64,000 bases of DNA from an uncultured beta proteobacterium. GTDB lineage: Bacteria; Pseudomonadota; Gammaproteobacteria; Burkholderiales; Burkholderiaceae_C. Numbering within the stretch: position 1 is the first letter of the stretch; every line of letters begins with the position of its first letter. Location of the stretch: contig CAIPGC010000103.1 in the NCBI GenBank assembly GCA_903864505.1, positions 97 through 64,096 on the forward strand. Direction: 5' to 3'. Both the position numbers and the translations under genes were made by a program. The notes beneath the pieces were generated by a model. That model made no database searches and was not told where the DNA came from. It saw only the letters and a program-made list of their open reading frames with translations. Positions 1 to 64,000 of the stretch are shown here, piece after piece.

Positions 1-2
1 CC

Positions 3-1355
3 CGCACCGTCCGCACCCCAGACAACAGCCCCGTGTCGTTCCCCAACGGCATCATGATCGGCACCGCCGTGGGTGCCGGGGCCATCAACCACATCGGCAC
101 GCCTGGCCAGCAAGGCTTTGGCGTGGGCATTGCGCCCAGCATCCCGGCCAACTTTGCCAAGCTGTATGGCACGGATGACCCCTCAGCCGACACATACGGA
201 AATTATCAGTACAGTGATGGCAGCATCATGTGCTACCAGCCCGTAAGCTGTTACAAATACGGCACCGGTGCCAATGGCCTGGCAATCAACAATTGCGACA
301 TCAAGCCGTTCAGCTATTTTGAGAACTCGCTCACGATAGCCAATGCAGCCGGTTACGCCCTGCACCGCACGTTTTATAACAACGGCAGCATCCGTCCGGG
401 CTTCATGCACGACAAATACAAGTGCTCGCTCAACGGGACAATTGCCAGCTCCATCAAAAACGGAGTTGTGCTGACCAGTGCCCAGCGCGGCAGCCTCAGC
501 ACTGCAGTATTTTCAAGCTGCACCGGCAACGGGCAAACGCCATCCAACAACTTTTCCGGGGCGATCGCTGCAGCCAAGAGCCGCGGCAACCAATTCTTCC
601 CACACACGCAATTCATGCGCGCTTGGCTCGCGCTGGTCAGCCTTGCGCACGGTAAAGCATCCACTGGTACAACCTATAACGCTTGGTACGACGCCACAGG
701 CGTAAACAATTTTCCCAAGGGAAACAATAACAACGCGCTCGGGGATATCAATGACGCGACGATTGCATATGTGTACGACGGCAACGGCACCTACCTGGGT
801 TGCGGCAAAACAGGGTCTGCCAACTTTTTCGCCAAGACCACTCATAACGGTCAAGGTAACGGGGTGTGTGACACAAATGGCCTAGTTTGGGACATCGAAC
901 CCTTCGGCATTACGAGCGACGGTGCCAACTTCTACCTGCTAAACACTGCCGCAGACGTCAGCGCCATGACTGGCGGCAACACCCTGGCGACTGATGCGTG
1001 GGGCGCGACCGGCCTTGCCGCGCTGTACACCAGCATCGGTGCCACCTACGGGTCAATGACAGCCAGCTCTACAAACAAAACGTTCGGCGCAGCCGCGCAG
1101 GTGCTGTCTGAGGCCACCAGCGGCACGCCGTGGGCCATGGCTGGTGCGGGCATACCGCTACTCGGTGGCGTTGGGGGCTCCAATCAGTTTGGTAACGATT
1201 ATTTCTATGACGGCCCGCGCCCAAATGAGTTGTGCGTCGTCGGCGGCGCGTATTGGGACAATGGCTCGATCGCCGGGTGCTGGGCCCGGTATTTCAGCTT
1301 TGTCCGTTCCGTCTCGAGCGTTTACTACGGCTTTTCCTCCGCCTGTTATTTGTAG
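3..1355 (+). CDS. DGR target protein, Mtd-like receptor-binding/tail fibre with C-terminal CLec-type variable region (5'-truncated)
   Basis: The frame is open from nt 3 (RTVRTPDNSPV...), so the GTG at 33 is probably not the start. The C-terminus GGAYWDNGSIAGCW...YYGFSSACYL is encoded by the VR. Confidence 0.9.
   Translation, partial: RTVRTPDNSPVSFPNGIMIGTAVGAGAINHIGTPGQQGFGVGIAPSIPANFAKLYGTDDPSADTYGNYQYSDGSIMCYQPVSCYKYGTGANGLAINNCDIKPFSYFENSLTIANAAGYALHRTFYNNGSIRPGFMHDKYKCSLNGTIASSIKNGVVLTSAQRGSLSTAVFSSCTGNGQTPSNNFSGAIAAAKSRGNQFFPHTQFMRAWLALVSLAHGKASTGTTYNAWYDATGVNNFPKGNNNNALGDINDATIAYVYDGNGTYLGCGKTGSANFFAKTTHNGQGNGVCDTNGLVWDIEPFGITSDGANFYLLNTAADVSAMTGGNTLATDAWGATGLAALYTSIGATYGSMTASSTNKTFGAAAQVLSEATSGTPWAMAGAGIPLLGGVGGSNQFGNDYFYDGPRPNELCVVGGAYWDNGSIAGCWARYFSFVRSVSSVYYGFSSACYL
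1229..1344 (+). repeat. DGR variable region (VR), including 3' IMH
   Basis: Identical to 1806-1921 except 14 positions, all A in TR. Confidence 0.97.
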
Positions 1356-1370
1356 GCCTGAGCGATAGCG

Positions 1371-1802
1371 ATGGGCCACCATGACGAAGCCAAACTCGAT
1401 GTCAAGTTCATTGACTTTGCCCGCCAAATGAACCTGTATTTGAATCACTTCCCCAAGCACGAAAAGTATGGTTTGTCGCAGCAAATCAGAAATTCGGCTT
1501 ACGAAGTCTATGGCTATATCGTGGAATCGCAAAAGCGGTATTTAAAGAAAACCTCGCTCACAAGCCTAGACATCGCACACGAACAACTGCGCATGTTCAT
1601 TCGGTTAGCGTTTGAGTTGGGCTATTTCAAGTTCAAGGATGGTGCCCAATGCATTGACAAAGACCACGAAAAAACCGCCACCCACCGTTACCTGGTACTT
1701 AGCCGAATGGTTGACGAACTCGGGCGAATGGTAGGCGGCTGGATACAGGCCGAAAGGGCCAAACAGAATCCCGAGGGCGGGCATAAAAGGGAGGCGTCTT
1801 AA
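1371..1802 (+). CDS. avd: DGR accessory variability determinant (Avd, four-helix bundle)
   Basis: FPKHEKYGLSQQIRN...LRMFIRLA...DELGRMVGGW pattern; lies between VR and TR. Confidence 0.9.
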   Translation: MGHHDEAKLDVKFIDFARQMNLYLNHFPKHEKYGLSQQIRNSAYEVYGYIVESQKRYLKKTSLTSLDIAHEQLRMFIRLAFELGYFKFKDGAQCIDKDHEKTATHRYLVLSRMVDELGRMVGGWIQAERAKQNPEGGHKREAS

Positions 1803-1805
1803 CAT

Positions 1806-2060
1806 GTTGTGCGTCATCAGCGGCGCGAATTGGAACAATGGCTCGATCGCCGGGTGCTGGGCCCGGAATTTCAACAATGTCCGTTCCAACTCGAACGATA
1901 ACTACGGCTTTTCCTCCGACTCAAGGCCTCACGCCGCGCAAGCGGTGAGTGGAATTCAGGGAGGCGCTTTCCTGCGTTTGGCGCAAGCCTTCGCAAAATC
2001 TGCTGCACACCACCATCCTAGTAGGCGCCATGTTGTGTTCGACCGCCTGGAGGTGTCACC
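1806..2060 (+). ncRNA. DGR template repeat (TR 1806-1921) plus TR-RT spacer RNA
   Basis: TR has nine AAY codons in the target frame. The spacer has a hairpin with a GCAA tetraloop at 1928-1949. Confidence 0.92.
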
Positions 2061-3128
2061 ATGAAGCGCGCTGGATTTTTGTTTGAAAAAGCCTTCGCTC
2101 CAGAGTCTTTATACCAAGCCTGGATAGATGCCAGCAAGGGCAAAAACAACAAGCGCGCCACCCTTGAATTTGCCCGCAATCTTGGCCCCAACCTTGACGC
2201 ACTGCACCGCGAATTGCACGCAGGCAATTACCGCCCGCAACCCTACACAGAATTCACGGTGTACGAACCCAAGCAACGCATCATTTACGCCCCCGCGTTC
2301 CGCGACCTGGTGGTGCAGCACGCCATTTACCGCCTGATCTACCCGCTGTTCAACGCCAGCTTTATCGACCAGAGCTTTGCCTGCCGGGTAGCCAAAGGCA
2401 CCCATGCCGCCGCCGACTACGCACAGGCCGCATTGCGCGCCTGCCACCCCGAGAGCTACCTGCTGCAGCTTGACGTGCGCAAATTCTTCTACAGCATCGA
2501 CCGCAGCATTTTGCAAACCCTGATAGAGCGCAAAGTGAAAGACGCCCGCTTTGTGGGCGTGATGATGCAGTTTGCCAACTACGGCCCCGTTGTGGGCATC
2601 CCGATCGGCAACCTGCTCAGCCAGCTTTACGCGCTGATCTACCTCAACCCGCTGGACCACTTCATCAAGCGCACCCTGGGCGCGCAGCACTACTGCCGCT
2701 ATGTGGACGACTTCGTGCTCTTTGGCTGCAGCCGTGCGCAATGTATGGAGGCGCTGGCAGCCATCAAGGCGTTTCTGGCAAGCGCGCTGCACCTGGAGCT
2801 ATCGCGCTACACCCTGCACAAGGTGCGCCGGGGTCTGAACTTTGTGGGCTATCGCACCTGGCGCAGCACCCGCTACCTGCGCAAGCACAGCCTTTACACA
2901 TTCACCAAGTCGGCCTGCAAGGGCAGGCTGCAAAGCGTTATCTCCATCCTGGGCCACGCCCGCCACACGGGCAGCCACGCCCACCTCTTGAAAACCCTGA
3001 AAGGAAAACACCATGACCTCTTTAATCGCCTACCGCAAAGTTATCGACAGCGTTACCACCCACAGCTTGAAGCTGCCCACCGCGCAAGCCAGCCAGCAAG
3101 CCGGGCAAGAGCTTGCCACCCTGCCTGA
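2061..3128 (+). CDS. brt: DGR reverse transcriptase
   Basis: RT motifs: APAFRDLVVQHA, GIPIGNLLSQ, catalytic YVDD, LNFVGY. No maturase or endonuclease extension. Confidence 0.96.
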   Translation: MKRAGFLFEKAFAPESLYQAWIDASKGKNNKRATLEFARNLGPNLDALHRELHAGNYRPQPYTEFTVYEPKQRIIYAPAFRDLVVQHAIYRLIYPLFNASFIDQSFACRVAKGTHAAADYAQAALRACHPESYLLQLDVRKFFYSIDRSILQTLIERKVKDARFVGVMMQFANYGPVVGIPIGNLLSQLYALIYLNPLDHFIKRTLGAQHYCRYVDDFVLFGCSRAQCMEALAAIKAFLASALHLELSRYTLHKVRRGLNFVGYRTWRSTRYLRKHSLYTFTKSACKGRLQSVISILGHARHTGSHAHLLKTLKGKHHDLFNRLPQSYRQRYHPQLEAAHRASQPASRARACHPA

Positions 3129-3477
3129 TGGCCGCACGGTGGTGGTGCTGTTTGACGGCTTCACGCTGCCAACCGACCAGCCCGCCGCTATTGCCAACAG
3201 CATCGAAACCCTGGCCACCCCCTTGCCAGACTTGCTCAAAGAGCAGATCAAGGCCGCCAGCCCGCACGTGGCGCTGATTAGCAAAAACATGATCGACACC
3301 ATCCGCAAGAGCTACAGCATTGATGACGAGATGTTCTTTGCGCGTATTGGCGTGGGTGCCGCCACCGGCCTGTACACCCCGACCAGCGATGAGATGAACG
3401 AGCTGACGGTGTTTGGCGAGTTTGTAGAAAGCGTGCGCCAGTGGGGTCGCACCGAGCGGGCCAAGCTGGGCTTGTAA
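3013..3477 (+). CDS. Hypothetical protein overlapping the RT 3' end
   Basis: 154-aa ORF with ordinary protein composition; overlaps RT by 116 nt. Confidence 0.7.
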   Translation: MTSLIAYRKVIDSVTTHSLKLPTAQASQQAGQELATLPDGRTVVVLFDGFTLPTDQPAAIANSIETLATPLPDLLKEQIKAASPHVALISKNMIDTIRKSYSIDDEMFFARIGVGAATGLYTPTSDEMNELTVFGEFVESVRQWGRTERAKLGL

Positions 3478-3532
3478 ATGTGCAACCAGGATTGTCAGCA
3501 GGGACGTTCCTGCGTTTGTAGAAAGACCCAAA

Positions 3533-4306
3533 ATGAAACACCTATTCGCCGCTCTCTTTTTGATAGCCTCACTCACTGGATGCGCGACCGCAGACTACAA
3601 AGCCTATGCGGAAGCACAGAGCAATGTGGCAGCAGCCAAAGCCAGCGCGGAAACGGCCCGGTACAACGCTCTCTCCAAGATCGCCGAAACGGGGACCGAC
3701 GCCAGCAAGATCGCCGCCGTGATGGCGCTGGCCCTGGGTAACCAGGGAGCAGGGCAGGTGCAGCAGATTGCCGCACCGCCGCAGAATGAGGCGCTGCAGT
3801 GGGCCAGCATCCTGGTGCCGGGCATCACCAACATCGCGGGCATGGCGCTCAACGCGAAAGTAGCCATCACCAACGCAGAGCACAGCGCCCGTGTGGCCGA
3901 GTCCACGAACGCGGCGTTTGTTGGCATAGCCAGCAAGATTCAAGCGCCAGTGACGGTAGTTCCATCAGCACCTGTCACCGTAGTCCCGCAAGCAAACGTG
4001 TCAACAGTTACCACAACCACTACGACTGACAACCATGCTACTTCCACGGACAACCACGCATCTACTGTTTCAACAGCTACAACGTCAACGTCAACTGCTA
4101 ACCCTGTCAACACCACATCGACCAGCATCGGCGGCGCAGGAGTCATCGGCAACGGAACCTACTCAACCCAGGCCAACCCCGTTACCACCACAGCCAACCC
4201 GGTGACGACTACAACGACGGCCAACCCGGTTACCACCACCACAACGACGAACCCACCAGGAAAGACGTGTGCGACCAGTGCAGCGGGCATTGTGAACTGC
4301 ATATGA
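3533..4306 (+). CDS. Lipoprotein with Thr-rich ANPV(T)n tail
   Basis: Signal peptide with lipobox LTG-C17; four ANPV repeats. Confidence 0.85.
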   Translation: MKHLFAALFLIASLTGCATADYKAYAEAQSNVAAAKASAETARYNALSKIAETGTDASKIAAVMALALGNQGAGQVQQIAAPPQNEALQWASILVPGITNIAGMALNAKVAITNAEHSARVAESTNAAFVGIASKIQAPVTVVPSAPVTVVPQANVSTVTTTTTTDNHATSTDNHASTVSTATTSTSTANPVNTTSTSIGGAGVIGNGTYSTQANPVTTTANPVTTTTTANPVTTTTTTNPPGKTCATSAAGIVNCI

Positions 4307-4551
4307 AGCAGCGCATCCTGAACATCCTTGTGGCGCTGGACAGCTTTGTCTTTGTGCTGCTGACCCTGGGCGTTGGGCATCCGGGAGAAACCATTTCTTC
4401 TGCCGCCTACCGCTCCGAGTTGATAGGTGGGTACTTCAGGTTCGCTAGACCCGTGATTGATTTTCTGTTTGCATGGCTAGAGGACAAGCACTGCTTTGAA
4501 AGCTGGCTTTACGCAATGACAAAACGAAATTTACCTGAGGATATGAGATGA
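4303..4551 (+). CDS. Small membrane-associated phage protein (82 aa)
   Basis: ATGA overlap with the previous gene; hydrophobic N-terminus ILNILVALDSFVFVLLTLG. Confidence 0.7.
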   Translation: MKQRILNILVALDSFVFVLLTLGVGHPGETISSAAYRSELIGGYFRFARPVIDFLFAWLEDKHCFESWLYAMTKRNLPEDMR

Positions 4552-4892
4552 GCGACCCAATAGACCGCCGAGCGCCAAGCCAAGAACTTCTGGAGCTTGT
4601 GCGGATCATCCACGCCAACCAACTGGAGATGGATCGCAAACTCACGGATCACATGAAGAATGAAACTCAGGAGCTTGCAGAGGCAATCACAAAGCTGATG
4701 GCTGACGCATTCCCGCAGGGTGACTTGTACGGTCATCGCAAAGCGCATGTGGCTTGGATCGAGGAAGTAGAGCAGCGCACTGACTTTTACAGAACCCTGA
4801 AAAAGAAACTTGTGGAGTGGGGTTTACTAGGTTTCTTGGGTTGGGCAATCTATGCACTGTGGACCGCCTTTCTGCAAGGACCGAACAGGTGA
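4548..4892 (+). CDS. Putative holin/antiholin-like protein with C-terminal TM helix
   Basis: C-terminal WGLLGFLGWAIYALWTAFL segment; lies in the lysis cluster; ATGA-coupled. Confidence 0.6.
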   Translation: MSDPIDRRAPSQELLELVRIIHANQLEMDRKLTDHMKNETQELAEAITKLMADAFPQGDLYGHRKAHVAWIEEVEQRTDFYRTLKKKLVEWGLLGFLGWAIYALWTAFLQGPNR

Positions 4893-4984
4893 TGGAATGG
4901 CTTGTCGGTCTGGTGGTGACTGTCGCTGCGCTCATCTTTTTGGTGATGTGGGTTGTTGGCTTTTTCATGGGAGATGACGAATGA
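4892..4984 (+). CDS. 30-aa single-TM peptide (not in ORF track)
   Basis: MEWLVGLVVTVAALIFLVMWVVGFFMGDDE; overlaps the upstream stop (TGATG) and the endolysin start (ATGA). Confidence 0.7.
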   Translation: MEWLVGLVVTVAALIFLVMWVVGFFMGDDE

Positions 4985-5436
4985 CTGAACTTGACAAGCT
5001 CTCGCCAAACTTCACGCTGGAGGAATTCATCCACAGCGATACGGCGATGCGCCTATCCATCGATCAGACACCTAGCCCGTTGGTGCTTCAGGCACTGACC
5101 GCCACAGCAAAGCAGCTTGAAGGCGTGCGTGACCTACTGGGCAATGCGCCGATCTACATCAGCAGCGGCTACCGCAGCTACGCATTGAACAAAGCCATCG
5201 GTGGCTCCCCCAACTCGGATCATCTGGATGGTTGGGCTGTTGACTTCACTGCTCCGCGCTACGGCAACCCGCAACAGATTTGCAAGGCAATCGCCAACGC
5301 CTACAGCTTGAGCTTCAGTCAGTGCATCTACGAAGGGCGGTGGGTACACATCAGCTTCCGTCCAACAGGTAAGCGTCAGGTGCTTACAGCGCACTTTGCG
5401 CCCGGCAAAACAACTTATTCTGAGGGGATAGCATGA
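4981..5436 (+). CDS. Endolysin, peptidase M15 family
   Basis: NFTLEEF, SGYRS..LN..IGG...SDH..GWAVD and WVHIS Zn-peptidase motifs. Confidence 0.9.
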   Translation: MTELDKLSPNFTLEEFIHSDTAMRLSIDQTPSPLVLQALTATAKQLEGVRDLLGNAPIYISSGYRSYALNKAIGGSPNSDHLDGWAVDFTAPRYGNPQQICKAIANAYSLSFSQCIYEGRWVHISFRPTGKRQVLTAHFAPGKTTYSEGIA

Positions 5437-5948
5437 ACTGGTTAGAAACATTGAAGCAGCTTGCACCTACAGTCGCAAGTGCCCTCGGAGGCCCGTTAGC
5501 AGGCGCTGCCGTCACTGCGCTTGGCGGCATCTTCGGGCTGAGTGAACCCAACCAAGACACGATTGCCCGGCTGTTCAAGGACGGTCAACTGTCAGCAGAC
5601 AACCTCGCCGCAATCCGCAAGCTGGAACTGGACTACCAGAACCAAGAGCGTGAGCGCAACTTCAAATACTCAGAGTTGGAGTTTAAGGACAAGGACTCTG
5701 CGCGTCAGATGCAGATGGCGACCCACTCCAAGATGCCTGCCATCCTGACCATCCTAGTCACTGTTGGGTTCTTCGGAATCCTCGGCTTGCTGTTCTTTCA
5801 TCCTGAGTTGAAGGGAAATGAGATTGTGATGTTGATGGTAGGGCAACTGTCGGCTGTGTGGGCCGCGTGCGTATCGTTTTACGTGGGCACAACTTACGGC
5901 TCGGCAAACAAGAACGCCATGTTGGCTAACTCGCAACCGAGTAAATAA
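5433..5948 (+). CDS. Holin, 3TM (GTA-holin-like) family
   Basis: APTVASALGGPLAGAA N-terminus, DKDSARQMQ, two C-terminal TM helices ending FYVGTTYGS. Confidence 0.75.
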   Translation: MNWLETLKQLAPTVASALGGPLAGAAVTALGGIFGLSEPNQDTIARLFKDGQLSADNLAAIRKLELDYQNQERERNFKYSELEFKDKDSARQMQMATHSKMPAILTILVTVGFFGILGLLFFHPELKGNEIVMLMVGQLSAVWAACVSFYVGTTYGSANKNAMLANSQPSK

Positions 5949-8905
5949 TGGCCATCATAAAGATAGAGAACTTCTTTGGCGAACAGCCAAGCACTGCACC
6001 GCGCTCTCTGGGTGATGCTGCCGCTGTGAGTCGGAACCTGTACGCAGGAACGCCTGACTTCAAGCCGCTTCCTGCTGGTTTGAGCAACATCAGAAGCACA
6101 GTCGATCCGTACAACGCAACGATCACCAACCCAAAGTCGCTGTATCGGTTCGATCATGATGCCGCTGGAAATCTTCAGTCAAACTACATGGCCGGGTGGG
6201 TTGTACGCGCCCAGAACATCAGCTACGTCAAGAGCCAACTGAACGACGCAGAGCACGACCGGACCTACTACACGTTCGACAACAACGCTGACATTTCAAA
6301 CAGAGCAACGGTAGGCGCTGCATCGCCATCGGCCGAGTCACCGACATTCGCAGTAGCCCCAAAGGTAATGGCGAACGACGGTGCAGGATGGCTGTACGAC
6401 AACATTCTTGGAGTCCCTGCTCCAACAGTAGCCCCGCGGGTGACCTTGAGTGAAGTGGATGAGTTCTCCAATGAGGATGCTACCGCAGCAGAGTCTACGG
6501 TGACCGTGCAGATTGCAGACGCAATGCGTGAGGCGTTCGTCAAGAACTATTACGGCAACTCAATCCCGATAGCAGCGCCAAACACATCCACGATTGGATG
6601 GGTGAACCATGGCGACCCAACTGTTGCGAACCTCCCGAGTAAGGATGAGCGGTACTCGAACCTGCTGATCCCAATGCCGGGTAATGTCGTTCACCCCGAC
6701 TTTGCGTACCTGATGGATTCATCCTTCAATGGCAACTCTGTCATGTACGCTGGGAATCAGTATTACGCCATAGCTATCCGGCTGTACTCGCCCATGTGGT
6801 TGCCGTATGACGTGGCAATGACCCAGCACTTGACTGCACTGAAGTCGCCTTACGACACCAGCGTTGCATTGTTCGACCCAGCAGAAGTAACCAGCATCGT
6901 GGCATCCTCGCTTTCATACTGGGGGTATGACGTTGGATCACTGACGGACCCGGCCAAGAAGTTCGTGGCAGACGCGATGGCTAAAACAAAGCTGATTCAG
7001 CAAGCTATAGATGCGTCCGTAGTCCCTTCCGCTGCCAAGACAACCACCTACACCTCCGCGCTGAGTACGTTCTTTGGAACGGCTGCGCACCCTGGTTCTG
7101 CAATGGGCGCGATTCTGGATAAGGCAAATTACTACGGGACGGCGGGTATCCCTCCCGTGTCCGCGACAGCGACCAAGTATTACAGCAATGCAGCAGCTTT
7201 CGCCAATCTGGAATCTCAGGTACGCGCCTCGACAACAGCCAAGGGAAACGGGGTTGAGATAAACACTGACATTCTGCGCAACGATCTGTATGAGGACTTC
7301 AAACTCATCATCAACCAGCGCACAGGCTCATGGACTCAGACGGTCCACGGGGACGAAGTTACCTACTATCAGTACCAGGACTTTCTTCCCGGTCTTGTGG
7401 CGGCGTTGGACGAACTGATGGTGCCGTTCAAAAACTTCTTTGATCCGGGAAACCTGTCTACTTTCTCGGAAGCACCCAACACGGACAGGCAGAAGATCGC
7501 CATCCTGCAAGCTGCAATCAAGGATGCTGAAACGTCCCTGAAAGCATTGCAGGCACTGGACGAAGAACTGTACTACCAGATCAAAACGGCAGCTACCAAC
7601 GCCTACAACCTCGGACCCGCAGCACGGATAGCAAGCAAGGGTGTAACCCGCATCAAGGACACCCGCTACTACATCTATACCTATGTGACCAACTGGGGAG
7701 AGGAATCAGCACCTTCACCTGTGAGCAAGATGGTTGAACCAGATCAGAACGACTTGGTATGGATTGAGGCCACTCCACCACCTACAGACAGGAACATTGT
7801 CGGATGGCGAGTCTATCGGTCTGTGTCTGGATCAAGCAACTCTGCTTTTCAGTTGATTTACAACCTGTATGGGCTGACTGCCAACGTGGTGCAGGATGGC
7901 TCTGGTGGATTCGATTACCTGAACATTACGCTGCGCAATGGCGATGGGTTCATGTACTACCAGGACGCTCCAAAACCAAACCTTGACGCCGCGATTCTTG
8001 GTGAAGTGTGCCCATCGATGACATGGGCGGAACCACCTGAGAGACTGGCAGGCCTTGTCGGCATGCCAAACGGCATCATGGCAGGGTTTGTTGACAACTA
8101 TGTGGCATTCTGTGAGCCGTACGTGCCATACGCATGGCCTGTTGAGTATCAGGTGCCAATCGACCACCCTATTGTCGGATTGGGGGTGTTTGGGCAGACG
8201 CTGTTCGTTGGGACACGGGCGAACCCGTACCTAATCTCTGGGTCGGACTCCGCAACCATGTCGGCTGTGAAGCTGCCAGATAACCAAGCCTGTGTAGCCC
8301 GTAGGTCTATTGCATCAGTGTCAGGCGGGATCATGTATGCCTCTCCTGATGGATTGTGCCTTGTCAACGAGTCTGGGGTGAAGGTCATCTCCAAGGGATT
8401 GTGGAGCCGTGAGGACTGGCAGAAAATTGTCCCGTCATCCATCGTCGCTGTTGAGTACGAGGGGATGTATGTCTTTACCTGTGATAACGGGACGAAGGCT
8501 TTTATCCTTGGTGATGGAAAGCTGGTCAGTGTGGACATCGAGGCTTCGGCGTTCTTTGTTGACCGTGTGAATGACGCGCTTTACGCAGCAAGCGATACCA
8601 GTGTCCGCAGGTTGTTTAACGGTGGCGCTCGGATGACGGGCGTGTACAAAACAGGTGTTATCACTCTACCGAAACAAGAACCGCTGGCTTGGGTGCAGGT
8701 TTTCAGTGACGCAACCCTATCAACACCTGTTACTTTAAAGTGGTATGGGGATGGCACGCTCCGCCACACAGCAACTATCACCAGCATTAACCCGCAACGA
8801 CTTCCGCCAGGGCGCTACCTTGAACATGAGATAGAGGTTTCCTCGCAGGCAAACATCACCAGCGTCATCCTCGCAGGTTCAACGCAAGAGCTTCAATCCG
8901 CATGA
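5948..8905 (+). CDS. Tail tubular B / nozzle-like protein (P22 gp10-like) with large internal insert
   Basis: MAIIKIENFFGEQP N-terminus; YIYTYVTNWGEESAPSP and FCEPYVPYAWP motifs of podoviral tail stabilisation proteins. Confidence 0.75.
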   Translation: MAIIKIENFFGEQPSTAPRSLGDAAAVSRNLYAGTPDFKPLPAGLSNIRSTVDPYNATITNPKSLYRFDHDAAGNLQSNYMAGWVVRAQNISYVKSQLNDAEHDRTYYTFDNNADISNRATVGAASPSAESPTFAVAPKVMANDGAGWLYDNILGVPAPTVAPRVTLSEVDEFSNEDATAAESTVTVQIADAMREAFVKNYYGNSIPIAAPNTSTIGWVNHGDPTVANLPSKDERYSNLLIPMPGNVVHPDFAYLMDSSFNGNSVMYAGNQYYAIAIRLYSPMWLPYDVAMTQHLTALKSPYDTSVALFDPAEVTSIVASSLSYWGYDVGSLTDPAKKFVADAMAKTKLIQQAIDASVVPSAAKTTTYTSALSTFFGTAAHPGSAMGAILDKANYYGTAGIPPVSATATKYYSNAAAFANLESQVRASTTAKGNGVEINTDILRNDLYEDFKLIINQRTGSWTQTVHGDEVTYYQYQDFLPGLVAALDELMVPFKNFFDPGNLSTFSEAPNTDRQKIAILQAAIKDAETSLKALQALDEELYYQIKTAATNAYNLGPAARIASKGVTRIKDTRYYIYTYVTNWGEESAPSPVSKMVEPDQNDLVWIEATPPPTDRNIVGWRVYRSVSGSSNSAFQLIYNLYGLTANVVQDGSGGFDYLNITLRNGDGFMYYQDAPKPNLDAAILGEVCPSMTWAEPPERLAGLVGMPNGIMAGFVDNYVAFCEPYVPYAWPVEYQVPIDHPIVGLGVFGQTLFVGTRANPYLISGSDSATMSAVKLPDNQACVARRSIASVSGGIMYASPDGLCLVNESGVKVISKGLWSREDWQKIVPSSIVAVEYEGMYVFTCDNGTKAFILGDGKLVSVDIEASAFFVDRVNDALYAASDTSVRRLFNGGARMTGVYKTGVITLPKQEPLAWVQVFSDATLSTPVTLKWYGDGTLRHTATITSINPQRLPPGRYLEHEIEVSSQANITSVILAGSTQELQSA

Positions 8906-11900
8906 CCGATCGCAAAGTATCCCTCCCGGCTCTACCAAGAGTCACCACAGGAAACCCGGCGCTGGATCGACTTCTACAGGCAATATGTGAGCGATTGGAA
9001 GTGCGCGAAGGTGCGCGTGGGGATGCTCTGGAACAGGTGGTGACGTTCAAGGACTTGGAAGCATCTGGTCTTGCCAATCTGCGCTTCGGTACTCGGGGCA
9101 GGATGAACACAGGGGGGGTGCTTGTCCAACAGGCTGACGGAAGCTACCTGTCCATGCCGATTGACGAGTTTGCCGACAGTATCCGCAAGACAAAGCTGTA
9201 CGGCGATCTGATGAAACGTCTGGATGATCCGACACGGTTTGACGATTACCCTGAAGCCATCAAGAAGATTCTCCTGAACAGCATTGCTGACGAAGCCGCC
9301 AAGCGCGGGGCTGATATTCAACGTCTGGACTACAAGATTCAGAGCGAAGTTGAAAGCCTTGCCTACACGGTTCAGGAAGTGACCGCTGCAGTACAAGGAG
9401 CAGCTTCTGGTGTGAGAGAGGTTACTTTCGCCAGTGCCACAGCGAACCGGGCTACCGCAGGGCAGGTTACACAGATTCAAGCCCGATTGGATGATGTTGG
9501 TGGTGTGACCATCGAAGAATCCATGATTGCCACGGCTGACCGGGTGCAGGGTTTGGCTGGCGAGTACATGGTGAAGATCAACGCTGGTGGGGCAGTTGCA
9601 GGTTTCGGGCTTGCTGCCAGTGAGGACCCACAGGGAAACACAGAATCCTCATTCATTGTCCAAGCTGACAAGTTCGCCATCGTAACGAGTAGTGCTTCCG
9701 AGACTCCGCACATCCCATTCGGCGTCGATGCCAACGGGGTTTATATCAACGGCACAGTGCGTATCAATGCGGCCGGCGCTACCCTGAATGACCTTGCTGC
9801 AGCTACTGGGGTCTATATCTCCTACGACACGCAGTTCTTCAAGTACACATCGACAGGTGCGGTGGTCAACTCAACCCTGACCATGACTGCCAACTTGACG
9901 GGAGATATTCCGCAGACATCGAAGGTCACATGGTCAGTTCTTGGTGGTTATTCCGGCACCCCTCCGGCAGCCGCCACGACAAACAACTGGACGATTGACG
10001 AAAACAAGATGCTGGCGGACTCCGCCTCTTTCCAGATCACTATCGTTGATGACTTCGTAACCTACACAGACACGATCACAGTCGCAAAACTGCGCGATGG
10101 CACAGACTCTATTACCGGGATGCTGACCAACGATCCGCATCAACTCACTGCAACAGACGCTGGCGTGGTTTCATCATTCGCTGGTGCTGTCGGAACGTTC
10201 GATATGTACCGTGGGTTTACCAAGATAACCACCGGAAATGCGATCACCTACAGCGTTTTATCCAACCCAAGCGCATTGGATGTGACGATTAACAGCGCGA
10301 CCGGGGTTTACGCGGTTACCGGTGGTGCGACATGGGCAGCATCGGGGTCAACACCAGCGATAGTGACGTTTCGCGCTAATTACAAAGGCGCGGATCTGGA
10401 TAAGACATTTACCTTATCCAAAGCGATGGGTGGGGTCAAAGGATCTGACGGGTCTAGTGCGCGCACTGTAATACTCTCAATGCCACGGGACGGCGCGGCG
10501 ATCACCTACAACTCTGACAACACGCGCGACAGCACCGTAAGCAGCGACGGGTACATCAGATTCTTCGCTACCAAGGCAAACACCGTGCTTGATGCGTTTT
10601 ATGAGTTTCAGGTGGATGGGTCAACGGTCCAGACTGGAAGCAGTCAAATATACGATTACACGAAACCCAGCGCATACTTTGGATCACCAAAGAAGATCAC
10701 GGTCAACCTGCGTGAAGGCTCTGCAATTGGCGCCGTTGTGGCCTCTGACGTGGTGAATGTGTTTGGCGTCATCAAGGGAAGCTCCGCAATCAACGTCATC
10801 CTGACCAATGAGACGCACACCCTACCGGCAGACTCCAGCGGAACCGTGACCAGCTACGCCAACTCTGGAACTGACATCCGGGTGTATGAAGGCGCAACCG
10901 AGCTTACCTATGATGAATCCGGAACAACGGCTGGAAAGTGGAGGATTGCAACCTCTTCTGGTGGAATTGGAGTAGGCGCCATTTCTGCCGCAAACGTGTC
11001 GGTGTCTAGGGCGATAGTCGGTGTGCACAACACCATGACCTCTGATGCTGCTGTGATCACCTACACGGTATCAGGCAAAACCATGGCGGGCAACAATTTC
11101 TCCATGGTCAAGACGCAGACGTTTGCAAAGGCACGGGCGGGGGTAACTCCGGCAGCCGCCGCAAACGGCAAGCGTGGGTCGCTAATTGCTTACGTCACCG
11201 CGACATCCGAGTTTCAAGTATGGGCAGCAAGAACAGGGGGGCGCGCCCGTTGGTGCGGCGATGGCGCGCTCAATGAGACAAACGCGGCATTTCCTGACAA
11301 CCTAGCCACAAGCACTATCTGCTCCATTGCCGGGGTCAGCGCAAACACTGCCAACCTGACGATCGGTGACACGGTAACCATCACTAGGACGAACCTTACT
11401 CCAAACAGGGTCGCTACCGGGTATTGGGATGGCTATAAATGGGCGCACCCAGGTGTCGTGATTGACGGAAACCTATTGGTATCTGGCAGTGTCGCTGCTG
11501 ATGCTATTGCTGGCGGGACGATCACAGCGGACATAAAACTTGCTGCGACAAAGTATCTTGCCGCTTCTGGTGCCGGTGACGGCGCTATAACTGCGTACCC
11601 AACGGAAAGCACCGGTCCGCTGGCTGGAGCTAGGCCTACTGTGGTTCACATTGTGGCGAACAGCGGGGCCAACGCGATCACTGCGTCAGCGAATAGCACA
11701 GACACTTCTGCGATCATAGGAAACAATGTCGGAGGCGGTCCAGGAATACTGGCTGCATCTACCGGAGGTTCCCCAATCAGGCTGCAGGTCACAAGCGCAC
11801 AGCCAAACCCGGCAGCAGTCCCAGTAAGGGCTGGCGATCTATGTGTAGTTGGATCGGCAGGCAGCGCGACCCTTTACTTCTACAACGGCTCCGCATGGAA

Positions 11901-11919
11901 AACAGTGCTGATGTCCTGA
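8902..11919 (+). CDS. Tail fibre / host-specificity protein with DUF1983-like (TipJ C-terminal) segment
   Basis: GEYMVKINAGGAVAGFGLA...SSFIVQADKFAI motif, followed by beta-rich repeats (LTNDPHQL / LTNETHTL). Confidence 0.75.
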   Translation: MTDRKVSLPALPRVTTGNPALDRLLQAICERLEVREGARGDALEQVVTFKDLEASGLANLRFGTRGRMNTGGVLVQQADGSYLSMPIDEFADSIRKTKLYGDLMKRLDDPTRFDDYPEAIKKILLNSIADEAAKRGADIQRLDYKIQSEVESLAYTVQEVTAAVQGAASGVREVTFASATANRATAGQVTQIQARLDDVGGVTIEESMIATADRVQGLAGEYMVKINAGGAVAGFGLAASEDPQGNTESSFIVQADKFAIVTSSASETPHIPFGVDANGVYINGTVRINAAGATLNDLAAATGVYISYDTQFFKYTSTGAVVNSTLTMTANLTGDIPQTSKVTWSVLGGYSGTPPAAATTNNWTIDENKMLADSASFQITIVDDFVTYTDTITVAKLRDGTDSITGMLTNDPHQLTATDAGVVSSFAGAVGTFDMYRGFTKITTGNAITYSVLSNPSALDVTINSATGVYAVTGGATWAASGSTPAIVTFRANYKGADLDKTFTLSKAMGGVKGSDGSSARTVILSMPRDGAAITYNSDNTRDSTVSSDGYIRFFATKANTVLDAFYEFQVDGSTVQTGSSQIYDYTKPSAYFGSPKKITVNLREGSAIGAVVASDVVNVFGVIKGSSAINVILTNETHTLPADSSGTVTSYANSGTDIRVYEGATELTYDESGTTAGKWRIATSSGGIGVGAISAANVSVSRAIVGVHNTMTSDAAVITYTVSGKTMAGNNFSMVKTQTFAKARAGVTPAAAANGKRGSLIAYVTATSEFQVWAARTGGRARWCGDGALNETNAAFPDNLATSTICSIAGVSANTANLTIGDTVTITRTNLTPNRVATGYWDGYKWAHPGVVIDGNLLVSGSVAADAIAGGTITADIKLAATKYLAASGAGDGAITAYPTESTGPLAGARPTVVHIVANSGANAITASANSTDTSAIIGNNVGGGPGILAASTGGSPIRLQVTSAQPNPAAVPVRAGDLCVVGSAGSATLYFYNGSAWKTVLMS

Positions 11920-11975
11920 TTTGGGCATAGAATCGCATCGGTCGCCTTGCTGCGCCCAAAATTTCAGTTGTCACT

Positions 11976-12006
11976 AAGCCCTTGGTTCATAGCCCGGGGC
12001 TTTTTT
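11976..12006 (+). terminator. Rho-independent terminator
   Basis: GC hairpin GCCCTTGG...CCCGGGGC followed by T6. Confidence 0.7.
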
Positions 12007-12019
12007 ATTGGGCGGATGA

Positions 12020-12460
12020 ATGACGACACTGGTTGCAAACCACGGGGCAGCACTTGAACACATCGAGGGCGCCATGCTGAAGATGCCGCAAGTTGAGTGC
12101 GCGGTGATAAACCGGTTTGGACCTGGTATCTACATTCGTGAGTTGCATATTCCAGCAGGTACTACGCTTATTGGGCATGCTCACAAGACGCCGCACTCGT
12201 TCATGGTTCTGTCCGGGCGGCTGCAGATGTTCAATGATGATGGGTCAAGCTACGAGATTGTCGCGCCAGCCTTTCTGGTTGCCGACACCGGAAGGAAAGT
12301 GGCCTTTGCGCCAGAAGACACGATAGTCCAAAACATCCACGCAACGGATGAGACGGACATTCAAAAGCTCGAAGAACTTTTGATTGAGAAGAGCCAAACA
12401 TTTCTCGATCACTCCAAAGGAGAACGCTATGTCATGGATGGCAGCAGCAGTAGTAGGTAG
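12020..12460 (+). CDS. Cupin-fold phage protein
   Basis: GIYIRELHIPAG..LIGHAHKTPH..MVLSG cupin motif. Confidence 0.7.
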   Translation: MTTLVANHGAALEHIEGAMLKMPQVECAVINRFGPGIYIRELHIPAGTTLIGHAHKTPHSFMVLSGRLQMFNDDGSSYEIVAPAFLVADTGRKVAFAPEDTIVQNIHATDETDIQKLEELLIEKSQTFLDHSKGERYVMDGSSSSR

Positions 12461-13316
12461 CGCCGTCGTCGGCGGGATAGCCGCGGACAAAGCGTCTTCG
12501 CGTGCAGCAGACGCAAATAGAGAGGCTACCGACGCCGCAGGGCAGGCAACGGCCGACAGACTTGCTTTTGATAAGCAGGTTTATGCAGAAGGCGGGGTCG
12601 ACAGGAAGTTTGCATCCGACACCGCTCGGCAAATGTCCCTTTGGCAAGGTGAAGACCGCGCCCGGTACAACGCTCTGCAGGATGAGCAGATCGCCCGCGG
12701 ACGTAAGTACCAAGGCGCAGAGGACCGCATGCTGGCTGAGGCTGAGAGCTTCAACACCGATGCGAAGCGCGAACAGTTGGCAGGACTTGCATCCGCGGAT
12801 GTGAACCAAGCGTTTGCAAACGCAATAGGGCAGAACACAAGAGCGCAGCAGCGCATGGGCGTAAATCCGAATTCTGGCCGATCGCTTGCGATGGGAAACC
12901 AGATGGCGATTGCTCAAGCAGCAGCACTGGCCCAAGGTTCAAACGGCGCGCGCACCCAAGCGGAAATACAGGACTATGCGCGCAAGATGGATGCACTTGG
13001 CCTTGGCAAAGGAATCATTGGCAACCAGGCTACCCAGGCGACGCTTGGGCTTAGTTCCGGAAACTCATCGGTGAACAACAGCCTCGTCCCGCTCAATGTC
13101 GCCGGATCTGCCAATTCCGCAATGAGCCAGGGTTACGGGAATGCTGCTTTGGGATTCACCAATCAAGCAAACCTGCAGGCCAATAACTTCTACGGATCGC
13201 AGGCATACGGCAGCCGTGCCGGTCAAGCTGTCGGATCGCTTTTTGGAAGCATCGCAAACAGGTTCATCCCAACGCCAAACGGCGTTATTCCAATGCAGCC
13301 AGGTGGCGGGTACTAA
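12429..13316 (+). CDS. DNA ejection / internal virion protein (P22 gp7-like)
   Basis: MSWMAAAVVGSAVVGG hydrophobic start; A/Q/G-rich; first of three ejection-type genes. Confidence 0.75.
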   Translation: MSWMAAAVVGSAVVGGIAADKASSRAADANREATDAAGQATADRLAFDKQVYAEGGVDRKFASDTARQMSLWQGEDRARYNALQDEQIARGRKYQGAEDRMLAEAESFNTDAKREQLAGLASADVNQAFANAIGQNTRAQQRMGVNPNSGRSLAMGNQMAIAQAAALAQGSNGARTQAEIQDYARKMDALGLGKGIIGNQATQATLGLSSGNSSVNNSLVPLNVAGSANSAMSQGYGNAALGFTNQANLQANNFYGSQAYGSRAGQAVGSLFGSIANRFIPTPNGVIPMQPGGGY

Positions 13317-13327
13317 GGAGAATCGAC

Positions 13328-14557
13328 ATGGGCTTCCCATCACTTGAGAATTTTGCAGATGGCTATCAGGGGTATTTGCAGGGTGAAAAGACTGAACTCG
13401 CTCGCCAACAAGGCTTGAAGGACCAGGCCTACACCAATGAACAGCGCGCTTTTCAGGCAAGCCAACAACGCAGGACGCAAGACGAGCAATCCCGTGCGGA
13501 TCAGTTGCGCCTTGACAATGCTGCGATACCTCTCACACGCACGCAATCACAGGTCACCAATCCGGACAGGGGCTTGTACCTTCCATTGGTTGACGATAAC
13601 GGCGAGCCGTCGGCGGCACAGCTTGAGGTGCGCGGCCCGGAAACCACCAGAAAGGCCACTGAGAGCGAGGTGTATCGCGATATGGCCAAGAACCATCAGA
13701 AGGCTGGTGACGTTGCCAACTACTTGCGCTACACGTCCATGGCGGATAAGTCCGATTGGGACAATTCCGCAAAAGCCATTTCCGAGATTGAGGCAACATC
13801 GACAGGCAAGAACCTGAAAGACGTGATGGCCCAGGTTGGGCAGGTTTTCACCAATGACCCGTATGCAGGGAAGGTGGAGAACATCAAGCAAAACCCGGAT
13901 GGAACGGTTTCGTTTGACGCCATCAACCAGTCGACCAATCAGCGTGTCAAGCGCACTGTCAATTCCACTGCACAGCTATTTGACACCTTGCGCGCGCATT
14001 ACAGCCCGGACTCTTGGGAGGCATTGCGCGCGGCCAAGGCAAAGCACCTGATGGAAATGGAGAACGAGGCGTTCAAGGCTGGAGTCAAGGGCAACGAAGA
14101 CCGCAAGACGGAGGGCGTAAAGAATCAGGGCGCTATTGGGCTTGAGAATATCAAGAGCGGGCACAAACTCAGCCAGATCAAGACTGAAAAAAGCATGGAA
14201 GGCGGAAACGCCATTTCATTGGAGAACGTCAAGCAGCTTGCGCCGCGCCAGCTTTCGACTGGAATGTCTTTGGCCATACCGCAGAAGAACAAGGATGGGT
14301 CGATCACTTATGTGACGGCGGCAGAGAATAAAGATCAAAAGACCGCGCCAGCCGCAACCGATTCACAAATGAGCGCCATCGCTATCGCAAACTATGGAAC
14401 GTTGGACCCTGGAACTGGACGAATGGCAGGCAACCAGAAGACCGGTCGTATTGCTGCCGCAGCGCGCGTCATCCAAAAGGCAAACCCGGGCCTGGACGCA
14501 AACCAAGCCATAGAAGCGGCCGCTCGGGAGATCAATAAACCGGCTGGAGCTAAATAA
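13328..14557 (+). CDS. DNA ejection / internal virion protein
   Basis: Helical low-complexity protein between the gp7-like and large ejection genes. Confidence 0.6.
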   Translation: MGFPSLENFADGYQGYLQGEKTELARQQGLKDQAYTNEQRAFQASQQRRTQDEQSRADQLRLDNAAIPLTRTQSQVTNPDRGLYLPLVDDNGEPSAAQLEVRGPETTRKATESEVYRDMAKNHQKAGDVANYLRYTSMADKSDWDNSAKAISEIEATSTGKNLKDVMAQVGQVFTNDPYAGKVENIKQNPDGTVSFDAINQSTNQRVKRTVNSTAQLFDTLRAHYSPDSWEALRAAKAKHLMEMENEAFKAGVKGNEDRKTEGVKNQGAIGLENIKSGHKLSQIKTEKSMEGGNAISLENVKQLAPRQLSTGMSLAIPQKNKDGSITYVTAAENKDQKTAPAATDSQMSAIAIANYGTLDPGTGRMAGNQKTGRIAAAARVIQKANPGLDANQAIEAAAREINKPAGAK

Positions 14558-17500
14558 TGGCAGGACTGGCGGACATCCGAGTCAATCCGGTTGCCAAAGC
14601 TGCGCCAGCGGCTACGGGCGTGAGGCCTATCGTTATTCCGTCAGAGATCGACCAGTACCGCGATCCGGCGCCAGCGGACGTTCCGCAATCATCGCTTGCA
14701 GACTTCCTTCCATCATTCTCAAGCAGCACACCAGAAGTCGTCACGACAGATGTTCCGAGCGGACCATCGCTTGCTGACAGCATTGGCTCTGCCATGAATG
14801 GCGTTCGGGATTGGGCCACTGGCGCACGCATTGATGGAGAAGCCAAAAGCGGCAGTGTTTTAGAGACTGCTCGCCCGGTTCCCGTTGACCCATTGGACCA
14901 GACTGGCGGAGCGCCATTCAATGCCGACACGGTAAAGGCCGTCACGATGCAGCTTGCAGGCATGACGCCGCAAGAACGATTGAAAGCTGGATCTATACCG
15001 GGCGCCTATGGGACGCTTGCAAGGAAAGTTACCGCGAGGATCGATGCAAATGCAGGATCACCGGTCGACAGAGTGATTGGCGGGCAATCTCTCGAAGAGC
15101 GCACGCGGTTCTATTTGAACCAGGGCGCAGGGCCAGAGACTGCACAAAACCTTGCTGCACAAGATATTCATGGAGGGTACGATGCGAGATCGCTTGACCA
15201 GGCAAGGCCAACATCAGGAGATGCGCAGGCCATGGCGGATGGCAGGGCAGAAGGATTGCCACTGCAGAAGTACGGCGTTGCGACACGCGGGGTCATTGGT
15301 GGTGTTGAGGGGTTGAAACAAGGCGGTCTCGGTGTTGCGGCTGCCGCGCTTCGACTCGTTGGAGACGACAAGACGGCCGAAGAATTGGAGAAATCTGCGT
15401 TCAAGTCAAAGTCCAAAACGGATGCGATGAACGAACTCACTGCCATGCGCAGGAAGGCGCAGGAGGCGGGCATCGTTTCAAGCGGACCCGGGATCATGGA
15501 TGCCACCTACCTGGAAGACATGGCAACCGGTGGCGTTGCATCGGCGGCGCAGAATATTCCGGGCATGGCGGCTGGAGCGGCAACGGCGATTGCCACCAAG
15601 AACCCAATGTTGGGCGGCCGGGTAGCCATGGGGTTGATGACGACGCAAGCCTTCGGAAGCTCATTCATTGACGGACGCCAGCGCGGATACACGCCAGGGC
15701 ATGCTGCTTCGTATGCCGGGGCGATGGCTGCGTTTGAATTCCTTGGAGAGCGCTACGGCCTGATTCCAGCGGCGATGAATGCATTCAAAGCCAAGGCAGG
15801 ACAGATGCCTTTGGCAGAGATCCCAGCGTTTATGGAGCGATTCATCGGCAAGGCCGAGGAGAAAGGGCTTTTCACCAAGTCAGCAGGATCCCTCATTCGC
15901 GAGCAGCTTGGCGAGCAAGTTGGCGAACAGTTGACTGGCGCTGGCCAATACCTCATTGAAGGCTCTGCATTGGGCATGGACAAGCCGATGAGCGTTCGCG
16001 ACTTCATTGGTAACGCTGTAGACACGTCAGTTCAAACCCTCATTGCGACTGGGTTGCTGCAGGGCGGAGGAAGGGCGGGGCGCGCGGCGATCGACTCCAT
16101 GAAGAGCGGTACGGTTACAAAGCCCGCCAAAGAGCAGGCGACCTTGGCTACGTCTCCCGGACTTCCTGAAACGAAACAGGCCACAACTGAAACGACAACG
16201 GCAGTTCCTGCAACGGAATCGCCAATACCTGCAACGCAAAAGACAGAAACCGCTCCAGCAGATGCAGCAGTACCAGCGGAAGACGTTCTTGGATCCGTTG
16301 ATCCTGATTCTCCAGTTCGCCAGGACATCGAGCAGGCAGCCCACGAAGCCGCAACGAGCCCGCTGAACGATCTTCCTGAGCCGACACAGGCGCAGAAGGA
16401 GGCAGGCAACTACAAGGTCGGCAGAGTCAAGCTGCACGGCTTGGACATCAGCATTGAGAACCCACGCGGATCTGAGCGCAGCGGCACCAGCCCGGACGGC
16501 ACCGAGTGGAGCAATACGCTCGCTGCCCACTATGGCTATGTCCGCGGAACAGAGGGGAATGACGGTGACCACGTAGACACGTTCATTGGCCCGAACCCGG
16601 ACAGCGAGAAGGTGTTTGTGGTCGACCAGGTGAATGAAGACGGAAGTTTTGATGAGCACAAGGTATTGCTCGGAGCGGACTCACTACAGCAAGCCGATGA
16701 TCTTTACCACGCGAACTACCACGCAGGGTGGACCGGCCGCGGCGCCATCACCGAGATGCCGCTTGACCAGTTCAAGCAGTGGGTGAAAGATGGCCCGAAG
16801 ACCGAGCCAGTAGGCAAGTTGCCAAAACCACAGCAAGCCCCGGTTCAATCCGGGGTTTCTACTTCTGATACAAAACAGCCTGTAGCGCCCGTACAGCAAG
16901 CGCAGCCCGCTACTAAACCAGTAGCGGAAAAGCCGCTTTCCATAGGCACCACGCCAAACTCTTCTGACCCGATCACCGTGAAAGACGGAGTTGTGCACAT
17001 CGGTAAGTACCCGGCGCAGAACTTCGAGACTGGCGACGATGTAACCGTTCCAGAAGGCGCTACCCGGGCGCAGATCAAGCAAGCGCTCAAGGATGCCGGA
17101 GCAATCGGTAACCATCAGAAAGTTTTCAACGTCGACGAACCGCAGGAGAACGTCAATGGCAACCAAGCCGATCAAACCAAGCAAGCAGAACCGCAACAAC
17201 AAGAAGCGCCAGCAGCCCCAGTAGCCGTTCACTACGGCAGGGACAATGTTCCTTTGTCCGAAGGTGGCAAGCCATTCACAACACGCAAAGAAGCTGGAGA
17301 CGCCCGCAGGCTGCAGCCGCACATGCGCGTTGTGTCGGTTAAAGGCGGGCATGCTCTTGCAGAAAAAACCGCAGCCCAACTGGCCGCAGAAGAGAAAGCA
17401 GCCAAGCGCCTACGCAATGCCGGCGCCAGTGAAGCCAATGCACCAATCCCCGCCCATGCATTCATTGCTGACGCTGGCGGATTGAGCAAAGATGCAATGT

Positions 17501-18522
17501 CTGACGCCGGGTTCGATCGGAACGTGAAGATCAGAACCAAGTGGCTGTTTGGTGCACAAGGCAGGGGAATGACAATCGAGCAGGCGACCGAGCGCCTGAA
17601 GGAAGCTGGCTATCTGAAGCAAGGCGATGGCCAGAAAGAAGCGCTGGACCTGATTCGCAAGAGTGTCACCAACCCGCAGTACACGCCGGAAGGTTGGGAG
17701 AGGCTTGCAGAAGCCGAGCAGCAGACCCAATATGCGGATCACCTTGCGGCGCAGCAAGAGGCTGCACAAGACGACGATTACGATCCATTTGTGTCCGATG
17801 GCGCGACAAGTTTTGAGGCAGACGATCTTGATGTCTCTGGCCATGCGAAAGCAAGCAAAGAGATTCAACTGGAAGTTGCAGCGCTGCATGCACAAATGGA
17901 GTCGCTTGGACTTGACCCGGACGCCGTAAAGTACGACATTGCTACACAGTACCCGAATTACACCGATCAAGAGTTTTATGAGCATGTCAAATCAGAATCA
18001 CAAGCCGCCCTTGAAGCCCATTCCGCTGGACGCCAAGCCGAGCAAGGAGGCGATAGAAATACTGGCAAAGATGTACGCCAACCGAGCGACCCGGGAACGG
18101 GCCAACGAGAAGAAGGCCCAAGCCAAGTAACCAAGACCCCCTCAACCGAGGGGGTTTCTACTTCTGGCCCAGAGATTAATCGAAGTGCGTTTGACCGCGG
18201 CGATGCAGTAGACCGAGCATGGCGCGCATCCATCGGCGACCGGGTTGGGCGCTATGGGGTGGCTGTTGATTCCGATAACGGCCGCGTTGTGCTGGTCAAA
18301 GGCAATTCCACAGTTACCTTCAAGTTCGACAAGAACGATGCGGACGCCAGATCCAAAGCGGTAGCCGACGCCAAGACGTGGGCGCGCGAGAACAAAGAGA
18401 TTCCAGCCGAACAGGCAGCCCATCAGCCAGAGCCCGTTGCTGAAGAAAAACCAACCGCCCTCATTGAACTGCGCAAGCGCGAGAGCGTATTGAAGGCGCT
18501 TCGTAAATGTCTGGAGTCGTGA
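14557..18522 (+). CDS. Large ejection protein with polyvalent-protein InPase (inorganic-pyrophosphatase-like) domain
   Basis: PTQAQKEAGNYK...ISIENPRGSERSG...HYGYVRGTEGNDGDHVDTFIG...FDEHKVLLG at ~16380-16800; central hydrophobic helices. Confidence 0.8.
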   Translation: MAGLADIRVNPVAKAAPAATGVRPIVIPSEIDQYRDPAPADVPQSSLADFLPSFSSSTPEVVTTDVPSGPSLADSIGSAMNGVRDWATGARIDGEAKSGSVLETARPVPVDPLDQTGGAPFNADTVKAVTMQLAGMTPQERLKAGSIPGAYGTLARKVTARIDANAGSPVDRVIGGQSLEERTRFYLNQGAGPETAQNLAAQDIHGGYDARSLDQARPTSGDAQAMADGRAEGLPLQKYGVATRGVIGGVEGLKQGGLGVAAAALRLVGDDKTAEELEKSAFKSKSKTDAMNELTAMRRKAQEAGIVSSGPGIMDATYLEDMATGGVASAAQNIPGMAAGAATAIATKNPMLGGRVAMGLMTTQAFGSSFIDGRQRGYTPGHAASYAGAMAAFEFLGERYGLIPAAMNAFKAKAGQMPLAEIPAFMERFIGKAEEKGLFTKSAGSLIREQLGEQVGEQLTGAGQYLIEGSALGMDKPMSVRDFIGNAVDTSVQTLIATGLLQGGGRAGRAAIDSMKSGTVTKPAKEQATLATSPGLPETKQATTETTTAVPATESPIPATQKTETAPADAAVPAEDVLGSVDPDSPVRQDIEQAAHEAATSPLNDLPEPTQAQKEAGNYKVGRVKLHGLDISIENPRGSERSGTSPDGTEWSNTLAAHYGYVRGTEGNDGDHVDTFIGPNPDSEKVFVVDQVNEDGSFDEHKVLLGADSLQQADDLYHANYHAGWTGRGAITEMPLDQFKQWVKDGPKTEPVGKLPKPQQAPVQSGVSTSDTKQPVAPVQQAQPATKPVAEKPLSIGTTPNSSDPITVKDGVVHIGKYPAQNFETGDDVTVPEGATRAQIKQALKDAGAIGNHQKVFNVDEPQENVNGNQADQTKQAEPQQQEAPAAPVAVHYGRDNVPLSEGGKPFTTRKEAGDARRLQPHMRVVSVKGGHALAEKTAAQLAAEEKAAKRLRNAGASEANAPIPAHAFIADAGGLSKDAMSDAGFDRNVKIRTKWLFGAQGRGMTIEQATERLKEAGYLKQGDGQKEALDLIRKSVTNPQYTPEGWERLAEAEQQTQYADHLAAQQEAAQDDDYDPFVSDGATSFEADDLDVSGHAKASKEIQLEVAALHAQMESLGLDPDAVKYDIATQYPNYTDQEFYEHVKSESQAALEAHSAGRQAEQGGDRNTGKDVRQPSDPGTGQREEGPSQVTKTPSTEGVSTSGPEINRSAFDRGDAVDRAWRASIGDRVGRYGVAVDSDNGRVVLVKGNSTVTFKFDKNDADARSKAVADAKTWARENKEIPAEQAAHQPEPVAEEKPTALIELRKRESVLKALRKCLES

Positions 18523-18887
18523 TGGAAGCAAAGATGCAAGCCTTCGAAGACTTGATGGCAGAGGTAAGCGGAGCGCTGGCCGACATCGTTGTATCTCTTC
18601 AAGAAGGAAAGAGCGGTACCGACGAGATTTGCGCCACTCTGGTGGATCTGGCTCAAGTGATTGGAGCCAAGCCAAAGGATGGATCCATGGAGTCGATCGC
18701 TCAAGCCATCAAAGGCATCCGAATCGATTCACCAGTCACCGTAAACGTGAGCCCGACACCCATCACCGTCACTCCGACCGTTCAGATCCTTGAGCGCTCA
18801 GGTGACTACAAGCTGACCGTGAAGTACGACAACCACGACCGTATTACTGAAGCATTCATTTCACGAGTAACCAAGGAAACCCAATGA
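18522..18887 (+). CDS. Hypothetical protein (module gene 1)
   Basis: TGATG-coupled start; helical N-terminus, PVTVNVSPTPITV linker. Confidence 0.7.
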   Translation: MEAKMQAFEDLMAEVSGALADIVVSLQEGKSGTDEICATLVDLAQVIGAKPKDGSMESIAQAIKGIRIDSPVTVNVSPTPITVTPTVQILERSGDYKLTVKYDNHDRITEAFISRVTKETQ

Positions 18888-19108
18888 CCCAAATCACCCA
18901 AGGCTCACTCACCATGGTGGGCCTCAACACCAACACCCCCCAGGTATTCTGGAACGGCAGAGAAGTGCCCAACATCATCAGCATCCGAGTGGACTGGGAG
19001 CACGACGAAAACCGCGTGAAGATCAAAGTAACCGATATTGACCCCGCCTTGCAAGCAGAAATGCTCATGGGTGGCGTGTCGGTCAAGATGGAGAAACGCC
19101 ATGAGTGA
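18884..19108 (+). CDS. Hypothetical protein (module gene 2)
   Basis: 74 aa; ATGA-coupled. Confidence 0.65.
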   Translation: MTQITQGSLTMVGLNTNTPQVFWNGREVPNIISIRVDWEHDENRVKIKVTDIDPALQAEMLMGGVSVKMEKRHE

Positions 19109-19328
19109 ATTCGTAATGGTCATCCCCCCAAGCTGGACCCGGCTCGACCTTGAGGCCGCGTGCCTAATTCCAGGCGTCAGCATCCCCGCCATTGAAAACT
19201 GGATCGCCTCGCAGTATCTGGAAATCATGGCCACGGAGCTGATGAACGGCGGCGTTCTGCCAGTGGGCAGCATCATCCTTGAAGCGCAAATCTTCAACGG
19301 TGAAATGCTTTTGGTCCGACTGGGGTAA
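19101..19328 (+). CDS. Hypothetical protein (module gene 3)
   Basis: 75 aa starting MSEFVMVIPP; 8-nt overlap with the upstream gene. Confidence 0.6.
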   Translation: MSEFVMVIPPSWTRLDLEAACLIPGVSIPAIENWIASQYLEIMATELMNGGVLPVGSIILEAQIFNGEMLLVRLG

Positions 19329-19331
19329 TCG

Positions 19332-21968
19332 TTGACCACGTACACCGTAACGACCGGCACGGCAGGAGCGCCCACGGCCTATGCCAACCTGGGCATTCGG
19401 GCCACGGCAGATATTTTCAACGTCAACGGTGGATACCTGCGCGTGGACTGCGACTCGCGTTACGGCGTCAATGGTGCAGCTGCTGCGAGCTTTGGCAACA
19501 TCGTTCTGTCTGCTACCTTGGGTGGGACTATCGAATTTAATGCTACAAAAGTTCGCCTGATCCCATTCGCATCTGGCGCGGGCACCGTGCCTGCGGCGGA
19601 CACCGCTATCGGTACAGCAGGCGGCGCATCGGGCAAGCTGATCGGTGTTTACTCTGCCCTCAATGCAGCACCTACAGCAGCTGCAGCGGCCATGCCCGCA
19701 ACAGGCTACATCAAGGTGCGCGAATGGAACAGCACCACCTACGCCACCGCTACCGCGCTCACCGGCATATCAGCCACCACCTCCGCAGTAGACGGCCCTG
19801 GCTGGATCGAATGTGTGGGTGTGGACGCCAGCGGCGCCACCGTCAACCGCCTAAACAACTTCATCGTGCGTGGCGACTGGTACGACTTTCAGGGCGTCAC
19901 CACCACGGGCGCAAACACTGGCACCTACCAAATCCCCACCAACGGCTCGGGCGTCAATTACTTCCCTGGCGTATGGGTAGAGACCGCCGCAAGCTCTGGT
20001 GTGTACGAGTTCTACCCCTGCGCCGGATCGCTCGCGGCGCTGGTCGCCAACGTCGGTGTTGAAGCCACACGCGGTAAATTCTGCTGGATCGCAGCCGCCA
20101 CTGGCCTGCTGCGTTTCGGCAGCGACGGCACCAACGCCACAGGCGGATTCGTACCTGCAGCGGGTTTGAAGATTCGTATCCCCAACATCTTCTTTGTAAC
20201 CTGCGTTGCAGCCGCATCGGTCAACGTCATCCCAAACGCCACCCTCACCACCCGCTACAAATTCACCACGACGGGTGGCGGCGTGATAGATATTGACAAA
20301 TGCTGCTTTAACTGGGGCGCATTGTTCGCACAAGCATTCTCGGTGGCGTTGACCAATACCGCGATCATGTCCAACCTGACCGTGACTGAGTGCGCCCAGC
20401 CAGTTGCCTGGAGTCAGGTGGGTATCGGGCAAGAGGCCGCAGCCACCAACACCGCTTTGGTGCTGGGGCTCTGCTTTGCTGGCGGCACGGTCAGCAACTG
20501 CACTTTTACGCGGGCGGCGCTGGCCACTGCGGTATTCATTGCCACCCTGACAGACGTTACCGGCTTCACCTTCACCAGTTGCCGCATGCACACCATGGCC
20601 GTAAAGGCCAATGTGGGCGCAGGCTCATGGTGGCTCACGCGGTCGGTGAACTGCACCTGGACCAGCAACTACATCACAGGCGCAAAAGCCATGCTGATTG
20701 GTTGCAGCGGCCTGACCTGGACCAACACCCATTACAACGACGTATTGGGTGGAGTCACAGCCACCACGGCAGCTCAGAACAACTCGGTGTGGGAGCTTTC
20801 TGGCGCAGCATCGTCAAACCTCAAATTCGATGGTCTGGACTTCAATGGCATCGTCAACACCGCGCCCTACATATCGCTGTTGAGCATCGGCGTTGCCGGT
20901 TGTTCTGCGATCAAGCTGCGAAACATCGGCACCTACGCCGCACCACTCGCACTCGGCACGGCAACGGTATTCACGGGCGCTGTAATTCTGGGCCTTGCTG
21001 GTGGTGCGTGTTCTGACCTCAAGGTGCAGCGCGTCTACTGTGCCAATACCCGCTTGAACGGAATCTACTTTGGATCTTCCACGGTGCCTGACAACTCATC
21101 GTCCAAGTGGACGTTTGAGAATGTCTTCACAGACTACGCCGACAACGCCGACCTGGGTGTGATCCTGCAAATGAAATACAAGGGTTGTGGAGGCGTGCCT
21201 GCACTGGCTGCGTCTGCCTCGATCTACGGCACCCACTTTATGGACTTCTTCACCAGCACCACGGCTGGGCGGATTGCCATCCTGATGAACGAGTCCAACG
21301 CCAACACTACGGCACAGGTCACGCTCACGGGAGGCGCTGCGTTCACATCAGCAGGTGGGCTGTATATGCCTGTGATTGGGCAGACAGTTACGTTCGAGAC
21401 ACCCGAGTACATCATTGGGCATACCGGGTTCACTAACAGCGCAGCCATCATGGCGGGCGGTACGGCGACCAACTACACCTATGGGTTCCAAATCGACAAG
21501 AACGATGGTGCAGGCTGGAGTACGCTTACCTCTGGCTCGACTGCCACAACACTCGCAACTGCACTCAATGCGCTGACCGGAATCAGTGCAGTCAACGGCT
21601 TCAAGCTGCGTATCAAGATCACCACCGGCACTACCAACGCCACGGCGATCACATCGTTCTACATGCTCACCACCAGCACCACGACGACGCAGGCGTACCA
21701 GTACCCACTGGAGACATACACGGTCACCTTCACCGGGCTGCCAACGGGGAGTGATGTGGTGGTGCTCACCGCAGGCACCTCCACCGTGCTCGACATCAAA
21801 GACGCGCTCGCATCCACCAGCTACGGCTACACGTACTCAGGCGCGCAGACGGTGGACGTGGGCTTCATCAACCCAGGCTACGTGCCTTTTTACATTCGCA
21901 ACCTGTCACTCACCACGGCAGACTCCACCATCCCAGTCAGCCTAACCGTTGACCGCAATTACCAGTAG
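19332..21968 (+). CDS. 878-aa beta-helix-like structural/adhesin protein (module gene 4)
   Basis: T/A/G/N-rich with repeated xTFTxC / xTWTxN rungs typical of parallel beta-helices. Confidence 0.65.
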   Translation: MTTYTVTTGTAGAPTAYANLGIRATADIFNVNGGYLRVDCDSRYGVNGAAAASFGNIVLSATLGGTIEFNATKVRLIPFASGAGTVPAADTAIGTAGGASGKLIGVYSALNAAPTAAAAAMPATGYIKVREWNSTTYATATALTGISATTSAVDGPGWIECVGVDASGATVNRLNNFIVRGDWYDFQGVTTTGANTGTYQIPTNGSGVNYFPGVWVETAASSGVYEFYPCAGSLAALVANVGVEATRGKFCWIAAATGLLRFGSDGTNATGGFVPAAGLKIRIPNIFFVTCVAAASVNVIPNATLTTRYKFTTTGGGVIDIDKCCFNWGALFAQAFSVALTNTAIMSNLTVTECAQPVAWSQVGIGQEAAATNTALVLGLCFAGGTVSNCTFTRAALATAVFIATLTDVTGFTFTSCRMHTMAVKANVGAGSWWLTRSVNCTWTSNYITGAKAMLIGCSGLTWTNTHYNDVLGGVTATTAAQNNSVWELSGAASSNLKFDGLDFNGIVNTAPYISLLSIGVAGCSAIKLRNIGTYAAPLALGTATVFTGAVILGLAGGACSDLKVQRVYCANTRLNGIYFGSSTVPDNSSSKWTFENVFTDYADNADLGVILQMKYKGCGGVPALAASASIYGTHFMDFFTSTTAGRIAILMNESNANTTAQVTLTGGAAFTSAGGLYMPVIGQTVTFETPEYIIGHTGFTNSAAIMAGGTATNYTYGFQIDKNDGAGWSTLTSGSTATTLATALNALTGISAVNGFKLRIKITTGTTNATAITSFYMLTTSTTTTQAYQYPLETYTVTFTGLPTGSDVVVLTAGTSTVLDIKDALASTSYGYTYSGAQTVDVGFINPGYVPFYIRNLSLTTADSTIPVSLTVDRNYQ

Positions 21969-21979
21969 GACTAACCACC

Positions 21980-23368
21980 ATGGCAAAAATCACCAGCAAA
22001 GCAGGTCTTGTAGTCGGCACCAACCTCACCATTGACGAGCCAGGCCGCATCATCACATTGAATGTCGGCGGGTCGCTTATCGCCAAAGACGGCGTAACCC
22101 TCCAGGCGCTCTACTCCAAGCTAGTCGATTTGTGGGCCACCAGCACCTACCAAGACAGCCCATTCCCCATGTACGCAATCGATGCATTGTCTGGCCAGTT
22201 CCAGATCGGCACCGATGGCAGCACCTACAGCGGCTGGAAGTTCAGCGATGTGGACAGCGATGCTACCCGCAACATGCTGCGTGACGGCGGCTGGTCCGAG
22301 TGGTCCAGCGCGGGCGTCAAACTGCAAGAATACGCAGGCTTCATCGGTCTGGGCTCCATCACCCCAGCCACCACCGTGCAGCCCTACTACCACCTGGGCG
22401 CAACCGACGCGCCTATCAACTTCCCCTTCACTGACCAGTTCAACGTAGGCGTGCGCGTCTATGGCGATGCCAGCCACGGCAGTCTCGACAAACGCACCTA
22501 CGCCAAAGCCTTTGTGCGCGAGTATGGCAAGAAGTTCAAATCCTCCATCCTGGCAGACACAGGCGCCACCGCCACGGGCGCCAACAAAGTCAACTTCCTT
22601 GTCTCCAATGAAGACGACCTCAAAATCACCACCCTGCTGGGCTCTGTTGCAGCCACGGGCGACTCTGCCATGGCAGGCGCACCCTACAGCGGCATCACAG
22701 TGGCGTACTACACCGCCAACCAAAGCCGCACCATCAACAGCGTAGCGTGCAACTTCAAAACCATCATCGCTGGCAACGGCGCTACCCTTGAGCAAATCTA
22801 CGCCAAGATTCAATACCTGCTGCGCCAGGGAACCGACATCAACACCGGCGGTACCGCAGGCAGCAAGATCGGCAAGATTCAGTCCGACTTGCTCACCTTT
22901 GTTGGCGACACCCTGGTCACCAGCCAAAGCGTGTTTATCGACAACATCCTGGGCACCGACTCCAATCGCATCGAGTTTTACGACGACTCCAACACCAAGC
23001 GCACCAACCCCTACACCGCAGCGGGCACCATGTCATTCAACTCGGTGCTGGTGGGCGCAGGCTCCAGCTACCGTCTCATGTACTCCGCCCCTGCAGGCGC
23101 AGGCAACGACTATGGCGAGGCCGGTGCCATCACCGTCAAAGACTCCACCAACGCAGACATCACCGGCACCATCAGCGCAGCCAGCATCGGGTTTGACTTT
23201 GATTACGACAACAGCACCGCTGGTGGCACCGCGGGCACAGACAAGGCGGTAACCCTCATTGGCATTCGCCCCGGCTCTGGCAAGTTCGCCATGGCCACCG
23301 GCACCTTATCGCGCTCCAAGGGCATCAGCTTGTCGCTAGTCGCTGAGCAGGACCGCGTTTACGCATAA
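21980..23368 (+). CDS. 462-aa putative virion structural protein (module gene 5)
   Basis: DGVTLQALYSKL...FPM..I...QF...GW motif, recalled from phage structural proteins but not searched; RBS AGGA. Confidence 0.65.
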   Translation: MAKITSKAGLVVGTNLTIDEPGRIITLNVGGSLIAKDGVTLQALYSKLVDLWATSTYQDSPFPMYAIDALSGQFQIGTDGSTYSGWKFSDVDSDATRNMLRDGGWSEWSSAGVKLQEYAGFIGLGSITPATTVQPYYHLGATDAPINFPFTDQFNVGVRVYGDASHGSLDKRTYAKAFVREYGKKFKSSILADTGATATGANKVNFLVSNEDDLKITTLLGSVAATGDSAMAGAPYSGITVAYYTANQSRTINSVACNFKTIIAGNGATLEQIYAKIQYLLRQGTDINTGGTAGSKIGKIQSDLLTFVGDTLVTSQSVFIDNILGTDSNRIEFYDDSNTKRTNPYTAAGTMSFNSVLVGAGSSYRLMYSAPAGAGNDYGEAGAITVKDSTNADITGTISAASIGFDFDYDNSTAGGTAGTDKAVTLIGIRPGSGKFAMATGTLSRSKGISLSLVAEQDRVYA

Positions 23369-23371
23369 GGC

Positions 23372-23935
23372 TTGCCCGTGCCCATCACCTTCGATGCCGC
23401 TGCCAAGCGCATCATTCTCGACTCCGCCAGCGTCACCGCCACCGAGCTATACAGCCGCTCGGCAGACTGGCTCGCCACGTCAGACAACGCAAAGTATGGC
23501 GCCGTCTTTCGCCAGGTGGGCGGCGACGACCTGGGCGGCGGCCTATCCATCCCGCCTTACTTTTTCTTGCAAGGCGCATGGCGCGTGCGCCCCATGGAGT
23601 CTGCGCACAACCTCACCATCACCGGCAATTTATTCGTTGAGGGCGGCGGCGTGCCCGTGGTGTCCACGGTTGGCACCTACCAGGTCAACGTCAACTACAC
23701 CGTGCCCGTGCAGGCGCAAGGCATCAGCACATCGGGCAGCACAGGGCCGACGGCGGCGGATATTGCGGCAGCCGTGCGCGCCAGCATTGCCACGGAACTT
23801 GCCCAGATCACCAAGGTTTCCAAGATCCACGGCGTTGGTGTCGACCTGGTTGTCACGCCAACCAGTAGAACGGCCGGCGACTTGCTGCAAACCATCACCA
23901 CGACGAGCAATTCCACGACGGTATCGGCGGCATGA
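23372..23935 (+). CDS. 187-aa putative virion protein (module gene 6)
   Basis: ITFD....RIIL...ELYS..DW...VGGDDLGGG..IP.YFFL...WRVRP motif. Confidence 0.65.
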   Translation: MPVPITFDAAAKRIILDSASVTATELYSRSADWLATSDNAKYGAVFRQVGGDDLGGGLSIPPYFFLQGAWRVRPMESAHNLTITGNLFVEGGGVPVVSTVGTYQVNVNYTVPVQAQGISTSGSTGPTAADIAAAVRASIATELAQITKVSKIHGVGVDLVVTPTSRTAGDLLQTITTTSNSTTVSAA

Positions 23936-24132
23936 ACCCGCTTGTGCTTGCAGTCCAAGGCCTAGACTTTGGATTCGCGGCCATTGCCGTACTCGGTTTC
24001 ATTGCCTACGTCGCACAAAACACCGATCTGAACGGACCGGACGACGAAGAGCCCGACCGAATCCAAACACAAAACAACGCATTGCTGCAGATCATTGCAG
24101 CATTCGTAGCATCAGGAGCACTCGATGGGTAG
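23932..24132 (+). CDS. 66-aa hypothetical protein (module gene 7)
   Basis: ATGA-coupled; overlaps the start of the giant ORF. Confidence 0.6.
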   Translation: MNPLVLAVQGLDFGFAAIAVLGFIAYVAQNTDLNGPDDEEPDRIQTQNNALLQIIAAFVASGALDG

Positions 24133-27100
24133 CCTTACAGCTTGCTTGAAAAAGGCCGGAACAAGCCTGCGCGCAGAAGACAAGTCGGCCATCTTGGCGC
24201 TGTCTCGCCAGTACCGCTCAGAAGGGTTGAGCCCGAACGACGCAGCGATGAAGGCGATCGACACGCAACTCTCTGCCGTTGGGAAAATGATCGAGCAGGA
24301 GCAGGCACCCAAAAAAGTGGATCTGTTTGGCGAAGCTCCGAATGCATCGCAACAGGCCGCCGAAGACTTGCGCCAGAAGCAAAAGAAGAAGGAGCAAGCG
24401 CAGCGTGACAGGGCGCCGACAGCCAACGACTTTGATCTTGGCATGGTGGACCAGAAGACCGGAGACGAAGTAGCGCCTGGTCAAGCCGAGATAGCCGTGA
24501 ATGAGGATGAAGCCAAGGCCAAAGCCGACCTGATGAATGCGCTGGCGGACCTTGGAAGTCTGCTATCGGCACCAGGGCGCATGAACATTGCTCCAGAGCA
24601 GGAGCAGAAGCTGCTTCCCATCCTGACAAGGTTGTTCGATGCAGCGTTCCGCCTTGGGTACACCAAGTTCAAGGACGCGGCGAAGTTTGCTCTGGATCAG
24701 ATCAAGGCAGCACTGGGTCAGGAAACTGCAAACTCCATCGACCTGAATCACCTTCAAGGTGCGTACATCGCTATGTCTGGAGGGAAGACTGGCGCCGACA
24801 ACATTCGCACGGTCAGCACCATCGAGAGCAAATCAGAGGTTGAAAACCACACGGCGCAAACCGATAATCAACGCAAGGAGCAACTGAATGTACCAAGTGC
24901 CAACGCCAGTGTGGAACGACATAGCCCGCAGCCAGCCACTGAGCCAGCCGTGGGCCAAGCTGTTTCGGATGAACTACGAGCAACTGGTGGAGAACCTTCC
25001 CAAGCTGGTGGACGAACCGATAGAGGCGCTGGGAGCGGACAACTCGACGGTGTTGGCTTATCGTCTGGTGGCGCCGCTACTGCAAGAGAACGAGGCGATC
25101 AGCGCGTACATCGAAGAGACGGAGAACTTGAGCTTGCGAGCATCACTTCCGGAGATCAATTCGGTGAACGAGGCAGTGATGTTGGCATCCGAGGAATACC
25201 GCCTGAACCAATCTCAACAAAACAAGTTAGAGAAACTGCTGAATCGTTTGATGACCGAATAATCAAAGGCAGGGAGCAGAAGGCTGCGGCATCCATCAAG
25301 CCCATTGATGGCGACCTTCAGAACATTCGCGACACCCTCCCGCAACTTCTACCAGCACAACAGGACGACGTTCACAAGGCAGAGACGCGCTTTGCCAAGC
25401 CCAATGGCTTTGGCATGCTGTTTACCAACGGGACCGGAACAGGAAAGACTTTCAGCGGGCTTGGCATCATCAAGCGCTTCGAACTGAAGGGCAAGAAGAA
25501 CGCCATCATTCTGGCGCCTGATGACAAGATAGCTGCAGACTGGATCAAGGCCGGAAAGCTGCTGGGCCTGGACATCACCAAGCTGGCAGACACCAAGGAC
25601 TCCGGAAAAGGCATCGTCATCACGACCTATGCCAACTTCGGAGCCAACGACAAGACGGCATCGCGGCAATGGGATCTGGTTGTTGCCGACGAGGCGCACT
25701 CGCTTATGCAGGAAGCGCATGGGACTCCAACCGGGTACCTGCACAACCTCAGAGCCATTACCTACCATCCGGATGGCGTGCACACACGCCACAGCATGCT
25801 GCACCGCGAAGAGATCGAGCGCAGCGCCTTCCTGCACAGGGAGATCAAGGCGAACAACAAGATCATGAGCAACGACGACACCATGGATGCCATGGTTTCA
25901 TCGCTGCGCAGTGAGAATGAAAAGCTGGAAGCAGAGGTATCCAAGATCGACGCCAAGTTGCGCGCGGATCTGGACGCCTTGAAAGACGAGGTGCACAACC
26001 GCCAAAGCACGCGCCCGCGCCTGGTGGCATTGTCTGCAACCCCATTCGCCTACGAGAAGACGATTGACTGGGCCAATGGCTACCTGTTTGAGTACAACGA
26101 TGGCCAGCCTTCGGAAGAGCGCGAATTCAGAGGGTACAACTCCGGGTCGAACCGTGATCGGTACTTCATGCAGCACTTTGGCTACACGATGAGGTACAAC
26201 AAGCTCACCGAGCCCGATGGCAGCAAGGTGGACCGCGGGTTACTGCAGAGAAACTGGAACGCCAACCTCAAGAAGGCGGGATCTTTGTCCGGCCGCATGT
26301 TGGACGTAGTTCCTGACTACGACCGCAGGTTTGTAACGGTCGACTCTGCCATTGGCCATCGAATCGACGAAGCCCTTGAGTGGATCTCCAAGCAGCGCCA
26401 GGACGCACCCAAGGGAGACGAAGGTTTCTCAATGCTCAGTGAGGTGATCAACGACAAGTTCAAATACTTGCAAAAGCGTTACTTGCTGGAAGCGATCAAG
26501 GCGACCGAGGTGATTCCGATCGTCAAGCAGCACCTTGCACTCAATCGCAAAGTGGTGGTGTTCCACGACTACAAAAAGGGCGGAGGATTCAACCCGTTCT
26601 CCATCAGCATCGGTACGGCGAAGAGCGAAGAACCGAACCAGCAAGCACGCATCGAGAGCTTCAGAAAAGCTGTGACCGCCTTCAACACCGAGTTCAAAGA
26701 CTTGGTTGAAGCGCCACTCGGAGACATGGATTCACCCATCGAAGTGTTTGCGCGCGAACTGCCTCAGACCATGTTCATCAATGGGGATGAGAAAAAGAGC
26801 GACTTGCTCCAGCGATACGAGAAGTTTCAGGACGACGCCAGCGGCCCCCAAGTGATGCTGGTTCAATCGGCCAAGAACAAAGGCTGGAGCGGGCACGACA
26901 CCACCGGGAAACATCAGCGTGTCTTGATCAACCTGGGGCAACCCACGGCGCCCACGCTGGCGATCCAGCAGGAAGGCCGGATCTACCGCACCGGGCAGGC
27001 ATCAGACGCGATCATGCGCTACCTGAACACCGGAACCAATTGGGAGCGCTGGACATTCGCATCCACCATTGCCGGCCGCGCGAGCACCGCGGAGAACCTT

Positions 27101-30100
27101 GGCATGGGCGAGATGGCCAGGGCACTGAAGGACTCGTTCATTCAATCGTTTGATGAATCAGACGCCTACCCACCAGGCCATGAAGGCGAAGGCAAAGGCG
27201 GAAAAGAGCGCGACAAGGCGGCAAACGACGCTTTGACCGAGTACGACCGCGCCAAAACCTACTACTGGGCTACCCAGAAAAAGAACAGCAAGACCAAAGC
27301 CCAAGAGGGTGCGGACTACTTCGCAACCCCTGAGCCGGTGGGCTTGAAGATGGTCGAATGGTTGGATGCCAGGCCCGAGGAAGACACTCTTGAACCAAGC
27401 GCAGGACATGGCGCGATCTCCCGCTGGCTGCCGGATGTGACAAAGCGCACCGTGGTGGAGCCAAGCCTAGCCCTACGGTCCCGCCTTGCGTTGGTGATGA
27501 ACCCCAATGAGGACCGCATCATTGCCGGCACCTTTGAGGAACTGGGCGTCAACAACAAGTACGACGGCATTGTGATGAACCCGCCGTTCGGATCTGGCGG
27601 AAAGACGGCTATTGACCATCTGGCCAAGGCGGCAACGCACTTGCGTGACGGCGGCCGCATTGTTGCGCTGATCCCCACCGGGCCAGCGGCTGACAAGAAG
27701 TTCGAGAAGTGGTTCTACGAGGAATCAGAGCGCAAGGCTGCGCCTTTGTATGTGGACCCCAACCATGGGCCAATCTACAAAGGCGACACGCTGACACTGA
27801 CGGGATTCGGAACGCTCAAGAAGATTGTTGTCGACAAGGTTGATGGATCTGGCGCGGCGAAGTATGTGCGCGATGCAAACACACCTCCCAATGGCGCGAT
27901 CAACATCACCGCAATCAACAAGGTTGATCCTACCGGCAAGCGCACCGAGCAAGTAAAGATGGCCGAAGGCTTGTCCCTGGTGGCCGACATCAAACTACCG
28001 CAAGTGACGTTCGAGCGCGCGGGCACAGGCGTTGCGACTCGCATTGTGGTGATCGAGAAGTCAAACGAATGGAACACGGGCGGCGTCTACAACCGGGACT
28101 TTACCGGCATCACGACCGTTGCTGATCTGTTTGATTCCTTGGAGCACATGGCATTGCCAGACAGAGCAAAGAAGGAAGCCGCTTCAGAGGTGAAGGCGGA
28201 ACCCTCAAAACCTGAACCAAAACCGGAAGCGCCGAGCGTAAAGCTGGGCGACATGGTGACGCTCATGGGCAAGAAGTACGAGGTAACCACGTACACGACC
28301 AATGCCGGTAAAGAATTGAAGGGAGCATGGGTCCCCACCAAGGCGGTTGCCTTGTACAACGGCGCCCGGTCGACGTTCCAAGTCAAGGGCAAGGGTTTCT
28401 TTGTCCGTGAGCGCGACTTCCCGAAGGATGCCGACAGCATTGATTCGCCAATGATGGCGCGCGGCGGACAGACTTCAGAACCGTTCTACAGCGCACTCTC
28501 AAAAGGTATCGAAGGCATCAAATCAAACTCTGCACCTGGGCTCGGGTGGCTGGACGCGATCAAAGGACTGGTGAACAAGGGCCAAGTGAAAGCCGATGAG
28601 GTTGAATGGTCTGGCGTTGGAGACTGGCTGAAGCTGCAAACCGGGAAAGTCTCCAAGGCGCAAGTGCTGGAGTATCTGGCTGCCAACGGGGTTCAGATCA
28701 AGGAGGTGACGCTTGGCGAGGTAGATGAGGGCCTGCTAGAGGCGTTTCTCGGAGATGAGGCAGGAGAGGGGTTTACAAGGGAAGAGGCAATTGAGGTCCT
28801 AAAAGGTGAAGAGGGGGCAACTCCTACTAAATACGACCGCTACCAACTCCCAGGCGGGACCAACTACCGCGAAGTGTTGTTGACGCTGCCAGTGCAGGGA
28901 CCGAAGTTTGACCCTTCAAAAGTCGTGGTCAAACGTATCCGCCAATCTGTTACTCAAGGCAGCGTGCAAATTTATTACGATGGCGAAAAGATTGGTAGGC
29001 AGTATGCCGACGAAGGTACGCCAAAAACCAACTACATGCGCCCGGAGTCGGAGTGGGTTGACACAGCGAAACGCCTATTTGAATCCGGAGAGACATTGCC
29101 TGATGGCCGCGTCGTGTCAAAGGGGAAAACAGGCGCATACAAATCCTCCCATTGGGACCAGCCCAACGTGCTCGCCCACATCCGCGTCAATGACCGTACC
29201 GACGCTGAAGGTAAGCGCGTGCTCTTCGTGGAAGAGATCCAGAGCGACTGGGGTCAGGATGGTAAGAAAACAGGGTTCAGGCAGAAGTTAGATGTTGCTG
29301 GCATAGAGTCACGCACACAAGCCATTACAGCCCGTCTGCGCGAGATTGCAAAGACAGTCGAAGGAAACCCTGCGCTTGAAGAGGAATGGAATCGCCTGTC
29401 CGATGAAAAGTCAAAACTGACAGACTCACTGGTTCGCAGCAACGATGGAGCGCCAGTAGCCCCATTCGTTCAGAAGACCGAAGGCTGGCTCAACCTAGCC
29501 CTGAAGCGCATCATCAAGATCGCCGTGGACGAGGGCTACGACAAGGTGGCATTCATCAATGGCGACCAAAGCGCAGAGCGCTATGACCTTAGCAAACACA
29601 TCAAGGAATTCCGCTACGAGCCCATCAAAGGCACGGACAAGTACGAGATAGGCGCCGTTGACATCAATGGCCAGAACGTACTTGACGAGGACGAAGTAAC
29701 CCTTGCGCGCATCGAGGAACTTGTCGGAAAAGAGATTGCTTCGAAGGTTGAGCGCAAAGAAGGCGCCAAAGACAAGGACGGCTATCGCGACTGGCATTAC
29801 CTGCGCGGACTGGATCTGAAGGTGGGCGGCACTGGAATGAAAGCCTTCTACGACCAGATCGTTCCGAGCGTTGCCAAGGACGTGCTCAAGAAGGTTGGCG
29901 GCGGAGCGCTGGAGACGGTTCAGATTGGATCAAAAGAATCTGGCAAATGGGGCGTTTACGACGCTACCGATGAGGACAACCAGGGACTTATTGAATCGTT
30001 TCCCTCCAAAGCGCAAGCAGAGGAATTTGCAAAAGAGCAGGACGGAGGCGTTGAAGTTCGGCAAGTTCCAGAGTACGGCGCCCAAACAGGCTTCACCATC

Positions 30101-33100
30101 ACCCCGGCCATGCGAGACAAAGCGGCCAATGGGTTGCCAATGTTCAACCGTGGCCAAAACGACTTGCTCACGAACTACGACCGTGAAGAGGCGCTGAAGA
30201 AGCAGCAATCCGAAGCCGACGCACTCAAGCAAGAGAACAAGCCAGCGTCCAAGCCACGGCAGCCGGTCTACACGGCAGACCAGATTGACCTCTTCAACCC
30301 TCAGAGTTCGCTGTTTGCCAAAGGCTTGCAGATGGACGAAGAGGCATTCCGCAAGGCTTTTGGATCTTCTGGACCGGTGCAAATGACGGTCGACCAGGTG
30401 CAGCGCATTACGAACAGCCTGACGAAGGATTGGACGAACGGGCCAAAGATCGTTGTCGTCAACTCGACCGCAGACCTTCCCGTCAAGTCTCCAGCGGACG
30501 CCCGGGGTCTGTACTGGCGCGGCACGGTGTACTTGGTGGCCAGTGCACATGCCTCCACTGGGATGCTTGCAAGAACGCTGGCCCATGAATCAGTGGCCCA
30601 TTACGGGCTCAGGAAGATGCTTGGGGATGCCGGCTGGTACAAGCTGATGACCAATGTTCAATTGGCTCTGGCTTCTGGAAACAAACCTTTGAACGCGATT
30701 CGCGCGGAAGTGCGCAAAGCCTACGCCGACAAAGACGGTGTTTTCAGGCTTGGAAAGAACCAGGAAGCCGACGAAGTTGCGGCGCGCGCAGTGGAAAACG
30801 CGATTGATGCAGCAACTGGAGAATTCAGGCCCGGGTATTCATTCCTAAAAGAAGCCTATGCAAAGATTGCGCAATTCCTGCGTGACCATGGAATCCCGGT
30901 CAAGTTCACGAACCTCGAACTGCAGGGCATGCTGGTTGCATCGTCGAAGTGGCTGAAGGAAGGTAGTCCAACCCAAGTTGCAAATGGAGCCGCAGTCCCC
31001 GCCTACGCGCTTGGGGAGAAAACAAAATCCAATAATGTGTCTGGCGTACTCAGCGACCGAGAGTTGGCTGACCTTCACAGCAGGATCATGGCTACTCCAG
31101 AAATCGAGGTAACGACATCCGGCCTGCTTGCGGATGGTTCATACAAAGAACTGCGAAAGAATTCAGTTGAGTCCTACACTGGCCCGCAAGTTATCGTGAA
31201 CTACGAAACAGGGGAGAGCATAAAGATTGCCAAGAGCGGAATAGAGAACGCATTGCAGCATGGCATGAACCTAGAGAAGCGCGCTGTAGTCAGGGTTTTG
31301 GATAAATTGATCGAGAATGCTGCGCTTGTGGTGCGCGACACAAAAAACATGAAGCAGGGCGTAAAGTCGATCGAGACGTTCGCGTCGCGTGTGTCTGTAG
31401 ATGGGAAGCCCTATGTCGCGCGTATCGTTGTCCGAGAGCTTGCAGACGGCAGAAGGTTCTATGACCATGAACTTTCGAACCTAGAAAGCGAAAGGCTCGC
31501 TGGTAACTCCGGGGGATCGATCGAATCATTCTCCGACCGTCATTCTGAACCCCAGCCCACAGCAAGCCTTGGGCGAATTGTGCTGCAACAGGCATTGGAA
31601 GTCAACAACGGCACCTTCGCCCGCAGCGCACCCACCGGTGAACTTCGCCCGAGCACGGCGCCCCTGGACACCATCCTCCGCGTATTCGGCGGCAATCTGG
31701 CCGCGCGCATCACTTCGCCGGCTTATGGATGGTTGGCTCGCACGCTTGACGCAATCACTCCAGAAACCCTGAAAGCAGGCCTTGTGTCGGACTACGGACT
31801 CCGAAATGAGTACCTGGACCGCAAGCAGGAAATGAAGACGGCGCAGCGCCAGCACGCGCGCCACCTGGGTGATGTGATTGATGGCCTCCAGAACCTCGAC
31901 CGCCAGCAATCCCGCGTTGCGTACTTCTGGATGCAGGAGCACCCAAGCCACGAGGCAGAGGCCAAGCTGATGGAGCAACTGCCCCAAGAGAGCAGGGCGA
32001 CGCTGGAAGCACTGAAAGACCAGATCGACAAGCTGGGCCAGGAAGCCGTCAAACTTGGGTTGATCACCGCAGAAACCATAGACCGCAACCGATTTGCATA
32101 TTTGCATAGGTCCTACAAGCGCTACGAAATGGAAGACGGATCTTCGGTCAAGGGCGCCCGGTCACGCGCAATCAAGATCCTGGGAGACCAATTTAAAGGC
32201 CGCGGGCTCAGAGACGATGCCGACATGGCCAAGATCGCCGCGCTGGACTGGTACAAGCGCAAGACCCAAGAAGGCAAGGCTGATGTGAGCCTGAAAGGCA
32301 TCATGTTCCACCGGCTGGAGCGCCGGTCGACGCCGGATCTGTCAACGCCGGACATGATTGGCGACGCATCAAGAAAACTCGGGAAGCTGCGCGAAATCAA
32401 GTATTGGCCAGTGAGCGAGCCTATTCCCCTGCACTTGTCCGACTGGAGAAACGATGGCCAGTGGGAGGCCAGGTTCTTCGACAAGTCTGGCAAAGTGGGG
32501 ATGTGGCGCGACTTCACGCTGGAAGAGCGCACCGCCATGGGCGAGATTCAGGAAGTGCGATACGGCGTGGCAAAGACCATCATGCAGATGTCGCGCGACG
32601 TTGAAACGGCCAGGTTCCTCGACTGGATTGCAAGAAATGAGGCTGTCGGCCATGAATCCATGTTGCCGGAAGACGCTATTGCCTTGGAAAGCGCCAGCAC
32701 CAGCCTTGGGCGAGCCTACAAGACGAACGAATGGGTTCAGGTGCCCGCCAGTGCCATACCCGGTACTGCAGGGCTTAAACGCTTCGGGAACCTTGCCGGC
32801 CGCTGGGTGCCCGGGCCGGTGTGGAATGACCTACGGCAGATCGCGACCATCAACGACCAGGACGTTATTAGCAAGGTGTATGGCCCCATGCTCAGGGCTT
32901 GGAAGATCTCCAAGACTGCACTGAGCCCCGCCACGCACATGAACAACGTGATGGCGAACTTTGTGATGGCCGACGCCCACGACATCCAAGCCAAGCACAT
33001 GCTGACTGCGCTCAGGACGTACCGCAGCTACAAGACCAACGAAGTCGGAAAAGAACTGATGGATGCGTTTTTGGACAACGGTGGAGACGCCGGCATGTTC

Positions 33101-34300
33101 AACACGGAAGAGATCAAGAGCGAGATCTTCGAGCCATTGCTGAAACAGTTGGAAGACGATCTCAACTCGAACGCCAACAAGACGACCCGGTTGATGATGG
33201 CAACGCACGTAATTGGCTTGCTCAAAGCGAAGGAGTTCCGCCAAGCCTTTGCGATGATTGGGGAAACCAAGACAGCAAAACAGGCCGGAGTCCCATTCAA
33301 GAAGCTGATCAAGCTCTATGGCCAGGAAGACGAAATGTTCCGCCTTGCCGCCTTCATCAAGGCCCGCGAAGATGGATTGAGCGACCACGACGCCGGGAAG
33401 TTTGCCAGGGAGTCGTTCCTGAACTACGAGATCAACGCTCCATGGATTGCTGCTTTACGCAAATCGGCAATGCCATTCATTGCATTCACGTACCGTGCGG
33501 CGCCAATGATGGCAAAGGTGGCTTCCGAGCGCCCATGGAAACTCGCCAAGTGGATGATGGTGGCCGGCGCCTTGAATGCACTGGGCTACCTGATGTCAGG
33601 CGGTGACGAGGACAAAGAGCGCGCCTTCATGCCTGACGAGAAGAGCGGCCGGGTATGGGGGATCGTGCCGAAGTTGATCCGCATGCCGTGGAACGACACC
33701 AATAAGCAGCCGGTGTTTCTGGACATCCGGCGCTGGATACCGGTGGGCGATATGGTTGACACAGGCCAAAGCCACGCAGCGGTACCGGTGCCGCCGCCAT
33801 TGATGCCGGGTGGGCCTGTTGTGATCCTGGGCGAACTGATAGCCAACACATCACTTTTCACCGGCCAGAACATCACCAAGGCGACGGATACGCTTTCCGA
33901 GAAATGGGGTAAGGCAGTGGGGTACTTGTGGAAAGCGGCCATGCCAAACATGCTGGGACTTCCAGGAACGTATGCCTCCGATGCAGTGATGAACGCTGGA
34001 TCCGGTAAAACCGACACCTTTGGCCGGGAACAGTCTTTGCCCATGGCTGTAAGTTCATCCTTTGGCGTGAAGCTGGCAAGCTACCCGCAAGATGTGTTGA
34101 TCCAGAACGAAGCCCGGAAACTGTCAGCAGAAATCGGGGAGCTTCGCCGCGGATTGCGTAGCGACTCACGCCAGTTGGCCCGAAAAGGCATCGACCAGGA
34201 AGACATGGACAAGAAGACCGCCACAATGCAAGAAAAGATCAAAGAGCGCACCGACGAGTTCAACAAGAAAAAGAAGGCAGCAGGGATGGTGCAGGATTGA
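24125..34300 (+). CDS. Giant polyvalent DarB-like virion protein: SF2 helicase + N6-adenine methyltransferase + zincin + LPD-type domains
   Basis: Walker A NGTGTGKT (~25430), DEAH (25688), SATP, QQEGRIYR; MTase YFATP / LEPSAGHG / NPPF (27578); EEIQSD (~29230); HESVAH (30584). Confidence 0.88.
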   Translation: MGSLTACLKKAGTSLRAEDKSAILALSRQYRSEGLSPNDAAMKAIDTQLSAVGKMIEQEQAPKKVDLFGEAPNASQQAAEDLRQKQKKKEQAQRDRAPTANDFDLGMVDQKTGDEVAPGQAEIAVNEDEAKAKADLMNALADLGSLLSAPGRMNIAPEQEQKLLPILTRLFDAAFRLGYTKFKDAAKFALDQIKAALGQETANSIDLNHLQGAYIAMSGGKTGADNIRTVSTIESKSEVENHTAQTDNQRKEQLNVPSANASVERHSPQPATEPAVGQAVSDELRATGGEPSQAGGRTDRGAGSGQLDGVGLSSGGAATARERGDQRVHRRDGELELASITSGDQFGERGSDVGIRGIPPEPISTKQVRETAESFDDRIIKGREQKAAASIKPIDGDLQNIRDTLPQLLPAQQDDVHKAETRFAKPNGFGMLFTNGTGTGKTFSGLGIIKRFELKGKKNAIILAPDDKIAADWIKAGKLLGLDITKLADTKDSGKGIVITTYANFGANDKTASRQWDLVVADEAHSLMQEAHGTPTGYLHNLRAITYHPDGVHTRHSMLHREEIERSAFLHREIKANNKIMSNDDTMDAMVSSLRSENEKLEAEVSKIDAKLRADLDALKDEVHNRQSTRPRLVALSATPFAYEKTIDWANGYLFEYNDGQPSEEREFRGYNSGSNRDRYFMQHFGYTMRYNKLTEPDGSKVDRGLLQRNWNANLKKAGSLSGRMLDVVPDYDRRFVTVDSAIGHRIDEALEWISKQRQDAPKGDEGFSMLSEVINDKFKYLQKRYLLEAIKATEVIPIVKQHLALNRKVVVFHDYKKGGGFNPFSISIGTAKSEEPNQQARIESFRKAVTAFNTEFKDLVEAPLGDMDSPIEVFARELPQTMFINGDEKKSDLLQRYEKFQDDASGPQVMLVQSAKNKGWSGHDTTGKHQRVLINLGQPTAPTLAIQQEGRIYRTGQASDAIMRYLNTGTNWERWTFASTIAGRASTAENLGMGEMARALKDSFIQSFDESDAYPPGHEGEGKGGKERDKAANDALTEYDRAKTYYWATQKKNSKTKAQEGADYFATPEPVGLKMVEWLDARPEEDTLEPSAGHGAISRWLPDVTKRTVVEPSLALRSRLALVMNPNEDRIIAGTFEELGVNNKYDGIVMNPPFGSGGKTAIDHLAKAATHLRDGGRIVALIPTGPAADKKFEKWFYEESERKAAPLYVDPNHGPIYKGDTLTLTGFGTLKKIVVDKVDGSGAAKYVRDANTPPNGAINITAINKVDPTGKRTEQVKMAEGLSLVADIKLPQVTFERAGTGVATRIVVIEKSNEWNTGGVYNRDFTGITTVADLFDSLEHMALPDRAKKEAASEVKAEPSKPEPKPEAPSVKLGDMVTLMGKKYEVTTYTTNAGKELKGAWVPTKAVALYNGARSTFQVKGKGFFVRERDFPKDADSIDSPMMARGGQTSEPFYSALSKGIEGIKSNSAPGLGWLDAIKGLVNKGQVKADEVEWSGVGDWLKLQTGKVSKAQVLEYLAANGVQIKEVTLGEVDEGLLEAFLGDEAGEGFTREEAIEVLKGEEGATPTKYDRYQLPGGTNYREVLLTLPVQGPKFDPSKVVVKRIRQSVTQGSVQIYYDGEKIGRQYADEGTPKTNYMRPESEWVDTAKRLFESGETLPDGRVVSKGKTGAYKSSHWDQPNVLAHIRVNDRTDAEGKRVLFVEEIQSDWGQDGKKTGFRQKLDVAGIESRTQAITARLREIAKTVEGNPALEEEWNRLSDEKSKLTDSLVRSNDGAPVAPFVQKTEGWLNLALKRIIKIAVDEGYDKVAFINGDQSAERYDLSKHIKEFRYEPIKGTDKYEIGAVDINGQNVLDEDEVTLARIEELVGKEIASKVERKEGAKDKDGYRDWHYLRGLDLKVGGTGMKAFYDQIVPSVAKDVLKKVGGGALETVQIGSKESGKWGVYDATDEDNQGLIESFPSKAQAEEFAKEQDGGVEVRQVPEYGAQTGFTITPAMRDKAANGLPMFNRGQNDLLTNYDREEALKKQQSEADALKQENKPASKPRQPVYTADQIDLFNPQSSLFAKGLQMDEEAFRKAFGSSGPVQMTVDQVQRITNSLTKDWTNGPKIVVVNSTADLPVKSPADARGLYWRGTVYLVASAHASTGMLARTLAHESVAHYGLRKMLGDAGWYKLMTNVQLALASGNKPLNAIRAEVRKAYADKDGVFRLGKNQEADEVAARAVENAIDAATGEFRPGYSFLKEAYAKIAQFLRDHGIPVKFTNLELQGMLVASSKWLKEGSPTQVANGAAVPAYALGEKTKSNNVSGVLSDRELADLHSRIMATPEIEVTTSGLLADGSYKELRKNSVESYTGPQVIVNYETGESIKIAKSGIENALQHGMNLEKRAVVRVLDKLIENAALVVRDTKNMKQGVKSIETFASRVSVDGKPYVARIVVRELADGRRFYDHELSNLESERLAGNSGGSIESFSDRHSEPQPTASLGRIVLQQALEVNNGTFARSAPTGELRPSTAPLDTILRVFGGNLAARITSPAYGWLARTLDAITPETLKAGLVSDYGLRNEYLDRKQEMKTAQRQHARHLGDVIDGLQNLDRQQSRVAYFWMQEHPSHEAEAKLMEQLPQESRATLEALKDQIDKLGQEAVKLGLITAETIDRNRFAYLHRSYKRYEMEDGSSVKGARSRAIKILGDQFKGRGLRDDADMAKIAALDWYKRKTQEGKADVSLKGIMFHRLERRSTPDLSTPDMIGDASRKLGKLREIKYWPVSEPIPLHLSDWRNDGQWEARFFDKSGKVGMWRDFTLEERTAMGEIQEVRYGVAKTIMQMSRDVETARFLDWIARNEAVGHESMLPEDAIALESASTSLGRAYKTNEWVQVPASAIPGTAGLKRFGNLAGRWVPGPVWNDLRQIATINDQDVISKVYGPMLRAWKISKTALSPATHMNNVMANFVMADAHDIQAKHMLTALRTYRSYKTNEVGKELMDAFLDNGGDAGMFNTEEIKSEIFEPLLKQLEDDLNSNANKTTRLMMATHVIGLLKAKEFRQAFAMIGETKTAKQAGVPFKKLIKLYGQEDEMFRLAAFIKAREDGLSDHDAGKFARESFLNYEINAPWIAALRKSAMPFIAFTYRAAPMMAKVASERPWKLAKWMMVAGALNALGYLMSGGDEDKERAFMPDEKSGRVWGIVPKLIRMPWNDTNKQPVFLDIRRWIPVGDMVDTGQSHAAVPVPPPLMPGGPVVILGELIANTSLFTGQNITKATDTLSEKWGKAVGYLWKAAMPNMLGLPGTYASDAVMNAGSGKTDTFGREQSLPMAVSSSFGVKLASYPQDVLIQNEARKLSAEIGELRRGLRSDSRQLARKGIDQEDMDKKTATMQEKIKERTDEFNKKKKAAGMVQD

Positions 34301-34343
34301 TCAGATACGGTTGGCGATCGTCTCCGGCGCCTGGAAACACGTC

Positions 34344-35309
34344 CTATAGCCGATTTGCTATATTTTCTGGAGATTCTCTAAAATACCGCATCAACATATT
34401 CACGTCCTTGTGCTGGCTGATTCTGGCCAGCGTCTTTAAGTCCACCCGGGCGGCGAGCATCGTCAACGCGAACGCCCGGGAGTCATGGAAAGTGAAGTCT
34501 CCCGCCATGGTCCCGTCGCGCGCCTTGCGGAACAATGCATCAAGATTCGCAGCGTCGATTGTGAAGTTCGCCAGCCTGCACACCTTCAGCGCCCTGCGGG
34601 TGATGGGGATCTGAGCGAGCTTCATGGTCTTTGTCTTGACTCGAATCACGCGAGTTTCGACATTCAGGGTTTCCGTGTTCACACGCAGGATCTCGGACGC
34701 TCGCAAGCTGGTATGCAGGCCAATCATGAATGCCAGGGCTACTTGCTGGTAATCAGTCTCTGGCGCCTTGCCAGGGCGGTATCCAAGGAAACGCAGGATT
34801 GCAACGATCCTTTTCCAGCCCCATAGCGCGGTTCTTGCGTCGTTTTCCTTTGGCATTTCCACCCCCTTAAATGGGTCGTGGTCCATCCATTTCCACTCGT
34901 CCCTTGCTTTGGTGAACACGTTGCGCAATAAATTGCGCTCTCTCTGCACGGTGCTACCGATGACCGACCGGTGATCTTTGTCGCCATTGATGCGAAAGTC
35001 TCGCCATGCAGCTATTTCTGGTTGGCGTATGTCAGACAAACGAACGTCCCCAAAGTGGGTAAGCATGGCATCCAGGCGCAGCCTCTCCCATTTCTCCCCG
35101 TCCTTCTTGCTGGAGACTTCCGATAGGTAGCGTGCTATCGCCTGGGAGAACAGCTTCCCTCCCACGAAACTCCCATTGCGCATTTCAGTCTCGCGCATTG
35201 CAGCCCACTGCTGCGCTTCGCGCTTGGATTCGAACACTTTTGAGTCGCGCTCACCCTTCACAGTGAGTTGGACGCGCCATCCCTTTGGATGGGGAAGAAT
35301 AGATGCCAT
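34344..35309 (-). CDS. int: Tyrosine integrase
   Basis: Catalytic R (SLRASE), HDSR, H (SQHK) and Y (MRYF); N-terminal arm-binding-like segment. Confidence 0.93.
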   Translation of the reverse strand: MASILPHPKGWRVQLTVKGERDSKVFESKREAQQWAAMRETEMRNGSFVGGKLFSQAIARYLSEVSSKKDGEKWERLRLDAMLTHFGDVRLSDIRQPEIAAWRDFRINGDKDHRSVIGSTVQRERNLLRNVFTKARDEWKWMDHDPFKGVEMPKENDARTALWGWKRIVAILRFLGYRPGKAPETDYQQVALAFMIGLHTSLRASEILRVNTETLNVETRVIRVKTKTMKLAQIPITRRALKVCRLANFTIDAANLDALFRKARDGTMAGDFTFHDSRAFALTMLAARVDLKTLARISQHKDVNMLMRYFRESPENIANRL

Positions 35310-35535
35310 GGGAGAACCAGTGCGTTGACCGTGGGAGAAAGTTTTTCCGAATTTTCCCGCTTCATTGGGAAATCACAGAAATCATTCTGCTCTAGGTTTG
35401 CTCTGTATTTCTTACGTTTTCCCTCTGAAAAGGAAAAATAAAGCAGAAAATCTGAGAAATTCTGGTGCCCGAGGCCGGAATCGCGTAGCTATAGAAATCG
35501 AAAGTTTGGGAGAGTTATGCGTTTTTCTGCTCCCA
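35309..35535. repeat. Putative integrase arm-type sites TGGGAG(A)
   Basis: TGGGAGAA at 35309 and 35332, TGGGAGAG at 35507, inverted copy ~35530-35535, flanking the core. Confidence 0.6.
35463..35483 (-). other. attP core identical to a tRNA 3' end (Leu-type, CGATTCCGGCCTCGGGCACCA)
   Basis: T-arm half, acceptor stem and ACCA end, 154 bp upstream of int. The rest of the tRNA is absent. Confidence 0.88.
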
Positions 35536-35736
35536 CTTCACCAGTTCGATTCGATTCCACTTTCCGGAACGTCGAAACGGAATCCGACCATCGCGCTCCA
35601 TGTTATTCAGCGTCTTGGGAGTGCATGCGTACCGCGCGCACATTTCGCTTGTGGTAACCCATGGGGATAGATTGGCGATAAGCATTGCGAATTCGTGCCG
35701 CAAGCTGCGCAGTTCTGTTATTGCTTCGTCAGTCAT
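35515..35736 (-). CDS. xis: Excisionase / AlpA-like HTH protein
   Basis: WVTTSEMCARYACTPKTLNNMERDGRIP winged-HTH, next to attP. Confidence 0.65.
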   Translation of the reverse strand: MTDEAITELRSLRHEFAMLIANLSPWVTTSEMCARYACTPKTLNNMERDGRIPFRRSGKWNRIELVKWEQKNA

Positions 35737-36005
35737 GTTGGCTCCTTGCGAGACCTTGGTTCCGGAACATTCTTGAATGCTGTGATTCCTGCCTTGGCGT
35801 ATATCCTCTTTGCAGCATCTGGAACACTCTGGTGCACTTGACGCGGGAATCGTTCAAGAAGCCATTCCTTGCACTTTGAAAGGCTGTACGATTTGCGTCG
35901 AGACCCATCATTAGATACCGGCAATCCATTGATCTCCAGCCGCCTTATGGTGGACTCGCTGACGCCCAGTGCGGCACAGAGTTGCTGACGATTCATGTCG
36001 CTCAC
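35733..36005 (-). CDS. MerR/Nu1-like HTH DNA-binding protein
   Basis: MNRQQLCAALGVSESTIRRLEINGLP...YSLSKCKEW. Start is at 36005 (GTG) or 35996. Confidence 0.65.
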   Translation of the reverse strand: MSDMNRQQLCAALGVSESTIRRLEINGLPVSNDGSRRKSYSLSKCKEWLLERFPRQVHQSVPDAAKRIYAKAGITAFKNVPEPRSRKEPT

Positions 36006-36208
36006 ACAGCCTCCCGATGCTTTATTGTCTTGCCCGCCAGAGACTTCAGCCAAAGCCTCTCGTTGCGGTACTGATTCAGCAGGATCTCCCGCTGGTCAAT
36101 ATCTTGTTTCATTTCTCGCATGATCTGGCGTAGCGCATCTGAATGCTCAGGAAGCCCTTTATCTTCAAGTGCGAGGTGAATTTCCTCTAGCGTTGGTTCC
36201 TGCTTCAT
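36002..36208 (-). CDS. Hypothetical early protein
   Basis: Coupled 68-aa ORF in the early-left operon. Confidence 0.6.
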   Translation of the reverse strand: MKQEPTLEEIHLALEDKGLPEHSDALRQIMREMKQDIDQREILLNQYRNERLWLKSLAGKTIKHREAV

Positions 36209-36471
36209 GGTTCTATTTCCAATGCTCTGATAGCTCTTTCAATCATCGCCGGGGCTTGTCCCCAGTTGTGTTTCTCACACTCAGCAGCACACGCCTCGCG
36301 CATCTTCTCAGCGCACATCTCGCCGTAAACCTTCAGCGACTCCATTGATCGCTGCTGATCCTCTGCATCCAAGCAAAACAGTTCAATGATTTCCTCAAGC
36401 TCTTCGCAGCGGTTGTAGTAACGCACTGCAAGCTCAAGTGCTTTTGTTGCGTGTTCTTCAATAGGTGTCAT
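36205..36471 (-). CDS. Hypothetical early protein
   Basis: Coupled ORF; shares YGExCAEKMREACA with its neighbour. Confidence 0.6.
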   Translation of the reverse strand: MTPIEEHATKALELAVRYYNRCEELEEIIELFCLDAEDQQRSMESLKVYGEMCAEKMREACAAECEKHNWGQAPAMIERAIRALEIEP

Positions 36472-36722
36472 ACCTCAATCTCCAACAACTTAATGCACTT
36501 ACCAAACGTATGCAGCAACTCTGCGGTGTAAAGCTGTAACGCTCTATCCCCATTGATGCAGCTTAGATCAGCAGTAAGAATCAGGTCAGCACACGCCTCG
36601 CGCATCTTCTCAGCGCACAATTCCCCGTACTCGATCAACTGTGTCTCGTTGTGGCAGCGGGTTAATTGGTGCGTACCGTTGATGTAGACCATTGCTGGTT
36701 CTGGTAGTGGTGGCAAGGTCAT
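36468..36722 (-). CDS. Hypothetical early protein
   Basis: MTLPPLPEP start with ATGA overlap; shares a repeat with its neighbour. Confidence 0.6.
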   Translation of the reverse strand: MTLPPLPEPAMVYINGTHQLTRCHNETQLIEYGELCAEKMREACADLILTADLSCINGDRALQLYTAELLHTFGKCIKLLEIEV

Positions 36723-36931
36723 GCTTCTTTCCACTCCTGAGAAAGCGTGTCCCAGTAGACACGAACAAGATTTTCAATATGCCAACCTTGAATAATCTCA
36801 TCGTGTGGGTAGTTCAGTTTGTAATAGGCATCGCTCTTAACTGGCGCTACTGGAAACGCCTCCGTCGCACCAAGTTCTATCAACACATGAATGCGTCCAT
36901 CTTTCAGAACTCTTGTGTGTTTTAGTTTCAT
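36719..36931 (-). CDS. Hypothetical early protein
   Basis: Coupled 70-aa ORF. Confidence 0.6.
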   Translation of the reverse strand: MKLKHTRVLKDGRIHVLIELGATEAFPVAPVKSDAYYKLNYPHDEIIQGWHIENLVRVYWDTLSQEWKEA

Positions 36932-37809
36932 TTCGTCCCCCTCACATGGCGCTCAACTTCTTGCGGTAATCCACCGGGGCGATATGCAGTGTCTTCAGCG
37001 TTCCATTCGTCTGACCTACGCATACGAAACTGCGCTTGTGTATCAACGTCATTGACTACTTCAAAGTCATCTCCTGCGTACTTCACAACACGGTACTGCG
37101 CCTCATGCACCAATCCGCAGTCGCAGCACTTGATGAGGTACTTCTGTGGGTCAGGGCACACCCAATCAGACCAATCGCCTGCCGCATCAACTTCGTGCTT
37201 GGTGAAGGTGGGGTGCTCCACTGGCTCACCAGTCGTATGTGCAGCAGGACCAGCCACTGAAGGCTGCGCTTGTGCAGTGGAGACACCCCGAATGTGTTGC
37301 TCAATGTTCCGAGCAAATTCAATCACCTGTTCGTACTCAGCGTACTCGTCAAAGTGACCTGCTGCAATCTGCCATATCTGCGTATTGCTCAGTGGCGCGG
37401 GTGCTGCAAGAGTGGTGCAGGTAACAACGTCACCCGGTCCAGCTTCGATACGCAGAATAGTGCCGGGTTCAGACAGGAAGCCTTTGGTGCCAAACAGTTC
37501 TTCAGCGTAGTGTTTGCCGTTGATAGTGATAACGCCTTCTTGCGGCGCTGCTTCTTTCATCGCCACCATCTGCTTGTAGCTGTCCATGACGATGTTGCCT
37601 GTGGTCTCCTGCGGCGCGGCAAGTGCTTCTTTAATTGCGGCGATTGCTTTCTCGCACCGTTCCACATCTTCACGCTCTACCCTTGTCTTACGGGCTTTCA
37701 AGTCAATGTAGCCATCGTACAAATTCTCAAGGTCTTGCAGTGCATGTTGAGCGTATGGCAGTGTTTCCTCCAAAGCCTCCAGCGCCAGTTTCAATGCTTC
37801 TTTAGTCAT
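36928..37809 (-). CDS. Mosaic early protein (Eaa/Ead-like architecture)
   Basis: MTKEALKLALEAL start; segments separated by AAPQ-type linkers; CCDCGLVH motif. Confidence 0.6.
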   Translation of the reverse strand: MTKEALKLALEALEETLPYAQHALQDLENLYDGYIDLKARKTRVEREDVERCEKAIAAIKEALAAPQETTGNIVMDSYKQMVAMKEAAPQEGVITINGKHYAEELFGTKGFLSEPGTILRIEAGPGDVVTCTTLAAPAPLSNTQIWQIAAGHFDEYAEYEQVIEFARNIEQHIRGVSTAQAQPSVAGPAAHTTGEPVEHPTFTKHEVDAAGDWSDWVCPDPQKYLIKCCDCGLVHEAQYRVVKYAGDDFEVVNDVDTQAQFRMRRSDEWNAEDTAYRPGGLPQEVERHVRGTK

Positions 37810-38294
37810 GGCTGCACCACCCGTGAAAGTGTTGTCCTGATAATGTCCATTTGCCACAGCATAAACACTCTGTCGTTGCGTAAGGTTGCGACTTCTTCAC
37901 GCAGTAGCTTGTTCTCTGCCATGACTTGCTTTACGGTTTCAGAAGGCACATCACTTAACAAAAAAGTCTTGTCTGTGATGAGTGGCGAGCACTTCTTTAG
38001 CCCAACAATGTCAGACTTTAGTGACCTGTAGAAAGATACGTCGTCAATGTAAAACTCAAGCAACTTGAATGTTTCATCAATGTTTGCAAGCAAGTCTCCT
38101 AGACTTTTTGAAGATGATGCTTTCTTCTGGCGTTTTGTCTTAGCTTTAACAATGTTCGCGTCGTTGCACACTGAAACGGCGATTGGTTTTTGATCTTCTT
38201 CATACCCAAAGAAATCCACCATCCACGCATTTATTTCCGCACGGAATGCATCGGAAACATAGTCACCAGGGGAGAGTTGCATTTTAGGTTTCAT
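37806..38294 (-). CDS. Hypothetical early protein
   Basis: 162 aa; ATGA-coupled; AT-richer. Confidence 0.55.
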   Translation of the reverse strand: MKPKMQLSPGDYVSDAFRAEINAWMVDFFGYEEDQKPIAVSVCNDANIVKAKTKRQKKASSSKSLGDLLANIDETFKLLEFYIDDVSFYRSLKSDIVGLKKCSPLITDKTFLLSDVPSETVKQVMAENKLLREEVATLRNDRVFMLWQMDIIRTTLSRVVQP

Positions 38295-38728
38295 GCTGCC
38301 TCCCGGAATGTCTGCAACCGTTTTGCCTGCTCCTGGAAAGCGGCGTTCATTTCCAGCGGGTTGCTCAGGGAAATAATCTGTTCATGCAAATCAAGCATTG
38401 GCAATATCTCGCCAAGTGCAGGGCCATCAAAGCCCCATCTACCCGTGCGTGTGTAGCGTTCACGGCATCTCAGTAAGGCTTCTTGTGCGATCTGGCAGGT
38501 TTGCACGCACAGATCGTCAATCTTCTCGCTGCGAACCATGGTCGCATTGCAGGCGTAGCAGAGTTCGTTGAATGCGCCCTCACTGCCAATGCCGGTTTTG
38601 ATTTGCTCAAACGCCATGCGGGCGGGTAATGCGACTTCGGCCATTTGCTCATCGGTGAAGGGTTGCAGTTTGCTTATCAAGCGAAAAGCGGCCAATGGGT
38701 CGGCTTGGTATTTGCGGTGGTGTTTCAT
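38291..38728 (-). CDS. Hypothetical early protein
   Basis: MKHHRKYQADPL start with RBS GAGAG. Confidence 0.65.
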   Translation of the reverse strand: MKHHRKYQADPLAAFRLISKLQPFTDEQMAEVALPARMAFEQIKTGIGSEGAFNELCYACNATMVRSEKIDDLCVQTCQIAQEALLRCRERYTRTGRWGFDGPALGEILPMLDLHEQIISLSNPLEMNAAFQEQAKRLQTFREAA

Positions 38729-38825
38729 TTCAATCTCTCGAATATTGGTGGGGGAAAACCGCGCTGGTGTCTTAGAAATGGCCTTTACCGCCTGCACAAA
38801 CCAAGCGGCGGCTTTCCCCCGTAAA

Positions 38826-40541
38826 TCAGGCTGCTTGGCTCGCTTGCACTTTGTTGATGTGGTCCACGATGGCGGCGCAAATGTGTGTGAACTGGTACTC
38901 ATGGAACAGCTTGGAATTCTTGTCGGTCGCCGCAGGTTCGAACCCAAGGTGCTTCAAGAAGTCGGCAGTGATTCCAAGCCCCAAGCGCTCTCCGATCTGG
39001 CCCAAGCGCAATGTCGGCGGCGTTGACGGTGCTGGCGCACGCGATGGCATTGCGACCACGGTCGGCTTGACCGGCGCAATAGCAGGAACATTAAAGATCC
39101 GCTCTACTCGCTCTTCGGCAACACTGGTGCTTTGAACTTGCGGCGCTGGGCGGGCTGCTGCAGCTTCAGCATCTGCGCGAGCCTTGGCGGCTGCTTCGGC
39201 CTTGATTCGTTCCTGTTCTGCAATACGGGCGCGATCAGCCTCGATGCGGGCTGACTCTTTGGCTTCGTGAGCGCTGATTCGGTTTTGAATAACTGCCGCC
39301 AGGTCATCACTTGCCTTGAGTACCAGTTGCGCAGTGTCAGCAAAGAGAAACGCATAGTCCTGAGCCTTGTTGAGCGTGTTGAGGTTGATCTGGATGCGGT
39401 CAGCGATGGCGTTGGATTCGATCTTCACGCGCGCCAGTTCGTTGCTCACGGCTTCTCGGATGGAATCCACAGAGCGCTTGCCTTTGATGACTCCACCAAA
39501 GTCTGCGTGCACTGGTGGCATCAGCTTGCCGCCGATGCGGCTGTTTAGGTTCGCAATGTGCATGTTGAAGTCTGCAACTCCGCCGGCAACGATCTCGCCA
39601 CGGATGGTTTCCTTGCGCGCGGCCACTGCCTTTTCGCTTGCAAGCCTTGTCTGCCTTGCCAAATTGCGCAAATCGGCAATCGTGCGACGGAGTTCATTCA
39701 CATCCGACATTTGCGCCAGTGCATGTTCTTCGGACGATTCGAGCGCATCTTCTGCGCGCTTCAAAGCCTTGCATGCTGATTCGCAGTCCGCAAACTCTTG
39801 GTCGGTGCTTGGTGTAGCGGGAATGCGGGAAATGAATGTGCGCAGCGCAGCGCCGAATTCTGGCAAGTTGGATGCGACAACCAGTTCACCGGCCAAGCTG
39901 ACGGATACAGCGGGTAGGGATTCCATCGGTGCGGCAACTACTTTGGCGATAACTGGATCTGGCTTGAATTCTGCGAGATCAATCAAGAACTGTTTCCAGC
40001 CCGCAAGAATGCGCTGGCTAAGCTCTGGGTTGCTGGTGTACCAGACGTGCTCCATTGCGGTCTTGTCGCTGCTTGTGGCCATGAATAGCGCCTTCTCTGC
40101 GCCAATGATCATCAACTGCTGCTCAAGTTGTGGGTGATATTGCTCTGGGATGACTCCAAGCGACAGGCTTTCCAGCAACGACACGTTGGCCAACTTGTGT
40201 TCCCAGACAATATCCTCTCCAATAGTCGCCCCGTCGTAGCTGGCGGACAAGTGCATTCCATCAACTTCCAGAGTCGCAGTGATTGGGTACAACTCTTGGT
40301 CGATGATGCGTTCAGCCTCAGGTCGGGCGGCTGCCTCTGCAGCATGGCCCGCATCGAACAGGCGCTGCTTTGCCCCGTCAACTTCCGGAGTGATGCCGGT
40401 TGACTTCGCCTTGAGCAGATCCGTGCGGGTCTGGTACGGGCTGATTCCAAGCATTGCGCTGGCTTCGCTGGCGTTGAAATGTTTGGCCCGGTGCGCATGC
40501 CACTCGGTAGAGCCTTGGGTAAGTTGCGTGATGGTGTGCAT
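38826..40541 (-). CDS. YqaJ-like (lambda exo family) recombination exonuclease with coiled-coil extension
   Basis: QGSTEWHAHR...ASEASAMLG.SPY, SASYDG, WEHK and QLEQQL motifs. Confidence 0.88.
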   Translation of the reverse strand: MHTITQLTQGSTEWHAHRAKHFNASEASAMLGISPYQTRTDLLKAKSTGITPEVDGAKQRLFDAGHAAEAAARPEAERIIDQELYPITATLEVDGMHLSASYDGATIGEDIVWEHKLANVSLLESLSLGVIPEQYHPQLEQQLMIIGAEKALFMATSSDKTAMEHVWYTSNPELSQRILAGWKQFLIDLAEFKPDPVIAKVVAAPMESLPAVSVSLAGELVVASNLPEFGAALRTFISRIPATPSTDQEFADCESACKALKRAEDALESSEEHALAQMSDVNELRRTIADLRNLARQTRLASEKAVAARKETIRGEIVAGGVADFNMHIANLNSRIGGKLMPPVHADFGGVIKGKRSVDSIREAVSNELARVKIESNAIADRIQINLNTLNKAQDYAFLFADTAQLVLKASDDLAAVIQNRISAHEAKESARIEADRARIAEQERIKAEAAAKARADAEAAAARPAPQVQSTSVAEERVERIFNVPAIAPVKPTVVAMPSRAPAPSTPPTLRLGQIGERLGLGITADFLKHLGFEPAATDKNSKLFHEYQFTHICAAIVDHINKVQASQAA

Positions 40542-40543
40542 GA

Positions 40544-41293
40544 TTACTCCGCGTTGATAGTGTTTGCGTCCACCACAGTGGCTTTCACCATGGCGACTTG
40601 TTCCTCAGTCATGACGGCTTTGCTGCTGACCATGGCGATGATTTGCTCGGCGGTCCGTTTTCCTGCTTCAATCAATCCACGCCACGCTGGCAAGTTCTTT
40701 TGAAATGCGTCGTCGGAGTAGGGTGGAAGTCCCTTCGGCGTGATCTCTCCGGTTTCCGGGTTGATCTGCTTCATTGCGGGCGCGCCGTTTTCAATGATTC
40801 GCTCGGCTTCGTCAGCGTCATAGATACCGCCGAACCCGAAAGCAATGCGGGCGCACTGAATCATGGCCTTATGGCGCAACATGCGGTAAGGATGGCTTTC
40901 CCATGGCTTCACGCCAGGGCGCTTGCACTCTGCCATCCACTCGGTCAGTTTGGTCGGATGCGCGCGGTCCTTGCGGTAGATCGTGCAAGTGCAAGAGTCG
41001 GCGTCCTGCTCGAAGTCCATCCCGTCAAACTGCGGGTTGCTGTTGATGATGCGACTCCAGCCGTCAACACCGACAACCGGGACAATGCCGCCCTTGTCCG
41101 GAAACGCATAAATTTCCTTTGTCCAGGGGTTCAGCTTGTACTGGCCGGCGACAATCAGAAGGGCGCTCAACTGTGCGTCAGACACATCGCCCTTGAATGC
41201 TGTTGACTTCAAGACTTGATAGAGTTCTTCACTCTGCGGGAGATCAAAGCGAGTTGCTAGCTCGTTGATCTGGGTGGTAATGAGGTTGCTCAT
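40544..41293 (-). CDS. bet: Single-strand annealing protein Bet
   Basis: LNPWTKEIYAFPDKGGIVPVVGVDGWSRIIN and HPYRMLRHKAMIQCAR motifs. Confidence 0.92.
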   Translation of the reverse strand: MSNLITTQINELATRFDLPQSEELYQVLKSTAFKGDVSDAQLSALLIVAGQYKLNPWTKEIYAFPDKGGIVPVVGVDGWSRIINSNPQFDGMDFEQDADSCTCTIYRKDRAHPTKLTEWMAECKRPGVKPWESHPYRMLRHKAMIQCARIAFGFGGIYDADEAERIIENGAPAMKQINPETGEITPKGLPPYSDDAFQKNLPAWRGLIEAGKRTAEQIIAMVSSKAVMTEEQVAMVKATVVDANTINAE

Positions 41294-41304
41294 TTCTTCT
41301 CCAG

Positions 41305-41421
41305 TTAGTAAGTAAATTTCATGGTTTCCAGCGTCAGCGAGATTGCCGTGATGGGGTTGTTTGCACTGCGGTACAGCCGGTACAGTGCGAGTGCTTCTTT
41401 GATCTTGCGAATGGATTTCAT
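41305..41421 (-). CDS. 38-aa small protein (not in ORF track)
   Basis: MKSIRKIKEALALYRLYRSANNPITAISLTLETMKFTY; ATGA overlap with the upstream gene. Confidence 0.5.
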   Translation of the reverse strand: MKSIRKIKEALALYRLYRSANNPITAISLTLETMKFTY

Positions 41422-41717
41422 AGCTTCGCAGTCACCACAGAGCGGCCCTTGCGCGCCTTGCATTGCAGAGTGGTGTCATCAATCCACATGGCATTGCCAT
41501 TGCCGCAAATCTGAATAGCTGCTGCGTTGCGGCGTTGCTGTACTTCCTGATCTTTGAAGTGGCGCTGATCGCTCTCGAATAACTCTCGGTCGAACTTGGA
41601 AGCAGCGGCAAGCCACAGACCAATGATCGTCAGGGCAACAATCGCGCATATGCAGAAGTCAATGAACAGCACCTGTAAATCGCTCAGTGCGCATGTGTCG
41701 TTGAAGTAGTTGCGCAT
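41418..41717 (-). CDS. Membrane-anchored hypothetical protein
   Basis: TM segment LFIDFCICAIVALTIIGLWLAAA. Confidence 0.6.
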   Translation of the reverse strand: MRNYFNDTCALSDLQVLFIDFCICAIVALTIIGLWLAAASKFDRELFESDQRHFKDQEVQQRRNAAAIQICGNGNAMWIDDTTLQCKARKGRSVVTAKL

Positions 41718-41719
41718 GG

Positions 41720-42052
41720 TCAGACTCCGCAGCAGAGGTCATCACGCGATGACAGGTGGCGATCTATTGCCATGTCGTCGTTGTGTTCTTTTGCTTGGAT
41801 CAGATAGCTGTCGTAGCACTCGCATTCGAGTTCTTCTATCTGCGTGAAATGCAGGAAACCTGTTACCTCGCAGTGATCTCCAAACACTCGCAGGTTTTCC
41901 ACGTCACCATCGTCTGACATATCGAAATGGCATTCGACGGACTCATTTCCTTCGCCAATGATTGCGATATGCATCCAGTTGCCCATGGTTGGCTTTGCAG
42001 GCTCTATTTGTTTCAACGCTTCTTGAAGGATTGCGTGTATTGCTGCGCTCAT
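41720..42052 (-). CDS. Hypothetical early protein
   Basis: Acidic 110-aa ORF, coupled. Confidence 0.6.
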   Translation of the reverse strand: MSAAIHAILQEALKQIEPAKPTMGNWMHIAIIGEGNESVECHFDMSDDGDVENLRVFGDHCEVTGFLHFTQIEELECECYDSYLIQAKEHNDDMAIDRHLSSRDDLCCGV

Positions 42053-42252
42053 TGCGACACCTCAACGCGCCGTGGTGTGTGGCGCAAGTCAACCAGATCG
42101 ATCGCTGCCTGCGCTTGGACTCGCGCTGGGTGCAAGGGGTTGGGGAAATAGCCAACCATGGTCTTGGTTGCCTCAAGCAAGTCCAATGCTGCTATCGGGT
42201 AGTCTTGAAAGAACCTTGCGGCAGATCCAGGCGCATACAGTTTGATTTCCAT
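42049..42252 (-). CDS. First gene of the pL operon (67 aa)
   Basis: ATG at 42252 preceded by RBS GGAG. Confidence 0.6.
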   Translation of the reverse strand: MEIKLYAPGSAARFFQDYPIAALDLLEATKTMVGYFPNPLHPARVQAQAAIDLVDLRHTPRRVEVSQ

Positions 42253-42547
42253 GCCAACTCCATCGGTTTGATGAACAGATCGAATAAGGCGGGACTCTGG
42301 TGACTGGCCAGATGACCCTAAGGGCTTTGTGCTACCGCGCCACGATTCCAATGGCACCCCTTCGACGGCCCTGCTTTGCTACCTGCTGTCACACATTCAC
42401 AGGAACCCGCCTTATTCGATCTACCTTGTCGCTTCAAACACATCGGAGCTAGCTCCTAGACCGCAGGTAGTGATTTGCCCGCTTTGCTCTCCCGTTGCGT
42501 ACTGGATCGCTCTGGGAATGTCGTCTCGCGTTTGATTGCGATGAGTT

Positions 42548-42576
42548 AATGTAGCAAAAGGCTAAATTAAAGTCAA
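42548..42576 (-). promoter_or_regulatory. pL promoter overlapped by OL operators
   Basis: TTGACT-17-TACATT on the minus strand; TAGC-N5-GCTA boxes at 42552-42564 and 42575-42587. Confidence 0.85.
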
Positions 42577-42618
42577 GCATAAAGCTAATGTAAGAGCTAA
42601 AATATTTCCACGAGGCGT

Positions 42619-42642
42619 AAAAAAACCCGCACATGGCGGGTT
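42619..42642 (-). terminator. Terminator of the cI operon
   Basis: AACCCGC-loop-GCGGGTT hairpin with a T7 run on the minus strand. Confidence 0.8.
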
Positions 42643-42662
42643 GTTGGTAAATTGTCCGTGGT

Positions 42663-43007
42663 CTAGTCGGGCTTCTTTGCGATCGCTATTTTTGCCAGAT
42701 CAAAGAGCAAAGTAATGATAGTTGCCAGCACCAGCACTGACGATCCCAAGATTATCAAAATGTCTTTTCCGCTGATTGACTTGTCCGTCCACCCCGTTGA
42801 TATGATCAAGTAGGAGTAAAACCCAATGAGCAACAACTCTGTGAGAATTGCGCGATTTTCGGGACTGAATGCAACTTTGATCTTCGCCCTGGTGGTCTCT
42901 GCGACTGCAAATTTCTTAGCCGTTGCCCAGAGCCAAATGATTACCTCTTTGGCTATCACGCTGACAACAGCAGTGACTGCAATCGTGGTTAGCTGGTTAG
43001 TTTCCAA
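42663..43007 (-). CDS. 3-TM membrane protein in the immunity region
   Basis: Three hydrophobic segments; downstream of cI. Confidence 0.7.
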   Translation of the reverse strand: METNQLTTIAVTAVVSVIAKEVIIWLWATAKKFAVAETTRAKIKVAFSPENRAILTELLLIGFYSYLIISTGWTDKSISGKDILIILGSSVLVLATIITLLFDLAKIAIAKKPD

Positions 43008-43080
43008 AGTACGCTCCTAAATCAGCATCCATAGATTGCGGGCAGTCGCTCACATTCTTCATGCGCCCCAAGGGGCGAGC

Positions 43081-43512
43081 TTATTTTGGACACCACTTTT
43101 CACCCGGGCAATGGCGACTCTCCAGTGCTTCCGCAGATGCGCGGTTCAATCTGAAGATTTCCGCGTTGGCTTGTGCCGTGATCTTGAAAGCATCCCAGCA
43201 TGCCTTCGAGATCTCCGGAGCATTGGGAAACTCAACGGCGTCCGCTTGGCACTCTGCACGATCTCGAATCATTGTCGCTGTAATCTCGCGGGCGGCCCCC
43301 GTTGCTTCTGCGTACTGTGATGCAATTCGCTCTTTCTCGTTGGGAGAATTCCACCATGCTACAAAAAACGATACAAACAAAATAATCCCCCAAAGCCTCC
43401 AAACGCCCCAATCCTTTTGGTTTTTCTTTTCTGGGCGTTTTGTACTTCGAAGTTCACTAAGGAGCTTTTCAACATCCGCTGCTTGGTCAGTGGGGCGGTG
43501 TATTTCGCTCAT
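43081..43512 (-). CDS. Single-TM protein with Cys-containing C-terminal domain
   Basis: WRLWGIILFVSFFVAWW TM and four Cys; starts 2 nt after the cI stop. Confidence 0.7.
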   Translation of the reverse strand: MSEIHRPTDQAADVEKLLSELRSTKRPEKKNQKDWGVWRLWGIILFVSFFVAWWNSPNEKERIASQYAEATGAAREITATMIRDRAECQADAVEFPNAPEISKACWDAFKITAQANAEIFRLNRASAEALESRHCPGEKWCPK

Positions 43513-43514
43513 CG

Positions 43515-44213
43515 TTAATCATCCTCCCACTTCCCAATCACGGTTCCAAGCACTCTAAATGGCTCAATGATGGGAGGGTGTGAGGTGTTCAGCGGGGCAA
43601 GCCACTTTCGACCATCCTCTTCCTTGTATACCTTAAATGTCACAGCGTCAGAGCCAACCAGCTTCGCAATGATTCGATCACCGTTGGCCGGCATGTTCTT
43701 GCTTGGGTCAACGATTATGTAACACCCGGCAGGATAAGACTTTCCGAATGGAGCTGTCATCGAGTCTCCATTCACGCGCAGCGCATAAGTGCATGTGCTG
43801 TGACCTCGAATGATTGGCAGGTAACGCTCTGCGTCACCCGGCTGGAATAGGTCCTGGGCTTCATGCCACGACCCCGCTTGCACCCAAGAAATCACTGGAA
43901 CCTCCCCGGTGAACGCTCTTGCGGCATCCACGTTCCCAACATTAATTTTTGATTTGCTCATCCTTGCTTCTACGTCAAGGGAATGATCGGCATCCATCCA
44001 ACCAAGTTGCTTGCCCATTTTGCCTTCAATGTAGCGAGCGGTCTTTGTGCTCATGCCGCGCTGCTTCCCAGTCCCGGAATTTATCGACCCAAGTTTCCAT
44101 TGGCTCACCTGGGAGTCGCTTCGTTCGAGACGTGCACTCAACTTTGACAAGCCGCCGCATTCCGCCTCAAGGGCTGCAATGTTTTCACGGCGGATTTCAT
44201 CAATTGGCTTCAT
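43515..44213 (-). CDS. cI: CI-like repressor (HTH + S24 peptidase)
   Basis: N-terminal HTH; VPVISWVQAG, YALRVNGDSM and VTFK autoproteolysis motifs. Confidence 0.93.
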   Translation of the reverse strand: MKPIDEIRRENIAALEAECGGLSKLSARLERSDSQVSQWKLGSINSGTGKQRGMSTKTARYIEGKMGKQLGWMDADHSLDVEARMSKSKINVGNVDAARAFTGEVPVISWVQAGSWHEAQDLFQPGDAERYLPIIRGHSTCTYALRVNGDSMTAPFGKSYPAGCYIIVDPSKNMPANGDRIIAKLVGSDAVTFKVYKEEDGRKWLAPLNTSHPPIIEPFRVLGTVIGKWEDD

Positions 44214-44227
44214 GAAATGGCATTGTG

Positions 44228-44291
44228 TAGCGTAAAGCTAAGAAAAAGAATTAGCGAAAGGCTTGCGTTAGCGTTAGCTTTAGGCTAAAGT
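44228..44291. promoter_or_regulatory. OR1-3 operators and pR
   Basis: TAGC-N5-GCT(A/T) at 44228, 44252 and 44275; pR TTGCGT(44263)-17-TAAAGT(44286). Confidence 0.82.
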
Positions 44292-44298
44292 GACGCAC

Positions 44299-44574
44299 AT
44301 GAACCTTTATGACTATTTCCAGCAAGAGGGCCGGGGCGTAGCGACAAGAGTCGCGAAATCGATTGGAGCCCACGTGCCCGATGTATCCGACTGGGCTAAT
44401 GGCAATCGCCCAATACCAATCAAATTCGGAGCGCCAATTGAGTTGGCAACCAACAAAGCTGTGACCAGGCAAGAGATGTTTCCAGAGGATTGGAAGCAGA
44501 TTTGGCCAGAGCTGATCGGCATTGACGGGTCTCCCGCAACCACCCCTCAACCAGAAGGAGTGGCGAATGTCTGA
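44299..44574 (+). CDS. cro: Cro / YdaS-like regulator
   Basis: Divergent from cI; VAKSIGAHVPDVSDWANGNRPIP...IELAT..AVTRQEMFPEDW..IWPEL. Confidence 0.88.
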   Translation: MNLYDYFQQEGRGVATRVAKSIGAHVPDVSDWANGNRPIPIKFGAPIELATNKAVTRQEMFPEDWKQIWPELIGIDGSPATTPQPEGVANV

Positions 44575-44842
44575 TCTACCCCTTATCGCAGCAACAGAGT
44601 GGGCGCGTGCGCATTCCGGCCGCTCATTCGACCCAATTGCATTTGGCAAGGATGTAGCCCTTGTGTACTGCGCTTGTGAAAAGACGCTGTTCAACGCAGG
44701 CGACGAAAAGGCTATGGCTGCGGCGTTAGCTTCGTTATCAGTTCCGAGCGAAGTGTGGCAATCGCTTGCGCAGCTTTCTTCGCTGCTTCGTCGCTCGACA
44801 ACGGAGCAACAGCCAACGCATTCGGACAGTGCTGAATCATGA
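44567..44842 (+). CDS. Hypothetical protein after cro
   Basis: RBS AGGAG; 8-nt overlap with cro. Confidence 0.55.
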   Translation: MSDLPLIAATEWARAHSGRSFDPIAFGKDVALVYCACEKTLFNAGDEKAMAAALASLSVPSEVWQSLAQLSSLLRRSTTEQQPTHSDSAES

Positions 44843-44888
44843 GTTTGATGATGTCCGTTGCCAAGCTGGCAGCATTTACTTCTTGCAT
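44712..44888 (-). CDS. 58-aa antisense protein
   Basis: RBS AAGGGA 5 nt before ATG; helical sequence MQEVNAASLATDIIKLMIQ... Confidence 0.5.
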   Translation of the reverse strand: MQEVNAASLATDIIKLMIQHCPNALAVAPLSSDEAAKKAAQAIATLRSELITKLTPQP

Positions 44889-44976
44889 GGTGTTCCCTTT
44901 CGGTAGCGTGTTGTGGAACTCGCAGTTTATGCCGATTGGGAACACCGCCAATCAAAACAGCCAAGGAGTCTGACCC

Positions 44977-45249
44977 ATGGACTCCATTGACGACTGTTCG
45001 TTCGCGCGCTCCAGTTCGAGCGACGTATTCGGAAAACTTGATGCCGAACTCCCGCCAGTTCGCATCAGCGCCGATGTCCTCTCTGAAGTGCACAAGCTGG
45101 CCAGCGCTGCAGGGATGAACTTGAGCGAGTACCTGCGCACCATGGTTCACGTCAGAGTGTTTGGCATTGAGCATGTTCTAACTCTACAAGCTGATCGCCT
45201 TCGCCGCGCCATGGGCAATGCAGAGCAATTGCAAAGCGAGAAGCAATGA
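44977..45249 (+). CDS. CII-position regulator (RHH-like)
   Basis: VRISADVLSEVHKLASAAGMNLSEYLR pattern; RBS AAGGAG. Confidence 0.6.
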   Translation: MDSIDDCSFARSSSSDVFGKLDAELPPVRISADVLSEVHKLASAAGMNLSEYLRTMVHVRVFGIEHVLTLQADRLRRAMGNAEQLQSEKQ

Positions 45250-45566
45250 GCGAATACGACCACCCACGGTTTGGAATTCCAAATCAAAGCCCGTTCGATG
45301 TGCAATGGAGCAAGCCAAGTCCGGTGCTCACGCAAAAAGAACAGCGTGCTGTAGCCACTATCGAGCGTAATCGCGCATCAGCAAGAAAGCGTTCCGCAGA
45401 GATTCTGGCGGCAAAGAAAGCAGCCAAAGAGCATGTGAATCTTGCGCTGGATTCCCGCGGAAGGGCAACGGTAGGAATGGCACCACGTAGCAGAGCGGCA
45501 ATAAGCATCGGCACTCAGAGCGATGCAGACAAGTTTCAGAAGATCAAACGAGGAACTTCGTCATGA
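45246..45566 (+). CDS. Basic hypothetical protein
   Basis: Coupled ORF. Confidence 0.6.
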   Translation: MSEYDHPRFGIPNQSPFDVQWSKPSPVLTQKEQRAVATIERNRASARKRSAEILAAKKAAKEHVNLALDSRGRATVGMAPRSRAAISIGTQSDADKFQKIKRGTSS

Positions 45567-45796
45567 CTTCTGCAGCACTTCAAAAGTTGGTTGATGAATC
45601 GCTTGAGCTTGAGATAGTTATGGCGGGAAAGAACATCGAAATCGCCAATTTGCAGATGAAATTGGGTACTGAGCCGTATATGTACTTCGCCGGCCAGCGG
45701 GACTACTGGGCGGGTGTTTTGAGAGATTGTGTGGCTATGCGGAGTCCGGAGCAGGTGGCGATGATGGAGAGCGAAAGGGGGCTTTCCTGTGCGTGA
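45563..45796 (+). CDS. Hypothetical protein
   Basis: Coupled ORF. Confidence 0.6.
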   Translation: MTSAALQKLVDESLELEIVMAGKNIEIANLQMKLGTEPYMYFAGQRDYWAGVLRDCVAMRSPEQVAMMESERGLSCA

Positions 45797-46688
45797 TTAC
45801 GCGAAAGTTGAGCCAAAGATGTGGCACGGTAAAACGTGTAAGGACTTGCGCAAGAAGGGTCCGAAGGCCCTTGTAGTGGGCTTGTATTTGATGACTTCGC
45901 CATCGTCAAACATGCTCGGACTGTTCAACCAGCCAGTTTTGTACATGGCCCATGAAACAGGGCTAGGCATCGAAGGGGCTATGGAGGGGCTTAGTGCATG
46001 CATTGAAGTCGGATTTTGCAGCTACGACGAAGAATCTGAAACCGTTTGGGTGCACGAAATGGCGCGCTACCAAATTGCACCATTTCTCAAGGCGTCAGAC
46101 CTCAGATGCAAGGGTGTTCAGAAGGACTACGAGGCATTGCACGATAACCCGTTCCTAGGGCAATTCTTTGACCGGTACGAACAATCATTTCACCTTACAT
46201 CGCGTAGAGATTTTCCTGAAATAAAACAAGCCCCTACCAAGCCCCTACCAAGCCAAGAGCAAGAGCAAGAGCAAGAGCAAGAGCAAGAGCAAGAGCAAGA
46301 GCAAGAGCAGAAGAAGCCTACGGCTACGTCAGCAGCCAAGCTGCCGACCTGCCAGACGCAGGCTGTGATCGACCTGTATCACGACATCCTGCCAAACCTG
46401 CCAAAGGTTCGGTTGCACACCAAGGACCGGGTGAAGGCAATTCGCAAAGTCTGGGAATGGGTTTTGACCAGCACGAAACCCGACCATGCACGCCGCGCCG
46501 AAACCGCAGAGCAGGCGCTAGCCTGGTTCCGAAGCTACTTCGAACGCGCAACTGAAAACGATTTTTTGATGGGTCGCACGCAGCGCGGTGCAGAGCACTC
46601 GAACTGGAAATGCGACCTTGATTTCCTGCTGACCGACCGCGGTATGAAGCACGTAATTGAAAAAACCCAGACAGGTGATGGCCAATGA
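45789..46688 (+). CDS. Replication initiator (O-like)
   Basis: Directly upstream of DnaB; internal direct repeats and a (QE)9 linker. Confidence 0.75.
   Translation: MRDYAKVEPKMWHGKTCKDLRKKGPKALVVGLYLMTSPSSNMLGLFNQPVLYMAHETGLGIEGAMEGLSACIEVGFCSYDEESETVWVHEMARYQIAPFLKASDLRCKGVQKDYEALHDNPFLGQFFDRYEQSFHLTSRRDFPEIKQAPTKPLPSQEQEQEQEQEQEQEQEQEQKKPTATSAAKLPTCQTQAVIDLYHDILPNLPKVRLHTKDRVKAIRKVWEWVLTSTKPDHARRAETAEQALAWFRSYFERATENDFLMGRTQRGAEHSNWKCDLDFLLTDRGMKHVIEKTQTGDGQ
46227..46307 (+). repeat. Iteron-like repeat (CAAGCCCCTAC x2.5) plus (CAAGAG)x9 microsatellite
   Basis: Read directly from the sequence; preceded by an AT-rich tract at 46211-46226. Confidence 0.9.
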
Positions 46689-48103
46689 ATCCCCACGACG
46701 ATCCTGGCATTGGCATGCTGCGCATTCCACCTCACAGCACTGAATCAGAAACCGGTGTAATTGGGGCGCTTTTACTGGACAACCGGGCATGGGACAGAGT
46801 TGGTGACATCCTGACAGCCGGTGACTTCTACCGCCATCAGCACCAGGTGATATTTGAAGCGATAGCAGTGCTGGTCAATTCTTCGAAAGCGGCTGACGTA
46901 TTGACCGTTTTTGCACATTTGCAAAGATCTGGGAAAGCTGAGGATGCAGGCGGTCTTGAATATCTGAATTCGGTTGCGCAGTTCGTGCCAAGCGCGGCCA
47001 ATATCCGTCGCTATGCGGAGGCTGTCCGTGAGCGCTCCATTCTGCGCAAGTTGATTACTGTCAGCGATGAAATTTCCGCCAGCGCCTTCAACACCGAAGG
47101 TAAAGCGATTGCAACAATTCTGGACAGTGCAGAGCGCCAGATTTTCAATATTGGCCAGCACAGCGGCCGTCAATCGGATGACTGGAAGAGCCTTGACCAG
47201 GGCGCTATAAAGCTGCTGGACTGGTTGCAAGAGGCCACGAACGGCAATTACAAGCCAGACTACACCCAGACCGGTTTCAAAGAGCTTGACGAGAGGCTAG
47301 ACGGCGGTTTGCGTGGCGGTGAGTTGGTTGTTTTGGGCGCCCGCCCAAGCATGGGTAAAACCGCCATGGGTATGAATATCGTGAAGCACATTGCTTTGCA
47401 CGAAGGCATGCCATGCGGCGTGTTTTCCATGGAAATGCCAGACATCCAAATCACTCGCCGATTGATGTCCACCGTAGGGAGTATTCGACTTGACAAAGTG
47501 CGCCGGCCAGAGCGGCTGAACGATTTTGATTGGTCGAATGTTTCCAAAGCCGTCGAGTCTATGCGAAACATGGATATCAGCTTTGTGGACCAGGGCGGTT
47601 TGAATATCAACCAGATCCGTAGCAAGGCGAGAGCGCTGGCCCGCCGCAAGGGTAAGTTGGGCGTGATCATGTTGGACTACTTCAGCCTGATCACTGGAAC
47701 CGACCCAAAGATTCCCCGCGCCTACCAGTTGCAGGAAGCCAGCATGGGCCTGAAGTCGCTGGCAAAGGAATTGAACTGTCCGGTCATCGTATTGCAGCAG
47801 GTGAAGCGCGATGTAGAAGGCCGTGCCGACCAGATGCCAGTGATGTCCGACCTCAAGGACTCTGGCTCGTTGGAGCAGGATGCCGACGCAATCATTTTTG
47901 TGCACCGGCCGGCCAAAGCAGATGCCAAGTTGGGTGATGAATGGAAGCACCTGGCGCAGGTGTCGGTGCCCAAGCTGCGCGACGGCGAAACCGGATTCTT
48001 CAATCTCTATTGGGCTGGAGAACACCAAGTATTTGTTGATTGGCCTGCCACCATGGAAGTGCCAAGCAATAGGGTCCGCACATCCCGCGGAGGTGACCTG
48101 TGA
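46685..48103 (+). CDS. dnaB: DnaB-like replicative helicase
   Basis: PPHSTESE, GARPSMGKT, FSMEM, IMLDY, DLKDSGSLEQDAD and KLRDGETG motifs. Confidence 0.96.
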   Translation: MNPHDDPGIGMLRIPPHSTESETGVIGALLLDNRAWDRVGDILTAGDFYRHQHQVIFEAIAVLVNSSKAADVLTVFAHLQRSGKAEDAGGLEYLNSVAQFVPSAANIRRYAEAVRERSILRKLITVSDEISASAFNTEGKAIATILDSAERQIFNIGQHSGRQSDDWKSLDQGAIKLLDWLQEATNGNYKPDYTQTGFKELDERLDGGLRGGELVVLGARPSMGKTAMGMNIVKHIALHEGMPCGVFSMEMPDIQITRRLMSTVGSIRLDKVRRPERLNDFDWSNVSKAVESMRNMDISFVDQGGLNINQIRSKARALARRKGKLGVIMLDYFSLITGTDPKIPRAYQLQEASMGLKSLAKELNCPVIVLQQVKRDVEGRADQMPVMSDLKDSGSLEQDADAIIFVHRPAKADAKLGDEWKHLAQVSVPKLRDGETGFFNLYWAGEHQVFVDWPATMEVPSNRVRTSRGGDL

Positions 48104-48678
48104 CCTATCTACAAAACGACTGGAAACGCATTCGCGCGTTCTATTCCAGCATTAATCCTGAAATCATGGCTGCACCTGCAGATGAATGGTCCGTCGATCC
48201 TTATTTATGGGAAGAGCACCGGGGGATGATAAATTTCACGCCCATTGAGAGTTGGCTGTGGGCTGACATTCGGCAATGTGGTGCAGTGCTGTACCCGCAG
48301 TACCCGGTGTTGAACTTCTTTTTGGACTTCGCCAACCCGGTCGCAAAAGTCGCCATTGAGTGCGACGGATTTGCCTTTCATCAAGACAAGGAAAAGGACG
48401 CATCGCGCGACCAGCGCCTTATGGATGCCGGATGGACCGTGTATCGCATCAGCGGAAGGCATTGCCGAATTGAATGCGACGAGGAAACGGGAAAAGCGAG
48501 TCTGCCACTCTTGTTCATCCGTCGAATCTGCAATCTGCACAGCATCAGCAAGTTTGTCCAAACGCAATCGGAAATGCCACTGGAGACATTCAGGAGCGCA
48601 GACGATCTTGACGACTGGTGGAAGTTCATCCTACGCAACCGAGAAGAGGCTGCAGCGCGCAAAAGGGGCGAGCTTTGA
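48100..48678 (+). CDS. DUF559/Vsr-like PD-(D/E)XK endonuclease
   Basis: QYPVLNFFLDF...AIECDG..FH...D..RD..L...GWTVYR. Confidence 0.8.
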   Translation: MTYLQNDWKRIRAFYSSINPEIMAAPADEWSVDPYLWEEHRGMINFTPIESWLWADIRQCGAVLYPQYPVLNFFLDFANPVAKVAIECDGFAFHQDKEKDASRDQRLMDAGWTVYRISGRHCRIECDEETGKASLPLLFIRRICNLHSISKFVQTQSEMPLETFRSADDLDDWWKFILRNREEAAARKRGEL

Positions 48679-48888
48679 ATGCCATTCACCCAGCACAGAA
48701 AGAAGATGGTCGACCACTTCCTGTGGTTGCAGGCGCATGCGCCAATCGACTATGCCAGGGGCGCGTACTACACGTACACAAGGAACCCCGATTGCCCTTG
48801 CCCGGACATTTTGAAGGACATCAAAGCAGCCATGCAGTTGTCCTCTCAGTCGTCACAAACAAGCAGTTTGGATTCAGAGAAATCGTGA
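48679..48888 (+). CDS. Hypothetical protein
   Basis: 69-aa ORF directly after the previous stop. Confidence 0.45.
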   Translation: MPFTQHRKKMVDHFLWLQAHAPIDYARGAYYTYTRNPDCPCPDILKDIKAAMQLSSQSSQTSSLDSEKS

Positions 48889-48947
48889 TTGAAGACCGAC
48901 TTATACATGCATTTGATTTTTACCCACCAACCCAAGGAGCCTAGCGA

Positions 48948-49565
48948 ATGACATTTCAGTTAACCCAGTACACAGCAGTCAAGATGACGAACCTGAACAC
49001 CCGTATCGAAAAGCACGGGCCTGAATCTGTGCCGGCCGTGGATCTGACGTTCACCATGGACGCACAAAACCAGATCCTCGATGAGTTTCACAGCGATCTC
49101 TTGTGCTCGATCTATACCAAGCGCGACCCCGCTGTTGATCCTCAATCAGGGCTCGAAGGCGTTGAAGAAGTCGCGTACCTACCGAACCTGCGTTTCATGA
49201 TGATGGACCCGATCAAATGGAATTGGAACGGCAGCGGATACGAATTCAGCGTTGACTACGGCCTTGGCGATGACCGCGCCCTGGTGCTGGATTGCGTCGA
49301 AGTTGGAAAGATCGTTATCGACCCGAAAGAGGGCGGTACCGTTGAATTGAAATTCCGCGTGCAGTGCAACTCAGGATTGACCGAAGCCATCATCGGCAAG
49401 CTGGCCATGATGAACGGCCAGGAAGTGAAGATCATGCTGCGCGCGCCGACTCCGGTCGATGTTGTTGAACACACTACGTTCGACCCGCTGTTTCCCGACT
49501 ACAAGCCGGACCCGAAGCTGACGGCCGAGGACGTGTTCATCGGTACGGCTGACGCGGTGCATTGA
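48948..49565 (+). CDS. Conserved-type phage hypothetical protein
   Basis: RBS AAGGAG; 205 aa, acidic. Confidence 0.7.
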   Translation: MTFQLTQYTAVKMTNLNTRIEKHGPESVPAVDLTFTMDAQNQILDEFHSDLLCSIYTKRDPAVDPQSGLEGVEEVAYLPNLRFMMMDPIKWNWNGSGYEFSVDYGLGDDRALVLDCVEVGKIVIDPKEGGTVELKFRVQCNSGLTEAIIGKLAMMNGQEVKIMLRAPTPVDVVEHTTFDPLFPDYKPDPKLTAEDVFIGTADAVH

Positions 49566-50083
49566 TCGTGATAGTTGTGTCTTGTGATCCCGGTTTGACT
49601 GGTGCAGTCGCAATACTGGACCATAACGGCCTGCGTGCGGTGTTCGATCTGCCCACCATGCCAATCCCCGGCGTTGGTCCGACCGCCATGGTGCAGTCAA
49701 AGATCGACAGCAAGGCGCTTGTCGAACTGCTGCGCAAGCATATCCCTGCGGGTGAATCGGCCCGGGCGGTGATCGAAGCAGTTGGAGTGATGGGAGGGAA
49801 GAACAACTCCATCCAATCGCAAGGATCGCTTCTGCGGAGCCTTGGGGCTATCGAGGCAGTAATCGAGTGCTGCCGCATACCGCTGGAGTACGCGCACCCG
49901 CAGACATGGAAACGCCACTTTGGATTGATCGACCCTACCATCAAGCCCACCCAGCGCAAAGCCAAGTCGTTGGAATGCGCGCGCCGCCTGTACCCCGACT
50001 GCATGGCATTCGCCAGGGCTAAGGACCACAACCGGGCGGAAAGCGCGCTGCTCGGACATTGGGCGATGCGGGAGGCGGCATAA
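49562..50083 (+). CDS. RuvC-like Holliday junction resolvase
   Basis: SCDPGLTGA, VIE, PQTWK and DHNRAESAL acidic catalytic pattern. Confidence 0.85.
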   Translation: MIVIVVSCDPGLTGAVAILDHNGLRAVFDLPTMPIPGVGPTAMVQSKIDSKALVELLRKHIPAGESARAVIEAVGVMGGKNNSIQSQGSLLRSLGAIEAVIECCRIPLEYAHPQTWKRHFGLIDPTIKPTQRKAKSLECARRLYPDCMAFARAKDHNRAESALLGHWAMREAA

Positions 50084-50467
50084 ATGTCATTCAAAGTCCC
50101 AAACCAATACCGCATTACTCGCGGCCAGATGGCCAGCACTGCAGACGATGGGAACAACGGCGCATTCTTTGTGCGCGGCCCAAATCGCAAGGAGACGTGC
50201 CCGCTGATGGTGATCGCCACCGACGGGATGGGCTGGGAGCATGTGTCCGTCAGCCTGCCAGGCCGTTGCCCCACGTGGGCCGAAATGTGTTTCATCAAAG
50301 GCCTGTTTTGGGACGATGACGACTGCGTGATGCAGCTTCACCCACCAAAGTCTGACTGGGTGAATAACCACAGCTACTGCCTGCACTTGTGGCGCCCAGT
50401 GGACCAAGACATTCCAAGACCGATGTCCGAACTTGTTGGGTTCAAAGAATTGGGAGTGCTTGTGTGA
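50084..50467 (+). CDS. Conserved phage protein (WEHVSVS...CPTW.EM...HP motif)
   Basis: Motif recognised as a widespread phage family of unknown function. Confidence 0.7.
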   Translation: MSFKVPNQYRITRGQMASTADDGNNGAFFVRGPNRKETCPLMVIATDGMGWEHVSVSLPGRCPTWAEMCFIKGLFWDDDDCVMQLHPPKSDWVNNHSYCLHLWRPVDQDIPRPMSELVGFKELGVLV

Positions 50468-50634
50468 AATGCTCAAGGTGCTCACGCCCATTGAAGTTCG
50501 CCACAGTCACCAGTGGCGGCGTGGTGCTCGGACCGACTTGCGCGCGACTCCTGGGCATCCCAACAGCCAAGCGAATCGCTGCACCCGTTGTGCAGGATGG
50601 GCAGAAACCGTTGTTTGAAGAGGTGGCAAAGTGA
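50464..50634 (+). CDS. Small Zn-finger-like protein
   Basis: GTG start coupled to the upstream stop; CSRC...GPTC. Confidence 0.55.
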   Translation: MKCSRCSRPLKFATVTSGGVVLGPTCARLLGIPTAKRIAAPVVQDGQKPLFEEVAK

Positions 50635-51086
50635 ATCAAGACGCCTTGCAAACCGTGTTCATCAACCCAGCCCAAGCCAAAGCCGCCATTGCAGGCCAGA
50701 TAGCCCCGTATTGCAAAGCACAGTGGCAGAACGGCATAGAGCGCTTGCGCGTGACGATAGAACCCGAGGAAGACGCAAAGACGGTTCAACAAGGCCGCTT
50801 TTACTGGGGCGTCATCCTGGTGCAGATCAGCGAGCAAGCCAGGATCGAGGGCCAGCTCTACACCGTGGACGCATGGCACGAGTTATTCAAGCGTCAGCAT
50901 TTGCCGCGGGTGAAGCGCCGCGCCTACGTTGCCGGGAAGCCGCGGCCGGTCATTACAACAACGATTGGAACTACCAAAGGCTTGAGCGTGAAGAAGATGA
51001 GTGCCTTCATTGAAAAGGTGATTGCGTTCGGAGCGACAGAACTTGGCGTCAGGTTTTCCGAGACTCGATGGGAGAACTACCGGTGA
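50631..51086 (+). CDS. ninB: NinB-like recombination protein
   Basis: KT.QQ..FYWG.IL.QISEQ...WHE.FK motif. Confidence 0.75.
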   Translation: MNQDALQTVFINPAQAKAAIAGQIAPYCKAQWQNGIERLRVTIEPEEDAKTVQQGRFYWGVILVQISEQARIEGQLYTVDAWHELFKRQHLPRVKRRAYVAGKPRPVITTTIGTTKGLSVKKMSAFIEKVIAFGATELGVRFSETRWENYR

Positions 51087-51376
51087 TGTTCCCCAAGCAC
51101 AAGCACTTCCAAGGCGAATGGTTTCGCCGCCTGGTGACCACATTGCCATGCCAGCACTGCGGAGCCGAAGGAACGCAAGCGGCCCACCGCAACCAAGGTA
51201 AGGGATTGGCGCTCAAAACCAGCGATGCCCTGGTAGTGGCGTTGTGCCCCACATGCCACACCAGACTCGACCAAGGCAAAGACATGGACCGTGACGACCG
51301 GCGCGCGTATTGGGACGACGCCTACATCAGACAGATGCAGCACTTGGTGGAAACAGGATTACTCAAGAAGGCGTGA
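51086..51376 (+). CDS. HNH-like Zn-binding nuclease (nin region)
   Basis: LPCQHCG...QAAHRN.GKG..LK.SD...ALC..CH. Confidence 0.75.
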   Translation: MFPKHKHFQGEWFRRLVTTLPCQHCGAEGTQAAHRNQGKGLALKTSDALVVALCPTCHTRLDQGKDMDRDDRRAYWDDAYIRQMQHLVETGLLKKA

Positions 51377-51380
51377 ATGC

Positions 51381-51773
51381 ATGGCAGACAAACTCGATTC
51401 AATCCTCGACGACCTCCTGGAGCGCTGGCACCACTTCAAATCCGGCTACCAGTTGGCCAAGGGCTACGGATCCAGCGATGCCACGTGCCGAGACTTCAGC
51501 ACACCTACCCATTGGGACTGGCAAAACGGCGCAATGGACAAGCATGAAGAGAAAGTTCGCATGCAAGGCGTCGACCGTGCATTGACCCGGGTTCCAAACA
51601 CTCCAGAGCCCTGGAACACGGTACTGCAGTTCGAAGCCAGAAACCTCGCATCGGCAGCCATGGTGTGGACATCACCCAGACTCCCAAAGGGAGAAGAGCT
51701 AGAGATTCTGCGCATGGAGGCCAGGACTAGGGCGATTCTGGAATTGCAGCGGGAAGGGTGCATGTCGCGATGA
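51381..51773 (+). CDS. Putative late antiterminator (Q position)
   Basis: Last nin-region gene, immediately followed by a promoter plus terminator. Called by synteny only. Confidence 0.55.
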   Translation: MADKLDSILDDLLERWHHFKSGYQLAKGYGSSDATCRDFSTPTHWDWQNGAMDKHEEKVRMQGVDRALTRVPNTPEPWNTVLQFEARNLASAAMVWTSPRLPKGEELEILRMEARTRAILELQREGCMSR

Positions 51774-51776
51774 TTG

Positions 51777-51804
51777 TTGACGCGCTATGGAATTGTGGTA
51801 AATT
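51777..51804 (+). promoter_or_regulatory. Late promoter (pR'-like)
   Basis: TTGACG-16-TAAATT with extended -10 TG. Confidence 0.7.
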
Positions 51805-51862
51805 CCGTTTCGGTCGCACTCGCGCGCCTGAAAATAGCGAGTGACGGCAAGAAATATCGCAA

Positions 51863-51888
51863 AGCAACCCTAATCCGGTTGCTTTTTT
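51863..51888 (+). terminator. tR'-like terminator
   Basis: AGCAACC-loop-GGTTGCT followed by a T run. Confidence 0.8.
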
Positions 51889-51899
51889 CATTTCAAAAC

Positions 51900-52200
51900 C
51901 CGCTCAGCTAACTGACCAGCCGCATTCTCAAGCGCGGACTCTGGGAGGAACCGAGTGGCCGTAGCTGGCTTCCGGCGAAGCAGCCAGCACCAAGAAGGCC
52001 AGCGGCATAGCTCCTAACTCCTTGGGACGCCGCTGGCCGCTTGGACCAAACCAGGACCCGGAAATACCGCTAAACCTGATAGCGCCGGCCGCGGGTAAAC
52101 GGCTGGGTACATCCGCGTAGGCGCCACACGCGCAATCAGGAGGGGCGACAACAGCAGCAACCCAGCCGCGAAAGCGGTAAGCCTGATGGGTTTCGCACAA
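51900..52200 (+). ncRNA. Candidate structured RNA upstream of terS
   Basis: Several nested helices, including a perfect 10-bp stem and a GAAA tetraloop; no credible ORF. Confidence 0.55.
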
Positions 52201-52214
52201 GAAAGAGGTAAGCC

Positions 52215-52826
52215 ATGGCAACCACAAAGAAACCAGTGAGAAAGCCTGCGATACCCAAGAAATCAGTCAAAAAGCCTGTTATTGCTCAAAAAGTAAGCAA
52301 AACAGGCGCGCGTACAGCCGTAAAGAAGAAGGTTTCAAGGCCAGCACCCATTCAGGCGATTCCACAGCCAAAGAAGCAATTGGCAGCGCGAGTCGTGTAC
52401 TCAGAGAAGATCGTTGACGCGATTTGCACTCGGATCGCTCAAGGCGAAAGCCTGATCAAGATCTGCAAAGACACTGGAATGCCGAACCGAACGACGTTCA
52501 TGCGTTGGCTGCATGAAGGAACGCATGATGGGCTTCACGACAAATACGCGCGAGCCCGGGAATCGCAAGCCGATTTCTACGCTGAAGAGATCATTCAAAT
52601 AGCTGACACGCCCATTATTGGATCGAAGACAAAGATCAATGAGAAGGGCGAACTTGAGGTAACTAAGGGCGACATGATCGAACATCGCCGCCTGCAAGTT
52701 GATGCGCGCAAGTGGTACGCAAGCAAGGTAGCGCCGAAGAAGTACGGCGACAAGCTGGCAGTTGGCCAGGCCGATGACCTTCTACCGCTGGTGACCGTCA
52801 AGGATCTGACAGGGCGCAAAGATTGA
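52215..52826 (+). CDS. terS: Terminase small subunit
   Basis: IC.RIAQGESL..IC...GMP...TFMRW...YARARE...LQVDARKWYASK..PKKYGD. Confidence 0.9.
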   Translation: MATTKKPVRKPAIPKKSVKKPVIAQKVSKTGARTAVKKKVSRPAPIQAIPQPKKQLAARVVYSEKIVDAICTRIAQGESLIKICKDTGMPNRTTFMRWLHEGTHDGLHDKYARARESQADFYAEEIIQIADTPIIGSKTKINEKGELEVTKGDMIEHRRLQVDARKWYASKVAPKKYGDKLAVGQADDLLPLVTVKDLTGRKD

Positions 52827-52920
52827 GGTCTGTGGATAACTTTCAGGCCAAAGTGCCAGAAAACACGGGTTTAGACCGAGAAAATGCCCGTTTTGGCCTG
52901 TTTTGCTTAAAAAGTAAGCA

Positions 52921-54375
52921 ATGAGCCAAGGTTTCGAGTACGCCTACAAGCCGCAAGGCCCGGTACTTGAAGAATACATCCTGAGCGAATCGCAGCGGAC
53001 GATGATCATGGGTCCATTGGGATCCGGAAAGACAAACGCGAGTTGCTGGAAAGGTTTCAGGATCATTTGCGCGCAGGATCCTGACAGCCAGGGGATTCGA
53101 AAGAGCCGCGGCGTAGCGATCCGGAACACTTACCCGGATCTTTTTGGGACAACGATCAAGGATTGGCTCGACATGTTCGAGCCGCTGGGCAAGTTCAAGC
53201 AAGGCGGGATGGAGCCGCCGACCCATCACCTTCTGTTCAAGCTGGACGATGGGACCACGGTCGACGCTGAAATGGTGTTCTTGGCGTTGGACCGGGAAGA
53301 CCACATCAAGAAGCTGCGAGGGCTGCAAGCGACATTTGGGTGGCTGAACGAGGTCAAGGAACTGTCGTTCAGCGTGATCCAAATGCTGGACTTGCGCATG
53401 GGGCGCTATCCGAAGGACGTTCGGCCGACTTGGTACGGGATCTTTGGTGACACGAACGCACCAGACACCGACCATTTCTATTACCGCATGGCCGAAGAGG
53501 TGAAGCCTGAAGGCTGGAAGTTCCTCAAGCAACCAGGCGGAGTGAAGCGAAAGAACATTCAGGCGCCATGGGAAGTGAACCCGGACGCTGAAAACATCAA
53601 GAACTTGCCGCTGAACTATTACGCAAATGGCGTGCAAGGCAAGTCGGATGCTTGGGTAACGGTGAATCTTGCCAATGAATACGGCTATGTGAGCGACGGC
53701 AAGCCGGTGTACCCGGACTATCACGACCCAACGCATTGCCGAGAGTTTGAATTGGTTGAAGGTCTGCCAATCCACATCGGACTGGACTTTGGTTTGACGC
53801 CGGCCGCACAGATTGGCCAGCAGATGGTGAATGGCCAGTGGCGAATTCGGCACGAGCTGGTGACCACTGACACAGGCGTCATTCGCTTTGCCAATGAGTT
53901 GAAGCGGTTCATTGCCACGAAGTTGCGAGGCTTTGTGATCGCCACGATTACCGGTGACCCGGCAGGCGATCAGCGTCAGGCTGGAGACAACGAGGAAAGA
54001 ACGGTGTTCCAACTGTTGGACGCCAATGGCATCAAGGCAGTGCCTGCGCCATTCAACAACGATTTCACCATCAGGACGGAAGCAGTTGCCACACCGCTGC
54101 GCCGAATGATCGATGGCGAACCAGGATTCTTGCTTCACCCTGATTGCAAGGTGACACGCAAGGGCATGCAAGGTGGCTACAAGTTCCGTCGCGTCAAAGT
54201 GAGCGGAGATGAGAGGTACATGGACATGCCAGTAAAGAACGACTGCTCTCACCCGTGCGAGGCTGGCCAATACCTACTTTTGGGTGCTGGCGAGGGCGTT
54301 GCTGTGGTGCAAGGCTCTACCGTAGAACGCACCAAAGATGCTGAAGAGTACCGCAAGAGGCGAGGTTTAGCATGA
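52921..54375 (+). CDS. terL: Terminase large subunit
   Basis: Walker A GPLGSGKT, WLNE, nuclease GLDFG, GDPAG, SHPCEA. Confidence 0.92.
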   Translation: MSQGFEYAYKPQGPVLEEYILSESQRTMIMGPLGSGKTNASCWKGFRIICAQDPDSQGIRKSRGVAIRNTYPDLFGTTIKDWLDMFEPLGKFKQGGMEPPTHHLLFKLDDGTTVDAEMVFLALDREDHIKKLRGLQATFGWLNEVKELSFSVIQMLDLRMGRYPKDVRPTWYGIFGDTNAPDTDHFYYRMAEEVKPEGWKFLKQPGGVKRKNIQAPWEVNPDAENIKNLPLNYYANGVQGKSDAWVTVNLANEYGYVSDGKPVYPDYHDPTHCREFELVEGLPIHIGLDFGLTPAAQIGQQMVNGQWRIRHELVTTDTGVIRFANELKRFIATKLRGFVIATITGDPAGDQRQAGDNEERTVFQLLDANGIKAVPAPFNNDFTIRTEAVATPLRRMIDGEPGFLLHPDCKVTRKGMQGGYKFRRVKVSGDERYMDMPVKNDCSHPCEAGQYLLLGAGEGVAVVQGSTVERTKDAEEYRKRRGLA

Positions 54376-56513
54376 TCAAGCCGACCGCTCAGTACGATGA
54401 CAGAGTAGGCGATGAATCACGTGACTTCGCAGGCGCCGGAGCTTTCAGCCTTTACGCGCTCGAAAGAATGCTCAGAGATTGCACAGAGCAGCCGCAATGG
54501 AGAACCCGAGCAGCGCTTTGTAGCGCCTATTACGACGGCAAGCAACTGAGCGAACTTCAGAAGTACAACATCCGTCAGGAAGAGCTTGAAGAACGAGCTA
54601 TCAACTTGGTTCGCCCAGTCATCAACTCCGTGTTGGGCCAGGAAGCCAAGAGCCGTACCGATGTGAAGGTGGAGGCCGACGACGACTCTTATGCCGATGT
54701 GGCAGAAGTGGTCAGTTCGAAGCTGAAAGAAGCCGAGCGCGAAACCAGAGCCCACATGGCCGTGAGCGATGCCTATGCTTCGATGGTGAAGAAGGGCTTA
54801 GGCTGGGTGCACGTCAGCAAGAACGCCGACCCGTTGGCGTACGCCTATCGTGTGGAGTCCATCCCAATAGAGGAAATCTGGTGGGACTGGCGCGGCCAAC
54901 GTGGTGCGACATTGCTCGATGGCTGTCGCTGGCTTGTGAGAAAGCGCTTTATTGACCTGGACGAGATTGAAGCCGCCATGCCAGACAAGCGTGAAGTGCT
55001 TCGCAATAGCGTGAACGGTTGGGAGAACTACCTCGACACAACCGGTGTGCTGCTGGGAGAGCCGGAGACAATGGCGCTCTCAAGCGCATTCGACAACGAG
55101 CGTCGATTCGCATTGACGGTGAACAAGCATGATTGGCTTGACTCTGCGCGCAAGATGATCAAGCTGTTCGAGGTGTGGTACCGCGTGCCTGCTACCGTGG
55201 TGGTGCTGCACATGAGCCCCACCAAGAAGGTTCCGTACAACCCGAACGACCCAAGACACATCGAAGCAGTCTCCCGCGGCCTGGTGAAGGTAAGCAAGGG
55301 AATCACGTCGCAAATCCGTCGCGCTCTGTACGCTGGACCGCACCGATTGCTCGACGAAGCAACTGACAAGCGCAACTTCCCCTACTTCCCGTTCTTTGCT
55401 TTCCGCGATGACGCCGACAAGAGCCCGTACGGAATGATCGACGGAATGATTGCGCCGCAAGATGAGTACAACGAGCGCCGCCTTCGCATTCAATGGATGC
55501 TCAAGGCTCGGCAAGTGCAGATGGATAGCGATGCCTTGGACCCGGCTTACAACTCGATCTCAGACATTGCAGACGCAATCATGCGGCCTGATTTGGTTGC
55601 CATCACAAACCCCAACCGGGCGAGCAGAAATCAACAAGCGATCACCATACGCAATGACCTGAGCATGCAGCCAGAGCAGTTCGAGGTGATGGCTGACTCG
55701 AAGCAGTTGATTCAAGACACCGCAGGAAGGTATGCGTCGCAGCTTGGCAATCGGCCGGCCGGAGTGACATCAGGGATTGCTAATTCGCTACTGATTGAGC
55801 AAGGCGAACAGTCGATGGGCGAAATGAACGACAACTACACCTATGGTCGGCGCTCAACGTTCGAGGCATTGGTGGACGAGATTACAAGCGACTTCAAGGC
55901 GGAGCGCATGGAAGTTCCCATCGGCACTGGAAAGACTCGCCGCGTGGTGGTGCTCAACGACTGGGATCCGAATACCGCAATGCCAATCAACCAGGTCGCA
56001 GACGCAGACATCAAAACGGCTTTGGCAGAGACACCCAACACGCCAGCCTTCCGTCAACAGACGCAGCAGCAGATCGCAACCATCATCCAAGCACTCGGAA
56101 ACAACCCGCAAGCGATTGCAATCCTTGCACCAGCTTACTTGGAGAGCACCAACGTTGCAAACCGGCAGCAAATGGCCGACGACTTGCGAAAGATGGCAGG
56201 CGTTCCATTGCCTGGAGACAAGAACGCGCAAGCCCAGGCAGATCAACAGCAAGCGCAGCAAGTGCAAGCCAAGCAGCAATTGGAGCAAGCAGCAGCCCAA
56301 GCCGAAGTGGAAGAGCGAACTGCCACAACAGAGCAGAAGCGAGCAGCCGCACGACTGGCCAACGCCAACGCATTGCTGATCGAGCAACGCATGGCATCAG
56401 GGCTCGCAACCGCAGAGGTAAGCGAAGTCAATGCGCATGCAGAGCAAATGAAGGCGCAAGCCGCCAACGAAGACCAACTCATTAACGACGCTCTGGCTGA
56501 AGCAGCCGCATAG
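54372..56513 (+). CDS. Portal protein (P22-like, Q/A-rich C-terminal barrel)
   Basis: INLVRPVINSVLGQE and YFPFF...PYG motifs; follows terL. Confidence 0.9.
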   Translation: MIKPTAQYDDRVGDESRDFAGAGAFSLYALERMLRDCTEQPQWRTRAALCSAYYDGKQLSELQKYNIRQEELEERAINLVRPVINSVLGQEAKSRTDVKVEADDDSYADVAEVVSSKLKEAERETRAHMAVSDAYASMVKKGLGWVHVSKNADPLAYAYRVESIPIEEIWWDWRGQRGATLLDGCRWLVRKRFIDLDEIEAAMPDKREVLRNSVNGWENYLDTTGVLLGEPETMALSSAFDNERRFALTVNKHDWLDSARKMIKLFEVWYRVPATVVVLHMSPTKKVPYNPNDPRHIEAVSRGLVKVSKGITSQIRRALYAGPHRLLDEATDKRNFPYFPFFAFRDDADKSPYGMIDGMIAPQDEYNERRLRIQWMLKARQVQMDSDALDPAYNSISDIADAIMRPDLVAITNPNRASRNQQAITIRNDLSMQPEQFEVMADSKQLIQDTAGRYASQLGNRPAGVTSGIANSLLIEQGEQSMGEMNDNYTYGRRSTFEALVDEITSDFKAERMEVPIGTGKTRRVVVLNDWDPNTAMPINQVADADIKTALAETPNTPAFRQQTQQQIATIIQALGNNPQAIAILAPAYLESTNVANRQQMADDLRKMAGVPLPGDKNAQAQADQQQAQQVQAKQQLEQAAAQAEVEERTATTEQKRAAARLANANALLIEQRMASGLATAEVSEVNAHAEQMKAQAANEDQLINDALAEAAA

Positions 56514-56532
56514 AGCCAAGACAGCAACAACG

Positions 56533-56559
56533 AAGACCGCCCATCGAGGCGGTCTTTTT
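56533..56559 (+). terminator. Rho-independent terminator
   Basis: AAGACCGCC-loop-GGCGGTCTT followed by a T run. Confidence 0.8.
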
Positions 56560-56715
56560 ACGTCCAAAAGTTTTAGCCGCCCCACGGAACAGCAGCGCTG
56601 TGGGGTGCGTATTGCGCTGCAGCCGCCTGGATTGCCTCGTCAGCAAACCAGGTGCGTACCCAAGACGGTGGCCTTGTGCCTCGGTGGCCGACCGCAAACG
56701 GTGAAGGAGTGAAGA

Positions 56716-57600
56716 GTGGGACCAGAAGTAAGCAACCATGCCGCGTTCGACAAGGACGAACAGGCAATTCTGAGCGCGTTAGTGCCAGAGACTGAAGCCG
56801 TTGAAGAGGGCCAACAAGCCCAGCCGGTTGAAGTAGCAGCACCAGCAGCAGCACAACCAGCCGCAGACGCAACTGCCGCAGCCACTACAGAAGCGCAACC
56901 CGCTGAAGTAGCAACTACGACGGAAACCCAAGCCACGACAGAGCAGCCTCACGGAGATCCGCGAGCCGCCTTGCGTGCATCACGCCGCGCTGAAAAGCGA
57001 TTGCGCGATGACTTGGATAGGTTGCGTCAGGAAAACGAAGCCCTCAAAGCAGGCAAAGCAACTCCTTCGACCGACACGTCGGTCACGGATGCAGAGCTTG
57101 CAGAACTAGAGGTTGACTTTCCTTTGCAGGCAAAGATTGTGCGCAGGCAACGCGAACTTGAGCAGCAGTTGGCAAGTGCCAAGCCGCAAGAAGCTCAAGC
57201 AGAGTTTGAACCCGTTGTTTATGACCCGGCAGTTCAAGAAGTCATTGACAGCGTTCCTGATCTTCTTGCATGGCAATACGACCAGGCAAGCCAAGACAAG
57301 TTCGCCAGAGCCATTGACTACGACCGGGCTCTATCCGTTGATCCGGACTGGAAAGACCGCGGCATCACCGAGCGCTTCGCAGAGGCAGCACGGAGAACCA
57401 AGGCCGCGTTCGGCGTCACACCCACTCCTGCGGCATCAGCCGCACCAAGAAACGACCCAGCCGCAGTGATCGCAGCCGCCCCCTTAGCGGGACCACGCGG
57501 CATCAGCGACTTCCGCGGAGGGGCACCAGGCAATTCGCCAACTATCAACTACCAAGGCATGTCGGACGAACAAATCATGGCGTCCCTGCCGGCCAGTTGA
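56716..57600 (+). CDS. Scaffolding protein
   Basis: Acidic, Ala/Pro-rich, coiled-coil; lies between portal and capsid. Confidence 0.8.
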   Translation: MGPEVSNHAAFDKDEQAILSALVPETEAVEEGQQAQPVEVAAPAAAQPAADATAAATTEAQPAEVATTTETQATTEQPHGDPRAALRASRRAEKRLRDDLDRLRQENEALKAGKATPSTDTSVTDAELAELEVDFPLQAKIVRRQRELEQQLASAKPQEAQAEFEPVVYDPAVQEVIDSVPDLLAWQYDQASQDKFARAIDYDRALSVDPDWKDRGITERFAEAARRTKAAFGVTPTPAASAAPRNDPAAVIAAAPLAGPRGISDFRGGAPGNSPTINYQGMSDEQIMASLPAS

Positions 57601-57630
57601 TTGAAACACCTCCCTTTTTAGGAGACTTTC

Positions 57631-58929
57631 ATGTCACAAACTTCCGTTGCCCGAGGCTCTGCCCTGGCAAATAAGCAGTTCTCTACTGCACTCTCGGCCA
57701 TGGCCACACGCCAGCCGACTCCACTGGCCGCTTTGACCGGTCCCATGCCAACTCACGACGCTGCAATGCGCAAGCTCAAGCAGCAATCGACGACAGAAAT
57801 GCCGATCGTTCGCGTCGACGAGTTGAGCAAAGGCCCTGGCGATGTGGTTCAGGTCGACTGCGCACACGTGGTCAAGCTGCGCCCCATCATGGGCGACAAG
57901 AACGCCGAAGGTTTGGGCGCTGCCCTGAAGTATTCATCGAAGGACATCACGCTCGACATGGCAACCCTGCCTGTGTCGGCTGGTGGCAAGATGACTGCAC
58001 AGCGCACACCTCACTCGATGCGTTTGAACGCCCTGGCCCAACTCAAGCGCGCCATTCCGGCATTCCGTTGGCAGCGTTGCCTGACCCTGTTGGCCGGCAC
58101 TCGCGGCAAGCAGGACGGCACCGACTGGGTTCTTCCTCTGGCAACTGACCCGGACTTTGCAGAAATGATGGTCAACGTTGTCAAAGCACCTTCCTACAAC
58201 CGTCACTGGGTTGTGAACGGCGCAACTTTGACGCAGGGTGGCGCGCAGTTGGCGTCCATCGCGACAACGGACTCCATGAAGTTGTCGCACTTGGACGAGT
58301 TTGCTGCAATCTGGGATGAAATGAGCGTGAAAATGGCGCCCATTCAGATCCCGGGCGACCCGGCTGCAGGCGATGACCCTATCAAGGGCATCATGCTGGT
58401 GGATCCGCTGGTGTGGGATGCGATGATCACCGACACGACCGCTGGCAACAACATTCGTACTTTCGAGACGAATGCCATGCAGCGCGCAAAGTACGGCGAT
58501 TTGAATCGCCATCCGCTGTTCTCTGGATCTCCAATCCTGTGGAACGGTGTGTTGGTTCGCAAGATGCAGTACGCCATCCGCCACGACGCAAGCGATCTGA
58601 TCGCCCACGTCACATCGGCCAACAAGCTCGCTGGCACGGAAACCAACGTGACTCTGGCTGCCGGCTTGTCTACCACACACCAAATGGCTCGCTCGATCTT
58701 CTTGAGCGCGCAGGCCTTGGCCGTGGTTTCTGGTGCAAACCAGACCAGCGAGGAAACTTATTCCCTGCTGGAGAACAAGACCAACTTTGAGCGCAATCTG
58801 GAATTGGCCGGCGAGATCATGGGCACTGAGGACAAGCTGCGCTGGTCGTTGCCTAACTCTGCTGGCGATCTCGAAGCGACCGACTTCGGTGTGGCCGTCA
58901 TTGATTCCGTGGTGCGCAAGCGCGGGTAA
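57631..58929 (+). CDS. Major capsid protein (N4-gp56/DUF4043-like HK97 fold)
   Basis: DELSKGPGDVV.V...L...PIMGD..AEG and HPLFSGS..LWNGVLVR motifs; position in the head cluster. Confidence 0.88.
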   Translation: MSQTSVARGSALANKQFSTALSAMATRQPTPLAALTGPMPTHDAAMRKLKQQSTTEMPIVRVDELSKGPGDVVQVDCAHVVKLRPIMGDKNAEGLGAALKYSSKDITLDMATLPVSAGGKMTAQRTPHSMRLNALAQLKRAIPAFRWQRCLTLLAGTRGKQDGTDWVLPLATDPDFAEMMVNVVKAPSYNRHWVVNGATLTQGGAQLASIATTDSMKLSHLDEFAAIWDEMSVKMAPIQIPGDPAAGDDPIKGIMLVDPLVWDAMITDTTAGNNIRTFETNAMQRAKYGDLNRHPLFSGSPILWNGVLVRKMQYAIRHDASDLIAHVTSANKLAGTETNVTLAAGLSTTHQMARSIFLSAQALAVVSGANQTSEETYSLLENKTNFERNLELAGEIMGTEDKLRWSLPNSAGDLEATDFGVAVIDSVVRKRG

Positions 58930-59003
58930 TGGCTGATGGGGGCTTAGACCCCCATTCTTTCAGCTTCGGCTGATCTCTCAATTCACTTTTCAAGGAGCCA
59001 TAA

Positions 59004-59459
59004 ATGGCCTCAATCAAAGCTCAAAAGGCAGCCGCACCCAAGTACATGACGGGCGACGGCGATTTCGTAATGGAAACCGACAAGGTTGTTCTGGGTGCTT
59101 CGCCTGGCGTCGGTACTCCAGCAGCAGCCGACACGATCGACTTCCTGATTCCCGCTGGGGCTCAAGTGTGCGATCTGTCGTTCTATCTGGATGATTGCGA
59201 CACGGCAGCCACATTCGTGTTCGGCGTTGGTTACCGTGCGGCTACAACCGGAAGCTCTTTGGCGACCAATGCAACGTACTTCGCTGCAGCCGGCCAAACG
59301 ACCGGTCAAGCTGGTGGTCGCCTGGAGTGCGCATTCAAACCTATCAAGTTTGAAGAGGATGTGTACATCCAGTTGCTGGTGGGCACTGCGCCGACAGGCA
59401 TCACTGGCAACCCGGAGATTCACATCATCGCTGGGTACAACTGCCCTGGCGTGAAGTAA
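59004..59459 (+). CDS. Capsid decoration/cement-like protein
   Basis: Beta-rich 151-aa protein directly after the capsid gene. Confidence 0.6.
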   Translation: MASIKAQKAAAPKYMTGDGDFVMETDKVVLGASPGVGTPAAADTIDFLIPAGAQVCDLSFYLDDCDTAATFVFGVGYRAATTGSSLATNATYFAAAGQTTGQAGGRLECAFKPIKFEEDVYIQLLVGTAPTGITGNPEIHIIAGYNCPGVK

Positions 59460-59475
59460 GCATCGCAAACCTGAA

Positions 59476-59508
59476 GAGGGTCGGCCTGTTATGGGTCGGC
59501 CCTTTTTT
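59476..59508 (+). terminator. Rho-independent terminator
   Basis: AGGGTCGGCC...GGTCGGCCCT followed by T6. Confidence 0.7.
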
Positions 59509-59522
59509 ACTGGAGCACACAC

Positions 59523-59873
59523 ATGAAACTCAAATATGTTGGCCTCAAGCCTGACGGCGAGACGGCATTCCACGACAAAACGGGCGTCGTATGGTTTCCT
59601 GGCTCATGCCATGAAGTAAAAGACGAGATCGCAACGACCATGCTGCGTCACCCGGATGTCTTCGCATTGGACGTTGTAGCGGTCAAGCAGGAAGATCCAG
59701 TGGAAGAAAAGGCACCGAGCATCACACTTTCCGATGGCACGGTGAAGGAGCTTGATGGGTTGGATAAAGACCAACTGCACGACCTGGCTAAGGAGCTTGG
59801 CGTCACTGTTCACCATGCGTCTGGAGCGCAAAAAGTCATCGAGGCGCTGGTAGCAGCGTTCCAGCCGGTATGA
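59523..59873 (+). CDS. Hypothetical protein with C-terminal HeH/Rho-N-like motif
   Basis: LDKDQLHDLAKELGV...KVIEAL. Confidence 0.65.
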   Translation: MKLKYVGLKPDGETAFHDKTGVVWFPGSCHEVKDEIATTMLRHPDVFALDVVAVKQEDPVEEKAPSITLSDGTVKELDGLDKDQLHDLAKELGVTVHHASGAQKVIEALVAAFQPV

Positions 59874-60493
59874 AACTCTGGGAGCAGTTCCATCCGTTCG
59901 TTTTCCCGGATGTGATGGGCGCCCCTATTCCAGTTGTTGATAGAGCCCTGATGCTTGCATCAAGGGAGTTCTGCACGAACACCGGGATTTGGAGAGAGTG
60001 GAGCGATCCGGTCACGGTGAACGGGACGACGCAGCGCTTTGACTTCGACTTCCCTTCGTATTCAGAGTTGGTTGGCACGCTGCGCGCATCGGTTGACGGA
60101 GAACACATCAGGGTGCTTGGGGCTCAGTTCCTGCCCGCAGATTGGCAGCTACCCACGACGACATTTAACGAGAAGGCGCTGATTCACATCAGCATGTCCG
60201 AATACATGCTTTACCCAATGCCAAGCGCTGGGCAGGCGGTATCGGTCGAGTTGTCGTTGCAGCCTTCGATGAATGCCCCTGGCGTGGCAGATGACCTGTT
60301 CTTGAACTGGGTTGAAGAGCTCTCATCCGGAGCGCTGTACCGGCTGCAGTCCTCCCCATCGAAGCCGTACACAGATCTTGCAGCAGCAGCGCGCTCGAAG
60401 GCTGCATTTGATCGCGGCATTCACTTTGCCGCAAACGAACGATTCAGGCAGAGCGCCACAGCCGACAGACGAGTGAAGAAGGCTCGCATCTAG
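59870..60493 (+). CDS. Head-tail adaptor protein
   Basis: ASREFC..TGIW...GALYRL...KPYTD pattern; position. Confidence 0.7.
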   Translation: MKLWEQFHPFVFPDVMGAPIPVVDRALMLASREFCTNTGIWREWSDPVTVNGTTQRFDFDFPSYSELVGTLRASVDGEHIRVLGAQFLPADWQLPTTTFNEKALIHISMSEYMLYPMPSAGQAVSVELSLQPSMNAPGVADDLFLNWVEELSSGALYRLQSSPSKPYTDLAAAARSKAAFDRGIHFAANERFRQSATADRRVKKARI

Positions 60494-60512
60494 TTTCTTG
60501 ACAAGTCCCATG

Positions 60513-60537
60513 GAACCCGCATCAGGCGGGTTTTTTC
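60513..60537 (+). terminator. Rho-independent terminator
   Basis: AACCCGC-ATCAG-GCGGGTT followed by a T run. Confidence 0.75.
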
Positions 60538-60552
60538 ATTTCTGGAGCACCC

Positions 60553-61284
60553 ATGACCATCTATGCCCAATCCCTTGTCCGCCGCGCTGTGGACACCTCC
60601 CAGGACAACACATCCATTCGCTGGCCACTGCGAGAGTTTGTCCGCTACCTCAACGACGGGCAACGAGAAATCATCTTGTACCGCCCTGATGCGATGGCGA
60701 CCAACGCCAACATAACTTGCGTCTCCGGAACCAAGCAAACGCTACCAGCAAATGGAACCAAGCTGATCGAGGTAATCCGCAACAACCCAGCAGGAGCGGG
60801 CGGCCGAGTGGTGCGTTTGACCAACCGCGAGATCCTTGATGCTGGATCGCCTGGGTGGCACCTCAACACACCATCAGCCGAGATCCTGCACTTCATGTAC
60901 GACGCCAGAGATCCAAAGGTGTTCTACGTGTTCCCGCCCGCTACGACTGCGGCAAAGCTAGACATCGTTTATTCAGCCAATCCGACCGACATAGCACTGC
61001 CGGCAGAGGGCGCAAGCCTGCCAACAGATTCACTGTCAGACAACACATCGCCTTCCGTGGTTCTGGGGACTATTTCAGTCCCGGACATCTACGCGAATGC
61101 GCTGGTCGATTACATGCTGGCACGCAGCTACATGAAGGATGCCGACTACGCGGGTAACGCTCAACGAGCACAAAACCACTACGCGCTATTCGCCAATGCG
61201 TTGGGAATCGAGATCAAGGCAACGCTCTCTGTTGCTCCTACGTCGATGAGCAATCCCAACATCAACAAGAACCTTTCCGCTTAA
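60553..61284 (+). CDS. Second adaptor / tail tubular A-like protein
   Basis: RW...E..RYLNDGQREI...RPDA...ALVDYML.RSY.KDADY...RAQNHY. Confidence 0.7.
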   Translation: MTIYAQSLVRRAVDTSQDNTSIRWPLREFVRYLNDGQREIILYRPDAMATNANITCVSGTKQTLPANGTKLIEVIRNNPAGAGGRVVRLTNREILDAGSPGWHLNTPSAEILHFMYDARDPKVFYVFPPATTAAKLDIVYSANPTDIALPAEGASLPTDSLSDNTSPSVVLGTISVPDIYANALVDYMLARSYMKDADYAGNAQRAQNHYALFANALGIEIKATLSVAPTSMSNPNINKNLSA

Positions 61285-61300
61285 CTTTTAGGAGCAAACC

Positions 61301-61726
61301 ATGAGCAAATTTTCCAACTACACCGAAGGCAACATCGTAGAAACCACCTTGCGTGGCGCCGCCTTCCCAGTCCCCGCAAAGACCTATGTCGCACTGTTCA
61401 CCGCGGACCCTACGGACGCCAATGTGACGGCCAATGAAGTGGGTGTCGGCGCATGGCCTGCCTATGCCCGCAAAGACGCTGCCAATGGCGGCGCTATCGC
61501 TACTGGCTGGTCTGCCAATGCTGACGGTGTTTCATCAAACGCTCAGGTCATCACTTGGGCTGCCAACAACGGCGCCTCGACGGTGACTGTGACGCACATC
61601 GGCATCTATGACGCATTGACTGGCGGAAACCTGCTGTACCACTCTCCATTGGTGTCGAGCAAATCCCTGTTGGTGGGGGATGTGCTTTCGTTTGGCATTG
61701 GCGCTATCAGCGTAACTATCGCCTGA
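61301..61726 (+). CDS. Minor virion (fibre-associated) protein
   Basis: MSKFSNY.E...YVALFTADP...THIGIYDALTGGNLLY motif. Confidence 0.7.
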   Translation: MSKFSNYTEGNIVETTLRGAAFPVPAKTYVALFTADPTDANVTANEVGVGAWPAYARKDAANGGAIATGWSANADGVSSNAQVITWAANNGASTVTVTHIGIYDALTGGNLLYHSPLVSSKSLLVGDVLSFGIGAISVTIA

Positions 61727-61734
61727 GATAGCCC

Positions 61735-63168
61735 ATGAATCTCGGGGCCATTAACCGGTTTGGGCTGAATGGCTCAAGCAGCTTTGCACTGGTGCTCGCT
61801 ACGGCGAGTATCGTGTGCTCTGCTTCGGTTAGTGCTGCCGCGACCAGGGGACAGGACGCCAATGCCCCAGTATTTTCTGCTGCCTATGTAACGGCAACAG
61901 CGACCTATGTCCACGAAGGACTGGTCAATATTTCAGGGTCTGCAAACGTATATCAGACTCCAACGGTTCAACACGCAGCCGTTTCGCAGCCAATCACAGG
62001 TACTGCGGAAATAACAGCGTATGTGCTTCGCATTGTCGAAGGTCAGGTCAACATCACTTGCACTGCGGAAATAGTCGCAGTTGTCGCAAGCACCCAAGGT
62101 CAATCAACCCTCTCCAGCGGCGCAGAGGTCACGGCGGATGCCACACTGATTCAACCAGGGTATTCAAGCCCATCTGGTGTAGCGTCAGTCACCATCGTTT
62201 CAGAGCCGGTTGTAACCAGGTACGTAAAGGCTGCAATCTTAGGAACGGCGAACCTATACGTTGAAGTTGGCATCAACCATGTCTACGAGGCGCACGCCTA
62301 TCCGACTGGAACAGCTTCAATCATCGCTGACCCGCTCAATCTGGTCATGCATGGCGCTGATGTTGTTTGCACCGCTTCACTATCTCCGACACTGACGATG
62401 ACGCAGAATGCTTCCGCATTGACGGCAGGCAACGCTGTGATAGTTATGGCAGAGCCTACGGTGGAACAGCTTCCATTCGTGAGTGTGACAGCCACTGCGG
62501 ATGTTTCTGCGCTCTTGTGGGTGGTTAAGACCCCAACGGTTGCGATAGACAACAGTTGCTCGATCGTCGCTTCCGCTTCACAAGCCCATGCAGCATCCGT
62601 ATCCTTGACTGGGACTGCATCTGTCAATGCGCCCATTGAAATGACGAACCAGATTTTCGCTGTGTTCGTCGGTGGAGCAGAGACTTATGTTGAAGGCGTC
62701 AGAAACGTGATGCTTGAATGCCTTATCGACGCCAGCGCAGAGATTTATCCGGACGCTACCCGTGAGGTGTTACCCACCGTAACACTTGGAACTGTGGCGA
62801 CCATCGGCGCAAATGCGACCCGCGTGTTGACACCTAGCGCTGCGCTCACTGGAGCGGCAGATTTAGCTGTGGCAATGACAACCATCAAACTGGGGTTTGT
62901 GAATCTGCCTGGTGGAGCCACGATGACAACAAATGCCACCAGAACAGCGATGGGGCTTGTCGACTTGACTGGCACTGCCGAGATAACCGCTGACATGCTG
63001 CTAGCAAAAGCTGGTTACGTCGACATCCTTGGAACGGCCGAAATCTTTGCCGACACCGTAACCAATCCTGCGAGTTACGACCCAGACAACCGGACATTCC
63101 GCAGTCCCATGCGTGAAGTTGATTTTGCGCGGCCATTCGTCGAAACAGAGTTTAGGAGAGCCGCTTAA
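61735..63168 (+). CDS. A/T/V-rich repetitive beta-strand virion protein
   Basis: MNLGAINRFGLNG start; repeated G.A.(I/V).A units. Confidence 0.65.
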   Translation: MNLGAINRFGLNGSSSFALVLATASIVCSASVSAAATRGQDANAPVFSAAYVTATATYVHEGLVNISGSANVYQTPTVQHAAVSQPITGTAEITAYVLRIVEGQVNITCTAEIVAVVASTQGQSTLSSGAEVTADATLIQPGYSSPSGVASVTIVSEPVVTRYVKAAILGTANLYVEVGINHVYEAHAYPTGTASIIADPLNLVMHGADVVCTASLSPTLTMTQNASALTAGNAVIVMAEPTVEQLPFVSVTATADVSALLWVVKTPTVAIDNSCSIVASASQAHAASVSLTGTASVNAPIEMTNQIFAVFVGGAETYVEGVRNVMLECLIDASAEIYPDATREVLPTVTLGTVATIGANATRVLTPSAALTGAADLAVAMTTIKLGFVNLPGGATMTTNATRTAMGLVDLTGTAEITADMLLAKAGYVDILGTAEIFADTVTNPASYDPDNRTFRSPMREVDFARPFVETEFRRAA

Positions 63169-63446
63169 TGAAAGTCGGAACCACCACCAAGCAGCCAGGT
63201 GAACGCCTGAGCTACACCGTCGATTACACGGACGCACTCCCACTTGGAGACAACCTAAGTACGGCCACGGCCACGGTATCCCCGTCAGGACTCAACATTT
63301 TCAACGTAGGCGTCTATGACCCGCGAGTGAAGGTATGGCTGGACGGTGGGACTGATGGGGTTACTTACGTTGTGACTATCGAAGCGACATCCATAGATGG
63401 GCGCATCTACCAAGATGAATTGACCGTCAAGATCAAAGAGGTATAA
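63168..63446 (+). CDS. Fibre adaptor-like protein
   Basis: KQPGERLSYTVDY...VKVWLDGGTDGVTYVVT...GR..QDE. Confidence 0.65.
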   Translation: MKVGTTTKQPGERLSYTVDYTDALPLGDNLSTATATVSPSGLNIFNVGVYDPRVKVWLDGGTDGVTYVVTIEATSIDGRIYQDELTVKIKEV

Positions 63447-63449
63447 GCC

Positions 63450-64000
63450 GTGCAACTATTTTCCAACAACGCCAGCACGACCCTGAACGGGGTGATCAAC
63501 AACGTAGTCACATCCATCGTCGTTGCAAACGGCGCAGTGTTCCCATCCCCTGGAACAGACTACTTCCTCTTGACCATCATCGGCCTTGATGTCAACGGGA
63601 TCGAGAATGCTTGGGAGATCGTCAAGGTAACTGCAAGGTCCACAAACACCCTGACCGTAGTTCGTGGACAAGAGGGGACCGCGGCCGCATCATGGCCTCA
63701 CGCTGCAACGATTCAGCTTCGCATGACAGCAGGGGCTGAGAATGCCACCGAGGCTCACAAGAACAACACCAGCAACCCGCACAACGTCACAGCGTCACAA
63801 GTTGGTCTCGGAGCCGTCAACAACACATCCGACGCCAACAAGCCGGTCAGTTCCGCGCAGCAAACGGCGTTAGACCTCAAGGCAAATTTAGTCTCCCCAA
63901 GCTTTACCACTCCAAACCTTGGAGCGGCCACGGCAGATTCCATTGATGCGCCGATCTATCTTAACCCCCGCGAAATCACTGCCGACTTCACCGTGGGCAG
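63450..64000 (+). CDS. Tail fibre-like protein, 3'-truncated (not in ORF track)
   Basis: GTG start; QLFSNNASTTL...WEIVKVTARSTNTLTVVRGQEGT...HNVTASQVGLGAVNNTSDANKPVS; open to the window end. Confidence 0.8.
   Translation, partial: MQLFSNNASTTLNGVINNVVTSIVVANGAVFPSPGTDYFLLTIIGLDVNGIENAWEIVKVTARSTNTLTVVRGQEGTAAASWPHAATIQLRMTAGAENATEAHKNNTSNPHNVTASQVGLGAVNNTSDANKPVSSAQQTALDLKANLVSPSFTTPNLGAATADSIDAPIYLNPREITADFTVG

Follow-up and report, generated by a model that had tools for sequence, protein, structure and literature searches.

A BPP-1-type DGR with adenine-restricted natural variation on a temperate GP4/F116-like podophage

Phage diversity-generating retroelements (DGRs) acting on C-type lectin (CLec) tail proteins have been familiar ever since BPP-1, and catalogues list them by the tens of thousands. 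A global survey recovered more than 30,000 DGRs, among them phage DGR clades with tail proteins as targets (Roux et al. 2021, PMC8144416). DGR reverse transcriptases (RTs) carry [I/V/L]GxxxSQ in place of QGxxxSP (PMC7826257). In BPP-1, the IMH at the 3′ end of the variable region (VR) consists of (GC)14 and a 21-bp element differing from the IMH* in the template repeat (TR), and DGRs as a rule have a hairpin or cruciform with a 4-nt GRNA loop 4 to 34 bp downstream of the VR (PMC3240598). The locus described here is almost certainly a canonical, currently active DGR of the BPP-1 type. Its carrier is a temperate podophage of the GP4/F116-like kind, whose circular genome is complete at ~64.1 kb. 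The DGR is a textbook, ordinary member of a well-known class and, while unusually well supported, adds little as a discovery; its value is that of an unusually clean natural example of a DGR.

The phage contig is complete and circular (~64.1 kb), belongs to a temperate freshwater podophage, and was binned into a MAG. Positions below are those of the window (the whole 64,000-nt stretch of DNA that was analyzed), and all features lie on the plus strand. The cassette runs in the order tail fiber, target gene with the VR at its 3′ end, avd, TR, spacer of ~140 nt, RT, small ORFs, and endolysin. Contigs of copies of this phage frequently break close to the cassette. A 3,391-aa ORF at first suggested an N4-like phage, but this was rejected, as the ORF hits families of DarB-like proteins, methyltransferases, and helicases, and the phage has a capsid, portal, and terminase of the F116/CF418P1/933W-like kind. 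The host is likely a Rhodoferax-like Burkholderiales bacterium. A sequence-only reading of the window had called target and host not identifiable; both are in part identifiable, the target being a CLec protein that resembles TaqVP and belongs to a GP4-like fiber module. No att site, spacer, or duplicate linking the phage contig to the remainder of the MAG was found, there was no second VR in the whole MAG, and no report of a DGR in Rhodoferax was found in the literature.

The VR (positions 1229 to 1344) and TR (1806 to 1921) form a direct repeat of 116 nt that aligns without gaps at 88% identity. A recount by script agreed with the sequence-only reading that all 14 mismatches lie at TR adenines (six A>G, seven A>T, and one A>C); the chance that 14 random mismatches would all fall on the 24 adenines among 116 positions is 4.8e-12 (hypergeometric). 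Among 60 nonredundant related loci with a VR/TR pair of their own, 837 of 879 mismatches were at adenines. Within the VR frame, the TR adenines are divided between codon positions 1 and 2 (12 at each), and nine AAY codons are present in the TR; the script also reproduced the earlier claim that no stop codon can be reached by adenine mutagenesis. The VR ends 8 nt before the target stop codon, while the TR starts 3 nt past the stop codon of avd.

The last mismatch, between TR A1919 and VR C1342 (GACT versus GCCT), was present in all eight assemblies of the phage and in 56 of the 60 related loci and is thus a fixed boundary difference, not a product of mutagenesis. The claim that all 14 mismatches are mutagenic therefore stands for 13 of them, leaving at most 23 mutable adenines, and the proposed space of ~4^23 to 4^24 variants is corrected to 7.0e13 variants for DNA and 3.9e13 for protein.

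The window was compared, across as much as 3,477 nt, with seven independently assembled copies of the phage, giving eight assemblies including the window itself. Each of the seven copies differed from the window at 4 to 15 positions, all in the VR and at TR-adenine sites. Across the eight assemblies, 16 VR columns varied, again all at TR-adenine positions, with variable sites seen from 1239 to 1327, the latter being the most 3′ site. The TR was identical in all assemblies, and 3.3 kb of flanking sequence showed no difference. Seven different VR sequences were thus carried by otherwise identical copies, in all of which avd, TR, spacer, and RT were intact and identical. Among 12 near-identical variants of the target protein, all differences but three fell within the last 42 aa. 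Variation of the VR between natural copies of one phage, as the sequence-only reading anticipated, was therefore found, and only where the TR has adenine. As copies differ in the VR alone, at TR adenines alone, and in nothing else, this comparison between assembled copies indicates that the element is active in nature.

It is very improbable that the DGR is instead a relic, its VR/TR differences being fossils left by a cassette that no longer homes. One genome alone could not tell past from present activity, and the hairpin 3′ of the VR in this phage is imperfect, but a relic is at odds with seven VR sequences differing only at TR-adenine sites in copies identical over 3.3 kb, with 12 distinct protein variants in a close cluster, and with the intact and invariant avd, TR, spacer, and RT. 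Even less credible is an artefactual origin of the between-assembly variation, in assembly or consensus errors provoked by the VR/TR repeat. The contig breaks by the cassette would fit such errors, as would the mosaic paths that metagenome assemblers can yield across variable regions; however, errors would neither keep to TR-adenine positions nor spare the TR, they would tend to bring TR bases into the VR, and the non-TR bases agree between two assembly pipelines. Because populations may be mixed, the assembled VR haplotypes could be mosaics, and homing tract lengths cannot be inferred from the assemblies: copies L004 and L006 differ at only two sites, and the whole 3′ half of the window's VR is that of L006. 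Copies L002 and L003 share one VR, perhaps because a single sample was assembled twice. With natural activity as the preferred reading, the phage offers a clean case in which a complete 64-kb genome is repeatedly recovered from related samples with zero background substitutions in 3.3 kb, and its VR alleles (at least seven for DNA and twelve for protein) lend themselves to measuring DGR turnover in situ.

Both DGR proteins are encoded by intact ORFs, in line with the sequence-only reading. The accessory variability determinant gene avd (1371 to 1802; 143 aa) matches Pfam bAvd PF22296 (E = 1.2e-14; 55.1 bits against a cutoff of 40) and the PHROG family "Avd protein of DGR" (E = 2.5e-22); no solved relative of Avd was found by phmmer. 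The RT (2061 to 3128; 355 aa) contains EPKQR, GIPIGNLLSQ, and YVDD; matches Pfam RVT_1 and a PHROG RT family (E = 6e-101); and keeps the equivalents of R74 and I181, together with the [I/V/L]GxxxSQ motif. Its best sequence matches are phage DGR RTs, and in the PDB it matches 8ub7 (bRT) with an E value of 5.8e-54, compared with <=1e-19 for group II and retron-type RTs. A group II intron or retron RT was ruled out by this ranking, by matches of group II intron RTs to the fingers-palm half only (23 to 29% identity), and by the missing maturase domain, RVT_1 being the sole Pfam domain. By ranked similarity, on which its placement rests (the MAG contains no outgroup RT), the RT belongs, as the sequence-only reading had supposed, with the DGR clade; it is closest to BPP-1 bRT and other phage DGR RTs and does not group with group II intron or retron RTs.

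The target, or variable protein, gene (1 to 1355; 456 aa) starts 15 nt before the window, at position 81 of contig C103. An AF2 model of the C-terminal 355 aa, made with a diverse alignment of 91 sequences, has an FGE-type C-type lectin fold (pLDDT 94.8). Foldseek placed TaqVP (5vf4) first (E = 1e-12, TM 0.61), followed by Mtd, TvpA, and FGEs, and a comparison of the target profile with 5vf4 gave an E value of 3.7e-8. The best solved matches are therefore DGR variable proteins, and the CLec fold suspected in the sequence-only reading is borne out; no domain was found in the target by Pfam. The gene lies two genes past the GP4-type fiber-tail adaptor gp77, with the GP4-type fiber I gp80 also upstream, and immediately before avd. 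From this synteny and the fold, the target is most likely the receptor-binding tip protein of the phage, a role assigned by analogy with BPP-1. Another large tail protein, with a tail-tip fiber domain, is encoded at 8902 to 11919.

An unlikely alternative is that the target is diversified by the DGR without being the receptor-binding protein and might be an accessory adhesin, a decoration protein, or a surface protein of the lysogen with a part in superinfection exclusion or in interactions between cells. In its favor, CLec proteins of the TaqVP type can occur as monomers and lack known ligands (PMC6328139), no Pfam tail fiber domain is present, and the phage has the other large tail protein at 8902 to 11919. 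Against this, the position two genes after gp77 and directly before avd is like that of mtd in BPP-1, the viral structural neighbors of the target are mostly tail fiber or tail collar proteins, and viral DGR targets in general are mostly tail proteins (PMC8144416). A receptor-binding tip protein is accordingly preferred.

At its 3′ end, the VR is bounded by an adenine-free block of 17 nt (1328 to 1344; CGGCTTTTCCTCCGCCT) that differs from the TR only at C1342. The block, which is not G/C-only, sits at the position of the IMH, and VR/TR homology stops 2 nt past the mismatch. By analogy with the BPP-1 IMH (PMC3240598), it may have an IMH-like function. Ten base pairs past the VR, a hairpin or cruciform (1355 to 1377; GGCCTG-A-GC-GATA-GC-GA-TGGGCC) begins that overlaps both the stop codon of the target gene and the ATG of avd and carries a GRNA-type loop, GATA, at 1364 to 1367, fitting the 4-nt GRNA loop rule in both distance and loop. 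Single-sequence folding did not find the hairpin significant, its stem being interrupted and energetically weak alone, and the resulting view that no hairpin lies 3′ of the VR was overturned by comparison across the family. Hairpins were present in 55 of 56 relatives, nearly all with GRNA loops, with outer stems of 5 to 9 bp that vary in sequence but keep complementarity, in a survey that carries some bias from taking the best complement per locus.

Tentatively, the single fixed base (GACT in the TR, GCCT in the VR), 1 nt from the predicted cDNA start, and the bipartite GC-GRNA-GC hairpin might together replace the (GC)14 and 21-bp IMH/IMH* of BPP-1 in separating donor from recipient across the target family (435 or more loci in IMG/VR), a proposal more doubtful than not. 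If true, a single-base donor/recipient mark plus a hairpin would constitute a minimal module for target recognition. The single fixed base at the boundary offers a small testable lead on the one-way flow of information from TR to VR in DGRs.

Downstream of the TR, the spacer (Sp) RNA region (1922 to 2060; 139 nt) contains invariant AGGG, GAAAT, and GTAG motifs. A structure modeled on that of BPP-1 fits 39 loci, with 85.4% of cells paired versus 40 to 48% in slid controls, a covariation score of 0.468 versus 0.104 or less, and 222 double-change cells versus 37 to 66; none of 500 shuffles reached the observed values. The RNA helices are thus supported by covariation. The two strands of the avd:Sp duplex, at 1788 to 1800 (AGGGAGGCGTCTT) and 1961 to 1973 (GAGGCGCTTTCCT), form the counterpart of the BPP-1 "cPRT Stop"; 94.7% of cells were paired, and compensatory changes occurred in 9 of 13 pairs across the 39 loci. 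A local spacer hairpin (GGAGG/UUUCC) proposed by alifold was dropped in favor of this long-range duplex, which shows compensatory changes. Directly 3′ of the TR lies a hairpin with a GCAA tetraloop (1927 to 1952; helix 3 of the structure; 20 to 24 compensatory changes per pair by RNAalifold), a candidate Avd-binding stem-loop given the role described in the bRT-Avd-RNA structure paper. A second stem-loop with a GCAA loop is followed by conserved adenosines (1974 to 1998); helices 4 and 5 were 89 to 92% paired with compensatory changes, AAAT is nearly invariant, and A1996 to A1998 are candidate A-minor contacts.

Between these elements, the primer strand of the TR:Sp duplex (1955 to 1959; TTCA) pairs with 1921 to 1924 and ends at A1958, followed by the invariant G1959. 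The U1921-A1958 pair was found in 35 of 39 loci, the adjoining pairs had 14 to 19 double changes, and the A-G dinucleotide was invariant. By analogy with BPP-1, A1958 is the candidate priming adenosine, and the TR:Sp duplex together with BPP-1 TR G117 (bioRxiv 10.1101/2023.10.23.563531) predicts TR C1920 as the first templated base. No Rfam family matched the window, and the avd-TR-Sp RNA architecture could for this reason seed a curated RNA family. The locus could also serve to show that the structurally defined elements of the BPP-1 RNA (priming adenosine, TR:Sp duplex, and avd:Sp stop duplex) and the GRNA hairpin are kept and covary in a distant, abundant environmental family.

On the model of BPP-1, the cassette would work as follows. 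A transcript comprising the avd 3′ end, the TR, and the 139-nt spacer would fold in a nested manner, with the avd:spacer duplex enclosing the TR:spacer template-primer duplex and this in turn the tetraloop hairpin. The RT-Avd complex would then prime cDNA from spacer A1958, copying TR C1920 first, and the RT would copy the TR faithfully save for misincorporation opposite adenines. The cDNA would replace the VR at the 3′ end of the tail fiber module gene, guided by the adenine-free block and the GRNA-loop hairpin. The ligand-binding face of the C-type lectin could then exist in as many as ~4e13 variants, which would let the phage track changes in the host surface.

Compared with the prototype DGR of BPP-1 (mtd-avd-TR-brt), the locus shares the gene order, including the upstream tail fiber and downstream lysis genes, a VR at the very 3′ end of the target gene, a TR right after avd, and a spacer of ~140 nt (139 nt here; in BPP-1, the annotated TR and brt lie 144 nt apart). 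The RTs are 35.5% identical over 86% of their length, with the R74, I181, SQ, and YxDD positions kept. In both, the (here candidate) priming A is followed by G in a GTGG...TCAG context (Sp A56/G57 in BPP-1), the avd:Sp duplex begins 2 nt after this A, a GRNA-loop hairpin lies 3′ of the VR, ~23 adenines are mutable, and the phage is a temperate podophage. In contrast, the target aligns with Mtd only over the 38-aa VR, and marginally so (hhalign E = 0.11), and no β-prism or β-sandwich trimerization domains were identified in it. The boundary block is not the G/C-only (GC)14 of BPP-1, one fixed A/C base stands in place of several IMH/IMH* differences, and the hairpin stem is bipartite (6 plus 2 bp, interrupted by an internal loop), not a run of eight continuous GC pairs. 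The backbones also differ, being GP4/F116/CF418P1-like and 64 kb here and that of a 42.5-kb Rauchvirus in BPP-1.

TaqVP, from a Thermus aquaticus prophage DGR (PDB 5VF4), is the best match of the target in both structure and sequence profile. In both proteins the CLec fold is of the FGE type and carries inserts, the VR takes up ~40 aa at the C terminus, and the DGR is that of a prophage and is organized like the BPP-1 one. However, identity is ~15 to 16%, and the target here has an extra N-terminal region of ~95 aa and belongs to a podophage fiber module. The closest cassette of a cultured phage is that of Pseudomonas phage Bise (OR683401), with an RT 55% identical, avd-TR-RT DNA 69% identical over 26% of the query, and a target whose homology shows when profiles are compared (hhalign probability 96%, E = 4e-9). 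Bise differs in its genome of 38 kb and its 364-aa target without the N-terminal extension, and its DGR is unannotated in the record. Nothing categorical separates the locus from the phage DGR clades of Roux et al. (2021), with which it shares a phage-encoded cassette, a tail protein target, a C-Lec VR domain, and VR alleles that differ between samples.

The variable region (VR, positions 1229 to 1344, at the 3' end of the target gene) and the template repeat (TR, 1806 to 1921) form an ungapped direct repeat of 116 nt with 88% identity. A script count confirmed the sequence-only reading that all 14 mismatches lie at TR adenines (six A>G, seven A>T, and one A>C); for 14 random mismatches all to fall on the 24 adenines among 116 positions, P = 4.8e-12. 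A recount likewise upheld that these adenines are confined to codon positions 1 and 2 of the VR reading frame (12 in each) and that the TR, with nine AAY codons, cannot give rise to a stop codon by any adenine substitution. The claim that all 14 mismatches arose by mutagenesis, with approximately 4^23 to 4^24 possible variants, stood for 13 of them but not for the last. This mismatch (TR A1919, VR C1342) is the same in 8/8 assemblies of the phage, and GACT in the TR opposite GCCT in the VR was found in 56 of 60 relatives. A single base separates it from the predicted cDNA start, and it is beyond position 1327, the last observed to vary. The best reading is that donor and recipient differ at their boundary by this fixed base, as IMH and IMH*, the boundary elements at the 3' ends of VR and TR, differ in Bordetella phage BPP-1. 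This leaves 13 mutagenic mismatches and 23 mutable adenines, which allow 7.0e13 variants at the DNA level and 3.9e13 at the protein level. A search of the metagenome-assembled genome (MAG) identified no second VR.

Activity of the diversity-generating retroelement (DGR) was judged from public assemblies of the same phage. The 456-aa target protein, found as an exact match, falls with 14 relatives into a single 90% cluster, and in the twelve variants nearest to the window protein all differences but three are within the last 42 residues. DNA was compared across seven contigs, which came from different samples and two assembly pipelines; the comparison spanned up to 3,477 nt, from the target through the ORF following the reverse transcriptase (RT) gene. 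Each contig differed from the window at 4 to 15 positions, and every difference was in the VR at a TR-adenine position, with none in the TR or elsewhere. Among the eight sequences, including the window, sixteen VR columns are variable and 20 of the 24 adenine sites are substituted in at least one. The predicted adenine-restricted polymorphism is thus seen at the assembly level, and the locus is very probably an active canonical DGR, in line with the proposed functionality of the cassette. Two contigs (L002 and L003) have a common VR and may represent one sample assembled twice; assembled VRs are possibly mosaics of mixed populations, so they are no guide to tract lengths.

Comparison of the window with L002, L004, L006, and L007 shows the two VR halves, on either side of a 28-nt adenine-poor core, in shuffled combinations, with L002 and L007 sharing the same 5' half and the window and L006 the same 3' half. 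Recombination between variants (the phage carries RecT and RecE) is one possible cause; partial conversion and mosaic assembly are others. Many assemblies of the phage end in avd or at most about 100 nt from the target gene, as in L001, L003, L008, and the window contig, C103, a pattern consistent with VR microdiversity and the VR/TR repeat having fragmented the assemblies. The junction of circular C103 lies 80 nt upstream of the target.

The cassette is ordered target, avd, TR, spacer, RT, small ORFs, and endolysin, the same gene order as in the annotated BPP-1 record. The avd gene (1371 to 1802) matches Pfam bAvd above the cut-off and the PHROG family "Avd protein of DGR," and its stop codon is 3 nt from the TR. 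A 139-nt spacer (Sp, 1922 to 2060) precedes the RT gene (2061 to 3128), whose product matches RVT_1 and is the only such protein encoded in the MAG. The alignment revealed equivalents of R74 (EPKQR) and I181 (GIPIGNLLSQ) of the BPP-1 RT, the [I/V/L]GxxxSQ signature, and YVDD, residues whose roles have been described (PMC7826257). Among solved structures, the protein is closest to the 328-aa RT in entries 8ub7-8ube (E=5.8e-54), compared with E ≤1e-19 for solved group II intron and retron-type RTs. Full-length matches in cultured phages are known DGR carriers (Bise, 55%; VP585; BPP-1, 35.5%; ANMV-1; and crAss-like phages), whereas plasmid-borne group II intron RTs align over no more than about half of the protein, at 23 to 29% identity. 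Ranked similarity therefore places the enzyme with DGR RTs and not with those of group II introns or retrons, in agreement with the sequence-only reading. In public gene calls, an 86-aa "protein" (1804 to 2064, plus strand) on several phage copies is the TR and spacer read in frame, and a 227-aa antisense ORF (2109 to 2792, minus strand) replaces the RT gene on some contigs; both resemble the gene-calling errors that DGR cassettes typically produce.

The target gene starts 15 nt before the window and is preceded by gp77 and then a 213-aa ORF. The first model, of the whole protein, scored poorly (pLDDT 43), but a second, of the C-terminal 355 residues and built from a diverse alignment of 91 sequences (30 to 79% identity), reached a pLDDT of 94.8 and a pTM of 0.93. 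Its closest solved structure is TaqVP (E=1e-12, TM 0.61), a formylglycine-generating enzyme (FGE)-type C-type lectin (CLec) variable protein from a Thermus prophage DGR (PMC6328139), followed by variants of Mtd, the BPP-1 variable protein (E=0.03-0.1), TvpA, and then FGEs. The target profile also matched the TaqVP sequence (E=3.7e-8) over a region including the VR, and matches in a viral structure library were mostly tail-fibre or tail-collar proteins. The model thus supports the anticipated CLec fold, and the target is probably a receptor-binding fibre protein.

Relatives of the target number more than 1,700 in the protein collection and 435 in IMG/VR, with 66 loci in species-representative genomes. 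The nearest genome matches, in Rhodoferax MAGs (74, 68, 64, and 59%) along with other Burkholderiales and Rhodocyclales, point to a likely Rhodoferax-like host for the phage. Some of these matches are prophages, as they lie inside contigs of 150 to 300 kb, and more distant members occur in isolates of Psychrobacter, Spongiibacter, and Halopseudomonas. Each of 60 non-redundant loci carries a VR/TR pair of its own, with 837 of 879 mismatches at TR adenines, and their TR-to-RT spacers cluster at 120 to 160 nt. Cultured phages contained no close target homologue (≤31% identity); the target of phage Bise is homologous by profile comparison. The genome of Psychrobacter sp. 72-O-c carries three family loci, two of them (L034 and L035, on NZ_CAJHBI010000012.1) about 35 kb apart with identical VR/TR pairs and the third (L026) on another contig, which suggests duplicated or tandem prophages, each with a DGR.

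C103 (64,274 bp), of which the window covers positions 97 to 64096, belongs to a MAG of 332 contigs (4.04 Mb, 94% complete). Its first 141 bp are repeated at the contig end, and it is therefore a circular, complete genome of ~64,133 bp. It encodes a terminase, a portal, a major capsid protein (49% identity to that of Achromobacter phage CF418P1 and about 32% to F116), an SU10-type adaptor, a fibre I (gp80) and a fibre-tail adaptor (gp77), both of GP4 type, and an M15 endolysin. A lysogeny and recombination module on the minus strand (34344 to 35309, 38826 to 41293, and 43515 to 44213) comprises a tyrosine integrase, a RecE-like exonuclease, RecT, and an S24 (LexA/CI-like) repressor. This gene content identifies a temperate podophage. 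No tRNA gene was found, and the rest of the MAG contained neither an att match nor any sequence matching the phage contig. Products of 1,321 aa (14557 to 18522, plus strand), with a central lysozyme/endolysin-like domain, and 985 aa (5948 to 8905, plus strand), homologous to an "internal virion protein," are likely podophage ejection proteins. A single 3,391-aa ORF (24125 to 34300, plus strand) was considered as an N4-type virion RNA polymerase; this was rejected, as residues ~200 to 1200 match PHROG giant phage protein families annotated as DNA methyltransferase-like and DarB-like antirestriction, and its product is probably an ejected anti-restriction or internal virion protein.

In BPP-1, a hairpin/cruciform with a GRNA loop lies 4 to 34 bp after the VR (PMC3240598). 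A bipartite hairpin was found downstream of the VR in 55 of 56 loci, with a covarying outer stem of 5 to 9 bp and an inner GC-GRNA-GC; the window copy (1355 to 1377, loop GATA) is too weak to detect from its single sequence.

As described for the BPP-1 RNA, a stem-loop and then adenosines come after an avd:Sp "cPRT Stop" duplex, and a TR:Sp duplex ends at the priming adenosine Sp A56, which precedes the essential G57 and adjoins the first templated base, TR G117 (bioRxiv 10.1101/2023.10.23.563531). Alignment of 39 to 43 family loci revealed the invariant motifs A-GGG, GAAAT, and GTAG. With the BPP-1 architecture imposed on this alignment, 85.4% of cells were paired, compared with 40 to 48% when partners were slid; double-change cells numbered 222 versus 37 to 66, the covariation score was 0.468 versus ≤0.104 in controls, and none of 500 shuffles reached the observed values. 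The avd:Sp duplex (1788 to 1800 with 1961 to 1973) is 94.7% paired, with compensatory changes at 9 of 13 pairs. It is accompanied by a TR:Sp duplex (U1921-A1958) with covarying neighbouring pairs, a GCAA-loop hairpin (1927 to 1952), and a second hairpin (1974 to 1994) followed by A1996-1998. By analogy with BPP-1, A1958 is the candidate priming adenosine and C1920 the predicted first templated base. Two sites carry the string AAGGGAGGCG / CAGGGAGGCG, one at the avd 3' end (1787 to 1796) and one just after the candidate priming adenosine (1957 to 1966), so either copy could pair with 1965 to 1973. This allows two mutually exclusive conformations, a local hairpin and the long-range avd:Sp duplex, which resemble the resting and active states described for BPP-1.

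All testable defining features of a BPP-1-type DGR were found, and the sole feature not reproduced is the exact BPP-1 form of the IMH, (GC)14 plus 21 bp. In a survey covering over 30,000 DGRs, phage clades were reported to diversify tail proteins via C-Lec VRs and to show broad activity in time series (PMC8144416). The DGR described here is of this already known kind; its merit lies in clean natural evidence of activity, together with covariation support for RNA and DNA cis elements.

Follow-up and report, generated by a model that had tools for sequence, protein, structure and literature searches.

The window, i.e. the whole stretch of 64,000 nucleotides that was analysed, carries seven genes between the gene for a 1321-aa protein with an InPase domain (PF18823) and a 3391-aa ORF, and these genes raise the question of whether they make a virion appendage of their own, as an initial annotation of this DNA had suggested. 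That annotation described seven tightly coupled genes, and all of them are present as ORFs on the (+) strand with the coordinates and sizes listed in Table 1. Neighbouring genes either overlap (by 1, 4, 8, 4 and 8 nt) or are separated by 3 to 11 nt. No promoter-like sites were found within the seven-gene stretch, and terminator-like sites were not commoner in it than in shuffled sequence.

The contig is a circular phage genome of ~64.1 kb with a 141-bp terminal overlap; it includes an integrase gene and was binned with a 58% GC MAG. The genes considered here lie downstream of tail-fibre-like and internal-virion genes, and the three that prove to matter most (878, 462 and 187 aa; hereafter the trio) come last in the tail/ejection block rather than amid head genes. 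In the public gene calls the 187-aa gene starts two codons later, at the GTG at 23378, giving a protein of 185 aa. The 3391-aa ORF was considered as an N4-type virion RNA polymerase, an assignment dropped in view of its helicase and methylase motifs and of the lambda-like layout.

Table 1. Coordinates and assignments of the seven genes and of the two parts of the large protein.
Feature	Coordinates	Strand	Start codon	Residues	Assignment
121-aa ORF	18522..18887	+			Lineage-specific small protein outside the conserved module
74-aa ORF	18884..19108	+			First member of an optional accessory pair ahead of the large module gene
75-aa ORF	19101..19328	+			Second member of the optional accessory pair
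878-aa ORF	19332..21968	+	TTG		Large module protein
878-aa body	19332..21713	+		1 to ~794	All-beta, predicted tailspike-like right-handed beta-helix; exchangeable part of the module
878-aa C-terminal domain	21714..21968	+		~795-878	Conserved beta-sandwich domain of ~85 aa ("dock")
462-aa ORF	21980..23368	+			Full-length Syn5 gp53 homologue by sequence; most conserved module component
187-aa ORF	23372..23935	+	TTG		N-terminal ~125 aa gp55-like by sequence; variable C-terminal ~60 aa
66-aa ORF	23932..24132	+			Hydrophobic segment at the N-terminus; outside the conserved module

Homology to genes 53-55 of phage Syn5

The trio was identified by tblastn against cultured phages, where its counterparts are genes 53-55 of the Synechococcus phage Syn5. 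The 462-aa protein is 36% identical to Syn5 gp53 over residues 1-462 (E 7e-72), and HMMs of the N- and C-domains of the 462-aa family match gp53 with E-values of 4e-18 and 2.5e-27, respectively. The N-domain of the 187-aa protein is 41% identical to gp55 over 109 aa (E 1e-14; HMM E 7e-27). In the case of the 878-aa protein the homology to gp54 is confined to the C-terminal ~85 aa of the two proteins (blastp E 2e-4, HMM E 2e-10, hhalign probability 91%), the bodies of gp54 (~535 aa) and of the 878-aa protein being unrelated. By sequence comparison the 462-aa protein and the N-domain of the 187-aa protein are firmly assigned as homologues of gp53 and gp55, the 878-aa protein has a C-terminal domain in common with gp54, and we regard positions 19332-23935 as the homologue of the Syn5 horn gene set.

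In both late operons the three genes stand side by side; in Syn5 they run 53-54-55 and in the present phage 54-53-55, i.e. the first two genes are swapped. The carriers also differ in kind, Syn5 being a T7-like marine phage that infects a cyanobacterium and is lytic, whereas the present phage has a 64-kb genome with an integrase gene. The Syn5 horn is reportedly built of gp53 and gp54. Both are annotated as structural proteins (NC_009531), the horn occupies the vertex that faces away from the tail and is added once the tail is in place (PMC4238041), and in a 4.7-Å map of Syn5 gp55 was placed in the capsid knobs rather than in the horn (PMC4102127). The location of the horn is known for Syn5 only.

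No model in Pfam, PHROGs or NCBIfam matches any of the seven proteins, which agrees with the initial view that none of them has a standard podovirus core function, and with the same profile libraries neither a signal peptide nor an enzyme family was detected in the seven. The blank result is accounted for by the libraries themselves, because Syn5 gp52 to gp58 are all without a PHROG. Sequence and profile searches of the PDB with the 462- and 878-aa proteins gave chance matches only, pattern scans of IMG/VR for close relatives of the 878-, 74- and 121-aa proteins returned none (the alignment of 75-aa homologues was too variable to give a scan pattern), and a gp53-like gene was found in none of 60 relatives of the host genome. 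The 878-, 462- and 187-aa ORFs are nevertheless real genes, since their homologues in a protein collection clustered at 90% identity number at least 768, at least 2749 and 2165, respectively; clustered at 50% identity, the gp53-like family forms 868 clusters.

A three-gene core shared by unrelated phages

We compared 90 loci, made up of 81 IMG/VR contigs and 9 MAG loci. The trio was adjacent in 78 of the 81 contigs and in all nine MAG loci, with unrelated flanks, and homologues of the 878-, 462- and 187-aa proteins were present in 78 to 81 of the 81 IMG/VR loci. The three genes are also adjacent in five GenBank phage records (MW202577, Syn5, S-TIP28, Panino and Rctr197k). Panino, a phage of Maribacter, encodes two proteins with a gp54 dock next to one gp53-like and one gp55-like gene. 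Apart from the module, 75 of the 90 loci have nothing in common with the gene content of the present phage, and most carriers have neither the 1321-aa nor the 3391-aa neighbour. Homologues of the 462-aa protein are 59 to 90% identical in 80 IMG/VR contigs, and the module as found in MAGs binned to Planctomycetota and Cytophagales has an identity of 49 to 57%. This pattern shows a conserved core of three genes (878/462/187) that is mobile between unrelated phages. The idea that the stretch was acquired as a unit therefore stands for the trio and not for seven genes.

Co-occurrence of all seven genes in relatives was not found. Homologues of the 74-aa protein, collected with jackhmmer, occur in nine loci, always just upstream of a 75-aa homologue and the large gene. 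The 75-aa homologues are in the same nine loci, directly upstream of the large gene, and have a conserved N-terminal motif, MSEFLLIVPxGW. For the 121-aa gene there was no homologue in any of the 81 IMG/VR loci and a single distant relative (29% identity), directly upstream of an 878-like gene, in one of the nine MAG loci (L086). The 66-aa gene had no homologue in any of the 81 IMG/VR or nine MAG loci. Its product reaches a peak 19-residue Kyte-Doolittle hydropathy average of 1.94, and in other loci an unrelated small ORF often takes its position; the 66-aa ORF is at most a positional analogue. We class the 74/75-aa pair as an accessory that the module may have or lack, and the 121- and 66-aa genes as lineage-specific neighbours. 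Of the structural cassette that had been read from the 462-, 187- and 66-aa genes, the first two members are retained and the third is lost.

Predicted structures and exchange of the large protein's body

The suggestion that the 878-aa protein looks like a beta-helix was borne out by its AF2 model, which is all-beta (pLDDT 88.8, pTM 0.83), and by a Foldseek search of the PDB with this model, in which the top 6 and most of the top 40 matches were phage tailspikes or depolymerases. The top matches had probabilities of 0.95 to 1.0, and E-values ran from 2e-6 to 1e-3; the match is to a fold class and not to any single enzyme, because the TM-scores were 0.16 to 0.24. Among the best were proteins of Klebsiella phage K64-1 (S2-4, 9k4a) and Acinetobacter phage AP22 (gp54, 4y9v), the HK620 tailspike (4xlh) and CBA120 TSP2 (5w6p). 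The modelling thus shows a body predicted to be a right-handed parallel beta-helix of tailspike-like type. In the alignment of the 878 family E353 and E654 are invariant and several Asp/Glu positions are near-invariant.

In other loci unrelated bodies ~470 to 1340 aa long stand in place of this one, and the dock domain that is common to these large proteins is 29 to 70% (mostly 45 to 70%) identical. Pfam searches of the alternative bodies gave one Laminin_G_3 match (L062) and one likely mis-called ORF. Swapping of the body between related phages is a likeness to tailspikes. Unlike tailspikes, however, the 878-type protein has its conserved module-joining domain at the C-terminus and always travels with gp53-like and gp55-like partners, and the resemblance to tailspikes in fold is accompanied by no similarity in sequence. 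No N-terminal region common to the different body types was found, and Pfam, PHROGs and PDB sequence searches found no N-terminal particle-binding or adaptor domain of the kind present in known tailspikes in the 878-aa protein.

The AF2 model of the 462-aa protein (pLDDT 72) had no whole-protein match in the PDB or BFVD, where the only matches were to CBM20/PEGA-like beta-sandwich sub-domains (E ~1e-3). Homologues of the 187-aa protein are conserved over most of residues 1-130 (identity 0.8 to 0.97) and variable thereafter (0.1 to 0.4). Homology between the C-domains of the 878- and 462-aa proteins was unsupported (hhalign probability 2.5%), and a comparison of the 462- and 187-aa N-domains (hhalign probability 20%, E 1e-3) is only suggestive of homology.

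Gene context and alternative explanations

In other carriers the module is preceded mainly by terminase and portal genes and followed mainly by genes for protease, major capsid and minor head proteins. The module therefore usually lies amid head genes, between terminase/portal and protease/capsid. Membership of an ejection-protein operon as such, which had been taken as a property of these genes, does not hold for a cassette that sits among head-morphogenesis genes in most other phages.

This context bears on the possibility that the trio is a side spike or an accessory fibre of the tail. In that case the 878-aa beta-helix would be a second tailspike, attached near the tail, and the 462- and 187-aa proteins its adaptor or distal pieces, with the capsid location in Syn5 as a lineage-specific relocation. 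Such an arrangement would fit the tailspike-like fold, the place of the genes in the window after tail-fibre-like and internal-virion genes, and those loci in which tail-fibre or collagen-like tail genes adjoin the module or, as in L021, a major tail protein is encoded ~5 kb downstream of it. We nevertheless consider it unlikely. The large protein is conserved at its C-terminus, and the body types have no N-terminal particle-binding region in common; the sole experimentally localised member, that of Syn5, reportedly has gp53/gp54 on the capsid vertex opposite the tail; and in the non-redundant loci most neighbouring genes encode terminase, portal, protease or capsid proteins. The identity of 49 to 57% in the Planctomycetota- and Cytophagales-binned MAGs is, moreover, hard to fit to tail-type-specific docking, and in view of the same identity a distal tail fibre for one host receptor was rejected as unlikely.

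A depolymerase-like fold could also belong to products that are not stably bound to the virion, i.e. to a soluble or loosely associated glycan-degrading complex that is freed at lysis and that would, for example, clear capsule or biofilm matrix. Endolysin genes lie directly downstream of the module in several loci and in Panino, and the growing halos of Panino plaques (PMC11590407) would also be consistent with such a complex. We judge this to be quite improbable, however, as the annotation lists Syn5 gp53 and gp54 among the structural proteins of purified particles, the genes are inside a late structural operon without a promoter or terminator of their own, and the searches for a signal peptide or enzyme family were negative.

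That all seven genes make one novel, undescribed appendage or adhesion system specific to the ejection-protein operon would suit their tight packing and the lack of profile matches, but it is very improbable and is largely refuted by the co-occurrence counts, since the 121- and 66-aa genes are not co-inherited with the trio, the 74/75-aa pair is found in nine loci only, most carriers are without the 1321- and 3391-aa neighbours, and the trio has a characterised relative in Syn5.

A probable horn-like head appendage

We think it rather likely that the head of this phage bears a horn-like appendage whose glycan-binding end is exchangeable, and we infer both the virion location and the function of this appendage. 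The module consists of a large protein, in which an exchangeable body is joined to a conserved C-terminal dock of ~85 aa as it is in Syn5 gp54 (here the 878-aa protein), a highly conserved gp53-like protein (462 aa) and a gp55-like protein whose N-domain is conserved and whose tail varies (187 aa). These three proteins would assemble into one appendage on the virion surface, most likely at the capsid, where Syn5 has its horn, and the head-gene neighbourhood in other carriers lends this position indirect support. The dock domain, the gp53-like protein and the gp55-like N-domain may form a stalk or junction, and the swappable body would be the working end, which binds or cuts polysaccharide of the cell surface or matrix and would give the particle a second contact point beside the tail fibres. 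The 74/75-aa pair may serve in assembly. The trio is not needed as the primary receptor binder, because the phage encodes other receptor-binding candidates, i.e. a DGR-linked fibre gene, a 1005-aa fibre-like protein and a 146-aa adhesin-like protein. An appendage is still the best reading of the locus, as first proposed, although it can no longer be called undescribed, the gp53/gp54 horn of Syn5 being a precedent.

A difficulty for placement on the capsid is that one conserved module would have to dock to capsids of unrelated capsid-protein families. The points that count against a horn are the restriction of the gp54 homology to the C-terminus, the reversed gene order, the low TM-scores of the beta-helix matches, the assignment of gp55 to the knobs and the position of the genes in the tail/ejection block.

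Capsid-borne adhesins and head fibres such as T4 Hoc and phi29 gp8.5 are head-mounted, non-essential and give weak or secondary adhesion. No homology between the module and either protein was detected, and the likeness would be one of concept only, i.e. a functional analogy. T4 Hoc and phi29 gp8.5 are spread over many capsomers, but a Syn5 particle has one horn, at one vertex.

Significance

We know of no function for the Syn5 horn, and a horn outside Syn5 is not described in the literature that we searched. As the cassette is able to carry a tailspike-like head, it offers a testable idea, namely that through the horn the particle makes contact with glycans at its head end, and cultured systems for testing the role of the horn are at hand in Syn5 with its host Synechococcus WH8109 and in Panino with Maribacter halichondriae. 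The gp53-like family is large, yet it is without a model in Pfam, PHROGs or NCBIfam, and it moves as a three-gene cassette. Three profile models (gp53-like, gp55-like N-domain and gp54 dock) would give names to thousands of "hypothetical" phage genes.

The locus also calls into question the published assignment of gp55 to the capsid knobs. More tentatively, the horn may be a widespread and horizontally mobile head-mounted appendage, with a conserved core (gp53-like protein, gp55-like N-domain and gp54 dock) and interchangeable glycan-binding or glycan-cutting heads, that would provide many uncultured phages across several bacterial phyla with a second adhesion or enzyme device, borne on the capsid, and of which Syn5 is the only studied example. 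If this is true, gp55 would be a component of the horn and not a capsid knob.

Homology of the module to Syn5 horn genes

The 878, 462 and 187-aa genes (hereafter the trio) are related to genes 54, 53 and 55 of Synechococcus phage Syn5 (table). When cultured phages were searched by tblastn, the 462-aa protein matched Syn5 gene 53 ("structural protein") at 36% identity along its entire length, with further matches in S-TIP28 (Syn5-related), Maribacter phage Panino and Virus Rctr197k; the 187-aa protein matched Syn5 gp55. When profiles of the 878-aa family and gp54 were compared, only the last 85 columns aligned (probability 91%). An HMM of this dock domain, the conserved ∼85 residues that end the large protein, matched the C-termini of gp54 (E 2e-10) and Rctr197k_179 (E 3e-17), as well as the ends of two large Panino proteins encoded one after the other (414 aa, E 3e-10; 724 aa, E 2e-8), with the gp53-like gene on one side and the gp55-like gene on the other. 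A single module may carry two different heads. The gp55-like N-domain was confirmed by HMM in Syn5, Rctr197k and Panino. On these alignments the homology of the trio to the Syn5 set is firm, limited in gp54 to the C-terminal domain.

The Syn5 horn is an appendage at the capsid vertex opposite the tail and joins the particle later than the tail does (PMC4238041). Raytcheva et al. reportedly used immunogold EM to place two proteins, gp53 and gp54, in the horn. That work is cited in a study in which gp55 was assigned, by secondary-structure arguments, to knob densities on the hexons of a 4.7-A map, for which the authors stated that no model could be built (PMC4102127). In NC_009531, gp53, gp54 and gp58 are annotated as structural proteins. 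PHROGs, Pfam and NCBIfam gave no match to any of the seven proteins, which is explained by Syn5 gp52 to gp58 themselves being without a PHROG. A DNA search of 50,697 phage records gave a single weak match, to the 39.6-kb circular uncultured phage MW202577.1, where genes of 854, 467, 152 and 66 aa run in the same order as in the window.

Positions and sequence matches of the features discussed
Feature	Position	Content or match	blastp E
Seven ORFs	18522-24132 (+)	121, 74, 75, 878, 462, 187, 66 aa
Trio	19332-23935	878, 462, 187 aa
462-aa protein	full length	Syn5 gp53	7e-72
187-aa protein	109 aa	Syn5 gp55	1e-14
878-aa protein	residues 795-877	Syn5 gp54 residues 539-618; C-terminal domain only	2e-4
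Motif, 462-aa N-terminus	21980-22100
Motif, 187-aa protein	23372-23480
Composition shift	20001-24000	trio region
Integrase	34.3 kb
Terminase, portal, major capsid genes	52.9 to 58.9 kb
DGR reverse transcriptase, endolysin, 985-aa internal virion protein, fibre-like proteins	past wrap-around
RecE/RecT-like genes		present in window phage
Panino (L092)	8354-11772	two large proteins
Rctr197k (L093)	6707-9124	805-aa gp53-like protein
L062	7164-9989	alternative body
L065	7677-9988	separate dock ORF
L070	7425-9988	separate dock ORF

The window phage

The window covers positions 97-64096 of contig C103 (64,274 bp), whose 141-bp terminal overlap indicates a complete circular phage genome of ∼64.1 kb; the phage, binned into a 4-Mb MAG (4.04 Mb, 332 contigs), is not an integrated prophage. 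All seven plus-strand ORFs of the initial annotation were found at the sizes claimed, as was their tight coupling, with junctions of 1 to 8 nt overlap or 3 to 11 nt gap. No promoter-like sites were found within the stretch, and terminator-like sites were no more frequent than in shuffled sequence. At the far end of the late operon, the trio is flanked by two large, probably packaged proteins, with other receptor-binding candidates upstream. GC content in the trio region is 0.58 to 0.60 vs ∼0.55 to 0.57 in the flanks, and GC skew is negative there and positive in the flanks; Thr/Ala/Gly-rich proteins or foreign origin may account for this shift.

Co-inheritance and genomic context

An IMG/VR scan based on the 462-aa protein gave 132 relatives; the 80 retained have full-length identities of 59 to 90%. 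Comparison of all local proteins with the loci by tblastn placed the 878, 462 and 187-aa genes next to one another in 78 of 81 loci, and found the 1321-aa neighbour in one and the 3391-aa neighbour in two. The trio was also present in 9/9 loci from GTDB species genomes, all of them MAGs (bins: Betaproteobacteria, Dechloromonas, Cellvibrio, Hyphomicrobiales, Casimicrobium, Planctomycetota, Cytophagales, Terricaulis). No further gene within 10 kb was related to any window-phage gene in 75 of the 90 loci, and where head genes were shared with the window phage their identity was only 22 to 51%. Both the three-gene linkage and the horizontal mobility of the module are firm.

By jackhmmer, the 74 and 75-aa proteins occur as a pair in nine loci, always immediately 5' of the large gene, and the 121 and 66-aa proteins found no relatives among the loci; in L086 the gene just 5' of the 878-like one encodes a relative of the 121-aa protein (29% identity). 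Judged by these counts the co-inherited unit is the trio with an optional two-gene prefix, and the claim that seven genes form one novel system has become highly improbable.

A small ORF follows the gp55-like gene in L020, L041/L042, L043, L044, L048, L050, L054, L067 and L072. Several of its products, unrelated-looking proteins of 57 to 97 aa, have in common both Trp-rich repeats (AWGxSWG, SWKxxWK) and a basic-acidic-LLLL motif at the C-terminus, which the terminal NNALLQIIAA of the 66-aa window protein loosely resembles. This ORF may be a fast-evolving fourth member of the module.

PHROGs scans of non-redundant neighbours identified, among 50 upstream proteins, at least 7 large terminases, ∼7 portals, one head-tail adaptor and a few fibre-like proteins. 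The 69 downstream proteins were mostly head maturation proteases, capsid-protease fusions, major head and minor head/head-morphogenesis proteins, with some endolysins and fibre-like proteins. The trio separates the portal from the protease genes in six loci (L043, L051, L061, L065, L070, L072). Phage genes usually cluster by function, and the module therefore fits a head-associated structure; the window phage departs from this pattern, with its trio at the end of the late operon.

Conserved and variable parts

The 878-aa model (56-sequence alignment) is all-beta with pLDDT 88.8 and pTM 0.83, and its closest PDB folds by Foldseek are phage tailspike depolymerases (Klebsiella phage K64-1 S2-4, K1 capsule lyase, AP22 gp54, P560 depolymerase, HK620, CBA120 TSP2), which agrees with the beta-helix first guessed for it. 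Top matches had probabilities of 0.95 to 1.0 and E values of 2e-6 to 1e-3 with TM only 0.16 to 0.24, i.e. the match is one of fold class only. At that level the modelling supports a tailspike-like fold firmly. The 462-aa model is weaker (pLDDT 72; residues 168-225 unstructured), and its only PDB and BFVD matches are to small beta-sandwich domains.

About 40 of the large proteins encoded upstream are related to the 878-aa protein over its full length (identity 30 to 52%); in the others (∼470 to 1340 aa) the similarity is confined to its last ∼80 to 95 residues (29 to 70%, mostly 45 to 70%). In L065 and L070 a 131-aa ORF of its own encodes the dock domain and abuts an ORF of 640 or 724 aa; the gene is either split, read by programmed frameshifting or interrupted by a frameshift from sequencing. 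Within the 187-aa family, conservation is 80 to 97% across most of residues 1-130 and 10 to 40% thereafter. On these alignments the invariant core consists of the large-protein C-terminal ∼85 aa, the 462-aa protein in its entirety and the first ∼125 residues of the 187-aa protein, and the parts that vary are the large-protein body and the short 187-aa tail. The 462-aa family has at least 2749 clusters at 90% identity and 868 at 50% (684 at E <= 1e-10), the 878-aa family at least 768 and the 187-aa family 2165 at 90%.

The gp55-like tails (L025, L042, L052, L060, L056, L068, L029, L064 and others) fall into discrete classes, one with 35 members, and resemble short modules that can be exchanged; most start with the motif A-x-(I/V)-A-x-A-(V/I)-(W/L). 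The N-domain HMM matches the Rctr197k gp53-like protein twice (residues 113-218 and 318-385), and gp53-like proteins of 500 to 870 aa are numerous in the representative library, indicating that insertions and duplications are common in this family. Alternative bodies include glycan-related domains: a Laminin_G_3/ConA-like lectin domain in L062 and an endosialidase beta-barrel (PF12195) in protein P0212. A short motif, I-T-x-D ... V-T ... L-Y-S-+ ... D-W, occurs at the N-terminus of both the 462-aa and the 187-aa protein; hhalign of the two N-termini (E 1e-3, probability only 20%) only suggests a common N-domain.

Discussion

We propose that the trio products form a horn-like virion appendage, in which the conserved parts would be the stalk or junction and the swappable body the working end, contacting polysaccharide. 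The carriers' capsid-protein families are unrelated (phrog_334, 283, 617, 1005 and 4523 among them). Since the gp55-like N-domain keeps 80 to 97% identity across them, and its gene always adjoins the gp53-like gene, we consider this protein more likely to be part of the horn complex than of the capsid lattice. The variable 187-aa tail and the large-protein N-terminus are candidate elements for docking on the capsid. An accessory tail spike, with which the fold of the large protein would agree, is unlikely beside neighbours that are mostly head genes; a soluble glycanase complex, also consistent with a depolymerase-like fold, is more doubtful still given homology to a set that includes annotated structural proteins.

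The appendage was initially called undescribed, a description that does not hold because a characterised relative exists in Syn5, and the finding is to that extent more ordinary in kind than first proposed. The literature searched contained no report of horn-gene relatives beyond Syn5 itself, and the Syn5-type gene set is named in no profile library. Its breadth is more interesting: uncultured phages commonly carry, in mobile and modular form, the gene set of a structure described from a single cyanophage.

Follow-up and report, generated by a model that had tools for sequence, protein, structure and literature searches.

What is the function of a single open reading frame that takes up 15.9% of a phage genome? 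The question is raised by a protein of 3,391 aa encoded in the 64,000-nucleotide stretch of DNA that was analysed here (the window). The contig of origin measures 64,274 bp, and its 141-bp terminal overlap indicates a complete genome of ~64,133 bp, that of a temperate phage. A first-pass annotation had already put the share of this one gene at 16% and had read its product as a polyvalent protein. The best explanation, to which we give a probability of about 0.72, is that its product is a polyvalent protein of the phage type in which a constant C-terminal chassis of ~880 aa stands behind exchangeable cargo, and which is packed in the virion and injected with the DNA.

Gene position and module order

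The gene starts at an ATG, with an AGGAG Shine-Dalgarno sequence 6 nt 5' of it. Upstream, on the same strand, lie the terminase, portal, major capsid and internal-virion/tail genes, and an integrase gene on the opposite strand adjoins the end of the giant gene. This layout at the end of the late operon recurs in three loci of relatives (L120, L122 and L125) and around Skulduggery gp28. The gene is real and encodes the modules of a phage polyvalent protein (Table 1), and its position supports the reading of that product as virion-carried and injected.

Phage-type polyvalent proteins, as described by Iyer et al. 2017 (PMC5512222), join multiple unrelated effectors in one chain, carry domains of the LPD series and are encoded among late/virion genes. 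The window protein agrees with this description in these three respects, since it has at least two unrelated effector domains, an LPD domain recognised by Pfam (LPD3) and a gene in a late/virion position. The polyvalent classification therefore stands.

Table 1. Features of the giant gene and of the related upstream gene, with positions counted from the first nucleotide of the window
Feature	Residues	Position (nt)	Strand	Basis or remark
Whole ORF (P0001)	3,391 aa	24125..34300	+	ATG start; last + strand gene of the late/virion operon
Conserved helical domain	~130-230	24512..24814	+	In relatives always ahead of linker and helicase
Low-complexity linker, probably disordered, Gly/Ser/Arg/Glu-rich	231-400	24815..25324	+	Sequence composition
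SF2 ATPase/translocase	~405-1040	25337..27244	+	Pfam and conserved motifs
NPPF amino-methyltransferase	~1060-1345	27302..28159	+	Pfam MTS match and motifs
Small conserved domain after the methyltransferase	~1373-1432	28241..28420	+	In ~77-90 of 120 relatives
EEIQSD module (~570 aa)	1447-2013	28463..30163	+	Invariant motifs LPGGxNYRExLLTLP and EExQSDW
Zincin-like HExxxH module	~2086-2260	30380..30904	+	Motif and predicted topology
LPD3	2340-2446	31142..31462	+	Pfam, E 6.8e-17
Conserved C-terminal chassis (~880 aa)	~2513-3391	31661..34297	+	Always C-terminal in relatives
Separate InPase-bearing protein	1,321 aa	14557..18522	+	Matches N-terminal part of relatives' single giants

Modules are shuffled among the 413 homologues of the protein, and none of the 120 best homologues carries all of them. 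The domain combination may thus be new, as had been suggested; such novelty is to be expected, because the family shuffles its modules constantly. The InPase-bearing protein encoded upstream is, from its match to the giants of relatives, the detached N-terminal part of one ancestral polyvalent giant.

A nucleotide search against cultured phages gave no match, and phmmer gave none between the whole 3,391-aa protein and PDB sequences. NCBIfam returned nothing meaningful for the protein and no PLxRFG assignment. When seven fragments were searched against Pfam at E<=10, there was no match for the N-terminus, the methyltransferase insert, the small domain, the EEIQSD module, the zincin-like module, the linker or the chassis.

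Cargo modules

The SF2 helicase motifs reported earlier are borne out by a Pfam ResIII match at aa 408-530 (37.6 bits; cutoff 22.5) and by an intact set of motifs: Walker A (GTGKT438), DEAH522, SAT637 and motif VI (QQEGRIYRTGQ948, aa 948-958). The C-lobe is weakly similar to the C-terminal domain of Strawberry-notch and gives a sub-threshold Pfam match to the Strawberry-notch-type Helicase_C_4. In the methyltransferase, the NPPF motif (NPPF1152) had been recognised in the first-pass annotation, and the TP helix cap (TP1068) and EPSAGHG1090 are present as well. An insert of ~80 aa (aa 1204-1282) interrupts the domain. The catalytic residues, whose degeneration had been named as grounds for doubt, are intact in alignment, as each helicase and methylase motif is kept by 94% or more of 121 homologues. 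The best matches of the methyltransferase among solved structures and in Pfam are small rRNA m2G methylases (RsmC, MJ0882), so that DNA adenine can be called only its probable target.

The EEIQSD module is a very common domain that is new in detail and has no Pfam, PDB-sequence or PDB-fold match. The motif that gave it its provisional name is found as EEIQSDW at aa 1703-1709 (nt 29231-29251), and E, Q, S and D of this motif do not vary across 28 homologues of the module. The domain has invariant acidic, His and Arg residues. The family comprises more than 14,500 clusters at 50% identity (9,416 with E<=1e-30) and occurs both within giants and as a free-standing gene of 500-800 aa. Its boundaries are given by the closest relative of the window protein (P0003, 61% identity), which lacks exactly aa 1447-2013. 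No consistent Pfam match was found among the 28 members, and the EEIQSD alignment, used as a profile against PDB, found nothing. A model spanning the EEIQSD, zincin-like and LPD3 modules gave a best E of 0.34 in Foldseek against PDB; its matches to AceK, MutL-N and GNAT were scattered, had probabilities of at most 0.23 and were not trusted. In a literature search, no mention of 'EEIQSD' was found. The module is probably an enzyme.

For the HExxxH module, motif and predicted topology suggest the proposed zincin identity. The motif reads HESVAH (aa 2154-2159, nt 30584-30601); its second His and the Gly that follows are invariant, and a nearly invariant downstream residue, E2217, is a candidate third ligand. 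Predicted secondary structure runs from a helix through three strands to the HExxxH helix and a later Glu-bearing helix, which is the order of the zincin core. This fits the zincin MPTase described in 2017, with its three strands, HExx(x)H helix and Glu helix, in an account that already included the HExxxH variant (PMC5512222). The fit is one of prediction, as neither Pfam, a PDB profile search (designed helical repeats only, with the zincin alignment) nor Foldseek gave a zincin match. The module does align to the HExxH module of Bcep22 gp75 (E 3e-5), and hhalign against the peptidase region of N4 gp50 was weak and non-significant (27 columns, E 0.005, probability 7%).

The LPD3 domain had been placed at ~31190-31480, and the Pfam match (62.1 bits; cutoff 27) lies at nt 31142-31462. 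The BECR-like label attached to it is the single item of the first-pass annotation's list that gained no support. It aligns to the LPD3 of Bcep22 gp75 with E 9e-4. In the three-module model this part rests on a shallow alignment (pLDDT 30-60) and is not interpretable. A single-sequence scan of viral contigs with the zincin/LPD3 region returned no matches.

The C-terminal chassis and comparison with known giants

The C-terminal region had been described as helical. Its AlphaFold2 model (pLDDT 84, pTM 0.83) is mostly helical and includes a beta-rich insert besides. A single-sequence scan of viral contigs with this region found no matches; with the alignment as query, 204 IMG/VR loci were found. 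In all 80 of those examined the chassis is C-terminal, with the protein ending 83-128 aa past the core match, and the cargo upstream varies. The chassis also occurs in 53 proteobacterial prophage loci. Two stretches of it (aa 3137-3160 and aa 3218-3244) are of moderate hydrophobicity. A reading of the region as a transmembrane tail was rejected, as the hydropathy is too low (maximum Kyte-Doolittle average 1.26) and there is no classical transmembrane helix.

Comparison of models shows that the chassis matches in structure the C-termini of other giant phage proteins that bear LPD38. Foldseek against BFVD returned 59 matches at E<=1e-3, including LPD38-labelled C-terminal fragments (E 5e-8 and 5e-7), Ralstonia phage Alix (E 1e-6) and E. 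coli phage PTXU04. The matches to the LPD38 fragments and Alix have a probability of 1.00 and TM of 0.35-0.47 over ~1,000 columns. Against PDB the best E was 0.21 with TM<0.1, and no solved structural analogue was found. Profile comparison by hhalign aligned the chassis collinearly to Bcep22-type C-termini over 322 columns (E 0.0017, probability 15%), and to mixed C-termini of giants of LPD39, LPD38 and LPD37 types, including the PLxRFG/LPD39 end of Skulduggery, over only 66 columns (probability 69%). The comparison with the C-terminus of N4 gp50 was non-significant (E 0.23). The Pfam LPD38 model (PF18857) had no match on the whole protein or its C-terminal fragment, even at E<=10.

The first-pass annotation had drawn an analogy to P1 DarB, which holds for the methylase and fails for helicase type and domain order. 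P1 is a myovirus, and its DarB (2,255 aa), which is packaged at low copy in dependence on DarA/Hdf, with no counterpart apparent in the window, is a virion-carried combination of methyltransferase and SF2 ATPase; the window protein has both enzymes. The methyltransferase cores are homologous (34% identity over 96 aa, E 6e-8) and share the TP helix cap and an NPPF-type motif. However, the helicase of DarB is SNF2-type (Pfam SNF2-rel_dom, Helicase_C) and cannot be aligned with that of the window protein. DarB also has the order LPD36-MTase-SNF2 (MTase at aa 145-290, SNF2 from aa 849), whereas in the window protein the ATPase precedes the methyltransferase; the chassis, zincin-like, LPD3 and EEIQSD modules are absent from DarB. 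Orthology with DarB was rejected, as no part but the methylase can be aligned and helicase and methylase stand in the opposite order.

Pseudomonas phage Skulduggery gp28 (3,695 aa, annotated 'DarB-like antirestriction') has the helicase-then-methyltransferase cassette of the window protein, preceded by the same helical domain and linker. Identity is 43% over aa 251-1203 and 47% over aa 1283-1349, and the methyltransferase insert is absent from gp28. Both genes follow virion structural genes, in the case of Skulduggery in a genome of ~63 kb. Unlike the window protein, gp28 bears an SLT domain at its N-terminus, an HExxH peptidase and a C-terminus of LPD39/PLxRFG type, and it lacks the EEIQSD module, LPD3 and the chassis type found here. 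Neither NCBIfam nor Pfam detects a PLxRFG motif or LPD39 in the window protein. Serratia phage Parlo and the 'PLxRFG protein' of Klebsiella phage ZX1 are grouped with gp28 as close systems.

The Lessievirus podophages Bcep22 and JC1 encode giants of 4,515-4,602 aa (gp75 and gp69, respectively). The LPD38-bearing JC1 gp69 was identified by 51 unique peptides in CsCl-purified virions (PMC9144972). Its homologue Bcep22 gp75 carries a Pfam LPD38 domain, in contrast to the window protein. It also differs in having the DarB order of methyltransferase then SNF2, an SLT domain and HExxH, and pairwise identity between the two chassis regions is at noise level. Both Lessievirus giants are encoded last or nearly last in the virion module, ahead of two short reverse-strand ORFs and lysis genes; in the window, the integrase comes next. 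In N4, the gp50 virion RNA polymerase (3,500 aa) would resemble the window protein in how it works: this multi-domain giant is packed in the head and leaves through a short tail. Encapsidation requires its C-terminal region, and it includes a zincin-like module; its RNA polymerase domain is absent from the window protein. N4 thus provides a case of a 383-kDa protein that is packaged and ejected by a podophage (PMC13434306).

Probable delivery with the genome and rival explanations

Packaging and injection of the 3,391-aa protein are the most likely course by analogy, because LPD38-bearing giants have been demonstrated in the virions of Bcep22-like phages. The chassis would take the protein into the head and then out through the tail with the DNA. 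For the cargo, we infer DNA methylation, an anti-restriction effect and self-processing. The SF2 ATPase, presumably dsDNA-dependent and fused to the NPPF amino-methyltransferase, would most likely move along the incoming genome and methylate it in cis, protecting it from restriction; by analogy, the cassette would be DarB-like in function. The putative enzyme of the EEIQSD module would be carried along with LPD3 as a fourth cargo module, and the zincin-like peptidase would most likely split the polyprotein into its functional parts, whether before delivery, in its course or afterwards.

The same parts could also serve to draw the genome into the cell. The translocase is intact and shares one chain with a conserved C-terminal module of moderate hydrophobicity, the gene comes last in an operon with internal-virion/ejection proteins, and DNA internalisation in T7 and N4 is driven by enzymes bound at the entry site (PMC13434306). 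On this basis, the chassis might sit at the inner membrane while the tethered translocase pulls the genome in and the methylase marks passing DNA, with anti-restriction as a by-product. This is unlikely, given that the chassis has no classical transmembrane segment and that most of the 80 chassis giants have no helicase-methyltransferase cassette in their last ~3,600 aa, so that entry cannot generally depend on it. More doubtful still is an enzyme complex that is never packaged and acts late in the cytoplasm on progeny DNA or host targets, its operon position reflecting timing only. Although many phages encode soluble orphan methylases, and the Pfam LPD38 model does not match the chassis, such a complex would leave hard to explain why a conserved ~880-aa module is always terminal and common to giants with unrelated cargo. 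Moreover, Bcep22-like giants at the same operon position are found in virions, and among the PHROG matches of the sister 1,321-aa protein are families of virion structural and minor head proteins.

A defence or exclusion role in the prophage, in which helicase and methylase would protect the lysogen in the manner of BREX, DISARM or MADS, is scarcely credible. The weak PADLOC matches that suggest it (mad2, 4.5e-10; PbeA; type II MTase models) are confined to generic methyltransferase and helicase cores. The gene lies on the lytic strand in the late structural operon rather than in a lysogeny or moron region, no partner defence genes are adjacent, and the relatives of the protein are polyvalent virion proteins.

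As a probably virion-delivered polyvalent protein, the window protein adds little to the polyvalent concept, and it gives three concrete handles. The EEIQSD module is an extremely common domain that has now been defined and is without annotation anywhere. The family offers a natural experiment on module boundaries, with P0003 lacking precisely this module and the N-terminal part forming a separate gene here. There is a confident model of the constant C-terminal module, whose capacity to deliver cargo could be examined in tractable relatives. New in detail are the EEIQSD module and the detachment of the InPase protein from what is a single giant in relatives. More tentatively, the EEIQSD module may represent a new enzyme family delivered at infection, and the chassis a general short-tail delivery vehicle for arbitrary cargo. 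If so, the module may have an as yet undescribed activity against host defences or in host takeover. Polyvalent virion proteins in general probably form a large reservoir of anti-defence enzymes at work within the first seconds of infection.

Architecture of the giant protein

The open reading frame at 24125-34300 (+) is uninterrupted, begins with ATG six bases downstream of an AGGAG ribosome-binding site, and encodes 3,391 aa. Together with an identical protein recorded in other assemblies (its cluster holds four member sequences from eight contigs), this indicates that the gene is real. Contig C103 measures 64,274 bp, nearly all of it within the window, and has a 141-bp repeat at both ends; the genome is therefore complete at ~64,133 bp, and the giant fills 15.9% of it, close to the 16% first estimated.

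The SF2 helicase and NPPF methylase named in the first-pass annotation are both present. Their helicase motifs (Walker A GTGKT438, DEAH522, SAT637, motif VI at 948) and methylase motifs (TP1068, EPSAGHG1090, NPPF1152) are intact, and all are kept in at least 94% of 121 homologues. The degenerate catalytic residues against which it had cautioned were sought in alignments, where the residues proved intact. Its EEIQSD and HExxxH motifs were likewise located (aa 1703-1709 and 2154-2159), and Pfam recovered the LPD3 segment it had placed at ~31190-31480. PHROG and PADLOC matches of the methyltransferase are DNA methylases, and DNA adenine is its likely target. Among solved structures and in Pfam, the methylase (27302-28159, +) comes closest to small rRNA m2G methylases (RsmC, MJ0882) rather than to DNA methylases. 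An ~80-aa insert at aa 1204-1282 has no equivalent in Skulduggery gp28.

Coordinates of features in the giant, its genome and related loci
Feature	Position	Strand	Detail
SF2 ATPase, Pfam ResIII	aa 408-530	+	above threshold
Helicase_C_4, Strawberry-notch type	aa 899-1009	+	sub-threshold Pfam match
Methyltransferase, Pfam MTS	aa 1077-1196	+	
LPD3	aa 2340-2446, nt 31142-31462	+	Pfam, E 6.8e-17
DGR-type reverse transcriptase	window 2061-3128	+	PHROG 1423, E 6e-101
InPase protein, 1,321 aa	14557-18522	+	matches N-terminal parts of relatives' single giants
Free-standing EEIQSD genes, 640-700 aa	L211:8001-10043		
	L212:630-2558		
	L213:8001-10109		

Among 5.8 billion proteins, 413 homologues of 1,900-5,900 aa were found. 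All of the 120 best share a cassette (aa ~130-1450) of helical domain, disordered linker, SF2 ATPase, methyltransferase and small domain. The remaining modules vary: EEIQSD occurs in ~20 of these 120, the zincin module in ~50, LPD3 in 5-7, and this type of C-terminal module in ~30. None of the 120 carries the complete set, in keeping with the earlier suggestion that the combination may be new. The closest relative, P0003, is 61% identical and collinear, minus exactly aa 1447-2013. Iyer et al. (2017) named proteins of such combinatorial architecture polyvalent proteins (PMC5512222), and the shuffled-module layout seen here is, as read from sequence, that architecture.

The first-pass annotation had likened the giant to DarB of phage P1. 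The methyltransferase core is indeed homologous, but only 96 aa of it align (34% identity, E 6e-8). No alignment was obtained between the helicases, and domain order is opposite: the ATPase precedes the methyltransferase in the giant, whereas in DarB the methyltransferase occupies aa ~145-290 and the SNF2-type helicase starts at aa ~849. The giant is not an orthologue of DarB. The proposed class and probable role stand, and by analogy the giant may work like DarB, but the comparison itself was too loose.

The EEIQSD module

The EEIQSD module is the most interesting part of the giant. Across 28 homologues, the E, Q, S and D of EEIQSDW never vary, and further invariant stretches of the module (LPGGxNYRExLLTLP, S.HW..N...H.R, EExQSDW, GGxGMxxFYD) form a pattern of the kind typical of an enzyme. 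AlphaFold2 models the module with good confidence (mostly pLDDT 80-95); it has no match in Pfam, PDB sequences or PDB folds. When 1.84 billion cluster representatives were searched with a profile, 14,540 proteins matched at E<=0.001, 9,416 of them at E<=1e-30. Among the best 150 of the 14,540, carriers are mostly 1,000-7,000 aa long and some hold multiple copies. Partner domains include ART-PolyVal, MuF_C, LPD38, LPD23 and KfrB. The only clear copy in a cultured phage is that of the jumbo cyanophage Dfl-JY45; one further record, the only one besides it, belongs to an uncultured Caudoviricetes sp.

Free-standing EEIQSD proteins of 500-800 aa also exist. Of three such genes examined, two are flanked by fragments of split polyvalent proteins, and the third sits just upstream of SU10-like phage packaging genes. 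At L211 and L212 a small ferritin/rubrerythrin-like gene stands before the EEIQSD gene and an ART-PolyVal giant after it, with a second polyvalent giant upstream at L211; at L213 two small methyltransferase genes come before it and the packaging genes after it.

The zincin-like module and the C-terminal chassis

Homologues never vary at the second His of HESVAH or at the next Gly, and almost never at E2217, a Glu further downstream. A second AlphaFold2 model (pLDDT 80-90 in this region) predicts a helix, three strands, the HExxxH helix and more helices, one with E2217, the same order of elements as the zincin core of Iyer et al., who had already described the HEXXXH variant (PMC5512222). The fold was confirmed by none of the database methods (Pfam, PDB profile search, Foldseek, hhalign to N4 gp50). 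The motif varies among relatives: in some it is HExxH in another register, and in a few it is degenerate. In the module alignment, rows L005, L053, L055 and L042 show either a one-residue shift or a degenerate form (AHHEIRH). A single module family holds both registers, probably along with inactive copies.

The conserved C-terminal module of ~880 aa, here called the chassis, was found by alignment on 204 IMG/VR contigs, mostly 53-70 kb. In all 80 loci examined of these, it belongs to a very long ORF whose stop codon comes 83-128 aa after the module, and the ~2,800 aa ahead usually bear no likeness to the window giant. It also occurs in 53 prophage loci of beta-, alpha- and gamma-proteobacterial genomes. 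At L044:4475-6598 and L074:7334-11041 the open frames are only 708 and 1,236 aa, with little beyond the chassis; these may represent genes for the chassis alone or giants interrupted by a frameshift.

The chassis model (66 sequences) is confident (pLDDT 84.2, pTM 0.83). Foldseek gave no analogue among solved structures (best E 0.21) and 59 matches at E<=1e-3 among predicted viral structures. These are the last fragments of giants named for differing cargo (zeta toxin, ART-PolyVal, RelA/SpoT, lytic transglycosylase, DNA methylase). LPD38-labelled proteins are among them, as are those of Ralstonia phage Alix, E. coli phage PTXU04 and Cellulophaga phage phi19:3. With hhalign, the chassis is collinear with Bcep22-type C-termini over 322 columns, with weak statistics (E 0.0017, probability 15%). 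The landmarks are FRLAA..A..G against LRLaLY..R..G, a hydrophobic helix then GGDEDxER against GMDDDKDRW, and NKSxFTG against NRNSFGS. The Pfam LPD38 model has no match on the window giant. We interpret the window giant's chassis as one of the LPD38 type, though divergent. A classical membrane helix was considered and rejected, hydropathy being too low. Near the end of the N4 vRNAP (L214:10527-13676, -), eefinYDrlp...wFynFkiR...P lines up, not significantly (E 0.23), with chassis FLNYEINAPW...PFIAFTYRA...P; this stretch of N4 gp50 lies within the region N4 needs for encapsidation.

Genome setting, a split giant and proposed packaging

Encoded on the same strand are the large terminase, portal, major capsid protein, DGR reverse transcriptase, tail proteins, a 985-aa internal virion protein and the Pfam InPase protein. 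The reverse transcriptase adjoins tail-fibre-like genes. The giant is the final gene of this virion operon, followed directly by a tyrosine integrase on the opposite strand, and the same pair recurs at the loci of P0003 and two further homologues, P0016 and P0029. Similarly, gp28 of Pseudomonas phage Skulduggery (3,695 aa) is placed after the virion structural genes.

The first 54 residues of the InPase protein (MAGLADIR...) match P0003 residues 1-56, the InPase region corresponds to residues 497-838 of P0003, and its residues 119-760 match residues 114-768 of another homologue, P0046. The match of the window giant to both begins only at about their residue 1,100-1,450. By these alignments the InPase protein represents the N-terminal part, here detached, of a protein that relatives encode as one giant, so the ancestral polyprotein is carried in this phage as two genes, 5.6 kb and seven other ORFs apart (18522-24132).

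The virion module of Bcep22-like podophages ends, on the + strand, with the gene for a giant 'DarB-like' protein; in JC1, CsCl-purified virions yielded 51 unique peptides of this protein (PMC9144972). Bcep22 gp75 combines SLT, MTase, SNF2, LPD3, HExxH and LPD38 modules; its LPD3 aligns with that of the window giant at E 9e-4, and its peptidase module with the giant's zincin module at E 3e-5. Phage N4 stores a 383-kDa protein in the podophage head and expels it through the tail (PMC13434306). Given the JC1 detection, the Bcep22 alignments and the N4 precedent, our best inference by analogy is that the window giant is packaged in the virion and injected. Within this known class of protein, two parts of the giant are worth following: the EEIQSD domain, which has no annotation, and the chassis, which has no match among solved structures.

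Follow-up and report, generated by a model that had tools for sequence, protein, structure and literature searches.

The textbook example of an early phage message controlled by a host RNase is the N leader of lambda, where the enzyme recognizes a large hairpin and thereby sets how much of the first phage protein is made; this RNase control of N couples the lysis–lysogeny decision to host physiology. In the dicBF leaders of cryptic lambdoid prophages, the small RNA DicF (RF00039) is cut from the early transcript by RNase III/RNase E. The put RNA of HK022, which acts in protein-independent antitermination, measures about 70 nt, consists of two hairpins, and occurs as putL and putR in both early operons. 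The RNase III sites of T7 and T3 are located between the genes of polycistronic RNA and contain an internal bubble, whereas retron non-coding RNAs are characterized by inverted repeats around msr-msd and a reverse transcriptase gene directly downstream. Processing by RNase III is described as established for the large hairpin in the N leader of lambda (Steege et al. 1987, cited in PMC5371410; Wilson et al. 2002, cited in PMC7315355), and long hairpins read by host RNase III are also described for the early transcripts of T7 and T3 (PMC5371410).

The leader analyzed here belongs to a temperate phage located in the window, i.e., the whole 64-kb stretch of DNA that was analyzed. Its immunity region comprises an S24-type repressor gene and a cro-like gene. 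The operator motif TTAGC-N5-GCTAA is present three times at pR, between these two genes (starting at 44227, 44251, and 44274; 44227–44288), with spacings of 24 and 23 bp, and twice at pL with a spacing of 23 bp. This operator set defines the immunity specificity of the phage. The features of the region are as follows:

44290–44574, plus strand: cro-like gene
43515–44213, minus strand: S24-type (cI-like) repressor gene
42624–42642, minus strand: intrinsic terminator of the repressor (cI-like) operon, just 5' of pL
42551–42588, overlapping pL: operators OL1 (42551–42565) and OL2 (42574–42588), motif TTAGC-N5-GCTAA
42548–42576, minus strand: pL, sigma-70-like, with −35 TTGACT, 17 nt, and TG-TACATT
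42253–42541, minus strand: untranslated leader of the early-left operon, about 289 nt
42049–42261, minus strand: first early-left gene with SD GGAG (42261–42258), AUG at 42252–42250, and a 67-aa product

A standard pL at 42576–42548 is supported by these elements, and the early-left transcript probably starts at about 42541. As this start and the AUG at 42252 enclose 289 nt, the untranslated leader matches the coordinates of the structured, non-coding pL leader of about 290 nt that had been proposed in a sequence-only reading of the window. For the RNA transcribed from the minus strand between 42560 and 42240, the predicted folding energy is −111.4 kcal/mol (z = −3.04 vs. dinucleotide shuffles). 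No conserved ORF was found in the leader, ARAGORN detected no tRNA or tmRNA in it, and a cmscan search of 41500–43500 against Rfam returned zero matches inside 42253–42541, even at E ≤ 10. Downstream of the leader, the gene order is 67 aa, 110 aa, 99 aa, then Bet/RecT, and then a RecE-like exonuclease. The first three of these genes are without a meaningful Pfam or PHROG match, the only match being a marginal one of the 99-aa protein to phrog_16606 (E = 0.003). The 67-aa product has no arginine-rich N-terminus; it was modelled as a three-helix bundle (pLDDT 70.6), for which no PDB fold match was obtained, and it has no family match either. The lack of Pfam and PHROG matches agrees with the earlier statement that no N-like antiterminator is recognizable.

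The arms of the inverted repeat (42277–42293 and 42406–42422) are complementary at 17 of 17 positions across a spacer of 112 nt, exactly at the coordinates given for it before. A scan for perfect arms of at least 13 bp with spacers of 20–200 nt revealed this repeat as the sole match in the 64-kb window, and by our own arithmetic about 7e-4 such 17-bp repeats would be expected by chance. From 5' to 3', the leader comprises the following parts, with remarks on the leader variants of two other phage contigs, L096 and L099, which are described below:

42520–42537, minus strand: 5'-terminal segment AAUCAAACGCGAGACGAC, kept in all three leader variants
42462–42519, minus strand: poorly conserved segment with indels in L096 and L099; contains the 5' half of the crossing pair discussed below
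42445–42456, minus strand: small hairpin P0, GGAGCUAGCUCC, with a compensatory change of G-C to A-U in L096; absent (deleted) in L099
42423–42446, minus strand: conserved 5' flank CCGAUGUGUUUGAAGCGACAAGGU, 24 nt, the same in L099 up to the first base of the hairpin
42406–42422, minus strand: 5' arm of the long stem P1, AGAUCGAAUAAGGCGGG in RNA sense
42294–42405, minus strand: interior ("cargo"), 112 nt, with a multi-branched consensus fold
42403–42368, 42357–42337, and 42312–42296, minus strand: branches of the interior, i.e., P2, an apical 7-bp hairpin, and a CUGG hairpin, respectively
42296–42312, minus strand: hairpin P6, UCUGG-N7-CCAGA, with a variable loop and a closing pair changed from U-A to A-U in L096 (compensatory)
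42277–42293, minus strand: 3' arm of P1, CCCGCCUUAUUCGAUCU
42259–42275, minus strand: small SD hairpin UUCAUC-AAACC-GAUGGA, with an invariant stem and a loop that varies in L096

In total, the hairpin measures 146 nt and is closed by a perfect helix of 17–18 bp, 15 nt 5' of the RBS of the first gene. The small SD hairpin sequesters GGA, the first three bases of the SD. In the single-sequence fold, which is rod-like, the helix reaches GGAG (42261–42258), and the SD has a predicted probability of 0.00 of being unpaired, which bears out an extension of the stem to the RBS. The 5'-terminal segment AAUCAAACGCGAGACGAC is complementary to UGUGUUUGA at 42441–42433; a long-range helix between the two is possible, and no covariation was seen there. 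The interior also contains a direct repeat on the minus strand, GGUAGCAAAGC at 42383–42369 and GGUAGCACAAAGC at 42331–42317, of which the portion GUAGCAAA equals the left half of OL1 (GTAGCAAAAGGCTAA), either by chance or as a weak repressor half-site.

Folding the lambda pL–N region with the same tool gave a 223-nt leader with boxB followed by a 124-nt hairpin (z = −2.84), whose closing helix of 16 bp leaves about 8 nt to the N SD. Both leaders occupy the same place on the map, i.e., the immunity region, pL, a long untranslated leader, and the first early-left gene, and in both a small hairpin is followed by a large one that is closed by a long helix shortly before the SD. Compared to lambda, the leader described here measures 289 vs. 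223 nt, the hairpin 146 vs. 124 nt, and the closing helix 17–18 vs. 16 bp, with z-values of −3.04 vs. −2.84. However, the two share no sequence similarity, a boxA/boxB nut site is missing here, the first gene is not N-like, and a perfect stem with a strongly conserved interior stands against the irregular stem of lambda. The match in anatomy favors the suggestion, made from the sequence before, of an RNase III-controlled leader as in lambda N. Starting from the observed position, transcription signals, fold, conserved pairing, and recurrent architecture of the hairpin, we see about even chances that it is a cis-acting double-stranded RNA domain for processing and translation control of the lambda N-leader type. 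By this analogy, it would be a variation on a known theme, the RNase III hairpin of the lambda N leader.

In such a leader, RNase III, which is encoded in the host genome, would have the long double-stranded stem as its substrate. Folding or cutting of the hairpin, together with the adjoining SD hairpin, would set the translation of the first early gene(s) and the stability of the message, and the conserved inner RNA might be released by processing. For the intact leader, the SD is predicted to be unpaired with a probability of 0.00 in the window, 0.08 in L096, and 0.75 in L099; a simulated cut of the stem shifted these values to 0.23, 0.14, and 0.46, respectively, i.e., the SD was not consistently opened. 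Two further points count against this explanation. A lambda-type reading is weakened by the lack of a recognizable nut site or N protein, and a plain RNase III stem would need no interior conserved to 99%. Release of an RNA by processing at double-stranded stems is conceivable as in dicBF, which resembles this locus in that a non-coding stretch heads a prophage early operon; unlike in dicBF, the leader has no match to RF00039 and no terminator-type 3' end. In contrast to the sites of T7 and T3, the putative RNase III site is located in a 5' leader and encloses a branched interior of 112 nt.

Seven other assemblies contain an identical phage, with 0 differences over 42040–42700. The sole diverged lineage is represented by the JGI contigs L005 and L096; the product of their first gene shares 92% identity with that of the window. 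As the other copies of the phage show no variation, covariation draws on L096 (and on L099 for the architecture), and only two sequence variants of the 17-bp-stem element were available for it. The stem in L096 is still complementary at 17 of 17 positions, since a U>G change at 42419 is matched by an A>C change at 42280 (U-A to G-C). This is a double transversion without a wobble intermediate, and the chance of both substitutions falling on one pair and leaving it complementary is about 0.01 for a pre-specified helix (own arithmetic). Together with the compensatory changes in the two small hairpins P0 and P6, a total of 3 pairs is compensated, and 0 of the 60 predicted consensus pairs are broken in L096. 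A control with slid partners gave 0–1 compensatory pairs vs. 3 real ones, and RNAalifold applied to shuffled controls of two sequences found at least 3 compensatory pairs in 3–4% of them. Coming from two sequences, the compensatory evidence is suggestive rather than conclusive. A second pairing put forward in the sequence-only reading, an 8-bp pair crossing the stem (42379–42386 with 42463–42470), is present in the sequence and can be extended to 42379–42390/42459–42470 (11 of 12 positions), but it is not conserved, as its 5' partner (42459–42470) is replaced in L096 and no equivalent pairing exists there.

Nucleotide conservation is uneven along the leader. Window and L096 differ at 1 position in the 98 nt from 42317 to 42414, a core of about 99% identity, and this core includes the interior stretch 42317–42405 with 1 change. 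By comparison, the coding sequence differs by about 17%, and flanks and coding regions are roughly 65–83% identical. Because 9 of 22 positions differ in the patch 42316–42295, and because the 5' leader at 42462–42519 is heavily diverged and carries indels, the conserved block is bounded at both ends. We regard the leader hairpin as a genuine, constrained structured element. In 3.8 kb of alignment, four distinct patches reach at least 97% identity in 90-nt windows, namely the leader core and three patches in coding regions; since three of the four fall in coding regions, a gene-conversion patch is possible.

The phage on L099 is related to that of the window by its repressor gene (75% nucleotide identity) and pL (92%), and the first 18 nt of the transcript as well as the 24-nt CCGAUGUGUUUGAAGCGACAAGGU are identical. 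The −35 element of pL is conserved in both L096 and L099. The terminator of the repressor operon is kept in L096, whereas L099 has a different hairpin and T-run at that position. Directly after CCGAUGUGUUUGAAGCGACAAGGU, L099 contains an unrelated perfect hairpin (L099:3591–3692) with 19-bp arms and a 64-nt interior; 13 nt separate it from the SD of the first gene, which is likewise a different one (95 aa). Equal architecture in the same place, built from unrelated sequence, speaks for preservation of the long helix as such.

We extended the comparison to 80 viral contigs that were picked solely for a Bet relative, with 49 unrelated viral contigs (about 450 kb) as controls. Perfect stems of at least 13 bp (13–18 bp, interiors of 37–164 nt) were found 17 times in 15 of the 80 Bet contigs, and none were found in the 49 control contigs. 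Nearly all of them are located 0.3–3.7 kb upstream of bet. Several of the long hairpins are followed by an SD and start codon within 22–42 nt, and many have a small hairpin directly 5'. The homologous pair L040/L042 revealed 4 compensatory pairs in the long stem and hairpins conserved at both ends of the interior, while the MAFFT alignment of L035 and L047 was too poor for use. As the interiors share no common motif and a covariance model of the core (R1) matches none of them, the long hairpins are, judged by their sequences, a class by architecture and not a sequence family.

Is the long stem kept at the RNA level? An explanation at the DNA level would take the arms as inverted sites for a DNA-binding protein (looping, recombination, or replication) or as the ends of an old miniature insertion, kept identical by template switching and not by RNA function. 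In line with this, the stem is purely Watson–Crick, with zero G-U pairs in 17–19 bp in window and L099 alike, the compensating double transversion is impossible via a wobble intermediate, and homology with L099 breaks exactly at the base of the hairpin. Furthermore, strand asymmetry was not detected in three tests: sense folding energy was favored over antisense in 13 of 20 cases, G-U vs. A-C at the stem edges amounted to 13 vs. 8, and a relaxed stem scan of the two strands gave 24 vs. 23 matches, which marks the relaxed criterion as noisy. The pure Watson–Crick stem and the double transversion fit concerted evolution of the arms at the DNA level as well as they fit selection on the RNA. Against the DNA level stand the compensations in the two small local hairpins, which a DNA-site model does not predict, three G-U pairs that lengthen the stem on the transcribed strand only, and the place of the element inside a transcribed leader, 15 nt from the SD. 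The P0 and P6 compensations, the three sense-strand G-U pairs, the transcribed position, and the lambda precedent constitute the support for the RNA level, and we judge the DNA-level explanation in its two forms, taken jointly, to be improbable. A miniature inverted-repeat element was considered separately and rejected, with 1 copy in the genome, 0 copies in 100 relatives, and flanks of AC / AC without a clear target duplication at the ends. The single copy and its absence from the 100 relatives show that this is not a multicopy mobile element. A retron non-coding RNA was likewise rejected, as no reverse transcriptase is encoded downstream, where the genes are those for the 67-, 110-, and 99-aa proteins, Bet/RecT, and the RecE-like exonuclease.

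Homologues of the element were searched for widely. The leader DNA had no match in the phage collection, lambda included, and was absent from 100 related genomes, where only a 27-nt chance match appeared. Scans for the arm/core pattern in viral, metagenome, and genome contigs returned chance matches only, and the same applies to all 49 matches obtained in viral contigs with the pattern of the conserved flank. Neither in 400 genomes of the family nor in 87 related loci was a homologue detected with the covariance model R1; its one match in the family genomes was rejected, as it overlaps the end of an apparent antitoxin (BrnA-like) gene. The 67-aa first-gene protein was not found in viral, genome, and metagenome collections, and a search of 5.8 billion proteins revealed one cluster only.

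These results bear on the role of the interior. The stem might be only an excision signal or scaffold, with the 112-nt interior as the functional part, either as a stable non-coding RNA released from the first phage transcript or as a ligand or protein sensor for the early operon or the host. The absence of interior homologues from the 400 family genomes, the 87 related loci, the viral, genome, and metagenome collections, and Rfam argues against this explanation, as do the lack of a motif common to the interiors of other long hairpins and the possible gene-conversion patch. Nevertheless, the interior is far better conserved than flanks and coding regions (1 change in about 98 nt) and has a sharp edge at 42317, its multi-branched consensus fold includes a covarying small hairpin, and in L099 both the interior and the first gene are different ones. 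On balance, we consider a functional interior behind a mere excision stem unlikely. A broader form of this idea, which we hold to be doubtful, is that temperate phages of the Bet/RecE type carry uncatalogued "perfect stem plus cargo" modules in their pL leaders, in which the stem would be a processing signal and the interchangeable interior a functional RNA. The interior could then act as a released regulatory or decoy RNA, or as a sensor matched to the first early gene.

Returning to processing and translation control in the manner of lambda N, the lambda-like leader architecture recurs in uncultured freshwater phages without N and without a nut site. The recurrent leader hairpins are unrelated in sequence and interchangeable, and their stems are kept by compensation, which suggests that the general feature is the hairpin itself rather than N autoregulation. 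If the conserved interior is a released RNA or a sensor, it would represent a new family of phage non-coding RNAs; if it is not a functional RNA, the leader would contain an ordinary but well-documented hairpin for processing and translation control.

The leader could also modify RNA polymerase in cis and cause read-through of early-left terminators, as a put-like RNA or an atypical nut site, which the sequence-only reading had listed among its options. Like put of HK022, it is a structured RNA just 3' of pL in a phage without a recognizable N-like protein, and small hairpins adjoin the long hairpins in several related phages. Unlike put, it is present in single copy in its own genome: neither the pR operon nor any other region has a second copy, no segment of at least 11 nt is common to leader and pR transcript, and no boxA or second nut-like copy was found when the two were compared. 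With 146 nt and an 18-bp stem, it is also much larger than the two-hairpin put RNA of about 70 nt and has a long perfect stem in its place. No terminators to overcome are evident in the stretch covered, as a consensus scan of 41500–45000 for intrinsic terminators predicted none on the minus strand from 41500 to 42540, leader included. Furthermore, L099 swaps in an unrelated hairpin under the same promoter. Antitermination of this kind is therefore very unlikely.

Translation within the leader would offer another route to regulation of the downstream gene. A 41-codon ORF (42443–42318) has its AUG in the conserved 5' flank, nine bases downstream of AGGAG; it spans the 5' arm, and its stop coincides with the edge of the conserved block, so that ribosomes translating a leader peptide would melt the stem. 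The AUG is shared by L099, where it opens an ORF of 11 codons that terminates within the stem, and in L096 a GUG and a 1-nt deletion preserve the frame. However, the AUG itself is lost in L096 (CAG), and the SD, which is weak in both L096 and L099, is buried in P0 in the window. An open frame of 40 codons arises by chance in about 15% of frames (own arithmetic), and both substitutions in the ORF body are non-synonymous, with 0 synonymous ones over about 33 codons, a pattern unlike that of a coding sequence. We regard regulation by a leader peptide as highly improbable. The 41-aa ORF was also rejected as a gene, as its start is not conserved.

Regarding other observations at these loci, L096 encodes a Tad2-like protein (PF11195) a short distance upstream of its pL and in the opposite orientation (L096:1378–2034), and two membrane-protein genes are located at the counterpart position in the window. 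Between the 99-aa gene and bet, a 38-aa micro-ORF at about 41305–41421 (minus strand) may be a conserved small gene; a micro-ORF was also called at the equivalent place in L087, L090, L091, L100, L101, and L104.

Small hairpins at the edges of the long ones were seen in several related phages. A boxB-like hairpin of approximately AAUGCGCAGGCUGAUGCGC (5-bp stem, 6–7-nt loop) recurs in L015, L020, L035, L040, L042, and L047, where it is placed directly 3' of the long hairpin or forms its first inner hairpin. In L040 and L042, this hairpin has the loop GCUGAU, whose complement AUCAGC occurs in the last inner hairpin, so that a kissing contact is possible. A small hairpin adjoins the 5' side of the long hairpin in L035 (L035:3139–3158) and L047 (L047:2261–2278); its loop UCGUAAG is identical in both, whereas the stems are wholly different (GACUGG/CCAGUC vs. 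CACCC/GGGUG). The same loop on different stems is the pattern of a protein-binding hairpin and may indicate one here. Finally, a relative without a long hairpin, L100, has a short leader (L100:2780–2845) in which the SD is buried in a 7-bp helix, CACUCCA/UGGAGUG, with the boxB-like hairpin GCCCU-ACCGAAC-AGGGC located between the two strands of this helix.
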